From: a virus
Lineage: Duplodnaviria; Caudoviricetes
IMG/VR virus record: IMGVR_UViG_3300020388_000023
Span: 1-53,859 of that record
Reading direction: 5' to 3' (one strand)
Length of the DNA stretch: 53,859 nucleotides
The translations under genes were made by a program, and so were the position numbers. The notes under the pieces are model-generated. The model saw only the letters and a program-made list of their open reading frames with translations, was not told the origin of the DNA and searched no databases. The first letter of the stretch is position 1. Each line of letters starts with the position of its first letter. Of the stretch, positions 1 to 53,859 are shown one piece after another.

Positions 1-1
1 T

Positions 2-325
2 TCTTTCATGTGCAAAATGTGTTAATTCGTTTACTAATGCGGGATGCATTGTTGGTGATCCTCCTGTTAGCATCATTTCTTTAACATGAGGGTTTTCATC
101 ATATATTTTAATAATGTCGTTGAAGGTAAATGTTCCTTTTTCTGGATGTATTGATGTGTACCATGAGTCACACCATCCACCTTCGCCAAAGTAACAACGG
201 TGAGTACACCCTGTTGTTCTTACAGCTATGGTTGGTCTTCCAAAACGACTTCCTTCTGATTGTACACAGCGGTACAATTCAAGTATAGGAAGTGTTTTAT
301 CGTAATGTTTAATTCTTTTATTCAT
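2..325 (-). CDS. queE: 7-carboxy-7-deazaguanine synthase QueE (radical SAM), 5' part; runs off the left edge
   Basis: Not in the ORF track. Manual translation from ATG at 325 gives MNKRIKHYDKTLPILELYRCVQSEGSRFGRPTIAVRTTGCTHRCYFGEGGWCDSWY...MLTGGSPTMH. This has QueE-type QxEG...GxP..vR..GC..C..WCD and TGGxP motifs and lies next to queC. Confidence 0.9.
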   Translation of the reverse strand, partial: MNKRIKHYDKTLPILELYRCVQSEGSRFGRPTIAVRTTGCTHRCYFGEGGWCDSWYTSIHPEKGTFTFNDIIKIYDENPHVKEMMLTGGSPTMHPALVNELTHFAHER

Positions 326-1148
326 GTGCCGCTAATAATGCTGTTACGTGTTCTTTTGCTATCATCCATCCATCAACATATTCGACTGGGTCTTTTCTTC
401 CTAATTTGAGGAAAGCTTCAATTCGTTCTACTGATGATGCTGATTTGTAATCTGACAAACCTTCAGCTGTTGGTTTGTATGATGTGTTTGTACGTTTGTA
501 AACTTCATCAAAATCTAAACCTAATTCTTTACAACATTCTTCACCATCTTTTAAAATGTCAAATTTGTCACCATCTAAGTAGGGTGTAGTGTAGGTTACT
601 TGATCAGCATCCCAATTACCTTGTTTAAATGCTTCATAATCTGCGTCTCTAAATTCTTGACGACAGTCAGGATAAATTGCATGATCACCTGCATGGATAC
701 CCATTGCTATTTCTACTGGGCAATTCTTAGTGTTTGCAATTGATAATGCAATTGCTTGAATTATTGAAGAGAACATTTTGTTACGGTTTGGTACAACCGT
801 ATCTTTCATGTTGTCTTCTTCATAATGACCTTCTGGAACGTCAGCTCCACCTTCAACTAAATTAGATTCAAGTAAATCGACTAAACCATCTAATTTAATT
901 ACTTTATATTTAACTTTGTTTTCAAAATTATGAACAATTGTTGTACCTGCTTCATTTTTAGCAACTACTTGATCTTTATTATCATTAATGTAGTTTACTA
1001 ATTCTTGAGCTCGGTCTAATTCAACTCTGTGTTTTTGACCATAATCGAAACTAACTGCGGTTACGTCATAACCTTCAGCTAATAGACGTAGTAACACTGT
1101 ACTACTGTCCATTCCCCCACTTAGGGATAAAACTGCTTGTTTATTCAT
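318..1148 (-). CDS. queC: 7-cyano-7-deazaguanine synthase QueC (lacks the Zn-binding cysteines)
   Basis: SLSGGMDS PP-loop, FDYGQKH, TVVPNRN, GIHAGDHAIYPDCR. The likely start is ATG at 1148 (MNKQAV), overlapping the upstream stop. Confidence 0.93.
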   Translation of the reverse strand: MNKQAVLSLSGGMDSSTVLLRLLAEGYDVTAVSFDYGQKHRVELDRAQELVNYINDNKDQVVAKNEAGTTIVHNFENKVKYKVIKLDGLVDLLESNLVEGGADVPEGHYEEDNMKDTVVPNRNKMFSSIIQAIALSIANTKNCPVEIAMGIHAGDHAIYPDCRQEFRDADYEAFKQGNWDADQVTYTTPYLDGDKFDILKDGEECCKELGLDFDEVYKRTNTSYKPTAEGLSDYKSASSVERIEAFLKLGRKDPVEYVDGWMIAKEHVTALLAAHE

Positions 1149-1614
1149 TTTCTTCATTATTTAAGTGTTGATCTCTTTCTTCGTGTTCCCAAATACCATC
1201 TACGTTAAATTCATGCCAATGTACACGGCCTTCTAATATAGCGTTTTTAATATTTTTCTGATGTCCGTTTAAATTTGAATTACCACTTTTTACTTCTATA
1301 AAATGTACAGAACATTTTTTCTTACTTCCTCTATTTGCAAATGCAATGTAATCAATTGGTTTTCCAAAAAATTGTACGTCTTTGGGATCTACTGGAAAGT
1401 CTTCCATGAATGGAACATAATGTTCGATTGTTTTTCCAAAACTTACTGCTCTTGATCTTGAATATGCGTCTTCACGAATTCTTTTTTCTTCTTTGGTTTT
1501 CCATTTTGCTAAATAAGATTCAGCTTTTCGTTGTGCTATTTTATCATGTGAAATGTAAATGTAAGCTGCAAAACCTAAAGCACATATTGTAATTGTAATT
1601 AATATTGATATCAT
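1141..1614 (-). CDS. PD-(D/E)XK endonuclease (Holliday-junction-resolvase-like) with N-terminal transmembrane anchor
   Basis: Hydrophobic N-terminus ILITITICALGFAAYIYI, SRAVSFGKTIEH, FFGKPIDYIAF...HFIEVKSG. Confidence 0.75.
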   Translation of the reverse strand: MISILITITICALGFAAYIYISHDKIAQRKAESYLAKWKTKEEKRIREDAYSRSRAVSFGKTIEHYVPFMEDFPVDPKDVQFFGKPIDYIAFANRGSKKKCSVHFIEVKSGNSNLNGHQKNIKNAILEGRVHWHEFNVDGIWEHEERDQHLNNEENE

Positions 1615-1617
1615 AAT

Positions 1618-2430
1618 TTATTTGTTGTAAGCGTCTGTTATTAGACGTTTGAATTGGTTTAAATTGTAGTTTATATCATATAAGACTTTTTGATCTAAAT
1701 GTACTAATCCTATTTGATCTATTTTTACTGATTCTTTTTCTAATAAACCAAAAGATTTGTATTGTTTACCTTTTAAACCGTGAATTATTGGGTTAGATGT
1801 GTCTATAGATTCAATAAAAGGAAAGTCAGGATAATAACTAAATTCCTGTGGTAGTGCACATCCTAATAAATGTACTCTGTCTTTATCTTTTATTAATCCC
1901 GCTTTATACATCTTTGATATAGTCATTATACGACCCATCATTTTACCAACCAAAGGATTTGGGTGAGGAAATTGTTCGGCATACCAATCAGCACCATAAC
2001 TAAATGCTATTTTTTGGTACCCTAAATGATTTTTAAGAATATGGTAACATTCAAATGCTGAAGCATAATCGTGTGCTTGTACAACTGCTACTTTAGTAGT
2101 GCCTTCAGGTAATTCTACTTGTGACCATTTTCGTGCATTGATAATTGTTTGGTTTTTATCTTGCCAAACATCTGGAACTATAAATTCATCTGGTTCTAAT
2201 TCATTAATCCAATACATTAGGCGGTCTGTATCGTATGCTTTGCCTAATTCGTGGAGTGAATTATCCATTACAATGTAACTTCCTGATTCTCGTGCATCAC
2301 GAAAATGTTGCTCATATAATGGACTTTGATCTAATAAATGAGGCAAACAATATTCGTAATCATTAATTTCAAAACTCCTACTAAGCATGTTTATAGGTAG
2401 TTCATGCGAAATTTTAGGAATTTTTGACAT
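1618..2430 (-). CDS. Divergent TGT-fold protein, probable DpdA-like DNA 7-deazaguanine transglycosylase
   Basis: Ordered TGT/DpdA-like TIM-barrel motifs IVMDNS, VPDVW, VAVVQ, VHLLG, ESIDTSNP; located between queD and queC. Confidence 0.65.
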   Translation of the reverse strand: MSKIPKISHELPINMLSRSFEINDYEYCLPHLLDQSPLYEQHFRDARESGSYIVMDNSLHELGKAYDTDRLMYWINELEPDEFIVPDVWQDKNQTIINARKWSQVELPEGTTKVAVVQAHDYASAFECYHILKNHLGYQKIAFSYGADWYAEQFPHPNPLVGKMMGRIMTISKMYKAGLIKDKDRVHLLGCALPQEFSYYPDFPFIESIDTSNPIIHGLKGKQYKSFGLLEKESVKIDQIGLVHLDQKVLYDINYNLNQFKRLITDAYNK

Positions 2431-2662
2431 TGTTGCTTTTTTTAGATTTTTTAGACTTGCCCTTCTTTTGGTTTTGGGTTTGAGGGTGTTCTATTATGTA
2501 CTTTAATTTAGCACGTTGTTTAATAGCACCTACACCTTCACCTAGGCGTCGATTTAAATCATTTAACTTTTGTTGTGGGGTCATATTATCCCACACTTGT
2601 TGCCTTTCTAAGGCTTCACTTTGACGGAGCTCTTTGCGTCCCCTTCTAGTCAATCCACTCAT
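2414..2662 (-). CDS. Hypothetical small basic protein
   Basis: 82-aa K/R-rich ORF, co-oriented, overlaps the downstream gene. Confidence 0.6.
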   Translation of the reverse strand: MSGLTRRGRKELRQSEALERQQVWDNMTPQQKLNDLNRRLGEGVGAIKQRAKLKYIIEHPQTQNQKKGKSKKSKKSNNVKNS

Positions 2663-2673
2663 AGTTTATTGTT

Positions 2674-3162
2674 TTATTCTGTGTATATTGATGAATTTCT
2701 GTCGGCTTCCCAACATTCTACTTTTACTACTTTTACTCTACCACCACCTGTTAAGGCTAAACGTTCGTTAAATTTATCATAAACTAATTTAGCACAAGAT
2801 TCGGCTCCCATTTTATCCATAACTCTTAAAGATAAAGTGCCTAATTCTTCCATCATTTGGAATGATTCTAATTGTGGGTCATCTTTTTCTATTAAACATG
2901 TATGGTCCCACATATAATTCATCCAATCTTTTAAACCATTACCTGGTGTTGGTTCTGCGTCTGTTGATTTGAACCCACCATAATCCATAATCCAATTCAT
3001 TTCGTCTAATTGGTTTTCTTCTAATGGTTCGTGAGATTCAAACCATACTTTAAATTTTAAAGCATATCCATGAAGTAACTCACAATGTGAATGTGCAGCT
3101 TTATGTTGTCTTAAGGCTACAGAATAATTATCAAATAATTTGGTTGATTGGTATTTTGCCAT
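2674..3162 (-). CDS. queD: 6-carboxy-5,6,7,8-tetrahydropterin synthase QueD-like (T-fold)
   Basis: HCELLHGY, WIMDYGG, WDHT, GAES, VECWE motifs; cluster context. Confidence 0.88.
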   Translation of the reverse strand: MAKYQSTKLFDNYSVALRQHKAAHSHCELLHGYALKFKVWFESHEPLEENQLDEMNWIMDYGGFKSTDAEPTPGNGLKDWMNYMWDHTCLIEKDDPQLESFQMMEELGTLSLRVMDKMGAESCAKLVYDKFNERLALTGGGRVKVVKVECWEADRNSSIYTE

Positions 3163-3177
3163 AACTTTTATTTTTTA

Positions 3178-3209
3178 TTAATATACGACCTTATTCTTGG
3201 TCGTCCAAA
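3178..3209 (-). promoter_or_regulatory. Bacteroidota primary-sigma-like promoter upstream of queD
   Basis: Minus strand reads TTTG-N20-TATATTAA, resembling the TTTG(-33)/TAnnTTTG(-7) consensus; the box ends 15 nt before the queD ATG. Confidence 0.55.
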
Positions 3210-3376
3210 TAATCCTTGTATTTTGTTTTTAAGATTTTATCAAAAGATTCTGCTTGTTCTTTTAATTTATCTATTTGATCTAAATTTTCAATGTCTAGAT
3301 TTTCTAAATTATCTACAAACGATAGAATTTTGTTCATATCGTTTTCTAATTCTTCAGGGTTAATTGGTTTCTTCAT
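3191..3376 (-). CDS. Hypothetical acidic protein
   Basis: 61-aa ORF, co-oriented, overlaps its neighbour. Confidence 0.55.
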   Translation of the reverse strand: MKKPINPEELENDMNKILSFVDNLENLDIENLDQIDKLKEQAESFDKILKTKYKDYLDDQE

Positions 3377-3548
3377 AACTTACTTCTTTTATTTCATCAC
3401 AAAAATAGAATTTATGATCTTTTTTTAATATTGTATCACAATGCCATAAAATTTTTAAAGGAGTTAAATCTACTCCTTTTTTAAAATGATGTGTTTTTAT
3501 TTTTCGTTTAACTACGAACATTTTACTATTATAGTGTACGTATTCCAT
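3360..3548 (-). CDS. Hypothetical protein
   Basis: 62-aa ORF, TAATG-coupled to the thioesterase gene. Confidence 0.6.
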   Translation of the reverse strand: MEYVHYNSKMFVVKRKIKTHHFKKGVDLTPLKILWHCDTILKKDHKFYFCDEIKEVSYEETN

Positions 3549-3931
3549 TAACTGTATTTTAGTCTTACTCTTTCTGAGATAGGGAGTGAATCGCCTTGTT
3601 CATCTATTCGTACAAACTTTATTTTAGTAGACAAAATAACTTTTTGGGCTCCATTGTATACACTGTGGGATCTAGCTTCCATATTTAAAGTTACACTAGT
3701 GTTACCTATTTTGTCTACACTTGCATATATTTTAATTAAAGATCCTTCTTTTGCGGGTCTTTTAAAAATACATTTGTCTATAGCTACTGTAACTACTCTT
3801 GGGGTATCACAAACTTGGGATGCATAAGCTGCTGCTGATGCATCTATCCAAGCTAGTAACTTTCCTCCAAACAGATTTGAATGAAATCCTAAATCTGATT
3901 TTTTTACTGGGTGTGTTGTAATTAATTCCAT
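3548..3931 (-). CDS. Acyl-CoA thioesterase (HotDog fold, YciA-like)
   Basis: DLGFHSNLFGGKLLAWID, VVTVAID..F..P, GNTS, FVRIDEQG. Likely start is ATG at 3931, TAATG-coupled to nrdA. Confidence 0.85.
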   Translation of the reverse strand: MELITTHPVKKSDLGFHSNLFGGKLLAWIDASAAAYASQVCDTPRVVTVAIDKCIFKRPAKEGSLIKIYASVDKIGNTSVTLNMEARSHSVYNGAQKVILSTKIKFVRIDEQGDSLPISERVRLKYS

Positions 3932-5643
3932 TATCCGTCGCAACTTACACAATCAACTGTTCTACTTCCTAAATCACCTTTTATTACTGAATCTGTTCGT
4001 AAGTAATACAGTGTTTTTACTCCTAACTTCCATGCTTCTAAATGAACTTGATTAATCCATTTTGGTGAGTCGGTTGGTGCAAAAGCTAAATTAAGTGATT
4101 GTGTTTGGTCTATATATTTTTGTCTAACTGCCGCTTGTTGAACTAATGCTAGTTGATTTGTTTCAGCAAATGTTAAAAATACTTCTTTGTCTTCTTCAGG
4201 TAAAATTTCATTTGACAAATGTTGAACTGAACCACCATCTACTAAAATTTGATCCCAAACTTTTTCTGTATTAAATCCTCTTTCTGTAAGTAATTTTTCA
4301 AGTTCTTTGTTTTTAACAATAAATGTACCTTTTGCACCATTAAATGTGTAAACATTTGCTGGTTGTGGTTCAATCCCCGCAGAACATCCTGAAATGCGAC
4401 TGTTTGAAACAGTAGGCGCAATTGCCATTACGTGAGTGTTTCTCATACCTGTTCCTTTACACCACAGCGGCTCTCCATATTCTACAGCTAATTTTCTTGA
4501 TGCTGCTTCAGCTTCCATTTTAACTTTAGACATTATTGTGTGTGTCCAAGCTGTTGAGGCAATTGATGTAAATGGTAAATTTTTCTTTTGTAAAAATGTA
4601 TGCCACCCCATTACACCTAATCCTAATGCACGACCTTTTTTAGCGTGATTGTGAGTACGTCTCATTGCTTCTTTTCCGTTGGTTTTGTCAATAAATTCTT
4701 GCATTACACCATCCAAAAAGTAAGTGGCAATTTCAACCACATCTGTGTCTTTCCATTCATCATATTTTGCTAAATTTAATGAACTTAAACAACATATAAA
4801 TGAATGTTCTTCATCTGTGTGTAATGTTATCTCAGTACAAATATTTGTCATTGAAACATGAAGATTATTCATCATATACGCAAGAGGATTGTCTTTATTG
4901 ACATTGTCTTCAAACATAATGTAAGGTTCTCCTGTTTCCATTCTTGATTTAAGAATTTCTAACCAAATTGCCATTGCATCTTGATCTCTGTCATTTAATT
5001 TACGCATAAATGAATCATCTACAACTACACATTGATGTAAATTTAAACATTGACGATTTGGATCGCCTTTTGGTCTTCGAATTTGTAAGAATTCTTGGAT
5101 GTCTGGATGATTAACATTTAAGTTAACAGATGCTGCTCCTCTACGAACATTACCTTGGTTGGTAGCAATAATTGAAGAATCGTAAATTTTACACCAAGGC
5201 ACTACACCTTCAGACTTACCATTTCCTGTGATTTCTTCTCCTCTTGGTCTAATTCTAGAAACAGAAACACCAACACCCCCACCTGAAGCTGTTAATTTCA
5301 TTAATTCAGCATTAGTTAAGCCAATTCCTCTAACAGAATCTGGAGTGTCTACACCAAAACATGAAATAGGTAAACCTCTGTCTGTTCCTGTGTTTGACAA
5401 TACAGGTGAGGCTAAACCAATCCAACCATTCCAAATATATTTGAAAAATTTAGATTCTAAATCAAGTCTATTTAATCTTATTGCAACTGCGTGTGCTACA
5501 CGTTTGTATGCCTTTCTTGGTGTTTCTCCTGGTAAAAGATATCCTTTTGAAATTGTAGACAATGCTACTTCATCCATAAAATCGGGAAAATCTTTACCTC
5601 TCTCCCATTGAGAGTAATCTGCTACTAAACTGTTATTATCCAT
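3931..5643 (-). CDS. nrdA: Class I ribonucleotide reductase alpha subunit (short, no ATP cone)
   Basis: LPISCF, GGGVG, RRGA, TNICTE (catalytic NxCxE), CCLSS, AIAPT, KTLYY, C-terminal CVSC. Confidence 0.95.
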   Translation of the reverse strand: MDNNSLVADYSQWERGKDFPDFMDEVALSTISKGYLLPGETPRKAYKRVAHAVAIRLNRLDLESKFFKYIWNGWIGLASPVLSNTGTDRGLPISCFGVDTPDSVRGIGLTNAELMKLTASGGGVGVSVSRIRPRGEEITGNGKSEGVVPWCKIYDSSIIATNQGNVRRGAASVNLNVNHPDIQEFLQIRRPKGDPNRQCLNLHQCVVVDDSFMRKLNDRDQDAMAIWLEILKSRMETGEPYIMFEDNVNKDNPLAYMMNNLHVSMTNICTEITLHTDEEHSFICCLSSLNLAKYDEWKDTDVVEIATYFLDGVMQEFIDKTNGKEAMRRTHNHAKKGRALGLGVMGWHTFLQKKNLPFTSIASTAWTHTIMSKVKMEAEAASRKLAVEYGEPLWCKGTGMRNTHVMAIAPTVSNSRISGCSAGIEPQPANVYTFNGAKGTFIVKNKELEKLLTERGFNTEKVWDQILVDGGSVQHLSNEILPEEDKEVFLTFAETNQLALVQQAAVRQKYIDQTQSLNLAFAPTDSPKWINQVHLEAWKLGVKTLYYLRTDSVIKGDLGSRTVDCVSCDG

Positions 5644-5652
5644 TGTATTTCT

Positions 5653-6639
5653 TTAAAATATTGATGCTGCGTCCCATTCCATTGTTCCTTTGCTGTAATT
5701 TGTTACTCTGTTTGCAAAGAAATCTGTGTGTTGTTTACCTGCAGATAAATGGTCAAACCATTTCATTCTACCTACAGCTGTCATGTCAACATTGTCTATT
5801 ATAGGTGCATAACCTAAATCTCCTAATTTTGTATTTACTCTGTTTTTAATAAAGTGAATTAAATCATCTTTATTACATCCTTCTAAATCTCCAAATTCAT
5901 AAACTTTTTCTATAAAATCAACTTCTAATTTTAAAGATAAAAGGGCAGCTTCATTTATTGCTGCTTCTAATTCTGGAGTATTTAATTCGGGGTGTTCTAA
6001 TAAAAGGGTTCTGAACAGCCAACAACCTGCGTCAGAATGCATTGATTCATCTCGAATTGACCATTCTACAATTTGTCCTACTCCTTTTAGTTTATTACGC
6101 ATTTTAAATGACAATAAAACGGCAAAAGAACTGAATAAATTAACTCCCTCGGTGAATGCACTAAATATAGCGAGTGACTTTGCTCTCTCGTGCCAATCAA
6201 TTTCTCCATCAAAGCTGTCTCTTACATCCATTAATGTTTCAATTTTGGCCATTGTAGCTTCATCTTCCATAAATTCACTAAAGTCATCAAGACCCAATTC
6301 TTCATTTAATAAAGAATATGCTTCTGCGTGGATAGTTTCCATAGCACCAAATGTGGTTGCCATTGCAATAATTTCAGGTTTACGAAACCATTTTGTAACT
6401 AATCCTGTCCAATAGTCATTTACTACTGTTTCAGTTTGGGCAAAACCTTTTAAAATAGAACCTATAATATTTTTTTCTGTCTTTGTTAAATTTTGTTTCC
6501 AATCATTAACGTCTGACATCATAGGTACCTCTGTGTGGATCCAGTGTGCTTGTTGTTGTTTTAACCAATAATCATGAGCCTCTGGGTATTCAAAGGGTTT
6601 GTAAACGATGCGCTCAGTGAGCAAATCTTTCTTTGCCAT
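5653..6639 (-). CDS. nrdB: Class I ribonucleotide reductase beta subunit
   Basis: ETIHAEAY, EGVNLFSSF, RDESMH, HTDFF...Y C-terminus. Confidence 0.95.
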   Translation of the reverse strand: MAKKDLLTERIVYKPFEYPEAHDYWLKQQQAHWIHTEVPMMSDVNDWKQNLTKTEKNIIGSILKGFAQTETVVNDYWTGLVTKWFRKPEIIAMATTFGAMETIHAEAYSLLNEELGLDDFSEFMEDEATMAKIETLMDVRDSFDGEIDWHERAKSLAIFSAFTEGVNLFSSFAVLLSFKMRNKLKGVGQIVEWSIRDESMHSDAGCWLFRTLLLEHPELNTPELEAAINEAALLSLKLEVDFIEKVYEFGDLEGCNKDDLIHFIKNRVNTKLGDLGYAPIIDNVDMTAVGRMKWFDHLSAGKQHTDFFANRVTNYSKGTMEWDAASIF

Positions 6640-6660
6640 TGTTTTTTCTTTAAAAAGTGA

Positions 6661-6686
6661 ATAAATATATTAATTTCTAAGAAACC
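6661..6686 (-). promoter_or_regulatory. Phage promoter motif (GGTTT-N12-TATATTTAT) upstream of nrdB
   Basis: Plus strand ataaatat at 6661-6668 and aaacc at 6682-6686; the same arrangement lies upstream of the sheath and scaffold genes. Confidence 0.55.
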
Positions 6687-6704
6687 TAAATTAATCTACC
6701 AAAC

Positions 6705-6734
6705 AAAAATGAAGGCCTTTTGAGCCTTCTTTTT
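6705..6734 (-). terminator. Intrinsic terminator after the helicase gene (possibly bidirectional)
   Basis: GAAGGC-N7-GCCTTC stem flanked by A and T tracts. Confidence 0.65.
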
Positions 6735-6764
6735 AATCGAAATTATGTGAATATACATACCAAA

Positions 6765-8120
6765 CTAAGAAGTAAAATTAAAAGCATTTCCAGCATTTTG
6801 CAAATTTCTTCTGTCTCTTTGTGAAAAACCTCCGGGTGTAGAGGGAGAATTATCTTGGTCAGAATTTCCTGATCTTCTGTTTGTAACCTCTATTTTACCA
6901 ATCGCGGCATCCATTGTGGAATTAAAAGTCATACCGTCAGCGCCATATCTATTCTTCATAATATGCCAACGACCTGTTCCGTTTTCTTTGTCTTCATGAT
7001 TTCTAGATAAAGACATTGCAAAATCTGTAATCATCATTTTAGAATAGCTTTCTGCCATACGATCTCCTTGGATAATGTCTTCTCTTGCACCAGTTCTGTT
7101 AACTTGAGATGCTGTCCAAATTGGTAATTTCATTTGAGTTGCTAAACCTCTTAATCCAGTGTAAATGTCATCGAGTTTATCTCTTTTTTCTTTACTTGAT
7201 TTAGATGTTAAAAGATCAGCATAATCTACAATTACTAAGTCAGGATTAATACCTTGTTGGATACAATTTTCTAGATGTGCATGAATTGTATTTACTGTAG
7301 CTTGTCCTGCTGGGTATTCTCTAATGTAAAGACCACCTCTTAAACCTAATAATCTTTCTTCTACTATGTCTTTATTGTCAGGTAAATCTCCTACAGGTAT
7401 TTCTGTAAAATTAGCATCATATCTTCTACCAACATATTTTTCACCTAATTCTAAAGTATAGTGGATTACTGTGTATCCTAATTTGACTGCTTGTGCACCA
7501 ATAGCTACTAAAGCCCATGATTTACCACCACCAGGACCACCTGCTATCATTCCTAAATCTCCTCTTCCTAAACCACCTAATAGTAATGTATTAATAGCAG
7601 GCCATGGTGTTTCTATTGTAGATCTACTTTCTGCTCTATATCTGTCTTCTATTTCAGCAATATATTCATGACCTAAATCACGTTCAACACCTGCTTTAAG
7701 TGCTTTGTCAATTAAATTACGAATGTCATCATAATCACCCAATTCTAATAAATCTACAGATCTAATTAAAGCATTTTTTAGTGTTTGATTTTTACAGAAG
7801 TCAAGAAAAGTATCTTTAATATATTCAAGATCTTTTACTTGTGATGATTTGTATGTTTCTTTTAATTGTTCTTTTACAGCAACTGCTTGGACTTCATTTT
7901 GAATTCCTTCAACTTCAACCTTAAACACCTCCATTGTAGGTATAGTATGATATTCATTAAAATAAGTAAGTGTTTTACGAACAATCCATTTACTTGCGTC
8001 AGAATCAAAATAATCAGGAGACACAATGTCTGATGACTGTTGTAGGAAATCCCTATCCGTTACCAACGCAGCTAATGCTTTTGTTTGAAACGGGTGACCA
8101 TATTGTGTGAGTTTATTCAT
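6765..8120 (-). CDS. DnaB-family replicative helicase (T4 gp41-like)
   Basis: Walker A GGPGGGKS, YTLEL, IVDYADLL, WTASQVNR, MKNRYG. Confidence 0.93.
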   Translation of the reverse strand: MNKLTQYGHPFQTKALAALVTDRDFLQQSSDIVSPDYFDSDASKWIVRKTLTYFNEYHTIPTMEVFKVEVEGIQNEVQAVAVKEQLKETYKSSQVKDLEYIKDTFLDFCKNQTLKNALIRSVDLLELGDYDDIRNLIDKALKAGVERDLGHEYIAEIEDRYRAESRSTIETPWPAINTLLLGGLGRGDLGMIAGGPGGGKSWALVAIGAQAVKLGYTVIHYTLELGEKYVGRRYDANFTEIPVGDLPDNKDIVEERLLGLRGGLYIREYPAGQATVNTIHAHLENCIQQGINPDLVIVDYADLLTSKSSKEKRDKLDDIYTGLRGLATQMKLPIWTASQVNRTGAREDIIQGDRMAESYSKMMITDFAMSLSRNHEDKENGTGRWHIMKNRYGADGMTFNSTMDAAIGKIEVTNRRSGNSDQDNSPSTPGGFSQRDRRNLQNAGNAFNFTS

Positions 8121-9144
8121 GTGTTGATTGGGCGTAACTATTTAATTTTACAAAATGTTGTGTTAACCATGCATCAGGAATTTGCAAAGCATTTCCCATA
8201 CAATCGTTATTATACATTATAATAAAATCATTTCGGGAGAGCAAATCTATTGGACGACTTATCATTTCACGAATTTGTCGTTTTAATTCTCCTGAAATTG
8301 GTGGATTTTTCAAATCCATTATCTTTTCATTTATTTCTAATTGATGCTCCGACGCCACAATTCTGTCATGCATAGGTTCTTCCCCTTCTAAAGCCTCTTG
8401 AACGATGGAATCTAAATCCAAGATTTTTTCGGTAATAATGTCAGGAACAATTTTGGGTAATTTTTTAGGACCTAATCCTTTAATTCCCTCAATATTGTCT
8501 GACTTATCTCCCATTAGAACTTTATACATTAAGAAATTGTGAGCCGGTACACCATAATCCTTCATTACTAAATCGGGTGTGTAGAATTTTTTCTTAATAG
8601 GACTCCATACTGTAACACGTTCATTTACTAATTGAAGAAAATCTTGGTCTGCTGACATGATTGTTACCTCTTTTTCTAGTAAATTATTTGTAATGTACGC
8701 TATGGTGTCATCAGCTTCAATATTATCTATTTGAATGACATTAATAGGAAGAACCTTTAAATATTGGATTAGACGTTCTATTTGGCTTTTTTGTGAAGCA
8801 TGTTCTTCTTCATAATTTTTCCAAGCATCCCACCTTGTCATACGTTTACCAGGTTTTCTGTTGTTCTTATAACTTGGTAGGATTTTTCTACGTCTGGTGC
8901 TTCCACCTTTTCCATCAAATGCAATTACAACCCTAGTAGGGTTAACTTCCCTTATGGAAAGTGCTAGAGATTTTAAAAATCCCATTACACCCCCTATAGG
9001 AATTCCATTGTCATTTAACATTCCATTTACAGAAAAGTTCCTAAGAAAAAGGTTTAATCCATCGATTATTAATACTCTTGAATTAGGGTCTGTAGTGTCT
9101 ACTTCCTTAACATCATTTAAAATGTCAAATATTGATTCTGCCAT
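8113..9144 (-). CDS. 5'-3' exonuclease / flap endonuclease (T4 RNase H-like)
   Basis: IIDGLN, AFDG, YKNNR, EADD, SADQDF, GDKSDNIEGIKGLGPK (helix-3-turn-helix). Confidence 0.93.
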   Translation of the reverse strand: MAESIFDILNDVKEVDTTDPNSRVLIIDGLNLFLRNFSVNGMLNDNGIPIGGVMGFLKSLALSIREVNPTRVVIAFDGKGGSTRRRKILPSYKNNRKPGKRMTRWDAWKNYEEEHASQKSQIERLIQYLKVLPINVIQIDNIEADDTIAYITNNLLEKEVTIMSADQDFLQLVNERVTVWSPIKKKFYTPDLVMKDYGVPAHNFLMYKVLMGDKSDNIEGIKGLGPKKLPKIVPDIITEKILDLDSIVQEALEGEEPMHDRIVASEHQLEINEKIMDLKNPPISGELKRQIREMISRPIDLLSRNDFIIMYNNDCMGNALQIPDAWLTQHFVKLNSYAQSTHE

Positions 9145-10283
9145 TATATTCCAGTTTCGTCGATTTGTACGTCAGGATCCATTACTTGTTCATCTTCATG
9201 TTGATATTTCATAACATATGAATCGCAAGTGTCTTTATACATTTGTTCTTTTACTTCTGGTCTTTCCTCACACAATTGTTGTAATTCTTTACCATAAAAT
9301 GTAATAATTTCTCCTGTTGATGTGTCTGTGTATTTACAGATAGGTCCTGACTGTTTAACTACTTTGTAGTTTTTCATCAATTTTAACCATCCACCATAAT
9401 CGTCAATACCTTGTCTGTAAAATACATTGTATCGAATTTTACGGTTTGGGGGTCCCATTCTGTTTTTTACAACAATAGCTTCAACCTCAGAACCAACAAT
9501 TTCTTCAACACCGTTGATTTTTTCCTTTAATTTACCTACTTGTTTAAGACGTAATCTTACTGAAGCATGGAATTGTAAGGCTTTACCACCTGATGTTGTG
9601 TATTGATCTGCAAATGGCATTGCGCCCATCTTTTGTCTTAGTTGGTTTGTAAATACTAATAGTATTTTTTCTTTACCAATTAAATTAGTGATTTTACGCA
9701 TTGCTTTTGACAAGATGATTGCCTTATGTGTGGCATAACCATCTTTTTCAAAATCAGCTGCTGATTCAATTTTAGTTGTTGCTGCTGCAACTGAATCTAC
9801 TACAATTGTGACTAATTTGTCTGGGTTGTTTTCTCTAACTTGTGAAATTACATTTTCAATTGCATCAAAAATGTCTTCTACTGTTTCAAGAGGTAAATAA
9901 ACCATTTTTTCAACGTCAACTCCAATTGCTTGCAGGAATTGTGCATTTAAAGAAGATTCAGTGTCAATGTAAATTGCAATACCACCCTTCTTTTGGGTGT
10001 TTGCTATAATATGAGATGCTAACAGGGACTTACCACTCTGTTCTAATCCAGTTATCTCTACAATTTTTGAAACTGGAAAACCACCATTAGGGCGATTAGA
10101 AATAGCCAAATCTAATACTGTGGATCCTGTGGACACCCAATCGTCTACATCTGTTGGTGAGTCTTCACTACCATCTAGAAAGTAAGCGACTTTGTGGTGG
10201 GTCTTGCTAAACTTTTTATTAAGAGATTCTGCAAGAAGCCCTGTTAATTCATCTCGATTTGAGTCTGTTTTTTTCTTAGCCAT
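9144..10283 (-). CDS. RecA/UvsX-like recombinase
   Basis: STGS..LD, EITGLEQSGKS, YIDTE, VVDSVAA, FTNQLR, SGGKALQFHASVRL, KNR. Confidence 0.95.
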   Translation of the reverse strand: MAKKKTDSNRDELTGLLAESLNKKFSKTHHKVAYFLDGSEDSPTDVDDWVSTGSTVLDLAISNRPNGGFPVSKIVEITGLEQSGKSLLASHIIANTQKKGGIAIYIDTESSLNAQFLQAIGVDVEKMVYLPLETVEDIFDAIENVISQVRENNPDKLVTIVVDSVAAATTKIESAADFEKDGYATHKAIILSKAMRKITNLIGKEKILLVFTNQLRQKMGAMPFADQYTTSGGKALQFHASVRLRLKQVGKLKEKINGVEEIVGSEVEAIVVKNRMGPPNRKIRYNVFYRQGIDDYGGWLKLMKNYKVVKQSGPICKYTDTSTGEIITFYGKELQQLCEERPEVKEQMYKDTCDSYVMKYQHEDEQVMDPDVQIDETGI

Positions 10284-11035
10284 TAATCAAAAAGATTATC
10301 TAATTTTTTATTGATGTCTACTTTACCTTGTGGTTGAACTTTTTCAGTTTCTTTACCTCCGTCTTCATCTGAAGGCTTTAACCATCCTTGTAAAATGTCT
10401 TTCATTTCGTCAAATTCATATCTTTTATATAAACCAACAATGTCTTTTTGGTTTTCTAAAAGTGATTCAACTGTAGTAGCTTCTGCTTCTAATGGCGTTT
10501 GGTTAGGCTTAACACGAACTGTTGTTGTGTTGAACATTTTACCAGTTTCTTTAGCAGGAATTACTTCAACAGTAATGTCACGACCACTTGCAACATCTGT
10601 AATGTCACCATAATCTTCATCAGCCATTACACCAAGTAATTCTTGATATACCATTTTACCGAATTCCCAAAAACGTACACCTTTATCTTCTTCACCACGT
10701 ACATAAACTGGGGCAAATACACGAAGTTTAGGGAATAATTTCTTAGCTAATTCCATGTTGGTTTGATCACCTGACTTACGTAATTTTGTAGCAAATTCCA
10801 AAATTGGATCTGTTGTGTCGAAATTAGACAATGCTAACATACGAGGTTTACCAATTCCAAAGTAGAAATATAATTCACTAAATGGGAAGTCTTTGTTGTG
10901 CTTGTAAGGTACAATGCGCACTTGTGATTTTGTACCTTCTTTCGGCTTCCAGAAATTTAAAGAGTAATCTGTTTTCTTACCACCACCTTTGTTGTTTAGA
11001 CTTGCTAAACGATTTTTGATTTCATCTAAATTCAT
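10283..11035 (-). CDS. Single-stranded DNA-binding protein (T4 gp32-like)
   Basis: FWKPK...VRIVP, GVRFWEFGK, YGDITD...GRD, acidic C-terminus ending LFD; directly upstream of the recombinase. Confidence 0.8.
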   Translation of the reverse strand: MNLDEIKNRLASLNNKGGGKKTDYSLNFWKPKEGTKSQVRIVPYKHNKDFPFSELYFYFGIGKPRMLALSNFDTTDPILEFATKLRKSGDQTNMELAKKLFPKLRVFAPVYVRGEEDKGVRFWEFGKMVYQELLGVMADEDYGDITDVASGRDITVEVIPAKETGKMFNTTTVRVKPNQTPLEAEATTVESLLENQKDIVGLYKRYEFDEMKDILQGWLKPSDEDGGKETEKVQPQGKVDINKKLDNLFD

Positions 11036-11081
11036 AATTTGAATCTTTATTATTAAAAAGGGTTAATTGTTTTTACTTTAG

Positions 11082-11113
11082 TAAATATACAAAAGTTATT
11101 TGGCTAAACCAAG
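11082..11113 (-). promoter_or_regulatory. Bacteroidota primary-sigma-like promoter upstream of the SSB gene
   Basis: Minus strand CTTGG-N19-TATATTTA, the same spacing as the queD promoter. Confidence 0.55.
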
Positions 11114-11129
11114 TTTATTTTAGGGAATT

Positions 11130-11525
11130 TTAAGAAATGTTAATTATTTCTCTTACTTTAGTGTCGATGCGTTTATAACCGTCGGTTTGTATTAACAGAA
11201 TACAATTTCTATAATCATTCCAATTTACAGCATACGACTTGTCTAAATAACCATTATTCAAACTCTTTATCAATTCATTTAAAGCATTTATTGTGTAAAG
11301 AGTATTTGTTTGTTTTTTTCTGTGTACTAATATTGTGTTACTTACTAAAAATTCACTACTTGAATTACCCATATCAACGTTATATGTAAGCATAACTTTT
11401 TCCCCATCCAAGCTTTCTAGGACAAAAATTTTATTAAAAAGTATAGAATAAGAAGATTTAATTCTGTCAACTGTATTTTCAATATTTTCTTCGGGAACGA
11501 ATGTGCAATATAAGCGATTATTCAT
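11130..11525 (-). CDS. Hypothetical protein
   Basis: 131-aa ORF (HRKKQTNTLYTINALN) preceded by an ATATTTAT motif at 11549-11556. Confidence 0.75.
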   Translation of the reverse strand: MNNRLYCTFVPEENIENTVDRIKSSYSILFNKIFVLESLDGEKVMLTYNVDMGNSSSEFLVSNTILVHRKKQTNTLYTINALNELIKSLNNGYLDKSYAVNWNDYRNCILLIQTDGYKRIDTKVREIINIS

Positions 11526-11564
11526 AAAAAACCATATATTAGTCCCACATAAATATAGAATAAT

Positions 11565-12854
11565 TTACAAAGCCTCCAACACATCATAATTTTTACCTAC
11601 TTTAATTTTGATTGGGTGTTTTTTAGACACTATTTCCTTAATTTTTACAAGTGTTTCTTTACCATCTTCCTTACTAAAATCAAATAAAAACGAATCATAC
11701 ACATATAATATTAAGGTAGATTTTTTGTCTTTTAAAAACTCATCTAATTCCTTAATTACCTGCATATTTGTTTCTGTTTCATATGATTGTATTAAATAAT
11801 TAAACAATTGTTGGCGGGTTAGTTTTTCATGGTTTTTCTTCCAAATTCGTTTACCTAACGTAGTTTCAACATAACCAATACGATTAAACATTTCCCAATT
11901 TAAGTCTATATATTCTTGTGCTTTACTAAAATACGGATGGTGTAGGTTTTCTTTTCTAATTCCCCCATACATCTGCTTGAATGTATGTTCTTTAGGATTG
12001 ATGTCAGGGTCGTTATAAACTTCGCTTAATTCTTCATAAACGTCGTCTTTAGTAAAAGAAAAGCCCACCATGTCCGCAATCAGTCGTGGATGATAACCAC
12101 TATAGTCTATTTCTATTAGGAGGTCATTTTTAGGTTCAAATGACTTTCGCTCTCCCGTTTTGTGTTTTAAACCCATAAAACTTAATCCGTTAAAATTATT
12201 TACAGGCCTTCCGGTTGTTGTGTATGGATTATACCATCCGTATATATTATTGTCTTTAGTTGAATGTTTGTCGCATGTTAATTTAAAGTATGTTTCAAAA
12301 TGATCGTTAATCTTGATTGAATTTTTTTCTATGTGGTATAAACTTGGTAATATTATGTCGTTGTATAATGGATCTACATTCTCGCTAAGTAGTGGAAGTA
12401 ACGCATTTTTTCTTAACTCACACCGCTCGAAGTGTTTACCAATAGGAATCATTTTATTTACCTTTATTTGTGGGAATTTACGGTAATAATGATTGTGTGC
12501 TTGTGTGTTAAACTTATCGTCGAATGGTAGGTTGGTTTGTTTGTAATGTAAGTGTTGTATATCCGTATGAGGGTTCGTGGGGTTGATATGTCGAGCTGCT
12601 TTTGAATCTTTTGTCAAAAATGACTTATTATTTACCCACTGCCAAACTTCATCTTTATCTAAATTAATACACTCTGGATGATTTAAGGCTAACATAAAGC
12701 CTTTACGATCTAATGAAGAAACGTATATAGCAATAACTTCTGCAAGGGCAGGGTGAGTATTGTCATTTCCTAAGACATAGTCAATATAACACTTGTCTGT
12801 AAGAATATCGCACATTTCTGTGAATTGGTCCGGTGTTTCGATAAGATAGAACAT
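11565..12854 (-). CDS. Family A DNA-polymerase-like protein, small, with the thumb deleted
   Basis: TTTGRP, motif A IEIDYSGYHPRL, motif B K...F...YG, GYVETTLGKR, NYLIQS, motif C LYVYDSFLF. Confidence 0.8.
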   Translation of the reverse strand: MFYLIETPDQFTEMCDILTDKCYIDYVLGNDNTHPALAEVIAIYVSSLDRKGFMLALNHPECINLDKDEVWQWVNNKSFLTKDSKAARHINPTNPHTDIQHLHYKQTNLPFDDKFNTQAHNHYYRKFPQIKVNKMIPIGKHFERCELRKNALLPLLSENVDPLYNDIILPSLYHIEKNSIKINDHFETYFKLTCDKHSTKDNNIYGWYNPYTTTGRPVNNFNGLSFMGLKHKTGERKSFEPKNDLLIEIDYSGYHPRLIADMVGFSFTKDDVYEELSEVYNDPDINPKEHTFKQMYGGIRKENLHHPYFSKAQEYIDLNWEMFNRIGYVETTLGKRIWKKNHEKLTRQQLFNYLIQSYETETNMQVIKELDEFLKDKKSTLILYVYDSFLFDFSKEDGKETLVKIKEIVSKKHPIKIKVGKNYDVLEAL

Positions 12855-12880
12855 ACCTTATCAATGTACAAAAATTATTT

Positions 12881-13729
12881 TTAATAACCACCTCCTCCAC
12901 CAGAAGATTTATTTGTTGTTGGGGCTTCTGTCATATTTTGTGCCGTATCTTTCATTTGTTGTATTTGGATTTCAAAAAGATTTTGATTCATGAAATCTTT
13001 AATTGGTTGGGATTGATCTTGTAAATCTTGGCTATAATACAATGTAGCATGAGGTTTTTCTATATGTTCGGCTCCTACCATAGGTACACCTTCATGTACA
13101 TGGTATGGGCCTATATATTCTCTTCCATCTTCATAATATAATTCACCTCCAGGGGTTGTTAAAATACTATCTATTCTTTCAAATTCGTCTAATTTAGGAA
13201 AGATTATAGACACAAAAGGGAATGTTCTTTCTAATATCTGGAGGTTTATAGAGTTAGATGTGGTTGTTCCATTTTTTAAATTCCAGGTAAATGATCCTAC
13301 TTCATATAAGTTAAAGTCGTATGTTTTTTTCCGTTGATTAATAGCATTAAATGTGTCTTGATCTATTTCCATATAACCTCTAGGTTCATTTACTTTTCTA
13401 GTAAAATATCTTGTGTAGTAGCTTCTATTGTAGTCTTCTTCTGTGGGGATTGACTTTGAGGGGTATATTGATTTTACTTGAGTTTGGAATTTTGTAGTTT
13501 GTGGCTTTAAATTACTGTATAATCTAGAGTCTCTATTATTACCTAATCTGTTAGTAGAGGGGGGTATTATTAATTCTTCATTTAATTGTTTAGGATCACT
13601 TCCTACATAAAATTTTCCATTACTTAATTCAATGTAATCACCTACATAACCTTGATTAGTAGATTTTATTATAAATTCCCCACCAGGTGTGTTTAGTTTA
13701 TTTATTTTTGATTTAGGTATGTATGTCAT
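12881..13729 (-). CDS. Hypothetical protein, probably baseplate-associated, with an internal repeat
   Basis: Last gene of the baseplate block; two TPGGE(F/L)...Y(V/I)GxY repeats. Confidence 0.55.
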   Translation of the reverse strand: MTYIPKSKINKLNTPGGEFIIKSTNQGYVGDYIELSNGKFYVGSDPKQLNEELIIPPSTNRLGNNRDSRLYSNLKPQTTKFQTQVKSIYPSKSIPTEEDYNRSYYTRYFTRKVNEPRGYMEIDQDTFNAINQRKKTYDFNLYEVGSFTWNLKNGTTTSNSINLQILERTFPFVSIIFPKLDEFERIDSILTTPGGELYYEDGREYIGPYHVHEGVPMVGAEHIEKPHATLYYSQDLQDQSQPIKDFMNQNLFEIQIQQMKDTAQNMTEAPTTNKSSGGGGGY

Positions 13730-13743
13730 ATTTTTAGTTTTTG

Positions 13744-16700
13744 TTAGAAGCTTCTAAGAACATCTTCTCTCATCCATCCTATTTTTATATCATTTACCCC
13801 ACCTTGAATAGTTTCATTATTAATAGTATACTGAGTATTTTTATTTGGGTCTTTTACATCATTCCAATCATCATTATTACTAGATTGTTCTTTAAAGTTA
13901 ATGTTATCTTCAAACTTTATTAAAAACCATAACCATCGTATAGGTTTTTTATAAGACCATAATATCCCTTCAGGGATCCAATAATAATCACCTTTTTCAA
14001 AATCTTTTATAGTATAAAACTTTTTACCAAAATTATTAGAAGCATTACGATTTGTTATATTAGGGTCATAATAGGTGGGAGTGTCTTTATTTATAACTAC
14101 TTGTACAGGATATTTTGAGTCTTTGTATACTACTTCAAAATTTTTACCCTCATAATCAGTTTCGGTTTTCCATTGTAATACACTCTTATCATCATCCGTT
14201 AATTGTTGATCTCCTAAACCTGATTTTATTTTAATGTTACTTTCTACAGGGGGTGCTTGTTTTTTATTTAAAACTATCCCTAACTTAGTACCTATAGGGT
14301 TATTAGTAACTGCTCTTATTATATTATCATTAAATTCTGTTTCATAGTTTAAGATAGGTTCAGTTCTTACATTAGTGGGTGAATTAACTTTTAAGAATAT
14401 TGAATTTCCTTCAGATAAAGAAGTAATGTTGGGATCTGCTGCTATTTGGGAAGAATTTGTGTTTTTATCAGTAAATTCATAGTAGGAAACATCTTTTGTT
14501 ATACCTGCTGTGTTAGCTTTAATACCGAGTTTTAAATCATCCCATTCTTCCTTTTTAGGTAAATCTAATAACATCATTTGTCCTGAAAAATCAGTTGTCC
14601 AATCTTGCCCTGCTGTGATTTTTTGACCTTCGGTCATTACAACAAATGCTATGTCGTCTTCTTGATATCCTTTAGGAAGAAACTTGTTGTCTATTTTAAA
14701 TACATTTCCTATTACTAAACCACTTATACCATCTATTTGAGCATTAAATTTTAAAGGTATTACAGTAGATTTACTAATATTAGAGGGTGATTTTTTTCTA
14801 AACCCTTTATATATTTTATCGTCTTTTTTACTTTCACTATATCTTAATTTTAATGAAATAATAGATGATTCTATATTTTGTATGTATCTTTTAGCAGTGG
14901 ATATTGCTAAGTTTTCAGTACTTCTACCATTATTTAAGGTTCCTGGATTATATTCCCCCCTTAACATTTCTTTTCTATGATTGTACAAAAAGGATAACAT
15001 TACTTGTAATTTTTTTAAGTCTGTATCGTATTGGTTACCTTTTTTATTTATATTTGCTCCATTTTCTTCTTCTTCTTCTTTAAAAAATCTATATTTTATA
15101 TTTCTATTAAATGCTGCAAATGATACTGCATCTAAATCACCTATTGAATTAGGTGATTGAGCAGCAATTGCAACTGTAGAACTTAATTTACTGTCTATTG
15201 TAGTGTTATAATTAAAATCTCTTACTATTGATTCTTTGCCGTGAGTTTTAAATTTATATAAATCTTCTGGTTGTAGACTTGTATTTAATTGTATGTCTAT
15301 TATTCTTAGAATATTTCCCCTAGTTTTTTCTGTGTGTATAATAAAATTATGAGTACCTACACATGCATTATTTATATCTTTTTCCCATATAGTTTGTAAG
15401 AATGTAAATAAATTAAAATCTTCATTTATTTCATCTCCTTTATATCTTGTCTTTTTATATAATTCTACTAAATAATCTAGACCAATAAAAATATCACTTA
15501 TATTTCTCCCGTTGTCTACTTCTACTATTCGTTGTGCATTTTTAGCATTAGTTCTATCTTGTTCATATTTAGAGTTTCTATTTAAATTACCACTAAATTT
15601 ATCTAATTGATGAGGAAGTAAACATATAAAGGGGTCTACACTCATATCCATTAAGTCAGATATATTTACTTTTATAAATTCTGAGTATCCTTGTGTAGTA
15701 AACCTACCATAACTATCTAAGTATGAGTCTATTGGAATTTCAATATTGGCATCATTTTTAAAGGTATATTTAGAATATTGTAAAGGCAATTTAGGTCCTA
15801 TATTAGGTGCTTCATCTAACCATGTAATTTCAGTAAGAGGAGATATTTTTGCTCCTTCTTGGTATGTATTAAATACTAATTTATTTAAAAATATAGATAA
15901 AAGTTCCCATTTTATATAATATTCAGATGATTTAACACCTGTTCTGTCAACTTCTTCATCTCCTTTTAATCCGAGAGCTTCACCTTTATATATAATGTAG
16001 GGATCTAATATTTCTTTAAGATATACAACACCTCTTTTTGTTTTATCATTTAATTTATTACCATCTTTTAAATTTTCTTGTTCTTCTAAAAAATCTATAT
16101 CTTCAGAAAATTGTTTTTTTCCTAATTCTGGAACTATTTTATCATTTACTAATTGAATAAATTTTGCAAGATTTGGGGTAAATAAAGAATTATTTTCTAT
16201 ATTAAGAAAATCATATTTTACATTACTTTGAAAATTTTCTTTATATTCAATTACATCTATAATTTCTGCCCATTCTCTTAGCATTTTTAATATGAATTCA
16301 AGATTATCTACTTCAACATTAGTATTACCTACACCTTCAAGAGTAAAACCACTACTTTTACCTTTTAAACCTTCTAATGTTTCACCCATTGCAGCTAATT
16401 CAGTAGTACAATCATACCCCCCATCTGGTCTAGAAGTAATTTCAAAATTTTTAACATACCCAACAAAACCATCATAATTACCCCCTGCTGCTTTAATTCT
16501 TGTGTGGATAATTTTATTTATATCATTTATAGAAGAATTTTGATCAAACCATTCCCATAAGTAGGGAAAATAACTTTCTCTTTTACCTAAATTACTTATG
16601 TAAGGATCCCAGCCCCATTCTAAAAGAATAGGCATACCTGGTCTCATGTAAAGAGCATCTAAAACATCAAGTTGTCGTCTATTGTGGCATACAAAATTAA

Positions 16701-17268
16701 TTTTTGCATCTCTTAAAGAACCATAGGCGGTTTTTGTTCTAATTTCAGCATCTATGATTCCAGGCATTGGTACTATACCAAAACCGTCTGATGCATCTGA
16801 ACGAATGTAAGGATCACCATAGGCTGAACCATATTGGTTAGATTTACTTCCTCCTTTAGTAAATTGTCTTGTTCCTCTACCTCTAGGGATAATTTTAATA
16901 GGGTTTTCAGGAGTACCTTTATCGTTTCCTCTATTATTTATAAAATCTACATCTTTAGCAGGAATACCTCCTTCAAGCATATAACGGATAGCTAATCCTT
17001 CTCCTTTTAAATTTCCTCCTTCTTTTTCATTAGCATCTAATAAAGTATTATCTTCTTTTAAATCTACACCTGAAGACATTCTAATAACACATTGTCTTGA
17101 AGTTGTATTTGTATAAAAAGCACCAGCATCAAGAGTGGGGGCCTCACCTATAAAATCTTTGACTTTAGGTCTACCTAATAGACGACCTGAATTTTGATTT
17201 AGGGCTGCTTCTCTTATTTTTAATTGATTAAAAACAAAATCTCGAAAGGTTTCTTTAAATATAGACAT
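13744..17268 (-). CDS. Putative baseplate hub protein with a C-terminal SH3b-like domain
   Basis: 1174 aa, follows the LysM-like and tube-initiator genes; ILLEWGW, DGISGLVIGNVFKI..WTT hub-like segments; NVRTEP...W...GW at the C-terminus. Confidence 0.5.
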   Translation of the reverse strand: MSIFKETFRDFVFNQLKIREAALNQNSGRLLGRPKVKDFIGEAPTLDAGAFYTNTTSRQCVIRMSSGVDLKEDNTLLDANEKEGGNLKGEGLAIRYMLEGGIPAKDVDFINNRGNDKGTPENPIKIIPRGRGTRQFTKGGSKSNQYGSAYGDPYIRSDASDGFGIVPMPGIIDAEIRTKTAYGSLRDAKINFVCHNRRQLDVLDALYMRPGMPILLEWGWDPYISNLGKRESYFPYLWEWFDQNSSINDINKIIHTRIKAAGGNYDGFVGYVKNFEITSRPDGGYDCTTELAAMGETLEGLKGKSSGFTLEGVGNTNVEVDNLEFILKMLREWAEIIDVIEYKENFQSNVKYDFLNIENNSLFTPNLAKFIQLVNDKIVPELGKKQFSEDIDFLEEQENLKDGNKLNDKTKRGVVYLKEILDPYIIYKGEALGLKGDEEVDRTGVKSSEYYIKWELLSIFLNKLVFNTYQEGAKISPLTEITWLDEAPNIGPKLPLQYSKYTFKNDANIEIPIDSYLDSYGRFTTQGYSEFIKVNISDLMDMSVDPFICLLPHQLDKFSGNLNRNSKYEQDRTNAKNAQRIVEVDNGRNISDIFIGLDYLVELYKKTRYKGDEINEDFNLFTFLQTIWEKDINNACVGTHNFIIHTEKTRGNILRIIDIQLNTSLQPEDLYKFKTHGKESIVRDFNYNTTIDSKLSSTVAIAAQSPNSIGDLDAVSFAAFNRNIKYRFFKEEEEENGANINKKGNQYDTDLKKLQVMLSFLYNHRKEMLRGEYNPGTLNNGRSTENLAISTAKRYIQNIESSIISLKLRYSESKKDDKIYKGFRKKSPSNISKSTVIPLKFNAQIDGISGLVIGNVFKIDNKFLPKGYQEDDIAFVVMTEGQKITAGQDWTTDFSGQMMLLDLPKKEEWDDLKLGIKANTAGITKDVSYYEFTDKNTNSSQIAADPNITSLSEGNSIFLKVNSPTNVRTEPILNYETEFNDNIIRAVTNNPIGTKLGIVLNKKQAPPVESNIKIKSGLGDQQLTDDDKSVLQWKTETDYEGKNFEVVYKDSKYPVQVVINKDTPTYYDPNITNRNASNNFGKKFYTIKDFEKGDYYWIPEGILWSYKKPIRWLWFLIKFEDNINFKEQSSNNDDWNDVKDPNKNTQYTINNETIQGGVNDIKIGWMREDVLRSF

Positions 17269-17270
17269 AA

Positions 17271-17573
17271 CTATTTATTTAATGCTTCGAATGCTTCTAT
17301 TACACCTTGAATGTTGTTAGGGATTCTTATTTCCATACCTGGATTTAAATTAAAACTGTCTCTTCTTATAACATCTGGGTTAGCTGTAGTAATGATCCAC
17401 CATAAATCCACATTTCCCAAAAATTGATTTGCCAATGTGTCTAATCTATCACCTACGGTTGTAGTAACATATAAATCATTTATAGATAGGGGAATTTCAG
17501 GATATTTAAGATTTCGATAATAATTTTTATTATCGGTTCTTTTTTTTGCTATGTAATTTAGTCTACTAGGCAT
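17271..17573 (-). CDS. LysM-like baseplate wedge protein (T4 gp53 / P2 gpX-like)
   Basis: GDRLDTLANQFLGNVDLWWII..AN...PGMEIRIP. Confidence 0.8.
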   Translation of the reverse strand: MPSRLNYIAKKRTDNKNYYRNLKYPEIPLSINDLYVTTTVGDRLDTLANQFLGNVDLWWIITTANPDVIRRDSFNLNPGMEIRIPNNIQGVIEAFEALNK

Positions 17574-19092
17574 TTGCTCCTGTTAAATTAAAAAATTGAG
17601 AATTTATAGATTTTTCTGGTAAGAAATTATGAATTGGGGTAAATTGAACATTTACATCTAACACATGAGGTAACATTAATATATTTTCATTATTTTTAAT
17701 TTGCCATGGGTAATCTTTTTGCCATGATAATGCTATTGTATTTAAAACACCTGGTACTCTATTACACCAATCGCCTACAGTTAATTTTATGAATGGTGTT
17801 CTCATTCTACCTACATCACTATATTCGGGGGCAGCATTAGAAACTAGATAATTTAATTTAGTGTATAGGGGGAGGATTTCTACTTTTGATTGAGCTGCTA
17901 TTTTAAAACTAAAATCTATATTACGTGTAAATCCATTGTAAGTGTAGAATGTTTCTCCTCTACCATTATAATTAAATGAATTATGATTTGCATTGTAATT
18001 GTCATTAAATCCATCTAAAAATGCTCTAAATATTACATAATCTGACTTTAAAGGATTATCTGTGTTAACTGCCTCAAATCTAAAAGGAATAAAATCATCA
18101 TTTTCATTATATGCTGATTGGTCTTTTTGGATTTCTTTTAAGTTAACAGCATCTGATTTTCCATTATAACTTACATGGTATTCAGATATACTTTTATGGA
18201 GTCTTTTAGTTCGATCTTTACCACCTATACCTCTAGGAGGTAATAATTTTGATAATTTATCTAAAGGATTTAATACTTGATCTTCTTCAGAAACTACACC
18301 TTCAGCTGAATCTCCCATTAAACCCGGGTCTGTTCTATTAGCTAATGCATCTAATTCTTCTAATTGACTGTCAGTAACTCCATCAGGAGATGAAGGGATT
18401 TGGAGTTGAGATTGTATAGATGTGTTTACATATTTATTAATGGTAGTTTGGCCTAAACCATATACTGAATCAGGTCCTCCATTATATTCAAATAATATAT
18501 TTTCTGAATCTATATTTATTATATGATCATTTAATAATCCTATTAATCTATTATTAGATGAATTTTCCTGAGTTAATTCTATATCATTAACATATCCTTC
18601 GAATTTTTCAGGATCAGATAGTGGTGTTATACCTTCTCTTTTAAAACGGATACCTGCAGCAGATCCTGCTATTGATGCTAAAGTATTTGCTCCTAAATTA
18701 TATAATCTTTGATCTGATTTAGAACCTTCTATATTAGAAACAAAATCTCCTATTCTATCAATAATATTATCACCTTCTTCTCCTACAGCTTTAGCTTTTG
18801 TTCTAATTATAGGATTTGATAATTGGAGACCTGTTTGTTTAGTTAAAAAACCTAAACCTTGGGATGTTAAAAAAAACTTAGTTATTCTTTTTACATCTTG
18901 AAGAGATCTTTCAGTAGCAGTAAGTATACCACCTCTAACTAAACCATCTGTAAGTGAATCAATAGAATTATCATAATTGATTGTTCTTTTTACAAAAGGT
19001 TGATTACTAAAGCCTTGGTTAGGTCTATCAAAAGCAGTACCTTTACCAAAATCTAAATTAGTTAAATCTGACTGAAGATCTCTTAATGCCAT
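17566..19092 (-). CDS. Putative baseplate tube-initiator protein (tube fold at the C-terminus)
   Basis: FRAFL..F.D, GRGE.FYTY.GF.R.I.F.FKIAA, P...LTVGD, W I, LP; lies between the tape measure and LysM genes. Confidence 0.6.
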   Translation of the reverse strand: MALRDLQSDLTNLDFGKGTAFDRPNQGFSNQPFVKRTINYDNSIDSLTDGLVRGGILTATERSLQDVKRITKFFLTSQGLGFLTKQTGLQLSNPIIRTKAKAVGEEGDNIIDRIGDFVSNIEGSKSDQRLYNLGANTLASIAGSAAGIRFKREGITPLSDPEKFEGYVNDIELTQENSSNNRLIGLLNDHIINIDSENILFEYNGGPDSVYGLGQTTINKYVNTSIQSQLQIPSSPDGVTDSQLEELDALANRTDPGLMGDSAEGVVSEEDQVLNPLDKLSKLLPPRGIGGKDRTKRLHKSISEYHVSYNGKSDAVNLKEIQKDQSAYNENDDFIPFRFEAVNTDNPLKSDYVIFRAFLDGFNDNYNANHNSFNYNGRGETFYTYNGFTRNIDFSFKIAAQSKVEILPLYTKLNYLVSNAAPEYSDVGRMRTPFIKLTVGDWCNRVPGVLNTIALSWQKDYPWQIKNNENILMLPHVLDVNVQFTPIHNFLPEKSINSQFFNLTGANA

Positions 19093-19469
19093 TATTTAGG
19101 TAGATTATCTATATATTGTGAAAGAATATCATTTCCTGCTGGATTACCGGGAATGTCTAAATTTGATGAAAATAATGAGGGCCAAGTACCACCTGGTTGT
19201 CCTGCTCCATATTTTGCTTGTGGGTTTGTTTGACTTGTGTAAACACTTTCTAAGTTTCTTTCATGAATTGTGTCTATCTGATTAGGTTGAACTGATGGTT
19301 CAGGTCCTAAAGCAAACATACTAGGAGTTATGTTATTAAAATGTCCTACCATTTCATCTTGTTGTACTCCATCTGGACTTAAAACTTGAGAAGTTAATGA
19401 ATCTTGTATTTCAGGTTTTGCAAATTGACCTACTAAATCTAAGTTACTTTTTCTATTTAATAATGACAT
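19092..19469 (-). CDS. Hypothetical protein (baseplate region)
   Basis: 125-aa ORF preceded by ATATTTAT at 19487-19494. Confidence 0.65.
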   Translation of the reverse strand: MSLLNRKSNLDLVGQFAKPEIQDSLTSQVLSPDGVQQDEMVGHFNNITPSMFALGPEPSVQPNQIDTIHERNLESVYTSQTNPQAKYGAGQPGGTWPSLFSSNLDIPGNPAGNDILSQYIDNLPK

Positions 19470-19498
19470 AATATTGTGTTTTAGTTATAAATATAAAG

Positions 19499-21427
19499 TT
19501 AAGCGAACCTCGTTTGATGTCTTGCATCACTTTGATAAGAACCATGATTAGCTGATTGGTTTTTAGAACTAAATGAATCATATACTGTTGAAGTACTAAT
19601 TTGAACTTGAGACATTGCGCTAGCCATTTTATTATAATCGAATTTTTCTCTTTCTCCTCCCCCCAAAAGATTTGTTCCCGCTATAACACTATCATTGTTA
19701 TTTAGAGCTATTGTTCCTTTATTTTTAGTTACAAGCATATTATTACCATATGCCATATCATCTGCAGTAGCAAATTTATTTATAGCTCCTACCATAGTTA
19801 ATACACCTGCTAAGGATGCTGCTATTCCTAGGGGACCAAATTTAGCATTTGACTGAAATATTGCTCCAATAGAAGTCATTAGTTGAAGACCTTTTAAAGT
19901 TTTATATAAGGGAATTATAGAAGCAAGAGCACCACCTACTAATAATATTTTCCCCACTACATGACCCATACCTTCAGCCATAAGACCAATAACGTCTACT
20001 ATAGGTGAAAAAATAGTAGCTATATCTATAAGTAATCCTTTTGCTTGTTCTAAAACTTTTGCAAATTTTTCTTGTGTGTCTAATGCTTTTAATTGTTGGA
20101 CAGATTGATCATTTCCACTAGCAATTGCATCTTGTAATAATTGAGCTCGATTTTCTTCTGTTATTAATGAATTAGCTAGTTCATCAGCTGTCATACCAAC
20201 AGCAGAAGCTATAGCTTGTTGTTGAAGAACATTCATAGAAGTAAAATCATTAAAATCTCCTACATTTGCTGATATTTCTGATGTAAGAGTTTCTAAATCT
20301 CCTGTTAAAGCTGCTAGTCTAGCTCTTTCTAAGTTTAATTGTTTTCCTGTAAGTAATTCTGCTTGTAATTCATTTTCAATTGATGATTCAAAATTTAATA
20401 AAGCTTCTCCTGATGCTGCAATTTGTTCTAATTCAAATCCTAATGCTTTTGCTTGTGTTACTGCTCTTGCTATTGCTTCAGGATTGGCACCTAATTGGGC
20501 TCTAATTTGACCCGACACTTGGTTAGAAGCTTCTAAAACAGTTTGTAAACTTATTTGAGCTCCTGTTTGAGAATTTATGGCATTTACTGCGTTTTCTTGG
20601 GTTTTAAGAGACTCATCAAATGTTTGGCCTAAACGAGCGGCATCCCCTGCTAATTGGGATACAGCTTCTCCTGACATTAATTGAGCATCTAATGCAGAAG
20701 CTGCCCCTACTGCTATTTCATTACTAAATAGAGCTGCTGTTTGAAAACTTTTATTTAATTCTGTTTGAGCACCTATTAATGTTTCTGTAGTTACCCTTAA
20801 ATCATTAGCTGAAAATGCAGCTGCAGATAATTGAAATCTTAATCCTGTAGCTTTTAGGGTACTAATTCCTAATTGTTTTTGTAATTCAGTAACTGATTTA
20901 TTAGCATCTAATATAGCTTTACCTACTGCAACTAATGCAAGGCGTGCTAGCCTAGTAGCTGTGTATTGTTCTTTTAGTTTTTCAAGACCTTCATTTAAGA
21001 AATCTCTTTCTTTTTGAGCTGCTATATTTTTTTCTTTTATAACATTAAGGTTTTTTATATTTTTATCTACAGCATCTACAAGTAAAGCTAAAGATTCTTC
21101 ATCTAATATAACACCCTGTTTTCTTAGTAAATCCGCATTTCTTAAAAGGGTGTTTTTTCTAGCTTCATTTTTAATAATTTCTTTACTAATATCTTTACTT
21201 GCATTTGTTTTTTGGTTAATTTTAGCTAAAATGCCATCTTGTTTAGTAAAATCATTTACAATTTTACTAGTAGATTTAGAAATATCTTTTGCAAATCTAT
21301 CTGCAACTCTTCGTGAAGATTCATCTAAATCATCTAAATTAAGTTGATTTGTAAACTTTGATGATAAACTTTCTATTTCATCATTTAAAGCTTTTATTTC
21401 TTCTTTTGTTTGTTCAAGATCTGCCAT
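19499..21427 (-). CDS. Tape measure protein
   Basis: Long helical, A/L-rich protein (LLNFESSIENELQAELLTGKQLNLERAR) with a hydrophobic Gly/Ala segment; directly downstream of the tube and chaperone genes. Confidence 0.8.
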   Translation of the reverse strand: MADLEQTKEEIKALNDEIESLSSKFTNQLNLDDLDESSRRVADRFAKDISKSTSKIVNDFTKQDGILAKINQKTNASKDISKEIIKNEARKNTLLRNADLLRKQGVILDEESLALLVDAVDKNIKNLNVIKEKNIAAQKERDFLNEGLEKLKEQYTATRLARLALVAVGKAILDANKSVTELQKQLGISTLKATGLRFQLSAAAFSANDLRVTTETLIGAQTELNKSFQTAALFSNEIAVGAASALDAQLMSGEAVSQLAGDAARLGQTFDESLKTQENAVNAINSQTGAQISLQTVLEASNQVSGQIRAQLGANPEAIARAVTQAKALGFELEQIAASGEALLNFESSIENELQAELLTGKQLNLERARLAALTGDLETLTSEISANVGDFNDFTSMNVLQQQAIASAVGMTADELANSLITEENRAQLLQDAIASGNDQSVQQLKALDTQEKFAKVLEQAKGLLIDIATIFSPIVDVIGLMAEGMGHVVGKILLVGGALASIIPLYKTLKGLQLMTSIGAIFQSNAKFGPLGIAASLAGVLTMVGAINKFATADDMAYGNNMLVTKNKGTIALNNNDSVIAGTNLLGGGEREKFDYNKMASAMSQVQISTSTVYDSFSSKNQSANHGSYQSDARHQTRFA

Positions 21428-21464
21428 TACTAAAGTTTATTATATCATATATAAATATAAAAAA

Positions 21465-21488
21465 ATAAAAGGTGCTTACGCACCTTTA
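21465..21488 (-). terminator. Intrinsic terminator after the tail chaperone pair
   Basis: Minus strand AAGGTGC-GTAA-GCACCTT followed by TTATTTTTTT. Confidence 0.75.
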
Positions 21489-21755
21489 TTAAAAATTATA
21501 TGTAGAAGAAGGATTTATATTAGGTCGAGATGGTTTACCATCACCTATATTAGACTTACCTTTTTGTTTATCTATTATTTCTTGCTGTTTTTTATTATAT
21601 TCATTAATTTTTTGGATATGATATCTTCTCATCCAAATAGGCATATTATATACTTCTGAGTGTATAAATCCACCACCACCATGGTACACTAAATCATGTA
21701 TTTGAGTAAATAATAAGCCTCTATACTCAGGCGTCAGGCCAAAAAAAGTTAACAC
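21489..21755 (-). CDS. Tail assembly chaperone C-terminal extension (gpT/gp51-like), probably expressed by frameshift
   Basis: HSEVYNMPIWMRRYH resembles gp51-like chaperones; only a GTG start, inside the upstream gene; +1 frame across a T7 run. Confidence 0.65.
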   Translation of the reverse strand: MLTFFGLTPEYRGLLFTQIHDLVYHGGGGFIHSEVYNMPIWMRRYHIQKINEYNKKQQEIIDKQKGKSNIGDGKPSRPNINPSSTYNF

Positions 21756-22461
21756 CGATAGGAATAGGAATATTAATTATATCTCCATTATCGTTTTCAT
21801 AGTCGTAAGATAAATCTACGTCTGGTTGTACTTTATTTATATACTTTCTTAAAGCTCTTGAATCTCTTGCAAGTAATTGGGTATCTACAAATTCACGAAC
21901 AACTTTTTTTTCATAATTACCATTTATTGAAGTAATTAGATGTTTTATTCTTGTAGATAAATCTGTTGATAATTGTTTATTGATCTTTTTTAGTCCTTTA
22001 ATTTCATTGTCAATATTAACTTCATCTCCATGAGTTAAAAGTTTAAATGTAATATTTACTTTAGAAGCAGGTAATGTAAATGAAAATTCATTTTTATTTT
22101 CAGTAATTAATGATTCATCTAATGGTTTATCTTTAACTTTTGTAAGATCTATTTCTACTGTTTCATTATTATACTGAAATTCATATTCACTACCATACCC
22201 TAAAATACGGGCAGCAATTAAAATTGCATTTTTATCACCTGTAAGTAAATCGTTGTAATTTATAGGTGTAATAATTAATGCTTGGAGTAGTTTATCTATT
22301 ACTGTGCCATTTTTAATTAAATTTTGGTTCGTCAAGATGTCTTCTTCACGAGCAGTCATATATTTCATTTCGATTTCGCCTTTTTTTAAAAGACTCCCTT
22401 CTGGATATAATAAACCTTTAGAGGGTAAGGTAACCATTTCGGTTGGGAATTGTTGTTCCAT
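21727..22461 (-). CDS. Tail/baseplate assembly chaperone (T4 gp26-like / gpG-like)
   Basis: VTLPSKG..Y, MTAREEDIL, DKNAILIAARILGYG, LP.S...ITFKLLT, C-terminal FFWP. Confidence 0.75.
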   Translation of the reverse strand: MEQQFPTEMVTLPSKGLLYPEGSLLKKGEIEMKYMTAREEDILTNQNLIKNGTVIDKLLQALIITPINYNDLLTGDKNAILIAARILGYGSEYEFQYNNETVEIDLTKVKDKPLDESLITENKNEFSFTLPASKVNITFKLLTHGDEVNIDNEIKGLKKINKQLSTDLSTRIKHLITSINGNYEKKVVREFVDTQLLARDSRALRKYINKVQPDVDLSYDYENDNGDIINIPIPIGVNFFWPDA

Positions 22462-22500
22462 AACGTTATTAAATTAAAACTAGTTCAGATATACATATAT

Positions 22501-22533
22501 AAAAAAAAGAAAGGACGTCATAAAATGACGTCC
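22501..22533 (-). terminator. Intrinsic terminator after the tail tube gene
   Basis: GGACGTCA-N5-TGACGTCC stem followed on the minus strand by TTTCTTTTTTTT. Confidence 0.75.
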
Positions 22534-22564
22534 AGCCTCGCAACTTCGGGAGAGAAGTATATTT

Positions 22565-23050
22565 TTAGTAATTTAGGATGGCATAATCCATTACTATTGT
22601 TAAACTAATGTTTGCGGGTGTATCTGATGTCCAATCCATGTCACCAAAGTTAGCATTTTGTACGTAAGCACCTTTTAAAATCCATTCTTCAACAATATCA
22701 CCTACTGGCCCTAATGCGTTGATTCTAACATCTTTTTTATAGAAATCAGAATAACCATCTCTACCTGTAACTGACTCATGTGACAAACGAACCCATTCCA
22801 TTACTGCTTGTGCACCTGAAGGTGTTACTGGATCATAAAGATCACATGTAATGTTTTCCCAATTTGCTTTACCTTTGATTTTTCTTTTCACGTTGATGTG
22901 ATCAAGAACTACTTCCCCAAATGAAATACTTGGGCGAGCTACTTTTTTAATTAAGTAAGCTGGGATTCCGTCAATGTACATTATAAACCTATTTTGTAAT
23001 TTAGGTTCAAATGCTGTGAACATGATTTCGTTTGTATCTAATATTGCCAT
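22565..23050 (-). CDS. Tail tube protein (T4 gp19-like)
   Basis: FEPK..NRF, RP, GK..W..IT..LYDP, W, YKKD, W.L.GA; downstream of the sheath gene. Confidence 0.88.
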   Translation of the reverse strand: MAILDTNEIMFTAFEPKLQNRFIMYIDGIPAYLIKKVARPSISFGEVVLDHINVKRKIKGKANWENITCDLYDPVTPSGAQAVMEWVRLSHESVTGRDGYSDFYKKDVRINALGPVGDIVEEWILKGAYVQNANFGDMDWTSDTPANISLTIVMDYAILNY

Positions 23051-23095
23051 CGTTTGTTGTTTTTATTCTATTATAAATATATAATCTTTAAGTTC

Positions 23096-25963
23096 TTATT
23101 CGAAAGTTGCTCCAGTAGGTAACACATTAAAATCAAGAACTATAAATTCAGCTGTTTTAGTTGGTTGTAAGAAAATAGCGCCTACTAATTGATTTCTATC
23201 TACTACATCTGCTGTGTTATTATTTTCATCCATTTGTACTCTAAATGAGAATAGTCCTTGTTTTTGTTGTACACCTTCTAAGTATGGGTTAACTATATTT
23301 AAGAATCTATTACGTGTTGCATTTGTGTTTTGTTCAAATACTAAGTATCTTGAAGAACTTGCAATAAATTTCTTAAGTGCAATTAATAATCTACGAACAT
23401 TAATTCTGTCTAATGCTGATGATCTTTCTTGAAGTGTCTTTTGACCCCAAATACAAACTCCAGTTTGTGGGAATGTTGCAATTGGGTTAATTTTAGCATT
23501 GTATAGAAGATCTCTTTCAGCTTGATTTAATCTCATTTTAGCTTCAATTACGTTTCCTAACACACCTCTATTTAAACCTGCAGGTGCAAACCATTCAGCT
23601 GCAATTGCATCTGAAGCAGCAATTGCTCCTGGAACTATTACTGATGGCGGTACTAATACTGGCTTATTTGCGGCAGTATCAAGTACTTTAACCCATGGAT
23701 AATACACAGCAGCGTAGTTTGTATCTAAACCACTTGCATCGTTTATAGCTGCGTTTACTGAACTATTATATTGGGTTAAATCCATTACAAAGAATGCATC
23801 TCCTCTTTCTTCACACATATCAATACCCGCATTTGTTACTAATGGATGTAAAGATTTAATTACACCTGGTAATGCCAACATATTAATATCGTATTCATCT
23901 TGATTTGATAGAATGTCAATTGCTTTTTTATACCCTTTATATCCAGCAGCTGATGTTGTTTTTAAATCAAATCCATATAAATTAGTACCACCTGTATATG
24001 TAGCAGCTAATGAGCTTTCGTTTCCTACAAATATTGGTTGATGAGGTGCAACACCATCATCTCCACCTTGGAAGCAAACTGTAAATTTAAGTTGTTCTGC
24101 TGTTGGTCCATTTGCTCCTGTTGGATCAATTGATGCACTTAATGATCCTACCCATAATCCTGAATTTGTATGTCCCGAATAATTTTCAACGTTAAAGTCT
24201 CCTGATACATTGGCTTCTTCAGATGGGGTGGAATATAATGGTTTTAAGAAGTTTTTGTTGTCTGCTCTTTTATCATCAAATTTCCATCCTAAAAATCCTC
24301 TACTACTATAATTCCCACCCACATTTTGGGCACCTTCATATGATGCTGATGGGAATGAAACTCCTGTAAATATTGTAGATGGTATTGGATTAGACACTGC
24401 TTTAAATCCTTTAGGAGATAATTTAGGTGAAAGTGCTTTATTTGTTACTGCATCTGATACTGACACTCTAATATAATTTGAAACATTTGGATAATCTCCT
24501 AAAATTTCTAATTTACCTAATGTATCATTATAATCTGGATATCTATCACCTATTACTCTTGAAATAAATTGTGGTGAGTCTGGATCTAAATTACAGTTAT
24601 TATATTGTTCTAAAATTGTTGGCGACTTATCTTTATCTCCATAAGCTCTTACTAATACTGAGAATGTTGAATATTGTTCTTCACCATCTATATCATTTGG
24701 TTCTCTTAAATTAGCAATTGAAATTTTGTAATCTGTGTTACATGCTGTTCCATGTCCTATAGAATGGAATCTAAATAATTCTTTATTACTTGCTTTATCT
24801 GATTTAATAAATGGTGTTGAAGCATATGAATATCCTTCTGTTTTACCTAATCCAGTATATGCTAAATCAGCTGATTGAGTAACTATTATAAATTCTCTGT
24901 CTGAATGAACACCTGAATATCCTGATACGTCAGCTCCTTCTGTAGAAACAGCAACTGAAGCTGTTGTTGAAGTAGTAAATTGGTTAATTACATTTACTGT
25001 ATTACCTGCTTCTGCGGCTGTTACTGTTACTACATTTCCGTCTACTGTTGATGAAAACGCACTAATATTATTAATAGCTGTATGCATTGCTGTTGCTAAA
25101 ACAGATCCTGAAATTTCTCCATCTGTGTCTACAGATGTTATGTCTGCTTGAACTAATGATCCTGATAAGCCTGTATTTGCAGCTACAGCATCATGGTCAC
25201 TTACGAATACTACTGTATATTGATTTTCATCTGAATCTTCTAATACTACTGCTCTTCCTTGAGCTGCCGTACTTTCAATACTAGCTGTTTGGAAGTTACT
25301 GTCAGCAAATGTAATTGTTGACACTTCTTTTGTTGCAGCTGCTACTATATCTTTTTGTAGATCTTTAAAATTTAAATAACCATATCCTCCTACATCATTA
25401 AATGTAACAGCACTGTCTTTACTATTATTAGGATCAGTACCTATTTGTTTAAATAAATAATTACTGTTAGCTGGGTTAGAGGATGCTGCGAATGTTTTAG
25501 AAGTTACACCTGTACCATTTAAAACTAAACTAAAGTCAGAACCAAAACTAGAATCGTCATTACCACTAATAGAAGATAATTCTAATTTAGGTGTAGATAA
25601 ATTTTTAGAAGGAGCAATTACACCTACTAATACATTACCATCAGAACCCGACACTGCTAAACCTACTAATGATTTATTAGCTGCTTCAAATGTATAACCA
25701 CCACCTGCTAACACTCTTGTTACGGTAACTGATCCGGCATTACGTAAATATTCACGAACTGTTTGGGGTACAAAAGTTTCTGAACTAAAGCTACCAAACA
25801 TTCTTTCATATTCTGCAAAGCTTTTTACTACTGTTGGTACAAATGCAGGTCCTTTTACTGTAGGTCCGACAATTGCTGCGCCTATTGCGCCTACTCCCTG
25901 AGGGAGAAATGATTGGTCGTTTTCTCTTGTAAAAACACCTGGTGAAATTATTTGTTCTGCCAT
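23096..25963 (-). CDS. Contractile tail sheath protein (T4 gp18-like)
   Basis: SPGVFTREND, GPTVKGP, YYPWV, WFAPAGLNRG, INPI, WGQKTL, RINVRRLL, PTKTAEFI. Confidence 0.96.
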   Translation of the reverse strand: MAEQIISPGVFTRENDQSFLPQGVGAIGAAIVGPTVKGPAFVPTVVKSFAEYERMFGSFSSETFVPQTVREYLRNAGSVTVTRVLAGGGYTFEAANKSLVGLAVSGSDGNVLVGVIAPSKNLSTPKLELSSISGNDDSSFGSDFSLVLNGTGVTSKTFAASSNPANSNYLFKQIGTDPNNSKDSAVTFNDVGGYGYLNFKDLQKDIVAAATKEVSTITFADSNFQTASIESTAAQGRAVVLEDSDENQYTVVFVSDHDAVAANTGLSGSLVQADITSVDTDGEISGSVLATAMHTAINNISAFSSTVDGNVVTVTAAEAGNTVNVINQFTTSTTASVAVSTEGADVSGYSGVHSDREFIIVTQSADLAYTGLGKTEGYSYASTPFIKSDKASNKELFRFHSIGHGTACNTDYKISIANLREPNDIDGEEQYSTFSVLVRAYGDKDKSPTILEQYNNCNLDPDSPQFISRVIGDRYPDYNDTLGKLEILGDYPNVSNYIRVSVSDAVTNKALSPKLSPKGFKAVSNPIPSTIFTGVSFPSASYEGAQNVGGNYSSRGFLGWKFDDKRADNKNFLKPLYSTPSEEANVSGDFNVENYSGHTNSGLWVGSLSASIDPTGANGPTAEQLKFTVCFQGGDDGVAPHQPIFVGNESSLAATYTGGTNLYGFDLKTTSAAGYKGYKKAIDILSNQDEYDINMLALPGVIKSLHPLVTNAGIDMCEERGDAFFVMDLTQYNSSVNAAINDASGLDTNYAAVYYPWVKVLDTAANKPVLVPPSVIVPGAIAASDAIAAEWFAPAGLNRGVLGNVIEAKMRLNQAERDLLYNAKINPIATFPQTGVCIWGQKTLQERSSALDRINVRRLLIALKKFIASSSRYLVFEQNTNATRNRFLNIVNPYLEGVQQKQGLFSFRVQMDENNNTADVVDRNQLVGAIFLQPTKTAEFIVLDFNVLPTGATFE

Positions 25964-26015
25964 TTTAACTTGATTTATTTAATGATTCTATGATGTTGTC
26001 ATTGATTATTCTGAT

Positions 26016-26041
26016 ATAAATATAAGAAAATATCGTAAACC
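26016..26041 (-). promoter_or_regulatory. Phage late-type promoter upstream of the sheath gene
   Basis: Minus strand GGTTT-N12-TATATTTAT, immediately downstream of a terminator-like hairpin. Confidence 0.6.
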
Positions 26042-26053
26042 TAAACCAAAATG

Positions 26054-26077
26054 GGCGATTAGAGTAATCTAATCGCC
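26054..26077 (-). terminator. Perfect 10-bp hairpin, probable terminator
   Basis: GGCGATTAGA-GTAA-TCTAATCGCC in an intergenic region; short T run downstream on the minus strand. Confidence 0.6.
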
Positions 26078-26105
26078 AATAATGGTAAAATGTAAAAAAT
26101 GTAAA

Positions 26106-26384
26106 TTATTCTTCGATTGGTGTGAATTCACCTGATTCAATATCAATGGTTCCTTTCCCATATTTATCAGTAAGTTCTTTAGCTATATTACGCTCTGATT
26201 CTACTAAATTATTTTGAATTGTAATTATTTCTTTTTCAGATTCTTTTATTTTTAGTTTTGATAAATATAATTGACCTGCTCTAAAAGTTAATTGTTGAGA
26301 CTGATTTTGAATTTCTTTTAAAGCTTCCATCTCAGGTTCTGTGAATTTTTGGGTTGTTGGGGGTAGTGTAGTTTTTAATGACAT
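26106..26384 (-). CDS. Hypothetical coiled-coil protein (possible fibre chaperone)
   Basis: 92 aa ending KYGKGTIDIESGEF; preceded by ATATGTAT at 26422-26429. Confidence 0.65.
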   Translation of the reverse strand: MSLKTTLPPTTQKFTEPEMEALKEIQNQSQQLTFRAGQLYLSKLKIKESEKEIITIQNNLVESERNIAKELTDKYGKGTIDIESGEFTPIEE

Positions 26385-26436
26385 AACTTTGATTGATTTA
26401 ATTATTATTTATTATTCTTATATACATATATAGAAA

Positions 26437-27012
26437 TTAGAAAGACCCACCATCAATGTCAGTAGTTATTATACTACTTCCACTTATTGTTCCTGCGACT
26501 GTTAGATTTCCATTATTGTCTACTTTTAATAATTCTACTCCAGGAGAAACATTTGCAAGGCCTGTGTCTTTAAATATACGAAATTCCGAATTATCATGTG
26601 AATTTGCATTGTCCATCAATATATCAAATCCACCATTTGTTTTAATGTATGGTGAATTTGGTAATGGATTTAAACCAAAATCACTGGGAATACCTCCATG
26701 TATTGATATACCCGATCCTATTGTTGGGTTAGAAGTTTCAAGACTATAAAAACCATCTTTAGATATTTTAAAACCTTTAATTGTTTCATCTAGACCTGTT
26801 CCTTCTGATGTTTCAACTTTTTCAGTAGCATCATCTAATAATTGTAAAACTGCATCTGTAGTTAATCCTGTTACTTTATTTCTCCCTATAATTGTAAAAA
26901 GTTGATTTTTAGATTTAAGAAATAAATCACCAGTAGTAGTATTTAGTACTAAATCATTAGGGCCAAATTCATTTACTCGAGGATCTCTATTTTTAGTAAT
27001 TATTCTACTCAT
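26437..27012 (-). CDS. Hypothetical virion/fibre-associated protein
   Basis: 191 aa; DLVLNTTTGDLFLK N-terminal motif, C-terminal IDGGSF. Confidence 0.6.
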   Translation of the reverse strand: MSRIITKNRDPRVNEFGPNDLVLNTTTGDLFLKSKNQLFTIIGRNKVTGLTTDAVLQLLDDATEKVETSEGTGLDETIKGFKISKDGFYSLETSNPTIGSGISIHGGIPSDFGLNPLPNSPYIKTNGGFDILMDNANSHDNSEFRIFKDTGLANVSPGVELLKVDNNGNLTVAGTISGSSIITTDIDGGSF

Positions 27013-27698
27013 TATGTACCACTTATTTTGCCTACACCGGCTGTTGCTAATGAATTGACTTTTGATATATTTGCTGCTGCTAAACCGCAGACATCATGAC
27101 TATAACCTACTAGACCATTCCATACCAAATCAGGTCTTAATGAAGTTGTGGAATTATTTTGGTTTTTCCAATAAGCAGATTTGTTTGTGTTTGAAGGTGC
27201 AGAGTTTTGGAAGTCATGGTCATGTTCCATTATACAAATAATAAAAGCATCATTATTTTTTATATCTGCTAAGGCTGTTGCATTTAAGGATATATTGTTA
27301 AAAGTATTAGAAGCAAATGATGTAAATTCCGAAGAATAAGGAGTAGAATCATCAAAACTATCCATATCTCCTGCAGCAAGAGAGGTTCCGCCGTCACCAC
27401 CAAAAGCAGTACTTTTAACTACAATTATATCTGCAGATGGAGTGGTTGTATGTCCATATAACTTTAAAGTAGCATCAGCTAAAGTAACATTAATCCCACT
27501 AGTATCAAAATACATAAAAGTTCTAGTTACTCTAAAATCACTAGAACCTCTTCCTGCAGTATGGAAGGCTATGACAACGTCTGCATTTGCAGAATTTGAT
27601 GTTACAGTACCTGTTGTAGCACCTCTTGCATTAGCCCAACTGGATTGACCTAGTGGTGAAGAGATATATCCATCTTCCGAAACTTGTAAATCTGCCAT
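27012..27698 (-). CDS. Hypothetical virion protein with a DNRLRE/carbohydrate-binding-like beta-sandwich
   Basis: DG.I...W...RTFMYFDTSGI....ATLKLY...RPDL pattern. Confidence 0.5.
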   Translation of the reverse strand: MADLQVSEDGYISSPLGQSSWANARGATTGTVTSNSANADVVIAFHTAGRGSSDFRVTRTFMYFDTSGINVTLADATLKLYGHTTTPSADIIVVKSTAFGGDGGTSLAAGDMDSFDDSTPYSSEFTSFASNTFNNISLNATALADIKNNDAFIICIMEHDHDFQNSAPSNTNKSAYWKNQNNSTTSLRPDLVWNGLVGYSHDVCGLAAANISKVNSLATAGVGKISGT

Positions 27699-28258
27699 TA
27701 GAACTCCTTTTTGGGTAAATAATAAATATTTGAATTATAGTAACTATTAGATGGGGGATTTATAGCTATAGTTTCATATTCAACTTCATTAATATTATGA
27801 ATAGTAGTAGCATTAGGGTTATTATTCCACCATGTTACTTTAGCTCCTGACTTAGCAAGTGAAGCTACATTACTAGCAAACAAACTCCAATCATCTTCAC
27901 CATAGGTATCATAAAAAATTCCATCATAAGTAGATAAAGAATCTTTTACATCATACCAACTACCTGTTATAATAGTTACATTTGATTTACCCGAAGCCCA
28001 TTTCTGAGCTTTTGTTATTACTTGAGGGTGATTTTCAATTATTGTATGAGAATTAATTGAATGAGAATGCATATAACCTGCTGATATACCCATTCCAAAT
28101 CCTATTTCTAATATGTCTCCGCCTCCTTTACAAACATAAGCAGCGGATGCTGACATTAAAGAATCTTCCCAATCCATCATTACTTCAAAAGTTTCATCTC
28201 CATCTGTATAATAGATTTTATCTGATTCAAATATTAATGTTCTATCTAAATATTTCAT
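27698..28258 (-). CDS. Class I SAM-dependent methyltransferase, GAMT/Rmt2-like
   Basis: VMMDWE..LM, ILEIGFGMGISA, HTIIENHP, GSW, YDGIFYDTY. Confidence 0.88.
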   Translation of the reverse strand: MKYLDRTLIFESDKIYYTDGDETFEVMMDWEDSLMSASAAYVCKGGGDILEIGFGMGISAGYMHSHSINSHTIIENHPQVITKAQKWASGKSNVTIITGSWYDVKDSLSTYDGIFYDTYGEDDWSLFASNVASLAKSGAKVTWWNNNPNATTIHNINEVEYETIAINPPSNSYYNSNIYYLPKKEF

Positions 28259-31200
28259 TATGCATTAACTTCTACGAATGTATTATCCGGATTAAACCAT
28301 ATTTGACCTTGTGTTGAGTGGTATATTTTATACCCAATAACTCTTACTATGTTTCCGTTTCCTGAAGGTGCAGTAGCACTACCTGATCCTGCGTTAGTTG
28401 TTAAATATAATGGGTCTCCTATTGCTCCTGCATCATGGCCTAAAGTAACCATACCTCTTAACAATACTCCATTAGTATCAGAAGCTGCTCCTAATGCTAC
28501 TCCTAATAATCCATCTGATTTTGTATTATCATCGGCATCTGCTAATTCCCATGCACCTGATGAATTATAATGATATATTGATCCTGGTACCATTGATGTA
28601 GTGCTACCAAAATAAACTACATCACCTTCACTTGTACCCACAGTGTGATTAGGTGGGTCAAATCTTCGACCTGTTGCTTTTATATCGCCTGCTACTTCTA
28701 ATTCTTGTGATGGGGTTGTTGTTCCTATACCTACATTACCATTTGTATCAATAGTAACACGAGCATTATTTCCTGTTCCAAATTGTATTCCCCTAGATGC
28801 ACCTGAACTTGAAACCGCTATTATTAAATGGTTACTTAAACCTCCTGTAAAAGTTGTTGCATCCGGATATTCATTATCACCACCAGAATGTCCTATTATA
28901 GATCTAATACCACCCCCATCTTGTTCAAATAACATAAATGGGTTATCAGCTTCATCATTATTATCAGAATCGGCTTGAAGTATTAAATTTGCATCTCCAG
29001 CTGTACCTGCAGTAATTTTAACTGTATCTGTTGATATTATAAAATCACCAGTAGAGTTTGTAAGGTTTAAATCTGTTCCATCATGATATAAAGAAGCATC
29101 AAAAGCTGCTTCAGCAACACCTGTCCCTAATCCAAGCTTAGTATTATCATATAATTTTAAATGATTTGCCGATGCATCCCATACTGCTTTTCTATTTGCA
29201 GTAGCCCCAAATAATGTTACATCATATCCTGTATCATTAACACCAACTGTAAATGTTCCATCTAACTGAACATTGCCGTCTATATCTACTGCGTCTAAGT
29301 TTGTTGTTCCATCTACGTCTAAATTACCATCTATATTAGCATTACCTGTTAAATCAAAATTACCACTTGAACTTATATTACCTGAGGCTGTTACAGGGAG
29401 GAGGAATTCATTAGAAAAACTTGTAAAAATAGATGATGTTACTTCACCTCCTCCACCTGCTGTTGAGTTGTTAGCTCTAATTTGAATGGTACCATTTGAT
29501 GCTCTATTTGCAATTGATACTACATCAGGTTCTGGGAAGAAAAGTGCATAACGAGCGGTGTCTCCTGAATCATAATAAACAATACCTCCTTGAGGTGTTT
29601 GTGATGATGAAAATGATAATATCGGTGTACCATTATTTAAAGCTCCATTTATAAATAAATCTGCAGCTGTCATTTCACCTGAGGATGTTATATTAGTAGC
29701 GGAAACTCCTCCATTAAGGTTAACATCTTGATGAAAATTAGTAGCACCATATATATTGTTATTATTAGATGAACTTATAGTTAACCTTGTACCTATAATT
29801 TTTTTAGTATCACCTAATGTAATATCATCTGCAAAATTTGAAGTACTAGCTACGTCTAATGTATTAGCTTTTATTTCACCACTTGCACTTATACCACCTG
29901 ATGCTGTTACGTTACCATAAAATAAATGGTGTGTATCAGAATTAACACCATAAGTAAGTGTTGCTAATGAACTATCATATCCTAATCGAAGAGTTGTACC
30001 TATAGAGTTTGCAGCATTATAACCGTTTATTCCAAGAGTAGTACCATAAATAACACCACTTGAACTTATATTACCTGCTGCGTATATAATACCTGAGGCT
30101 GTTACATTTCCTATAATTGTAGTTGGGTTAGCTGATTTACCTATTAAAATAGGGGTGTTATTTTCATGACCAAATGCAATAGAATCACCAGATCCCATAA
30201 CTGCTACGTGATTTGTCATATATATCTGATCACCTTGAACACGTCCACTTGCACTTATATTACCTGATGCTGTTATGTTATTTACCCCCTTTATATCATG
30301 AGAATTTAATTCAAGATTACCATCAGATTCTACTGTTATTGCTTCTGCTATACTTCCCCCATCAGGTTCAGTAAAGATTGCTAATTCAGTACCATTACTT
30401 CCAATTGGGTTTAATCTCATTAATACTCTTGAGGTATTGTCGTTGACTGTCATTTCAATACCTGGATTGTCACTGGTAGAGGCTCCTTGTAAACTTAATC
30501 TACCCTCAAAACCTGCTCCTTTTACATTAAATGAACGTAAAAATGCAGCTCCTCCAAAACTTGCAGATGATGCGTATAGTTTTGAATTTAAACTTGAGCT
30601 TATATTACCTGAGGCTGTTATATTTGTGTCTACATTAAAAGATGTTCCTCTTAATTTTGTAACTCTATTGTCTTGACCAATGACAAGTTGACTACCATCA
30701 TTATGGATAGCTTCTATGTCAGCTGCTATTAATTTAGTAGTACCACTAAGTATTGCATTAGCACTAAATGTTTTTGCCCCACTAAATGTTTGTGTTCCTG
30801 TTAGGTGAGCAGTATTTGATGATAAATATGCATCTGCAATAACGTTACCATTCCAAGTCCCATCTCCAATAGTACCTACTGTGGTAATATTTGATGTACC
30901 TGCAAATGTTGAAATTGCTGTGTTTTCTACATTAGTTAAATTTGAACCAACAATTGTGCCACTTGAACTTATATTACCTGAGGCTGTTATATGTGTTGAG
31001 ATTGCTGCCCCTAAAGCAATAGTGTCTGTCGTTCCTTCAGATAATACTAAAAGATCAGTTCCACCTGATGAAAAAGTTATAGAATCACTATGACCAAATG
31101 TTATTTTAGTATCAGCATTCCCAAAATGGGAAATTACTTGTGCTACTTCAAAATTATTACATGATATGTCTCCTGTTACTATTAAATCATCACCAATAAG

Positions 31201-32277
31201 TGTATCATCTGTTATAGTTAGACTATTTGCGGTTAAGCTGTTTGCTTTGATTGCTCCACTTGAACTTATATCACTTGAGGCTGTTAAACGGCCTACTAAA
31301 GTATCTAAACCTTGTAATAATACAGGCACACCTTCTACTGTTATTGCCCCCGCAGCTGATCTAGCTATAGTAGTATCATTTTGGTCTCCTAATTCTATAT
31401 TACCTAATATGTCAGCGTCTCCTGACGTTGTTAATGTACTAAATATAGCTGTATCTACTGCTAAAAGGGGTGCTCTTAAAGTACTTCCACTTATTGTTCC
31501 ATCTGAATTTATATTACCTGAGGCTATTATATGTCCTAAATCATTAAATGTACCTATATTTCCTATTATAGCTCCACTCGAACTTATATTACCTGAGGCT
31601 GTTATAGCACCTGTAAGATTTATACCTAAAGTATTTAAATTCATTACTTCTGCATTATCTGCATCAAAATGAATTTCATTAGCTGTTTCAAAATCTATAG
31701 CTGTTTGAGTATCTTCTCCTATTTTTAAATCTTCTTTAAAAATATTAGTTATTTCTGTTTGTGGACCTGCTAGTAAAACTACTTTATTTTCTACTGTTAT
31801 TTGTCCTGCTGCTGATCTAGCTATTGTTGTATCCCCTATACTTGCATGGCCTAATTCTATTTTATCTATTAGTAAATTAGTTCCTGTTATATTCCCATTT
31901 GTTTTTATAAGACCTATTGTAGTAATTGCCCCACTTGCACTTATATTACCTGAGGCTGTTACATTATTAGTAATTACATTTCCACTTGCACTTATATTAC
32001 CTGAGGATGTTATGTGACCTGTAAATGTATGGGTGTCGTCTGCTGTGTCTCCAAATTCAGTTGAACCTGAACTAAATGAAGTTGTAACATATAAGACTGA
32101 AGATGAAACTATATATTTTTCTGCTGTGATTTCTCCAAAAGAAAAATCATTTACACTAGTTGAACCTGAACCAAAATATAACCTTCTATTGTCAAGATTG
32201 ATTGCTAATTCTCCATCAGCTAATCCTGATGGTACTGCTGATCCTGTTCCTCTTTTTATTTGTATTGTACTTGCCAT
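28258..32277 (-). CDS. Long tail fibre / appendage protein with TASGNISxSG repeats
   Basis: N-terminal IQIKRG...L.DGELAIN...RLYFG fibre-anchor motif, about 12 TASGNISSSG repeats, GNVGIGTTTP. Confidence 0.75.
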   Translation of the reverse strand: MASTIQIKRGTGSAVPSGLADGELAINLDNRRLYFGSGSTSVNDFSFGEITAEKYIVSSSVLYVTTSFSSGSTEFGDTADDTHTFTGHITSSGNISASGNVITNNVTASGNISASGAITTIGLIKTNGNITGTNLLIDKIELGHASIGDTTIARSAAGQITVENKVVLLAGPQTEITNIFKEDLKIGEDTQTAIDFETANEIHFDADNAEVMNLNTLGINLTGAITASGNISSSGAIIGNIGTFNDLGHIIASGNINSDGTISGSTLRAPLLAVDTAIFSTLTTSGDADILGNIELGDQNDTTIARSAAGAITVEGVPVLLQGLDTLVGRLTASSDISSSGAIKANSLTANSLTITDDTLIGDDLIVTGDISCNNFEVAQVISHFGNADTKITFGHSDSITFSSGGTDLLVLSEGTTDTIALGAAISTHITASGNISSSGTIVGSNLTNVENTAISTFAGTSNITTVGTIGDGTWNGNVIADAYLSSNTAHLTGTQTFSGAKTFSANAILSGTTKLIAADIEAIHNDGSQLVIGQDNRVTKLRGTSFNVDTNITASGNISSSLNSKLYASSASFGGAAFLRSFNVKGAGFEGRLSLQGASTSDNPGIEMTVNDNTSRVLMRLNPIGSNGTELAIFTEPDGGSIAEAITVESDGNLELNSHDIKGVNNITASGNISASGRVQGDQIYMTNHVAVMGSGDSIAFGHENNTPILIGKSANPTTIIGNVTASGIIYAAGNISSSGVIYGTTLGINGYNAANSIGTTLRLGYDSSLATLTYGVNSDTHHLFYGNVTASGGISASGEIKANTLDVASTSNFADDITLGDTKKIIGTRLTISSSNNNNIYGATNFHQDVNLNGGVSATNITSSGEMTAADLFINGALNNGTPILSFSSSQTPQGGIVYYDSGDTARYALFFPEPDVVSIANRASNGTIQIRANNSTAGGGGEVTSSIFTSFSNEFLLPVTASGNISSSGNFDLTGNANIDGNLDVDGTTNLDAVDIDGNVQLDGTFTVGVNDTGYDVTLFGATANRKAVWDASANHLKLYDNTKLGLGTGVAEAAFDASLYHDGTDLNLTNSTGDFIISTDTVKITAGTAGDANLILQADSDNNDEADNPFMLFEQDGGGIRSIIGHSGGDNEYPDATTFTGGLSNHLIIAVSSSGASRGIQFGTGNNARVTIDTNGNVGIGTTTPSQELEVAGDIKATGRRFDPPNHTVGTSEGDVVYFGSTTSMVPGSIYHYNSSGAWELADADDNTKSDGLLGVALGAASDTNGVLLRGMVTLGHDAGAIGDPLYLTTNAGSGSATAPSGNGNIVRVIGYKIYHSTQGQIWFNPDNTFVEVNA
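29363..32012. repeat. Dispersed ~31-bp direct repeats inside the fibre gene
   Basis: ccacttg(a/c)acttatattacctgaggctgtta near 29363, 29879, 30245, 30590, 30959, 31574, 31931 and 31982; the copies at 29363 and 30959 are identical. Confidence 0.85.
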
Positions 32278-32289
32278 ATATTATAAATA

Positions 32290-32811
32290 TTAGAAGGTTC
32301 CACCATCTAAAGTTGCTTCGTTTATATTACCTTTAAGTTGTATGTCAGTGTTACCATCACCAATTCGAGCATAATTATTACTTCCACTTAAATTAAAATC
32401 ATGAAAAAGTGTACCACTAATAAATGTGCCTATTCTACCTGTTGTTGTGTATTTACTGTAAGTGCTGTTATCATCAGGGTGCATTATAGCTTCAGGACGA
32501 ACTATATTGGATTTGCCTGTGTCTCCTTCTCCTAAATCTTTAGTAACTGTGTTGATTGTTTTTCCTTCTTTTAAATCATCTAAGTCATTTTTGTTAAAAG
32601 AAGTCCCACCAATAAAAATTGTATTTGCATCAAATTCACCTGTAGAGGCTGAGATTGTAGTACATAAAACTCTACCAAATGAACCTGTACCAGGAACTGT
32701 TAGTTCATCTACTAAAGAACCAGTACCATCCCTAAGAGTACCATTATCAGTTTGTAATACTCGTTGGTAAGTGTCTTGTATATTTTGACCTGTTAAATCT
32801 GGAAGAGCCAT
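32290..32811 (-). CDS. Hypothetical virion-associated protein
   Basis: 173 aa (DLTGQNIQDTYQRVLQ...DGTGS), C-terminal LDGGTF. Confidence 0.6.
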   Translation of the reverse strand: MALPDLTGQNIQDTYQRVLQTDNGTLRDGTGSLVDELTVPGTGSFGRVLCTTISASTGEFDANTIFIGGTSFNKNDLDDLKEGKTINTVTKDLGEGDTGKSNIVRPEAIMHPDDNSTYSKYTTTGRIGTFISGTLFHDFNLSGSNNYARIGDGNTDIQLKGNINEATLDGGTF

Positions 32812-32823
32812 TTAAAACCATTT

Positions 32824-33378
32824 TTATTTTTTGTTTTGTAATACTTTTAAAACACCATTAATAACTTTTTCAGTGTCATTAACTGTGTTTTCTTTAAGAT
32901 AAGTAGCAACTATATTATTTAATTCGTTTCGTTTGTAAAATATATTATCTATATTAATGTCTTCTTTTATAAGAAGTTTAAATAAGTTAACCACATGTTT
33001 CTTTTCAGATTTTGTAACTTGTTGTAGTTTTATTGTCGCTTTAGCTTCTAAAATTGGTTTTTGGGTTGTTTGGGTTTTTACCTCTACTGTAACTTTTCTG
33101 CTTGTTTCAACTTCAAAGTCACTTTGCCAAGGGGTAAAGAATGTGTCTTCGGCAATCACCTCTAAACGAATGTTACCACTAGTATCTTCATCTATAAGGC
33201 CTTTAAGTTTTCTAATTGGTATTTCGCATTTACCATTAGAATTAATAGAACCATTAAAAAGTAAAGAATAATCTTGAGTTTCGACTACTAATCTTGCTTT
33301 TGATTTTTTTAAACTTGCACCTTGAAGTGAAATATTACACTCAAATAGTTCCGTTTTGTCTGTAAATAATTTATACAT
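32824..33378 (-). CDS. Hypothetical protein
   Basis: 184 aa, preceded by ATATTTAT at 33393-33400. Confidence 0.65.
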   Translation of the reverse strand: MYKLFTDKTELFECNISLQGASLKKSKARLVVETQDYSLLFNGSINSNGKCEIPIRKLKGLIDEDTSGNIRLEVIAEDTFFTPWQSDFEVETSRKVTVEVKTQTTQKPILEAKATIKLQQVTKSEKKHVVNLFKLLIKEDINIDNIFYKRNELNNIVATYLKENTVNDTEKVINGVLKVLQNKK

Positions 33379-33399
33379 TCTTGTATTTTGTAATAAATA

Positions 33400-33711
33400 T
33401 TAAAAGGATACGTTTTCGGTTGTTAGTTCTACACCACTTACTTCTTTAACTACTAATCTTACATCATTAGCTTTAATTTTATATTGCTTAATTTGTTTAG
33501 TTTTAGATTCTGTAAGGGTTTCTCCTTTAACTTTAAGAATAAGTTTAATAAGTTGTTTCTTTTTTTCGGGTTTCATCCAAGACATATCGTCTTCAATAAT
33601 ACCCCCTCTTTGTTGGACGGTTTCAACTATTTCTTCAACTAATTGAACTTCATTCCATGTAAATGAGTTTGAGTTCCAAGTAAAATTAGCATTATTCCAA
33701 GTAATATTCAT
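33400..33711 (-). CDS. Hypothetical protein with N-terminal TWN heptad repeats
   Basis: ITWNNANFTWNSNSFTWNE. Confidence 0.65.
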   Translation of the reverse strand: MNITWNNANFTWNSNSFTWNEVQLVEEIVETVQQRGGIIEDDMSWMKPEKKKQLIKLILKVKGETLTESKTKQIKQYKIKANDVRLVVKEVSGVELTTENVSF

Positions 33712-33717
33712 AACTTA

Positions 33718-34653
33718 TTATTGTATGTTTAAAGGACCTTGTTCATCTCTTACTTCATCTCTTGTTTTAGAAATTCCTGTAGATTTTGTAGTTAATTCAT
33801 CTTTAAACATAACACTAGATTTACTAAAGAATTTAGAGGGTTTTTGTGTTAATTCTTTATTAATACTATTTGGTACTAAGTATCCTTGAAGTTTTAAACC
33901 AAAGTCAGTTTTTACAATTCTATTATCACCTACATTTAATTCTGTAGTATTACTAAATGTGTCTATAGAAGCATTAAATTTAAAACGATCTTTATCACCC
34001 CAATATGAATCTGAAGAATAATTTATTGATTCTATTAATTTATTCATTTGAGAAATATAATCACACCATATAGTACAAGTATAAGTTATATTTACAAAGT
34101 CAGGAACTACAACAGCATGGAATTGTTTTTGGGGTATTTTACCCTGTAATGCTGAGAAATTATCATATTGATTTCTTTTAGTATAACGTTCTTGAAATGT
34201 ATAATATAATTGAGGGTTATTCCCATCCATCTTATTTCCAAGATCTCTTCGTTTTTCAATAGAATTTCTTTTAAACATAATAAGAGGAACTTGTAATTTT
34301 CCTTCTTTATCTCTAAAATATCCATCTTTTTGAATTGATTTCCATCTTTCTGGAGCCCCATACATTATAGGAACATCTATTCTATCTCCATTTGATATAA
34401 CTGTGGGTTTTATTACTTTTTTAAAATAATGAATTATAGCTTCATCATGGTCTTGTAAACCAATTGAAATATCTTTAACAGTATCATCTTTTCGAGTAGT
34501 TATTGTACCTCTATTAATGTTAGCTCTATTGTCAGGTGCAGGAAATTCTTCAACAGGGAAACCATCAGTAAAACCTGATTCTAGGTTTTGTCTTAATTTA
34601 TCATACCCACTTGAGGGGGTGGGTCTTCTTGGATTTGTTTTTTTGTCTGACAT
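33718..34653 (-). CDS. Tail terminator / sheath stabiliser (T4 gp15-like)
   Basis: VPIMYGAPERW, PLIMFKR, PDFVNITY...QMNKLIE.I, L.GYL.P; third gene of the neck block. Confidence 0.65.
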   Translation of the reverse strand: MSDKKTNPRRPTPSSGYDKLRQNLESGFTDGFPVEEFPAPDNRANINRGTITTRKDDTVKDISIGLQDHDEAIIHYFKKVIKPTVISNGDRIDVPIMYGAPERWKSIQKDGYFRDKEGKLQVPLIMFKRNSIEKRRDLGNKMDGNNPQLYYTFQERYTKRNQYDNFSALQGKIPQKQFHAVVVPDFVNITYTCTIWCDYISQMNKLIESINYSSDSYWGDKDRFKFNASIDTFSNTTELNVGDNRIVKTDFGLKLQGYLVPNSINKELTQKPSKFFSKSSVMFKDELTTKSTGISKTRDEVRDEQGPLNIQ

Positions 34654-35198
34654 TATTCGAGTTTATTTACTGTTCCTCCATCTACTTTTGTAGTTGTAGG
34701 ATATTTTCCACCTCTAAGTGGAATTAAGTTTAATTTTTCTACTCTTGAAATATGTGTGTTTATTATCATAGAAAAACTTCCTCCAAAACCTGATGTTTCT
34801 TTTGATAAAGCATAATCTGGGTCTCTTCCCATAAAAAGTTGATTTTCAATCCTACTGTCAACTTCGTAAAAATTATTACGAAAAAGGATTAAATCACCAA
34901 CTTCAGGTAATAAATTTATGTCAACTAATTCTTGTTTTAAAAACGTAAAACCAATGGTTTGATTGACGTCAGGACCAAAGTCGTCAGACGACCACGATTG
35001 GTCTTGTCTGTTAATTAAACTCGCTATTTTCAACGGTTCATAATAATTTTTACCGGGTGCTTCACCATAAACATTTACGTTAGTTTGTTCTAAAGCAAAT
35101 TTATAATATGCGACTTCTGTTTGAATGATGTCGTTTACTATTTCTTTGCTTATACTTTTAAATAATGATATGTCTCTTGATCCTCCAAATAAAGCCAT
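34653..35198 (-). CDS. Neck / head-closure protein (T4 gp14-like)
   Basis: NVYGE, FG, PEVGDLILF...YEV. Confidence 0.65.
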   Translation of the reverse strand: MALFGGSRDISLFKSISKEIVNDIIQTEVAYYKFALEQTNVNVYGEAPGKNYYEPLKIASLINRQDQSWSSDDFGPDVNQTIGFTFLKQELVDINLLPEVGDLILFRNNFYEVDSRIENQLFMGRDPDYALSKETSGFGGSFSMIINTHISRVEKLNLIPLRGGKYPTTTKVDGGTVNKLE

Positions 35199-35539
35199 TA
35201 TTTACGTTTTATAGTGTCAATTTTATATTTAAAGCTTTTTACACCTGGTACTCTTAAGTCTGTTGATCCTCCGTTTGAAGTTAAAATATCATCTTTAATT
35301 TGTAGTAAATTTTGTTTTGCATCTAATCTTGTTACAAATTTAATTATAACTAAAGTATATTCAATACCTTCTCTCTGTGGATATTCTGGAGGGGTTATAT
35401 TACGAACAGTTGTTATACTTTTAACAGCTCGAATTGAATCTAAAATGTCTGTAATTGATTCTTTTCTGTCTGATAAAATTTCAGCTTGAACCTCAAATGT
35501 ATTTAACATTTCAGATAATATGTTTGTTAATTTAATCAT
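35198..35539 (-). CDS. Hypothetical protein with an N-terminal MIKLxxILxE motif
   Basis: 113 aa, TAATG-coupled on both sides. Confidence 0.65.
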   Translation of the reverse strand: MIKLTNILSEMLNTFEVQAEILSDRKESITDILDSIRAVKSITTVRNITPPEYPQREGIEYTLVIIKFVTRLDAKQNLLQIKDDILTSNGGSTDLRVPGVKSFKYKIDTIKRK

Positions 35540-36687
35540 TATCCTATATAAATTGGGTATGGAACTTTATAAAAAGTTTCTTGAGTTAATTGAGCTTCTT
35601 GGTTTTGCCTTTCAAGTTGTTTAACCCTAGTTGTTTCTTCTAAGAATGTTTTTAATTCTTCAATTAAAGCTGTTTTTTCTGATGCTGCTTCACTTAATAA
35701 TCTAGCAAAATCTAATACTGTTGTGTCACCCGGGATAGGGACCGACTGATATTTACCTCTTACACTTCCTAACATTTCTTTAGCTAATGCTAATGCATAT
35801 CTACGAATCCATTGTCTCCCAGGTTCATTAATAAGTTTATATGTTGGATTAGTATAAGGTACATTTGACATATTTGTTATACCACCTGTTGTATCCTTAA
35901 CTGGGTTATTTGCTACTGATTTTAAAACATACTCATAATGTAAAGTATAGTTTTTTTCAGGTATAGGGAATAATTTTAAATATCTATTGTTTTCTACATC
36001 AAAATGGTATGCTGATTTTCTAATAGCATCATTTAATTCAATTGCTTGTAATTTTAAAACATCAAAATACATAGGCATTAACATAAAGTTAACACCTGGT
36101 GAATAATTACCAAACCCAAATGATTGCATTAATGATTGAATTCCTGTACCTGTACCTGCGTATGGGTCAAAATATCTATTAATTGCGGAAGGAGCATAAT
36201 GGTAAACTCGTTTTAGATAAACTGCTTCTGAGCCACTTAATGAAGATGATGTGGATGTTAATAAATCATAATTTTGTTGTCCCGCTATTACATTTAATGT
36301 ACCCTTTTCTAATTTATAATTCCCTCCTGCTCCATCCGTTTCACTACCATATTGTTCTGCAATATTGATTGTGTTACCTAAATTAGGAGCAATTATATTA
36401 TCATTTAATTTTGATCCTGTAGATGTTCCCTCTAAAGTATGGAAGCTGTTTATTATTTGAAAATGGTAAAGTTGTGAACCATACTCATTAATTGCTTCTT
36501 CAAAGCAAGTAAATAGATTTACTGCTTGTAATTCAATGTCTACTAATGGATAACCCATACGTCTTACACACCAATCTGCAACTTTATCTGCGTCAGATTG
36601 GAATTGAGTGTCTGTGTCATAAAAACCAAAAGGTGTGTCTCCTGGAAAAAATGATGATGAGCCGGGCCATATAGGAATGTTTGCCAT
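35539..36687 (-). CDS. Neck / head-tail adaptor protein (T4 gp13-like)
   Basis: RMGYPLVDIEL...EEA..Y, WIRRYALALAKEMLG.VRGKY...PG, C-terminal PIYIG. Confidence 0.8.
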   Translation of the reverse strand: MANIPIWPGSSSFFPGDTPFGFYDTDTQFQSDADKVADWCVRRMGYPLVDIELQAVNLFTCFEEAINEYGSQLYHFQIINSFHTLEGTSTGSKLNDNIIAPNLGNTINIAEQYGSETDGAGGNYKLEKGTLNVIAGQQNYDLLTSTSSSLSGSEAVYLKRVYHYAPSAINRYFDPYAGTGTGIQSLMQSFGFGNYSPGVNFMLMPMYFDVLKLQAIELNDAIRKSAYHFDVENNRYLKLFPIPEKNYTLHYEYVLKSVANNPVKDTTGGITNMSNVPYTNPTYKLINEPGRQWIRRYALALAKEMLGSVRGKYQSVPIPGDTTVLDFARLLSEAASEKTALIEELKTFLEETTRVKQLERQNQEAQLTQETFYKVPYPIYIG

Positions 36688-36768
36688 AATTTAGTTGGTT
36701 TGTTCCTATATAAATATAAATAAAATTTGGATTACTGTGAAAAATTATAAATTAATGGTAATTTTGAT

Positions 36769-39552
36769 TTAAAAGGCGGTACTAGGTATGGTTGGAGGAG
36801 TATTAACACCAGCTGTTAATATTTGTTTATTATCATAACAAATAATGAGGTGACCATTAACTTCTCCTGGAGAATTGGATGCACCTGTGTCTATAGGATC
36901 TATGGCAATGTATAAAAAATCTCCTTTATTAAATCCACCCCCAGGACCATTATCTAACACATGTTCAAATACATTATTATTATTATAAACAAATCCATTA
37001 CTATTAAATTGATTAAAACCACTAGATAATGTTCCCCCCAATGGGTGGTGAAGTACTTCAAGTTTGAAATTCATGGATCTTTCCATTCTCATTTCTATTT
37101 TAACATCATTTACAGCAACATCATCAGTAAATATATATCTTGAATAATATTGAGTGGATGCAGTTTCGGATACAGTTGAATTACCAAGTGGTAAATTTCT
37201 TTTTTCTGTAGAAGTTTGCCAATCAGCAGAAAATTCTTGATAACGAAGTACTTTTGTGGTGATTGTATCGACAGTTATTTTTGGGACTTGTAATAGATTT
37301 AAACTTGGATTATAAGTAAAATCATTTGCTGAATCTTTAGCTAAATCCATACAACCTGCAGCTGTGGTGGTACCAAATTGGAAAGGTATTGGGTAATCTG
37401 CGTTATTTGTTGTTGTGGATAGATGTACTCTTTTTCCACAAACATTTTCTAAACCACTACCATTACCTATAAATGATCCAGAAATTGGGCCAGGTGTTAC
37501 TGCCATTCCTGCCCAAAAACCTTCTAGATTAACTTCTGCTTTAGATGTAAAGTTTGCCCATGTTGTAGTAGAATTATTACTAATAGAGACACCTGGATTA
37601 TCGGTATCTGGAATCCAATTAACCAATCTCCATTCATGAATACTACCATTACTATTTTTTGAATGATAATTATCACCTAATAAAAATACGCTTAATCTAG
37701 TTGAATGATCAGTTTCTTCTAGATTGTCGGTATTGAGAGTATTAGTATCACGAACATACACTTGTAATGCTGCACCATCATATGTGGCTCCTTCTTTTAT
37801 TCGAATATGTGTATAAACTATATTACTGAAGCTATTATTAGTTAATACTGTAAGTTGTGTTCCTTTATCATCTCCGAATATATGTGATGCATAAAAAGTG
37901 GTTGATTGGTGTCGAGAAGAACCTTGTTGGTCTCGTAATGCAAATCTACCAGTTGCTCTTCCTTCTGGTACAATTGCAACTGTATACCAACCAGGAGCAA
38001 GGTCATTTGAAGCCTTTTGTTCTGTATGTGTTTCATTTATAAATGCCTCAGAATTATAACTATCTAATGTGCCTATTAAATTGCCCTCAAAATTAGTTGA
38101 TTTTATTGTATCAGTATGTGGGTTGATTGTTACATTAGAATCAAGCAGCATTGTAGAAAACCCATCAGTTAAATTTGAGAATACAATTGGGTGGGGTGTG
38201 TTATTAGTGTTTTCGTGGACATCAACATGTAAGGTATTAGTTGATAAATGTGAAAATTCTGATACTAATGTACCTGCTCCTGGTGCACTTGTAGGTAAAT
38301 CATCACTATTTGCATCTACTAAATTACTTATAGTATCTATACTAACAGTTTTTAAATTACCTGAGCTGTCTCTTACTACAATGTCATCTGAGGTTGTACC
38401 TGCAGTATTCGTAGATAATACTATGTTATTAGTTGTTACTGTTGAATCCTTAATTGTAGTTTCTACACCCTCAGAATAGTAAATTTCATAAATAGAAATA
38501 AGGTTGAAACTGTTATTATTGGAATTAGATATATATTGGGTTCGGTAATATTTAAAAGGGGTTTCATTTTGAAAATTTACAATATAAGGGTAACTCGCAC
38601 TCACTCCATTAACATAATCAAGATCTTCATATAATAAAGTTCCCAAATTCCCTCCAGTAAACGGAGTGTTAGAACCAAATATTTTTATTTTATAAAGATC
38701 ACTTTCAGAATTCCCAAATCCCGCATATAATTTCATTTGAGTTATAATAGGAGAGTATCCTAGTTTACCAAATATATTATAATCTACGTTAATATTACCT
38801 TCTTCCCCAGAAGTTGCAATATTGAAGAGGGATGGAAATGTACCATCTGTGTTAGCGCCCGCAATATCATTAAAAATGAAGTTGACGTTACTATTACTAG
38901 AATTAGTTATTGCGTTTTCTGCAGTAATTGTTATAAATTCTGAATTGTCGATTATAGACCCATCATTTAATTCTAATGTTGTTAATGTGCCTATAGAAGA
39001 AGCTTCCCCAGATATGTTACCCGTTGTAGCTAAACCTAAATTATTAACATTTAAATTTAGTCTTGTTGCTTGAGTAAAGGAATCCCACTCATTATTACTT
39101 ATTAAAGTAATATCAGGACTCTCGGGTCCATCAGGGATAAAATTTGTTAAATTCCATCCATTGTTTATCATGGTCCCCCCAGGAGTTGAAGTTTTATAAT
39201 TATCACCTAATAATTGAACTATAGGTTTATTAGTTTCTGAAGATATGAAAACCTGTAATACTGCTCCCATTCCTATGCCTGATTCTTTTATTCTTAGGGC
39301 TGTTTGTGTAGTGTTAGTTGATAAAAAATTAGTAGAACTTAGGAGTGTGATTTGATTTCCTTCACCTTCTACGTGGGAAGCGTAAAAAGTTATAACTGAT
39401 GATTGTTGTGCAGATCTATTATCAGAAAGTAAAAATCTAGCTGTCGCTATACCTTCCCCATTGATAGCTATAGTATGCCAGCCAATAGATAATACATCTT
39501 CTGTCTTAAATTCTGATTCTTCAGTTAGTATTTTTTTCCAACCCACACCCAA
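36769..39552 (-). CDS. Large fibre/appendage protein with a duplicated domain; start codon uncertain
   Basis: 927 aa; WKKI N-terminus as in the 40139-43177 gene; two copies of GWxTxAI..G.AT.RF.L.D...TFYASH. Confidence 0.65.
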   Translation of the reverse strand: MGVGWKKILTEESEFKTEDVLSIGWHTIAINGEGIATARFLLSDNRSAQQSSVITFYASHVEGEGNQITLLSSTNFLSTNTTQTALRIKESGIGMGAVLQVFISSETNKPIVQLLGDNYKTSTPGGTMINNGWNLTNFIPDGPESPDITLISNNEWDSFTQATRLNLNVNNLGLATTGNISGEASSIGTLTTLELNDGSIIDNSEFITITAENAITNSSNSNVNFIFNDIAGANTDGTFPSLFNIATSGEEGNINVDYNIFGKLGYSPIITQMKLYAGFGNSESDLYKIKIFGSNTPFTGGNLGTLLYEDLDYVNGVSASYPYIVNFQNETPFKYYRTQYISNSNNNSFNLISIYEIYYSEGVETTIKDSTVTTNNIVLSTNTAGTTSDDIVVRDSSGNLKTVSIDTISNLVDANSDDLPTSAPGAGTLVSEFSHLSTNTLHVDVHENTNNTPHPIVFSNLTDGFSTMLLDSNVTINPHTDTIKSTNFEGNLIGTLDSYNSEAFINETHTEQKASNDLAPGWYTVAIVPEGRATGRFALRDQQGSSRHQSTTFYASHIFGDDKGTQLTVLTNNSFSNIVYTHIRIKEGATYDGAALQVYVRDTNTLNTDNLEETDHSTRLSVFLLGDNYHSKNSNGSIHEWRLVNWIPDTDNPGVSISNNSTTTWANFTSKAEVNLEGFWAGMAVTPGPISGSFIGNGSGLENVCGKRVHLSTTTNNADYPIPFQFGTTTAAGCMDLAKDSANDFTYNPSLNLLQVPKITVDTITTKVLRYQEFSADWQTSTEKRNLPLGNSTVSETASTQYYSRYIFTDDVAVNDVKIEMRMERSMNFKLEVLHHPLGGTLSSGFNQFNSNGFVYNNNNVFEHVLDNGPGGGFNKGDFLYIAIDPIDTGASNSPGEVNGHLIICYDNKQILTAGVNTPPTIPSTAF

Positions 39553-39564
39553 AACATTTATTAA

Positions 39565-39750
39565 TTATTTTTTACTATTTTTACTATTTTTTACCTGATC
39601 TTCTAATTTTTGTAGTTTATCATGTTCAACTACTAATTTTTGTAGTATAGTTGTAATAAGAGAAGCTTCTGCTCCTCTTATTTCAAATTCTGAAACTGCT
39701 TTGTGTATTGCTACAACTTCCCTTAATTCAAATTGTATCCCGTGTGCCAT
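39565..39750 (-). CDS. Small helical protein (possible fibre chaperone)
   Basis: 61 aa; resembles the C-terminal half of the 39767-40054 protein. Confidence 0.6.
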   Translation of the reverse strand: MAHGIQFELREVVAIHKAVSEFEIRGAEASLITTILQKLVVEHDKLQKLEDQVKNSKNSKK

Positions 39751-39766
39751 AACTTATAAATTTAAT

Positions 39767-40054
39767 TTATTGTTTTAACTGATTTTGTAATTTTGCAGTA
39801 ATTGAATATATTACTTGAAGGTCAGATCCTTTAAAATCTGATTTTCCTATTAAAGTTATCAAATATTTTAACTCAGAGGGTATTAGTTGAGTCAATTGTT
39901 GAGGGGTTGGTTTTGGTTGTGGGGGGTTGTGAGTTGGGGTTGGTTGAGTTGTTGTTCTATTTTGTTGAACTTTATTTTGGGCTTTTTGTTTGTCTAATAC
40001 TCCCATAACTATTTCTTCTATTATATTGTGTAAATCCATATCTTTTTTATTCAT
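39767..40054 (-). CDS. Small protein with a Pro/Gln linker (possible fibre chaperone)
   Basis: 95 aa; EL..L...I.KSDFKG.D......KLQ. Confidence 0.6.
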   Translation of the reverse strand: MNKKDMDLHNIIEEIVMGVLDKQKAQNKVQQNRTTTQPTPTHNPPQPKPTPQQLTQLIPSELKYLITLIGKSDFKGSDLQVIYSITAKLQNQLKQ

Positions 40055-40082
40055 AACTTTTATTTTGATAATTTCTAGTAAA

Positions 40083-40140
40083 AATAATTTAAACAGCCTA
40101 ATATTTCCTTAGAAATATTAAGCCGTTTTTAAAAATTATT
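40083..40140 (-). other. Long intergenic RNA hairpin (17-bp core with G-U pairs)
   Basis: Minus strand AAACGGCTTAATATTTC-TAAG-GAAATATTAGGCTGTTT. Confidence 0.65.
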
Positions 40141-43100
40141 AAGCACCTGGGGCAGTAGCAGTACCCGTAAAAATCCATAAATCTTTGTTATTATCAATTA
40201 TCATTTCACCTTCACCGAATATTACATCCCCTAATAATTTATCAGAAGTTTCAGTTCCTTTATGGTTTGATATAGCATTTAATTGAGTACCAAGACTACC
40301 TGTAGATCTTACTGTAAGTATATTTCCTACTGAATTACCTTTACCATTTTCATCTACTTGACCTGTTCCTATATTACTTGGTACATTTCTAGCTACTTTT
40401 AATCTATCATCACTACCATCGTGGTAAAGTGCTGTACCTAAAGGATTGTCACTTGCACCATATTGGGTTTCAAATATAATCCCTACATCAACGTTTGCAG
40501 TTAAGTCTGTATTACTTGCTGCACTACCAGAACCAAGTAATATAAATCTATCTTCAATTTGAAGTTCTGTTGTATTTAAAGTAGTTGTGGTACCTTCAAT
40601 TGTTAAATTACCACCAACTACAACATTACCTGTTGTAGTTAAATTACCAATACCAGTAATATTATTATTACTTCCATTAATATTAATACTACCAATAGTT
40701 ACGTTACCAGTAAGGGTTGGATTGGCTGAAGTTGCAGCTGCATTTAATGCAGTTTGAATAGATTCTGTAATGCCATTTAAATGACCAAGTTCTGTTGAAT
40801 TTAAACCTGCATCATGTAGGGCATTTAATTCTGCTGCTGTAGCTGTTACTTGAGTAGATCCTATAGTAAGATTAGTTACTGTAACACCTGCAAATGTTGG
40901 AGAACTTGATGTACCTAATCCTAAAGCTGTTGCTGCAGCTCCAGCTGAAGTAGCACCTGTACCACCATTTGCAATTGATAAAGCTGTACCATCCCAATCA
41001 CTATTATTAATTGTTAAGGTACCACCTAATGTTAAATTACCAGAATCCGTTACTGTTCCTGTTAATGTAAGACCATTTACAGTTCCTGCTCCTCCTACTG
41101 ATGTTACTGTACCTACAGTTGAAGATAAATTATCTGTTATACCAGTAACAAAATCATAAATTTGATCTCCGGTTGCTAATTTACTACCGCCATCAACAAT
41201 ACCACCTGTGTTTACTCTTATTGTTTTAGCTGTACTCCCATTGTAAGTAGTACCAGCAGTAGAAAAACTAAGAGTGTCATTGTCAACAGATAAATTCTTT
41301 AAATTCTGACCAAGTGAAACACCACTTATTGTGTTAGTTGTTATAGAAGCTCCATCAATTTGAGCTGATTGAGAAACTAATCCTGAACCATTATTAATAG
41401 GTAATACTCCAGTTGCCTGAGCTAAATTTAAATTTGTTATAGAAGCACCATTACCCGCAAGTGTTCCTGCTGTAACGCTTCCTGCAGTAGTAATACTACC
41501 ATTATTATTTAATGTTAAAGATCCAGCATTAACAATTAATGAACCAGAGAATGAGTGAGTATCATCACTAGCATCACCAAATACATTACTACCTGATATT
41601 ACTAATGCATTATTGTCTATAAATTGAACTGCACCAAAAGAGAATGAAGATGCATCTACATTTCCTGTAAATGAAGCGTTTGATGCAGTAATATTTAAAA
41701 TAGTGCCTGCTGAGTGGCTTATATTAAATATATCTGGTCCAGCAGAAGATCCTGAGAAGAATAAACCTCCTTGTGTTTGAATGTCTCCACCAACATCTAA
41801 ATCTCCACCTACTGTTAAATTACTAACAATATCAACGTTATCAGATAATGAAATTGTTGGAGCACCTGTTACTACTGATACTTGAAGAAATACATCTAAA
41901 GGTTTGTTAGTCCCAACGTCAGAAGCTATAGCCTCATCTAAAACAAATTTATATTTGGTACTTTCTTGAGTTCCTGATGAGTTTATTTCAGGAGTATCAG
42001 TAAATGATGTTAAACCTACAATTTGTTCACCTTCTGCAGTTTTTATTTTTAAAATTGAACTCCCATTAAGTAATGATGCATTAAGTTGGGATGTTTTAGC
42101 TGAATCTGATCCTGATATAACAGACTCTCCAACATTCCAGAATAATCCATCACCCGATATTTGTCGTGAAATTATCTTTGTATACTCTGTAGTTGTTGTA
42201 CCTCCTGTAACAGTAATATTATCACCTGCATTTAGACCTGTGAAAGTTCCAGAACCACCACTATCAATATCATCTCTAGATACTTTTATTATTTCACCAT
42301 TTGCTTTTTGTGCTAAGTAAAATTCAGGATCATCAATAGGTACAATACTTGCTGTAATACCTCCTTTAGCATTTAGCATTAGGTTTGACGATGATATAAC
42401 TAAATTGTTATCATGATCACCTATAGTTAATTCATTAGCTGATAATGCACTACCTTGTAATGAAGCTAATTTTTTCATATTTGCTCCACTACCAACTGAA
42501 ATTCCAGTACTAGCTGTAACATTAGGTACTATAACTTTTGTATCACCTGTTATGTCACCTGAAGCATCAACTGTAGTAGTGTCTACTGAGTCAATTTTAG
42601 ATACATTTAAAGTGTTTGAGGTTTTATTAAATGTAAATGTATTATCATCTTCTAATAATCCGTTTGTACCAATAAATGGAACTCTAGTATTAGTTAAATT
42701 TGTAGTTAAATTACCTGTTAAATCTAAAGTAGCAGCATCAATATTATCAGCAGTAATATTTAATGTATTGCCAGTTTCTGCAGAAATATTAAATGTTTGA
42801 GTCTGAGGACCACTAGATGCTGAGAATGTTAAATTACCTGAAGAAGAAATAGAATGGATGTTATATAATTGAGCACCACCAAAATTAGCATCAGAATTTG
42901 CAGATGCTACTTCTAAAACATCACCTCCTGAACCTACTACTACAAAATTATCTGTAAGGTTACCAGATGCACCAACTGTGTCTCCACCTGCTGCTAATGC
43001 ATATTTACTACCTGTACTTACATTACCATATTGGTCAATTACTAAGGGTGTTGTTATATCTGGTTGACCCCCAGCTTGTACCGCTGCTATTCCAGGTAAA

Positions 43101-43177
43101 TTTAAGCCTGCACTTGCTGTTACGTCTCTTAAATGGGCATCACTACCTGAGACTATTATTTTTTTCCAATTTGCCAT
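40139..43177 (-). CDS. Tail fibre / appendage protein
   Basis: 1012 aa, G/S/T-rich; MANWKKIIVSGS, FGD..DDTH.F.GS, LSIANGGTGATSA, GNLTIEGTTTTLNT..L.IED..I.L. Confidence 0.75.
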   Translation of the reverse strand: MANWKKIIVSGSDAHLRDVTASAGLNLPGIAAVQAGGQPDITTPLVIDQYGNVSTGSKYALAAGGDTVGASGNLTDNFVVVGSGGDVLEVASANSDANFGGAQLYNIHSISSSGNLTFSASSGPQTQTFNISAETGNTLNITADNIDAATLDLTGNLTTNLTNTRVPFIGTNGLLEDDNTFTFNKTSNTLNVSKIDSVDTTTVDASGDITGDTKVIVPNVTASTGISVGSGANMKKLASLQGSALSANELTIGDHDNNLVISSSNLMLNAKGGITASIVPIDDPEFYLAQKANGEIIKVSRDDIDSGGSGTFTGLNAGDNITVTGGTTTTEYTKIISRQISGDGLFWNVGESVISGSDSAKTSQLNASLLNGSSILKIKTAEGEQIVGLTSFTDTPEINSSGTQESTKYKFVLDEAIASDVGTNKPLDVFLQVSVVTGAPTISLSDNVDIVSNLTVGGDLDVGGDIQTQGGLFFSGSSAGPDIFNISHSAGTILNITASNASFTGNVDASSFSFGAVQFIDNNALVISGSNVFGDASDDTHSFSGSLIVNAGSLTLNNNGSITTAGSVTAGTLAGNGASITNLNLAQATGVLPINNGSGLVSQSAQIDGASITTNTISGVSLGQNLKNLSVDNDTLSFSTAGTTYNGSTAKTIRVNTGGIVDGGSKLATGDQIYDFVTGITDNLSSTVGTVTSVGGAGTVNGLTLTGTVTDSGNLTLGGTLTINNSDWDGTALSIANGGTGATSAGAAATALGLGTSSSPTFAGVTVTNLTIGSTQVTATAAELNALHDAGLNSTELGHLNGITESIQTALNAAATSANPTLTGNVTIGSININGSNNNITGIGNLTTTGNVVVGGNLTIEGTTTTLNTTELQIEDRFILLGSGSAASNTDLTANVDVGIIFETQYGASDNPLGTALYHDGSDDRLKVARNVPSNIGTGQVDENGKGNSVGNILTVRSTGSLGTQLNAISNHKGTETSDKLLGDVIFGEGEMIIDNNKDLWIFTGTATAPGA

Positions 43178-43235
43178 TTTATCTTACTTTTTAATTTTTA
43201 TAATTACGTTCTAATTTTGGGTTTTATTTTATATT

Positions 43236-44639
43236 TTAGTTATGAATTGACTTACTTGCCCATTGTGGCACACTTTCATAATCTCTTGATGATGGAGTAT
43301 TTTGGGGTGACAATGAACTTGATATTCCCGCAGCAATACCATTTTCTACTTTATATCCTGAAAATGCACCTAATACTTCATTAGTTCCTGGGATATGATA
43401 AAATCCAGGAGATGCAGGTATTCTTAAATTAGCATCCGCCCATAAATGAGATCCAGATTTAAATTTTGTATCATTTCCTATAAAACTTCCTGTGTATGAA
43501 CCTGAGGGGCCTTTTCCAAGAGAAGCACTACAATAATAAAGAGTACGAATACTATTACTAGTCCTTGCTGAAGAAGCGGCATTTGCTGCATATTTAAATG
43601 AACCACTTGCTACTGTTTGAGCTACGGAAGTTTTTTGGTAAAATATTACTTCGGCTGAAGGGAAATAAGCTTTACTTCCATCGCTAACACCCGCCATACC
43701 ATTAAATTGATCTCCTGAAACAAGTCCTTTTATGAGGGTTTTATTATACATCCCATCACTACTATTTATTCCATTGTAATAGATATTTTTGTTGTTAAAG
43801 AAACCAGTACCTGCAGGTAAAGTAGCTAACCATGAAGCCGTAAAATTGTTACCTGCTCCACCTGAAGCTTGACATCCCCAATCTGCACTTGAAGTTAAAC
43901 TTGAAGTTAATGCATATGCAATAACATCATGGTTATTATAAGCATCTACATGGTTAAGCGCGTCATTAGAACCAAATTTAATATGCCATTTAGAGACAGG
44001 TTCTGATTGACCATAAAGAAATGAAGTCTTTAAAATAGATCTAGTAAGATGGGACTGATTTGAAGCTGTTAAAAAATTATGTTGATATAATTGTCCTGGT
44101 ATATTACCATCTGCCCCAAATTGTTGTGGAGAGTAAAAATTCGAAAATTTAAAATGTGAAAAAGAATAATTTTGTGAATTATTAGAAATTTCTAAATATC
44201 CTTCTGTGTGATGTACTCCTGGGTGTTTTGAAAAAGTTACTGATGCTGTTGGTGCCTGTGTGGAGGCAGGAGATAAAATTGCTACTCTTTCTCCTGGGGG
44301 AAGATTGTATAATGCTGTTCCTATTTTACTAGCATAAGATGCAGATAAAGATGCAGTAACAGCATCAGAGAAATTATCTCTAATAAATTGGACTGTTCTG
44401 TCTTGTTCTTCATCTCTTTCAACATAAAGAGCAGTTTCACCTGTGTCATTATCTATTTCTAAATGATATTTGTCAGGTTTATTTTGAACTCTAACCATGT
44501 CAAAAAAACCACCTTCTCTTTTACTTTTAGCACCTGTTTTTAATGCAATGGGGATACCTTCATAAAAAGGTTTAAATTTTGTACCTGAAGATCCTGTTCT
44601 TTCAAGGAATCTTTTATGTTTAAATTTTTCAAATGCCAT
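43236..44639 (-). CDS. Hypothetical virion-associated protein
   Basis: 467 aa, rich in SAS/SGS/TAS; preceded by ATATTTAT at 44660-44667. Confidence 0.6.
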   Translation of the reverse strand: MAFEKFKHKRFLERTGSSGTKFKPFYEGIPIALKTGAKSKREGGFFDMVRVQNKPDKYHLEIDNDTGETALYVERDEEQDRTVQFIRDNFSDAVTASLSASYASKIGTALYNLPPGERVAILSPASTQAPTASVTFSKHPGVHHTEGYLEISNNSQNYSFSHFKFSNFYSPQQFGADGNIPGQLYQHNFLTASNQSHLTRSILKTSFLYGQSEPVSKWHIKFGSNDALNHVDAYNNHDVIAYALTSSLTSSADWGCQASGGAGNNFTASWLATLPAGTGFFNNKNIYYNGINSSDGMYNKTLIKGLVSGDQFNGMAGVSDGSKAYFPSAEVIFYQKTSVAQTVASGSFKYAANAASSARTSNSIRTLYYCSASLGKGPSGSYTGSFIGNDTKFKSGSHLWADANLRIPASPGFYHIPGTNEVLGAFSGYKVENGIAAGISSSLSPQNTPSSRDYESVPQWASKSIHN

Positions 44640-44696
44640 ATTAATGTTATTATTTGATTATAAATATATATTTTTTTTAAAAAATGAAAATTATTT

Positions 44697-45233
44697 TTAA
44701 CATTCTAATCCTAAATAAAAATTACTCCCACTATATAAAAGACCTCCTGCGACAGGTGTTGGTGTATATTGGTATTCATCAAATACTATTAGTCCTTCAG
44801 AATTTATAGTAATAGGAGAACTACTACCAGATGTTATTATAAGTATACTATTAGTCCCATCTCCCGTAAATTGAGCTATAGAAGCTGAAATTACATCTGT
44901 AAATATAGTGTCAGAAACTATTAAATTTCCTGCAGATGGTTCAGAAAGAGATCCAGAAATTGTTAAAGACCCTGTAATTGATTGATTTCCTACTCTTGAT
45001 AATGATTCTTGTGTGTTTTCACTTGTTATTAATTCCCAACTTGTAGTGGATGATGGATCAGTTGGGTCTATACAAACATATAATTCATTAGTATCTTGTT
45101 GGAATACTAATAAACCTTCATAACAATTAAATGATTTACGGGACAATCTATCATTAGCATTAATTGCGGTTACCCTTGAATCTAAGGGGGTAGGAGTACT
45201 GGGATTAAAACCAACAATTACATCTATAGCCAT
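44697..45233 (-). CDS. Hypothetical virion-associated protein
   Basis: PLDSR...YEGLLVFQQDTNELY...W N-terminal module; GNQSITGSLTISGS. Confidence 0.6.
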   Translation of the reverse strand: MAIDVIVGFNPSTPTPLDSRVTAINANDRLSRKSFNCYEGLLVFQQDTNELYVCIDPTDPSSTTSWELITSENTQESLSRVGNQSITGSLTISGSLSEPSAGNLIVSDTIFTDVISASIAQFTGDGTNSILIITSGSSSPITINSEGLIVFDEYQYTPTPVAGGLLYSGSNFYLGLEC

Positions 45234-45234
45234 A

Positions 45235-46668
45235 TTACACGAATGTTATTTTATGTTGATAAATAGATCCATCTTTTGGAGTTGTCGTTCTATATACTTT
45301 ATAATTTCCCACAATTTCAGGAGAATTAAATGCTGTTATTTCATTTTGTAATGATAATTGATTTATTAATGTATTTATATTACCTAAATTTGAATCATAT
45401 ACAATATATAAGTATTCACCTGTAGTTGTATTAGGGGAAAAACTTAATGTTAAAGATTCTATTTCTGATTCTGTATTAAATCCATATTTTATAGTCCCTT
45501 GCCAATTTGTTAAATCTTGTAATTGATTTTCATTAAAAGATGTAGATGTAGAGGTTCCAAATCTTAAACTTCTAACACGAGTCCATGTTCGTGATATAGT
45601 TCCTGTGTAAAATAATTGGGGATTATTATTAGTACTTGAATTCCAATATTGTTCTATATTTCCTGTAGTTATATTACCTACTGCATTTACAGTTAATGTA
45701 AGATTAAATGAATTTAATTCAGGATTAGATGGTACCCATCCATTATTACCATTAGGGAGACCTCCTGCTAATAACCATGTAATATTACCTGTTGCCCCTT
45801 CTTCTATTTCTGATTGTGTATCTCTATATGCATTGGATGTTACATCATATACTACATTAGTTATGGTAGGGTTTAAAGGGTTTAATTTATTTAAGGTTAG
45901 TGTTTTATTACTAGAAATAGTTATTAATGAATTGTCTGCTAATTGAGCAATAATATTAATATTAAATGTATGACTACCTATAGCATAGGTAGAAAAGTTA
46001 TCGGGTGATATTGTAATTGAATCATTTTCATTAAATGTAGTAATCCCCTCTGTAGAAGAAGATAGCATTCCTTTTATAAAGGTAGTTCCATTTAAATTAA
46101 ATTGAGGGGTTAAAGTGTAACTATCCGTTACTAAATTAAATCTATTAGTATTGAAGCCACTTACACTTATGTCTGATATTGTAGGTAAAGTAGGGTTACC
46201 AAATATTAATTCTAGTACACCCTCATTTACGTTAATAGATACATCATTACTAAAATCTTTAATAATTAAATTAGATAAGAGAGTACTATCACTATTAGAT
46301 GAAGTTTGAAATGAAATATTTGATGAACCATTGTTTCCTTCTACTATTGTATTATTAATAGTTTGAAATATAGAACCTGTTTGAAAGATTACTTGATTTT
46401 CTGTAATTTCTATTACATTAGTAGTGGTAGTAGTTTCAATAGTTGTAGAAGGGTCTATAGATATATCTATATTGATATTATCAGGTACAGATTCTACTAC
46501 TACTGTGTTAGTTTGAGGAGTAATGTTTAAATTACTAGATTCTAATGTAGTTTCTACTATTTCAATTAATGTAAGGTTACCCTCAACTACTTCTATTTGA
46601 CCACCTCCCATTTCAACTATCTCTAGTTGAACAGCAGATTCCTCTATTATTTCGGTAATATCTGCCAT
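45235..46668 (-). CDS. Hypothetical virion-associated protein with an acidic beta-repeat N-terminus
   Basis: 477 aa; I/V/E-rich N-terminus, Ig-like strands, C-terminal YKVYR. Confidence 0.6.
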   Translation of the reverse strand: MADITEIIEESAVQLEIVEMGGGQIEVVEGNLTLIEIVETTLESSNLNITPQTNTVVVESVPDNINIDISIDPSTTIETTTTTNVIEITENQVIFQTGSIFQTINNTIVEGNNGSSNISFQTSSNSDSTLLSNLIIKDFSNDVSINVNEGVLELIFGNPTLPTISDISVSGFNTNRFNLVTDSYTLTPQFNLNGTTFIKGMLSSSTEGITTFNENDSITISPDNFSTYAIGSHTFNINIIAQLADNSLITISSNKTLTLNKLNPLNPTITNVVYDVTSNAYRDTQSEIEEGATGNITWLLAGGLPNGNNGWVPSNPELNSFNLTLTVNAVGNITTGNIEQYWNSSTNNNPQLFYTGTISRTWTRVRSLRFGTSTSTSFNENQLQDLTNWQGTIKYGFNTESEIESLTLSFSPNTTTGEYLYIVYDSNLGNINTLINQLSLQNEITAFNSPEIVGNYKVYRTTTPKDGSIYQHKITFV

Positions 46669-46675
46669 GTAAATA

Positions 46676-47038
46676 TTATCTTGTTACTTCCTTAGATAAT
46701 TTAATTTTTCCCTGGAGAAGGCGTGTAACTACACCTGATGATTCAATTTCAAGATCATATACTGCTGTATCAAAAGACATAGCCGCTGTGTCTGTAGCTG
46801 ATATTGTAACTAAAATTTCATTATTTCCTGTGCCCCCTACAGTAATTACACTACCATTAGATCCCGCTACTTCTGTTAATGATATTATAGTAAAATCATT
46901 ATTTACAGAAGTTCTTAGTTGCATTCTAATAGAGTGGGATGATAAGTTTAGTGCATCCCCATTAGAATCTTTATATTTAAAAGTTCGTATAAATGTTGTT
47001 CCTTGCTCAATTGTAAAATTGTAAATTCCTGCTGCCAT
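46676..47038 (-). CDS. Ig-like fibre-attachment/adaptor protein (BppU N-terminal-like)
   Basis: YNFTIEQGTTF...KDSNG.ALNL...MQLR...YDLEI...RLLQGKI.LS.EVTR. Confidence 0.6.
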   Translation of the reverse strand: MAAGIYNFTIEQGTTFIRTFKYKDSNGDALNLSSHSIRMQLRTSVNNDFTIISLTEVAGSNGSVITVGGTGNNEILVTISATDTAAMSFDTAVYDLEIESSGVVTRLLQGKIKLSKEVTR

Positions 47039-47087
47039 AATTTAAATAGATTTATTCTATAATAAATATAACAGAAAAGATAAATAA

Positions 47088-47750
47088 TTACATAGCCTGT
47101 AAACGTTCAAATACATCATCAATAGCTTCATGACGATGGTTATCTAATAAAATTCTTTTGTAAACATAATCAGAAGCCGCAATTTTAGATACATCATGGA
47201 TTGCTGAGTAGTTGTTGTCTTTTAAATCAATTTGTTGATTATCACCACAAAATATCATAGTTGAATTTTTTCCTAATCTCCCTAAAGCCATTCTTAATTG
47301 TGAACGAGTTAAATTTTGGAATTCATCTACAATAACGACACAATTTTCAAATGTACGGCCTCTAAAGTGTGCTAATGAAACTAATTCAATAGATTCTTCT
47401 TTTTCCATACGTTCTAATGCTTCAGGTTTATTATATATCTTTCGCATATTTGAACGAATAGGAACGAGCCAGGGCTCCATCTTTTCCTTTTCTGACCCTG
47501 GTAAAAATCCATTATCCTCAGTGGATACCGTGGGTCTTGTTATGATGATCTTGTTAGTCATTCGTTTAAAAAACATGTCTAAAGCTACTTGACAAGCTAA
47601 CAATGTTTTACCACTACCTGCCTTTCCAACTATAAAGTTGTATGGATGGTGGAAAATTGCTTGTTTTGCTGCTTTTTGTTCTTCTGAAAGTGATAATGAA
47701 AATTTAATTGAACCCTTTGGTGGGGTTTTTTCAATGTTTGATTTAGCCAT
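47088..47750 (-). CDS. phoH: PhoH-like ATPase
   Basis: GKAGSGKT, ITRP, GFLPG, RGRTF, VDEFQN, RLG, CGD..QID, HRH. Start revised to ATG at 47750 because the promoter motif lies at 47769-47776. Confidence 0.93.
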   Translation of the reverse strand: MAKSNIEKTPPKGSIKFSLSLSEEQKAAKQAIFHHPYNFIVGKAGSGKTLLACQVALDMFFKRMTNKIIITRPTVSTEDNGFLPGSEKEKMEPWLVPIRSNMRKIYNKPEALERMEKEESIELVSLAHFRGRTFENCVVIVDEFQNLTRSQLRMALGRLGKNSTMIFCGDNQQIDLKDNNYSAIHDVSKIAASDYVYKRILLDNHRHEAIDDVFERLQAM

Positions 47751-47776
47751 AAAATGTAACGTTTTGTTATACATAT

Positions 47777-47807
47777 AAAAAAAAGAGCCGCAAATGCGAC
47801 TCTTTTT
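47777..47807 (-). terminator. Intrinsic terminator after the major capsid gene
   Basis: Minus strand GAGTCGC-ATTT-GCGGCTC-TTTTTTTT. Confidence 0.85.
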
Positions 47808-47828
47808 AAAATAGATATAAATGTAATA

Positions 47829-49502
47829 TTATACTACATCTAAATCACGAACTACAATCTTACCATAGAAATCAGGACGAACCATTTTCTTAGCGTAACG
47901 AGTCATGATTCCTTTACGTGGAGTAAATGAAGCAGGATCATACACAAGAGGTGTCATAATTAATGGAATATATGGAGCAAATACAGCACCAGTTTCAAGG
48001 AATTGAGATCCTTTATAACCCATCAAAATAACATTTTCAGTTAAGTAAGGGTTTTTGTAAACTGTGTAACGTGAATTAATTGCACCAATCTTTTGAACAC
48101 CCATAGCGTACTTGTCAGCGTCTCCAGCTGAGTCAGCAGCAAATCCTGGGATTGATTCAAGAATAGTAGAAATTTTAGGCGATACTACCATAAAATTAGC
48201 CCCACCACGAAGAGTTTTCTGGTGAATTTCATTACTAACTTTTTGTAATTTAACTCCTAATGTTTGGAACCAGGACATTTTAGTGTAGTATAATCCTGTT
48301 CCAGATTCATCGATTGTAACACCTGAATCATTTACTTCACGAGCAACTTTAGCACTCCAAGCAGAAGTAGTATCCGCGTTACGAATTAACATGTCTAAAA
48401 TTTCAAGGTCAATTTCCATTGAAATGTATTCACTTAAGATAGACGTCAATTCAGCTTCTGCTTCAATTGAATGATAAGCATTCAAGTCTTGAGCAAATTC
48501 TGGTGTCCATTGAGCCTTTAACTTACGTGTTTTGGCAGCAACAGTGTCACTTCTTAATTGAACATTAATTTCAGGAATTGCTAATGATGAATTAGCGGTA
48601 CCTGAGGATGCTGAGCTTCCATTTTTACCTTCTTCAAAGTCGCCTCTATCATCTAAGTTATCTGGTCCTTTTTGATAAGTAACGGTAACATCACCTACTG
48701 AAGTATCAGCAGCTGTTAATTCTACAACAAATTCTACATTACTACCATTAATTCTAGTAAATTTCGGGTAGAAAGCTGCAACATTAGCTGAACCTGCAAA
48801 TTGGAATGCTTTAACTGAATCAGGATCATGATCTACTAATTTTGCTGTTGGGAATTTAATTGTAACAATTTTATCACCCTCAGCATCAGTTGAACCAAAT
48901 CCTTTAGAGAAATTTGAAGATGAAAATTCAGTATCACTATTTAAAATACCTGCAAATGCTGCAGATGCTGATACTACTTCAACACCACTGTTTATTCCCT
49001 GAGCTTCTACAGAAGAAGTAGTATTAATAGAATATCCATATTGACCTGCACCGTAAAGACCTTGGTTAAGAGCTGGTTCAGTTTTAGTTAAATCATCAGT
49101 AGCACCATAAAGGGATTCTCCAACTGCTTTTCCACCTTGAGCGGATCCATATTGAAAGTCAAGATAGAAAATTAAACCTGCTGGTAAGTTCATTGGTTGA
49201 ACTGATACTAAATCTTTAGCAACAATTTCACCAAATACTCTACGTACTAACGGAAGAGCAACTCCTGCCCATGCTTCTGAATTAGCACCATTAGTAACAG
49301 ACATACCTGTTCCAGTAGAGTTTGCTTCGTTTACAAGCTGTTTAGCTTGATTTTCTAACAACATTGCCATGTTGTTTGCTTCGGTTGAAGACTGAATGCC
49401 TTCTAACAAGCCTGACTTTTCCCACTTAGACGAAAGCTTTGCAGCTTCGTTTTGTTGAGATTGGTAAGGACTTGCACCTTCTAATAAATTATTTACGTTC
49501 AT
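47829..49502 (-). CDS. Major capsid protein (T4 gp23-like)
   Basis: LLENQ, LPLVRRVF, VSVQPM..P.GLIF, AKTRKLKAQWTPE.AQDL.AYH, EIDLEI, APYIPL, PRKGIMTRY. Confidence 0.96.
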   Translation of the reverse strand: MNVNNLLEGASPYQSQQNEAAKLSSKWEKSGLLEGIQSSTEANNMAMLLENQAKQLVNEANSTGTGMSVTNGANSEAWAGVALPLVRRVFGEIVAKDLVSVQPMNLPAGLIFYLDFQYGSAQGGKAVGESLYGATDDLTKTEPALNQGLYGAGQYGYSINTTSSVEAQGINSGVEVVSASAAFAGILNSDTEFSSSNFSKGFGSTDAEGDKIVTIKFPTAKLVDHDPDSVKAFQFAGSANVAAFYPKFTRINGSNVEFVVELTAADTSVGDVTVTYQKGPDNLDDRGDFEEGKNGSSASSGTANSSLAIPEINVQLRSDTVAAKTRKLKAQWTPEFAQDLNAYHSIEAEAELTSILSEYISMEIDLEILDMLIRNADTTSAWSAKVAREVNDSGVTIDESGTGLYYTKMSWFQTLGVKLQKVSNEIHQKTLRGGANFMVVSPKISTILESIPGFAADSAGDADKYAMGVQKIGAINSRYTVYKNPYLTENVILMGYKGSQFLETGAVFAPYIPLIMTPLVYDPASFTPRKGIMTRYAKKMVRPDFYGKIVVRDLDVV

Positions 49503-49519
49503 TTTGTAAAAATTTTAAA

Positions 49520-50518
49520 TTATTGATTAATTTTAATGTTTGCCAATTTTTGGAAACGTGTCATCATATCATTAGATTCTGAAATTACAGCTTTTTTAGC
49601 AGCAGTAGATTTACCTGCTGGTTTTGAAGCCATTCCTAAACCTTCTTTGATTGATGATTTTTTAGTTTGTTTATTACCTTTAGAGATATTAAACGTGTCT
49701 TTAATTGTTTCGTAAATTAACTTAGCTTCTTTAGCTGTACCTGCTTTATCAAGTGACTCAACTACACGTAGTTTTTGTGACTCATTAAGTTGGTTTGCTT
49801 TGAAGATACGGTTAACGTACAACAATTTAGAATTTAATAGATTAACTTCGTTAAGTTCAGCGCGAACAGTAGTTAAAGCTTTGTTAGTTTCCTCTAATTC
49901 TTCTTTAGCTTCATCAAGTTCAGCTTGAAGTGGGTTAACTGACTCCTCCATTTCTTTGTCGTCGTCGTCTTTTTTAGCTTCTTCTAGTTCTTCGTCTTTA
50001 GACTCCTCCATCTTTTTATCGTCGTCGTCATCTTTAGCTTCATCTAGTCCATCTAGTTCTTCAAGAAGTGCATCAAGATCAAAGCCTTCTTCAAGTTCTT
50101 CATCTTTTACTTCTTCAAGTTCTTCGTTGTTACTTTCAGCGATTTCTTCTTCACCTTCAGCAACTGGTTCTTCTGAAACTGTTTCACCTTCTTCTAATTC
50201 TAATTCTGCAAGAATTTCTTCCAAATCGATTTCTTCTTCCATAGATCCAACATTATATCCTTCATCATCTGGGTCGTCTTCGCCATATTTCATCATTTCA
50301 TCAAATGAAGCTTCTTCGATAGCAGTTTCTTCAACAGATTCGTTGGTTTCTTCTTCTTCGTTTAAATCTTCATCTAATTCTTCTGATAATTTAGCAGATA
50401 ACATAGATTGTAATTTAGGAGTAAATGCTTCCTCTAGGGCAGCTTTGGCGTTTGCAAGAGCAACTTCACGAACAGCTTTAGCGTCGGCGATAGCTTCTTT
50501 TAAAATGTCTTTTGCCAT
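49520..50518 (-). CDS. Prohead core / scaffolding protein
   Basis: Very acidic coiled coil with many LxE sites; LNEVNLLNSKLLY; C-terminal RFQKLA; directly upstream of the major capsid gene. Confidence 0.8.
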   Translation of the reverse strand: MAKDILKEAIADAKAVREVALANAKAALEEAFTPKLQSMLSAKLSEELDEDLNEEEETNESVEETAIEEASFDEMMKYGEDDPDDEGYNVGSMEEEIDLEEILAELELEEGETVSEEPVAEGEEEIAESNNEELEEVKDEELEEGFDLDALLEELDGLDEAKDDDDDKKMEESKDEELEEAKKDDDDKEMEESVNPLQAELDEAKEELEETNKALTTVRAELNEVNLLNSKLLYVNRIFKANQLNESQKLRVVESLDKAGTAKEAKLIYETIKDTFNISKGNKQTKKSSIKEGLGMASKPAGKSTAAKKAVISESNDMMTRFQKLANIKINQ

Positions 50519-50569
50519 TTTTTACTTGTTTTTTCTCTTTCGAGTCTCGTTTATAAATTGTACGGGAAA

Positions 50570-50634
50570 TAAGGTTATTAGGAACCTTAATAGATTGTTT
50601 TTAAAAATCAGGGACGTCTTATTAGGAAGATCGT
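50570..50634 (-). promoter_or_regulatory. Twin hairpins with identical loops in the 5' leader of the scaffold/capsid operon
   Basis: Plus strand taaggtt-ATTAGG-aacctta (50570-50589) and acgtctt-ATTAGG-aagatcgt (50614-50634). Confidence 0.55.
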
Positions 50635-50646
50635 ATGTTAACACAC

Positions 50647-50672
50647 ATACATATAATAAGATGTCTAAAACC
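50647..50672 (-). promoter_or_regulatory. Phage late-type promoter for the scaffold/capsid operon
   Basis: Minus strand GGTTT-N12-TATATGTAT. Confidence 0.6.
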
Positions 50673-50696
50673 AAAAAAGGCGCCAAAAGGCGCCTT
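50673..50696 (-). terminator. Intrinsic terminator after the OMP/membrane-protein pair
   Basis: Minus strand AAGGCGCC-TTTT-GGCGCCTT-TTTT. Confidence 0.8.
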
Positions 50697-50718
50697 AATT
50701 GATATTAAAATTTAATTC

Positions 50719-50952
50719 TTACTTTTTTCCACCAGGAGCAAAGAAAGAACATACTAGTACCAAAACTACTAAACCTACAAATCCGCCTTGACCGAAGCCA
50801 GAAACTAGAGATGTTAAGTTTGCAATTACATCAATACCAAATACAGACGTACCTGTAAGTACATACCATAAAATTGATACTGGAATCAATGCTAAAAATA
50901 ATTTTCCTAGTCCACCTAAGAAATCATTTACTAAACTGAATACTTTTTCCAT
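50719..50952 (-). CDS. Small integral membrane protein
   Basis: 77 aa, two or three hydrophobic segments, basic C-terminus. Confidence 0.7.
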   Translation of the reverse strand: MEKVFSLVNDFLGGLGKLFLALIPVSILWYVLTGTSVFGIDVIANLTSLVSGFGQGGFVGLVVLVLVCSFFAPGGKK

Positions 50953-50982
50953 TTTTTTAGATTTAATTGATTAATAATTAGT

Positions 50983-51393
50983 TTAAAATTTAAGACCTAC
51001 ACCTAATCCAAGATTAGTTGTCTTAGTACCTGTGTTGTACACCAAACGTGGGTCAACATAAACATTCCCTGAAAAAGAAAACATCTTACCTACACCAAGA
51101 TCCATTTGTTCTGTATCTAGTCCTAAATTAGAACCAAGGTAAACAAAATAACCATTTACAAAGTAACGTGCGTGAATATCTATTTCTAGATCACCATCTA
51201 CTTCTTGATTAGCGGCTGCGCCAACCATTAGGTTATCAGTTAAACCATACCCTATTGTAGGGGTTACAGACCATTCCATCCATGGTTTGTTTGCAATATC
51301 GCCAGTACCTACGTACCAGTCACCTTTTTCCTGTGCGTTTACTCCAGCTACCATAAGCAGTCCTAAAGCTAAACTTGAAATCATTTTTCTCAT
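50983..51393 (-). CDS. Small outer-membrane beta-barrel protein with a Sec signal peptide
   Basis: MRK + hydrophobic core + VNA|QEKG; alternating amphipathic strands; C-terminal GLGVGLKF (terminal Phe beta-signal). Confidence 0.8.
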   Translation of the reverse strand: MRKMISSLALGLLMVAGVNAQEKGDWYVGTGDIANKPWMEWSVTPTIGYGLTDNLMVGAAANQEVDGDLEIDIHARYFVNGYFVYLGSNLGLDTEQMDLGVGKMFSFSGNVYVDPRLVYNTGTKTTNLGLGVGLKF

Positions 51394-51572
51394 AATTCTT
51401 GTTTTCGTTAATACTAATTTAATTGTGAAAAATAAAAGAGATAGGAATTGTCCCTTTTATGCTGTGTATGTGATTGAATATCTCATAATTTTATATTTGT
51501 CATAACCTTTTTTCTTGTTCGACATACGTACAACAAGATTTTATAAAAACCAAATTTTTTGTGGATTGTTTT

Positions 51573-52187
51573 TTAACACTTGCAAACTCCCGTGTTATCA
51601 CATATGATATCGCGGATAATAGTGTTTACATTGTTGTATTGATATGTTGACTTTTCAACGCCTTCTTGCAATGCTCTACCTTTTGGCGTCATAAACGCAC
51701 CTTGTGTAGATGGTGTGGATACAAAGTCCCAACATAATAATTCAAAGTCATCTTGAACTTCAACGGTACCTTCATTGACATTGTCTTTTACCGAACCCAT
51801 ACCACGAGATGAAATACCAACGGTAATTCCGTTTCTAAACAGTTCTTTTAGTATGTTACCTGCGGGCGTTGACAATATTTCTACTTCACCCATAACATCA
51901 TCACCATCCCAATATACTTTAGTAATGTTGTGTGATACGTTTTGTAAATTTATTACAGATGATTCAGGGTGATCTAATTCACCTAATGCACGACTTTCTC
52001 TAACAGGACCATTTACATAATTTTCGATTTCTCTTTCTAAAATTTCTCTAGGATAAATACGACCATTTTGGTTTTTAGCTTCTGCACGTTGGATAACGCC
52101 AGTAACTACTAATGGTGAATTTTTACTAATAGATTCTTCTATTATTTTTCTATCTACTGTAAATGGTATGTGTTCTGTTAATAGCAT
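51573..52187 (-). CDS. Prohead protease (T4 gp21-like)
   Basis: NQNGRIYP, ALGELDHP, VSH.I, TPAG, GISSRGMGS, DFVSTPS. Confidence 0.95.
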   Translation of the reverse strand: MLLTEHIPFTVDRKIIEESISKNSPLVVTGVIQRAEAKNQNGRIYPREILEREIENYVNGPVRESRALGELDHPESSVINLQNVSHNITKVYWDGDDVMGEVEILSTPAGNILKELFRNGITVGISSRGMGSVKDNVNEGTVEVQDDFELLCWDFVSTPSTQGAFMTPKGRALQEGVEKSTYQYNNVNTIIRDIICDNTGVCKC

Positions 52188-52191
52188 AGTT

Positions 52192-52746
52192 TTAGTTTGA
52201 AAATTCTCTTAGTTTGTTTTCTAAATGTTTTAGTCGAGCACCTAATTCGTGTATTTGTTTATTAGTTGATTTTAAAAAAGTACCTGAATTCATATCTAAT
52301 TCTGTTTTTAAGCGAAAATTATGTGCTACAATTCTTTCTATTTCTTTAATCATTTTGTTAACTTGTCTAATACCTCGAGCTATTTTTTGGCGAGGTGAAG
52401 ATTCAGTGTTACGTTTAAAATCACCGTATGAAACTTCGTTTAGGTCGTTTTTTCTTTTTTTCTTAAATGCGTTTGGTGTAGCGTATCCTTCTCCTGCTCC
52501 TGCGTTAAATGAAGCACCTGTGCCTGTTGTACTCATTTCATCTAAACCATCAAACTCTCTTTGCTTAAGAGCCGCCATAATAGCATAAACAGCATCTTGT
52601 TCCCCGTACCCATATTTTTGAGCCATCGCAGCTATAAATTTATTTAATGCTTTAGACACTTCGGGGTTTAGAGATTCAGATAAATTAGATTCGTCTAATT
52701 GTCTTTGTTTGGATTGCCAATCGTGTATGTTAAATGGTTTACTCAT
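52192..52746 (-). CDS. Hypothetical prohead/internal head protein
   Basis: LDEMSTT, YATPNAF, LNEVSY; upstream of the protease gene. Confidence 0.55.
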   Translation of the reverse strand: MSKPFNIHDWQSKQRQLDESNLSESLNPEVSKALNKFIAAMAQKYGYGEQDAVYAIMAALKQREFDGLDEMSTTGTGASFNAGAGEGYATPNAFKKKRKNDLNEVSYGDFKRNTESSPRQKIARGIRQVNKMIKEIERIVAHNFRLKTELDMNSGTFLKSTNKQIHELGARLKHLENKLREFSN

Positions 52747-53033
52747 GATTTTCTTCTTTTGTATCGAGAAAATTTATTTCTCAAATTTTTAGCCATTATT
52801 AAAAGCTCTCTTGCTTCTGGGTCTTTTTGTTGTGCTACTAAATCTTGTAATCGTTTAACAGCTTCATCTATTTCTTTGTAAGTACGATCAAAGTCTGTTT
52901 TATAATCTACGTCCCAACTTATTTGACCTGTTTCTGGGTTGGTACCCGTTTGTTTAGTTGTAAAATCTTGGTCTTCAGTTAAGCGAATAAAAGTAGATTC
53001 TTTAACATTATATATGTCTTTTAAACTAACCAT
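52743..53033 (-). CDS. Hypothetical protein (head region)
   Basis: 96 aa, NPETGQISWDV; overlaps both neighbours. Confidence 0.6.
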   Translation of the reverse strand: MVSLKDIYNVKESTFIRLTEDQDFTTKQTGTNPETGQISWDVDYKTDFDRTYKEIDEAVKRLQDLVAQQKDPEARELLIMAKNLRNKFSRYKRRKS

Positions 53034-53859
53034 GAATTGATTTGAGTTCGTTTACTAATTCATAATAATTAAGTAAATTACTAACATTATCATCATGTAC
53101 AGAAGATTTTTTGCAAAGAGGTTTAATTAAATTTTGGGCCTCATTAATTTTAATTTTAACAACTTGATCTGTAACTGTATTTGAGTATTTGGTTAGTTGT
53201 TTTTTAACGTCTTTAATTTCTGAATTGATGTAAGTTTTTAAAGCTGGGCTATTACTAACAGCATTAACATATTCTTGAAGTAAAGTTTTTTGATTTTCTC
53301 CTAAACCTTTATACTTTTCATTAAATTTTTCAAGTAATATTTTTTGTGTAAGTAGACGTGTATTTTTATCTTCGTGGTTATATGTTTCCATTACAACATT
53401 CTTTTTAACTTTTTCACTTGGTGTTGTTAAATGTTCAATTAATTGAACTTTAGAATCTACGATTGATAAAGGGGTAGCATCTTTATTTTCCGTAAGGTTA
53501 TAAATAGATGCCATTGTTTTATAATTAGTAATTTTAGCTTTAAAAAAATCGTTAAGGTCATATGTTGACTTTAATTCTTTAATTAAATTATATTTTTCAC
53601 GTCTTAATCGAGAACGATTTAATTTGTTATGTGCTTCTATAAGAGTATTAACTAATATAGTAGCTTTGTTTTCGTCCTGATATGATTTAGTAGAGAGGGC
53701 ATTGTATATTTTATATTCTTTAAGTAATTCCGACTTAGAGTTAAAATATTTTTTGAGGATTGACAAGGCCTTATTATTCCCACCTGAAATAGTGTCGGAG
53801 GTTATCTGCCTTGTTAATAATTCAAACAGTATCCCAGTATTTTTGTACTTAGAGTGTTT
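53026..53859 (-). CDS. Hypothetical head-region protein, 5'-truncated by the window edge
   Basis: The frame stays open upstream of 53766 to the window end: KHSKYKNTGILFELLTRQITSDTISGGNNKALSILKKYF. Confidence 0.75.
   Translation of the reverse strand, partial: KHSKYKNTGILFELLTRQITSDTISGGNNKALSILKKYFNSKSELLKEYKIYNALSTKSYQDENKATILVNTLIEAHNKLNRSRLRREKYNLIKELKSTYDLNDFFKAKITNYKTMASIYNLTENKDATPLSIVDSKVQLIEHLTTPSEKVKKNVVMETYNHEDKNTRLLTQKILLEKFNEKYKGLGENQKTLLQEYVNAVSNSPALKTYINSEIKDVKKQLTKYSNTVTDQVVKIKINEAQNLIKPLCKKSSVHDDNVSNLLNYYELVNELKSIHG

Follow-up and report, generated by a model that had tools for sequence, protein, structure and literature searches.

A thumb-truncated family A DNA polymerase with a histidine at the steric gate heads a conserved phage replication operon

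We analysed a 53,859-nucleotide stretch of the virus record IMGVR_UViG_3300020388_000023 (Duplodnaviria; Caudoviricetes), referred to here as the window, which represents about 29% of the genome. A polymerase gene on its minus strand is the first of a conserved operon and is followed by the genes for p131, a gp32-like single-strand DNA-binding protein (SSB), a RecA/UvsX recombinase, a flap endonuclease and a DnaB helicase (Table 1). The intergenic gaps in this operon are 26-94 nt, and a consensus scan detected no minus-strand terminator-like site between the polymerase gene and the end of the helicase gene. A terminator-like hairpin lies after the helicase gene and may mark the end of the operon; this hairpin is weak, since five such sites were found in the region where 3.3 were expected. 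The promoter scan was uninformative (36 sites, 38.8 expected). Contigs from RNA libraries of two studies matched stretches of the operon, the polymerase gene among them, a weak indication of expression because they come without strand or level and DNA carry-over is possible. Next to none of the sequence words were present in X21 and X22, RNA runs from the likely source samples.

Table 1. Features of the polymerase gene and its operon in the window
Feature	Coordinates	Strand	Basis
divPolA1-family DNA polymerase, 429 aa	11565..12854	-	ORF, Pfam DNA_pol_A, Immuto gene 1 homology, AF2 model
Vestigial 3'-5' exonuclease-like domain, about residues 1-135	12450..12854	-	superposes on Bst from 300 and Taq from 295
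Thumb remnant, residues 184-203 (DHFETYFKLTCDKHSTKDNN)	12246..12305	-	alignments, AF2 model, conserved length
Motif 1 (IYGWYNPYTTTGRPVNNFNG), R216 = Klenow R668	12186..12245	-	hhalign; R216 and P217 73/73
Motif A (EIDYSGYHPRLI), residues 248-259, catalytic D250, H255 at steric gate (codon 12090-12092)	12078..12113	-	hhalign; D250 73/73, H255 72/73
Motif B / O-helix (DINPKEHTFKQMYG), residues 284-297, K288, F292, Y296	11964..12005	-	hhalign; K288 73/73, F292 69/73, Y296 70/73
Motif C (LYVYDSFLFD), residues 383-392, catalytic D387, Y386 for H881, S388 for E883	11679..11708	-	hhalign; D387 73/73
p131, orphan 131-aa protein	11130..11525	-	52% identity to Immuto gene 2, 42% to Mel-JY01
gp32-like single-strand DNA-binding protein	10283..11035	-	PF08804 8.6e-8, phrog_1192 1.2e-19
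RecA/UvsX-like recombinase	9144..10283	-	PF00154 1.1e-53, phrog_97 5e-71
5'-3' exonuclease / flap endonuclease, homologue of Pol I N-terminal domain	8113..9144	-	PF02739 7.4e-34, PF01367 2.5e-8
DnaB-like replicative helicase	6765..8120	-	PF03796 6e-15, phrog_19 3.4e-76
Terminator-like hairpin after helicase gene, possible operon end	6711..6729	-	consensus scan only

The polymerase matched Pfam DNA_pol_A (PF00476) with 36.9 bits against a cut-off of 34.3 (E 2.8e-9), over residues 309-419 only, and a six-frame genome search gave 37.4 bits for the same gene. In a tblastn search it aligned over 98% of its length, at 32.6% identity (E 1e-60), with gene 1 of Flavobacterium phage Immuto, whose host, Flavobacterium sp. 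LMO8, can be cultured. Gene order around the polymerase matches that in Immuto, Mel-JY01 and LR756508.1, and the window holds SSB, RecA, 5'-3' exonuclease, DnaB and RNR genes in the same order as Immuto. The product is therefore almost certainly a member of the divPolA1 family. It shares with the Immuto prototype full-length homology, the truncated thumb, the palm catalytic residues and the downstream replication genes, and as a further member at 33% identity it differs in nothing essential. The first-pass annotation had implied high novelty; divPolA1 is real and conserved but not new, having been named and modelled by Yutin et al. (2024, Virol J 21:200; PMC11348598). The text of that paper describes the family as having a truncated thumb and an inactive exonuclease domain without catalytic residues, and as always standing beside a regular DNA polymerase, which accompanies it in its 14 phages. 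A literature search on the family name returned that paper and its preprint only, and no biochemistry for any divPolA1 member. The fixed histidine gate, the lost equivalents of R754 and E883, the constant linkage to p131 and the extent of the family in metagenomes are additions to the text of Yutin et al. 2024, although its figures or supplements may show some of them.

The family is abundant, with hundreds of sequence clusters from marine and freshwater viromes: 1094 representatives were found at E<=1e-3 and 412 at E<=1e-30, nearly all of 400-460 aa, and 594 of 600 candidate stretches from IMG/VR were confirmed as divPolA1. To our knowledge no smaller natural Klenow-type polymerase core has been described. 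Conservation was assessed on 73 diverse homologues with 29-53% identity.

The first reading of the gene had proposed a thumb-less PolA with about 23 residues where Pol I carries its thumb. Exact string positions place IEKNSIKIN at residues 175-183 and IYGWYNPYTTTGRP at residues 204-217; the gap between the blocks is 20 residues rather than about 23. In a profile search of PDB sequences the family block IEKNGIKID aligned to Klenow IERNGVKID, ending at Pol I D548, a short stretch that is weak when taken alone (i-E about 220), and the next aligned block started at Pol I 647-649. By these two alignments, Pol I residues 549-658 (110 residues) lie opposite residues 184-207 (24 residues) of divPolA1. 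The AF2 model of the 429-aa protein (pLDDT 95.7, pTM 0.92) agrees with this deletion, as its thumb region contains just two 4-residue helices. So does the superposition by VIA-align, in which 394-405 of the 429 residues fit the 577-residue Bst or 538-residue Taq large fragments (Z 26-27, rmsd 3.2-4.1). The fold check, run against Bst and Taq, thus bore out the absence of a normal thumb. Foldseek returned Pol I enzymes and Pol theta as best matches (E about 1e-17 to 1e-16). The stretch from N183 to Y208 measures 18-27 residues in 72 of the 73 homologues and 8 in the remaining one. The protein is thus a genuine, conserved thumb-truncated PolA; judged from these sequences, the loss of the thumb is neither chance nor decay.

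The modelled protein has a Klenow-type fold with an exonuclease-like domain, palm and fingers, in which the thumb subdomain is cut to about 20 residues. It shares the two-domain fold of Klenow, Bst and Taq, with motifs 1, A, B and C in register, but is short of about 86 thumb residues and has no exonuclease family match. Its fingers are also trimmed relative to Pol I: the Lys of motif B and the Asp of motif C lie 99 residues apart here and 124 apart there.

The 3'-5' exonuclease family PF01612 had no match in the window, in line with the earlier remark that intact exonuclease motifs are missing. At the N-terminus the sequence is YLIET; residues 4 (Ile) and 6 (Glu) may take the places of the Asp and Glu of Exo I. 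No sequence alignment with a known exonuclease extends over this domain, and hhalign against Klenow aligned residues 198-412 only, leaving it outside. Across the 73 homologues E6, H34, Y44, H59 and E/D61 are near-invariant, and position 61 is always acidic (E in 58, D in 15).

The active-site register was taken from hhalign of the divPolA1 family profile against E. coli Klenow (probability 93.9, E 1.5e-7). It pairs R216 with R668, D250 with D705, H255 with E710, R257 with R712, D284 with R754, K288 with K758, F292 with F762, Y296 with Y766, Y386 with H881, D387 with D882 and S388 with E883. On this sequence alignment motifs A, B and C, with both catalytic Asp residues and the O-helix Lys and Tyr, stand in the Klenow register, and the three motif strings are exactly those first written down. 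R216, D250, K288, Q356 and D387 are invariant (73/73); random decay of the catalytic Asp residues, which would have refuted the first reading, was not seen. Compared with Klenow, E710 is replaced by His, R754 by a non-basic residue, H881 by Tyr and E883 by Ser or Ala. The upstream Arg of motif B is missing from most members: among the residues listed, position 284 is Y in 46, I in 8, R in 5 and D in 2, with 4 gaps, and Arg occurs in 5 of 73 members. Position 388 is S in 48, A in 24 and G in 1, and Y386 and D392 are each kept in 72 of 73. The absent Glu gate and O-helix Arg are residues typical of family A and are not criteria of membership.

R754 and E883 are important in Klenow. Replacement of their equivalents means that catalysis may differ from that of Pol I in unpredictable ways, and the loss of the R754, E883 and H881 equivalents could also be read as the mark of a catalytically dead replisome scaffold. 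We consider this extremely improbable. Both catalytic Asp residues, the O-helix Lys, the motif 1 Arg and the equivalent of Q849 are invariant in all 73 homologues, down to 29% identity, which is the pattern expected from purifying selection on an active site. From the conserved active-site residues and the large family, polymerase activity is likely.

The histidine gate raises a further possibility, that His together with the lost R754 equivalent relaxes or changes sugar selection and allows rNTP incorporation or RNA synthesis, one of the roles first suggested for the protein. H255 is kept in 72 of 73 homologues, the R754 position is non-basic in most members, and the gate is a point unaddressed in the searched text of Yutin et al. 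2024 (PMC11348598), from which the words steric, histidine and ribonucleotide are absent. However, a His side chain takes up no less room than Glu and would be expected to keep the 2' position blocked. The equivalents of F762 and Y766, which contribute to selecting the deoxy sugar, are also retained (69/73 and 70/73). The best structural neighbours are moreover DNA polymerases. Ribonucleotide synthesis is thus a distinctly improbable function.

Other polymerase matches were absent from the window; as it covers only part of the genome, a regular polymerase would lie outside it. All six complete or near-complete relatives encode a full-length PolA, PolB or DnaE besides divPolA1. Immuto has an additional 777-aa PolA (gene 71) with an exonuclease domain match, Mel-JY01 a PolB, and LR756508.1 a PolB and a DnaE, while three IMG/VR records at 100%, 94% and 100% completeness have a PolB, a PolB and a 780-aa PolA, respectively. 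A DnaG-like primase is likewise present in 6/6 (Immuto and 5/5 further relatives). The check for a separate replicative polymerase that the first-pass annotation had called for, run on these relatives, makes it very unlikely that divPolA1 is the sole polymerase of its phage.

We favour the reading that divPolA1 is an active, distributive, non-proofreading second polymerase for short-patch synthesis. As a whole this statement is evenly balanced between right and wrong; the short-patch auxiliary role taken by itself we would put at even or a shade below. The protein is a Klenow-like core consisting of a probably dead exonuclease-like domain, a palm with both Asp residues, trimmed fingers that keep the O-helix Lys, Phe and Tyr, and a thumb reduced from ~110 to ~24 residues. 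It would act as a template-dependent DNA polymerase, probably distributive because it has no thumb and probably error-tolerant because it has no proofreading. The homologue of the Pol I 5'-3' exonuclease is here a separate gene, three genes downstream of divPolA1, and the two proteins may together fill gaps after RNA primer removal, dividing the work of Pol I between two genes. DivPolA1 may also extend recombination intermediates formed by the neighbouring SSB and recombinase, while bulk replication would be carried out by the regular polymerase encoded elsewhere. In T4, T5 and T7 a flap nuclease and the phage's own replicase suffice for primer removal, so there is no obvious need for a dedicated gap-filling polymerase. 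If active, divPolA1 would show how far the Pol I scaffold can be pared down with DNA synthesis still possible, and enzyme engineers may be interested in such a compact core, in which a His naturally occupies the sugar gate.

The conserved context, which speaks for a function in replication, is equally compatible with divPolA1 being the polymerase of the replisome, and this counts against an auxiliary role. DivPolA1 might be the core replicase, with p131 and/or the helicase and SSB giving grip or processivity and the swapped regular polymerases acting as auxiliaries. It always heads the helicase-SSB-recombinase-nuclease operon. The regular polymerase varies (A, B or C family) and is found among chaperonin and nucleotide-metabolism genes, as seen in the Immuto layout and in the text of Yutin et al. 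2024 (PMC11348598), where the regular polymerases are placed in functionally mixed neighbourhoods and the conserved context is read as a role of divPolA1 in replication. Linkage to p131 is strict as well. p131 was found in 71 of 71 loci with at least 1.5 kb downstream of the polymerase, and all 29 loci that extend 6 kb or more downstream contain p131, SSB, flap endonuclease and DnaB. It is present in the same six phage records as full-length divPolA1 and is more conserved than the polymerase in 76 of 76 loci. This genomic linkage is strong, and it ties p131 to the replication operon as a whole no less than to the polymerase. The four of 80 loci in which p131 was absent are no real exceptions: L040 and L090 stop 13 and 84 nt past the polymerase gene, and L039 and L087 have an ORF running off the contig end, for an HNH endonuclease and an acidic protein, respectively.

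Longer p131 proteins (n=8, all single-sequence clusters) joined it to polymerase fragments (3) or to an SSB, an HNH endonuclease, a membrane protein, an ERCC4-like nuclease or an acidic protein (1 each). We rejected these as evidence of fusion and regard them as assembly or gene-call artefacts, since several junctions are truncated and the partner is whichever gene adjoins; this counts against a core replicase. A polymerase with no proofreading and almost no thumb also fits poorly with genomes of 155-190 kb, and every complete genome has a full-length polymerase, that of Immuto with an exonuclease domain match. A core replicase is accordingly unlikely.

The first-pass annotation had suggested that divPolA1 might borrow a thumb from the adjacent protein. 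p131 gave a confident AF2 model (pLDDT 92.2), for which Foldseek returned nothing at E<=0.001. In a wide VIA search the best Z was 6.1, for generic ferredoxin/ACT/RRM-like matches over residues 1-67, and no OB-fold protein was listed. Searching PDB sequences with a profile produced 0 matches at E<=10; among 45 members scanned against Pfam, no family recurred in more than two, and PHROGs gave none. A lead to GTP cyclohydrolase III was dropped, its ESM Atlas score (0.77) being below lead level. Complex prediction of divPolA1 with p131 scored 0.00 against a mark of 0.32, for which the tool's verdict was "no answer", a result neutral on binding. We consider it quite unlikely that the two form a two-subunit polymerase, in which p131 would replace the thumb or, via the His gate, add priming or a changed sugar or template preference, and that this pair, not the interchangeable regular polymerase, serves as the invariant replisome polymerase in a highly abundant group of large phages from aquatic habitats. 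Together the two proteins may explain how related phages can exchange a main polymerase of family A, B or C for one of another family with no change in the remaining replication operon.

Primer synthesis had also been suggested, and a precedent exists in CCPol-MP of staphylococcal SCCmec, a truncated family A polymerase whose ability to prime de novo comes from a small neighbouring protein (PMC7581432, PMC10061031, PMC10201439). DivPolA1 and p131 have a similar architecture, with a shortened PolA, a small protein next to it and a helicase in the operon, and according to the CCPol text a shorter last thumb helix is argued to aid initiation (PMC7581432). The details differ. In the text of the CCPol reports, CCPol is without most of the exonuclease domain and keeps the Glu gate equivalent to E710, and MP is an OB fold (PMC7581432, PMC10061031); divPolA1 retains a whole exonuclease-like domain. 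The N-terminal half of p131 is ferredoxin/ACT-like at generic scores (none above the best Z given above), shows no OB fold in structure searches and has no sequence or fold link to MP. The divPolA1 phages moreover have the DnaG-like primase already found in 6/6 relatives, which leaves a two-protein primase-polymerase improbable.

Protein priming, another of the specialised roles first listed, gained no support from the analysis. Modified-base handling, also on that list, would make divPolA1 an enzyme for copying or filling 7-deazaguanine-modified DNA. The window does contain QueC, QueD and a radical-SAM fragment, and fdPreQ1 is described as replacing all G in Immuto (PMC10516641). However, Mel-JY01 and LR756508.1 have divPolA1 and p131 without QueC, so that QueC is present in just two of four divPolA1 genomes and missing from the other two. 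Modification of the DpdA class occurs after synthesis and not through the polymerase. The text on the Immuto modification attributes it to DpdA-family DNA transglycosylases (PMC10516641). This reading is very improbable.

A comparable protein is divPolA2 of the barbaviruses. Both are divergent second PolA proteins beside a regular polymerase and without a normal thumb or exonuclease, as described in the text of Yutin et al. 2024 (PMC11348598); divPolA2, unlike divPolA1, begins with a globular domain of a novel type, sits in a variable gene neighbourhood and has structural neighbours that are RNA-polymerase-like.

The polymerase gene lies in an AT-rich record (53,859 bp, G+C ~30–35%) in which the - strand carries nearly all genes. 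In its 429-aa product, the Pfam DNA_pol_A profile matched only the C-terminal 110 residues (36.9 bits against a curated threshold of 34.3), and a single-sequence search of PDB sequences retrieved Taq polymerase only at E ~0.03. The protein was folded using an alignment of 73 diverse full-length homologues (29–53% identity), which gave a model with mean pLDDT 95.7, pTM 0.92 and no segments below 50. Foldseek matched this model to Pol I enzymes and Pol theta (E ~1e-17 to 1e-16), and VIA-align placed 394–405 of the 429 residues on the Bst (300–876, 577 residues) and Taq (295–832) large fragments (Z 26–27, rmsd 3.2–4.1). Given these matches and superpositions, the protein as modelled is a Klenow-type enzyme that is complete but reduced in size, with an N-terminal exonuclease-like domain and a polymerase domain.

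The family block IEKNGIKID aligns with Klenow IERNGVKID in the family profile, a short stretch that is weak alone, and the block that follows starts at Pol I 647–649 in profile alignments. Residues 549–658 of Pol I, spanning thumb helices H to I, lie opposite a stretch of the query that contains two four-residue helices and nothing more in the model. The missing thumb proposed in the first-pass annotation was therefore borne out by these alignments and by the AlphaFold-type model, 110 Pol I residues being reduced to 24 in the alignments. The motif strings quoted in that annotation are exact in the query; its blocks IEKNSIKIN and IYGWYN were right, but 20 residues separate them rather than ~23. 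The inter-block stretch is 18–27 residues long in 72/73 homologues. The fingers are also shorter than those of Klenow: by hhalign positions, 38 residues against 53 separate the motif A Asp from the motif B Lys, and 99 against 124 separate this Lys from the motif C Asp. Both the fold and the deletions are established.

Residues were placed in register with E. coli Klenow by hhalign, and conservation was counted over the 73 homologues. R216 (Klenow R668), D250 (D705), K288 (K758), Q356 (Q849) and D387 (D882) are present in 73/73, Y386 (H881) and D392, with no Klenow equivalent mapped, in 72/73, Y296 (Y766) in 70/73 and F292 (F762) in 69/73; R257 corresponds to R712. At S388 (E883) the family has Ser (48), Ala (24) or Gly (1). 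The two-metal centre is thus intact, and the O-helix Lys, Phe and Tyr are retained. As first reported, His replaces the Glu steric gate (H255 for E710, 72/73) and motif B lacks its upstream Arg: at D284 (R754) the listed residues are Tyr 46, Ile 8, Arg 5 and Asp 2, with 4 gaps. Random decay of the two catalytic Asp residues was looked for and not seen. Because the active-site residues and the short inter-block length are conserved across the 73 homologues, the unusual residues read, from sequence, as fixed family characters under purifying selection and not as random active-site decay. Use of dNTPs is expected, since His is no smaller than Glu and the F762 and Y766 equivalents, Phe and Tyr for deoxy-sugar selection, are kept. 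The same residues speak against incorporation of rNTPs, which is highly improbable; a specialist for modified bases is more improbable still and a dead scaffold barely credible, and all three readings have little support.

In the exonuclease-like domain, E6, H34, Y44 and H59 are near-invariant and residue 61 is always acidic (Glu 58, Asp 15). The conserved residues of this presumably dead domain could make up a rewired metal-binding site or else a surface for protein contacts.

Representatives at 50% identity numbered 1094 at E≤1e-3 and 412 at E≤1e-30, nearly all of 400–460 aa; a 90%-cluster search gave 711 proteins, and 594 of 600 candidate IMG/VR stretches were confirmed as family. A search of 50,697 phage records gave full-length matches only in four records of the Flavobacterium phage Immuto, in the Microcystis phage Mel-JY01 and in one 484-kb uncultured phage. 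The portions of Yutin et al. 2024 (Virol J 21:200, PMC11348598) available to us name this protein type divPolA1 and describe 14 phages of 155–190 kb, every one of which encodes a regular family A, B or C polymerase as well, with conserved replication genes downstream of divPolA1. They also describe AlphaFold2 models in which the palm catalytic residues are kept, the thumb is truncated and the catalytic Asp residues of the exonuclease are replaced; none of the terms "Okazaki", "ribonucleotide", "histidine" or "steric" appears in those portions. A literature search found the name in that paper and its preprint and in no further paper. The query is, by sequence, a further member of this known, sequence-defined family, the biochemistry of which is predicted only. 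The first-pass observation was confirmed, and its interpretation is supported in part.

A separate replicative polymerase and a primase, both of which the first-pass annotation suggested seeking, were found in relatives. Immuto encodes a PolA of 777 aa, which also matches an exonuclease domain, at 37.9–40.2 kb, Mel-JY01 a PolB within an 855-aa frame, and LR756508.1, a phage record also carrying divPolA1, has PolB and DnaE matches. Four of five large IMG/VR records examined likewise have one: those rated 100%, 94% and 100% complete carry PolB, PolB and a 780-aa PolA, respectively, and one 78% complete carries PolB; none was found in a 68%-complete fragment. A DnaG-like primase homologous to that of Immuto was present in 5/5 further genomes searched. 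Co-occurrence of divPolA1 with a regular polymerase and primase is thus established for the complete or near-complete relatives. No second polymerase match was found in the window, as expected of a record ~29% complete (CheckV).

Deletions of the thumb tip in Pol I reduce DNA affinity, processivity and frameshift fidelity, and we infer that the query alone would be a distributive, non-proofreading DNA polymerase. Short-patch synthesis is the role that would best fit such an enzyme and its gene neighbours. Together with the separately encoded 5'-3' exonuclease homologue, divPolA1 would fill RNA-primer gaps, as a Pol I split in two genes, and it may also extend recombination intermediates made by SSB and recombinase; bulk genome replication would fall to the regular polymerase. 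A dedicated maturation polymerase might ease exchange of the main polymerase between families in these phages. That divPolA1 is instead the replicase core is unlikely, although its constant replisome context and a remark in the available text of PMC11348598, that the regular polymerases occur in mixed context, favor it.

The operon itself is established. In the window divPolA1 is followed by p131 (a 131-aa protein), a gp32-like SSB, RecA/UvsX, a 5'-3' exonuclease/flap endonuclease and the DnaB helicase, and then by ribonucleotide reductase (RNR) and 7-deazaguanine synthesis genes; the gene order is common to the window, Immuto, Mel-JY01 and LR756508.1. The IMG/VR loci that extend 6 kb or more downstream all have p131, SSB, flap endonuclease and helicase (29/29 for each gene), and RecA of the window type was detected in only 6/29. 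In L049, the one locus checked, the gene separating SSB from the 5'-3' exonuclease encodes a distant member of the RecA family (PF00154, 9.4e-8). It seems that the operon retained its other genes as the recombinase diverged or was swapped. Segments of the operon, the polymerase gene among them, are covered by contigs from the RNA libraries of two studies, which is compatible with expression. A terminator-like hairpin just past the DnaB gene may mark where the transcription unit running from divPolA1 to DnaB terminates.

p131 lies downstream of the polymerase in 76/80 IMG/VR loci, and in 71/71 of those whose contigs run on for 1.5 kb or more; the four without it are contigs ending 13–860 nt past the polymerase gene, two with an inserted ORF. 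It is better conserved than the polymerase in 76/76 loci, the mean identities being 53% and 38%, respectively, over the 47 loci that have all five genes. Within the phage collection it is found in the six records with full-length divPolA1 and in no others. Homologues number at least 8000, the best 120 of these being at least 85% identical. Its model is confident (pLDDT 92.2), the N-terminal half being ferredoxin-like; the block HRKK...NTLYTINALN is invariant, and no known family was matched by sequence or fold (Pfam, PHROG, PDB sequences, fold searches). Since p131 is linked to the module as a whole, it is not assignable to the polymerase specifically. The architecture invites analogy with what is described of CCPol-MP, the staphylococcal pair in which a small adjacent protein gives a truncated family A polymerase de novo priming, but a DnaG-like primase is universal in the genomes searched and fold searches gave no OB-like match for p131, making a primase of this kind very unlikely. 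Still of interest are the His gate fixed in the family, the absent Arg and Glu, the exonuclease-domain residues that are conserved (E6, H34, H59 and E/D61) and the orphan p131.

Some loci vary around this gene pair. An HNH-type endonuclease ORF (P0391) between the polymerase gene and the usual place of p131 has the look of a homing endonuclease inserted between genes. In one sublineage a highly acidic ORF (~290–360 aa) directly follows divPolA1, and in L061, L084, L089 and L096 p131 is not adjacent but ~2.2–2.6 kb downstream of the polymerase.

Coordinates of features in the window and in IMG/VR loci
Feature	Record	Position	Strand
Radical-SAM fragment (7-deazaguanine synthesis)	window	2-325	-
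QueC (7-deazaguanine synthesis)	window	318-1157	-
Archaeal-Holliday-junction-resolvase-like endonuclease	window	1141-1614	-
QueD (7-deazaguanine synthesis)	window	2674-3162	-
4HBT-type thioesterase	window	3548-3952	-
Terminator-like hairpin	window	6711-6729	both
p131	window	11130-11525	-
divPolA1-type polymerase	window	11565-12854	-
Exonuclease-like domain, residues 1-135	window	12450-12854	-
Large ORF, 1174 aa	window	13744-17268	-
Tail sheath	window	23096-25963	
Large ORF, 1339 aa	window	28258-32277	-
Head-tail adaptor	window	35539-36687	
Large ORF, 927 aa	window	36769-39552	-
Large ORF, 1012 aa	window	40139-43177	-
Major head protein	window	47829-49502	
HNH-type endonuclease ORF, P0391	L039	10336-10932	
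Highly acidic ORF	L087	7024-7881	
Highly acidic ORF	L007	11418-12494	

The four large ORFs, which lie among the head and tail genes, matched no PHROG at the cut-offs applied. Immuto carries 7-deazaguanine synthesis genes as in the window, and the available text of PMC10516641 reports that all G in its DNA is replaced by fdPreQ1; the DNA of the window's phage is probably also modified. No dpdA was found among the window proteins scanned, the record being a fragment. The thioesterase and the resolvase-like endonuclease are encoded between RNR and the Que genes, and in Immuto such an endonuclease follows RNR too.
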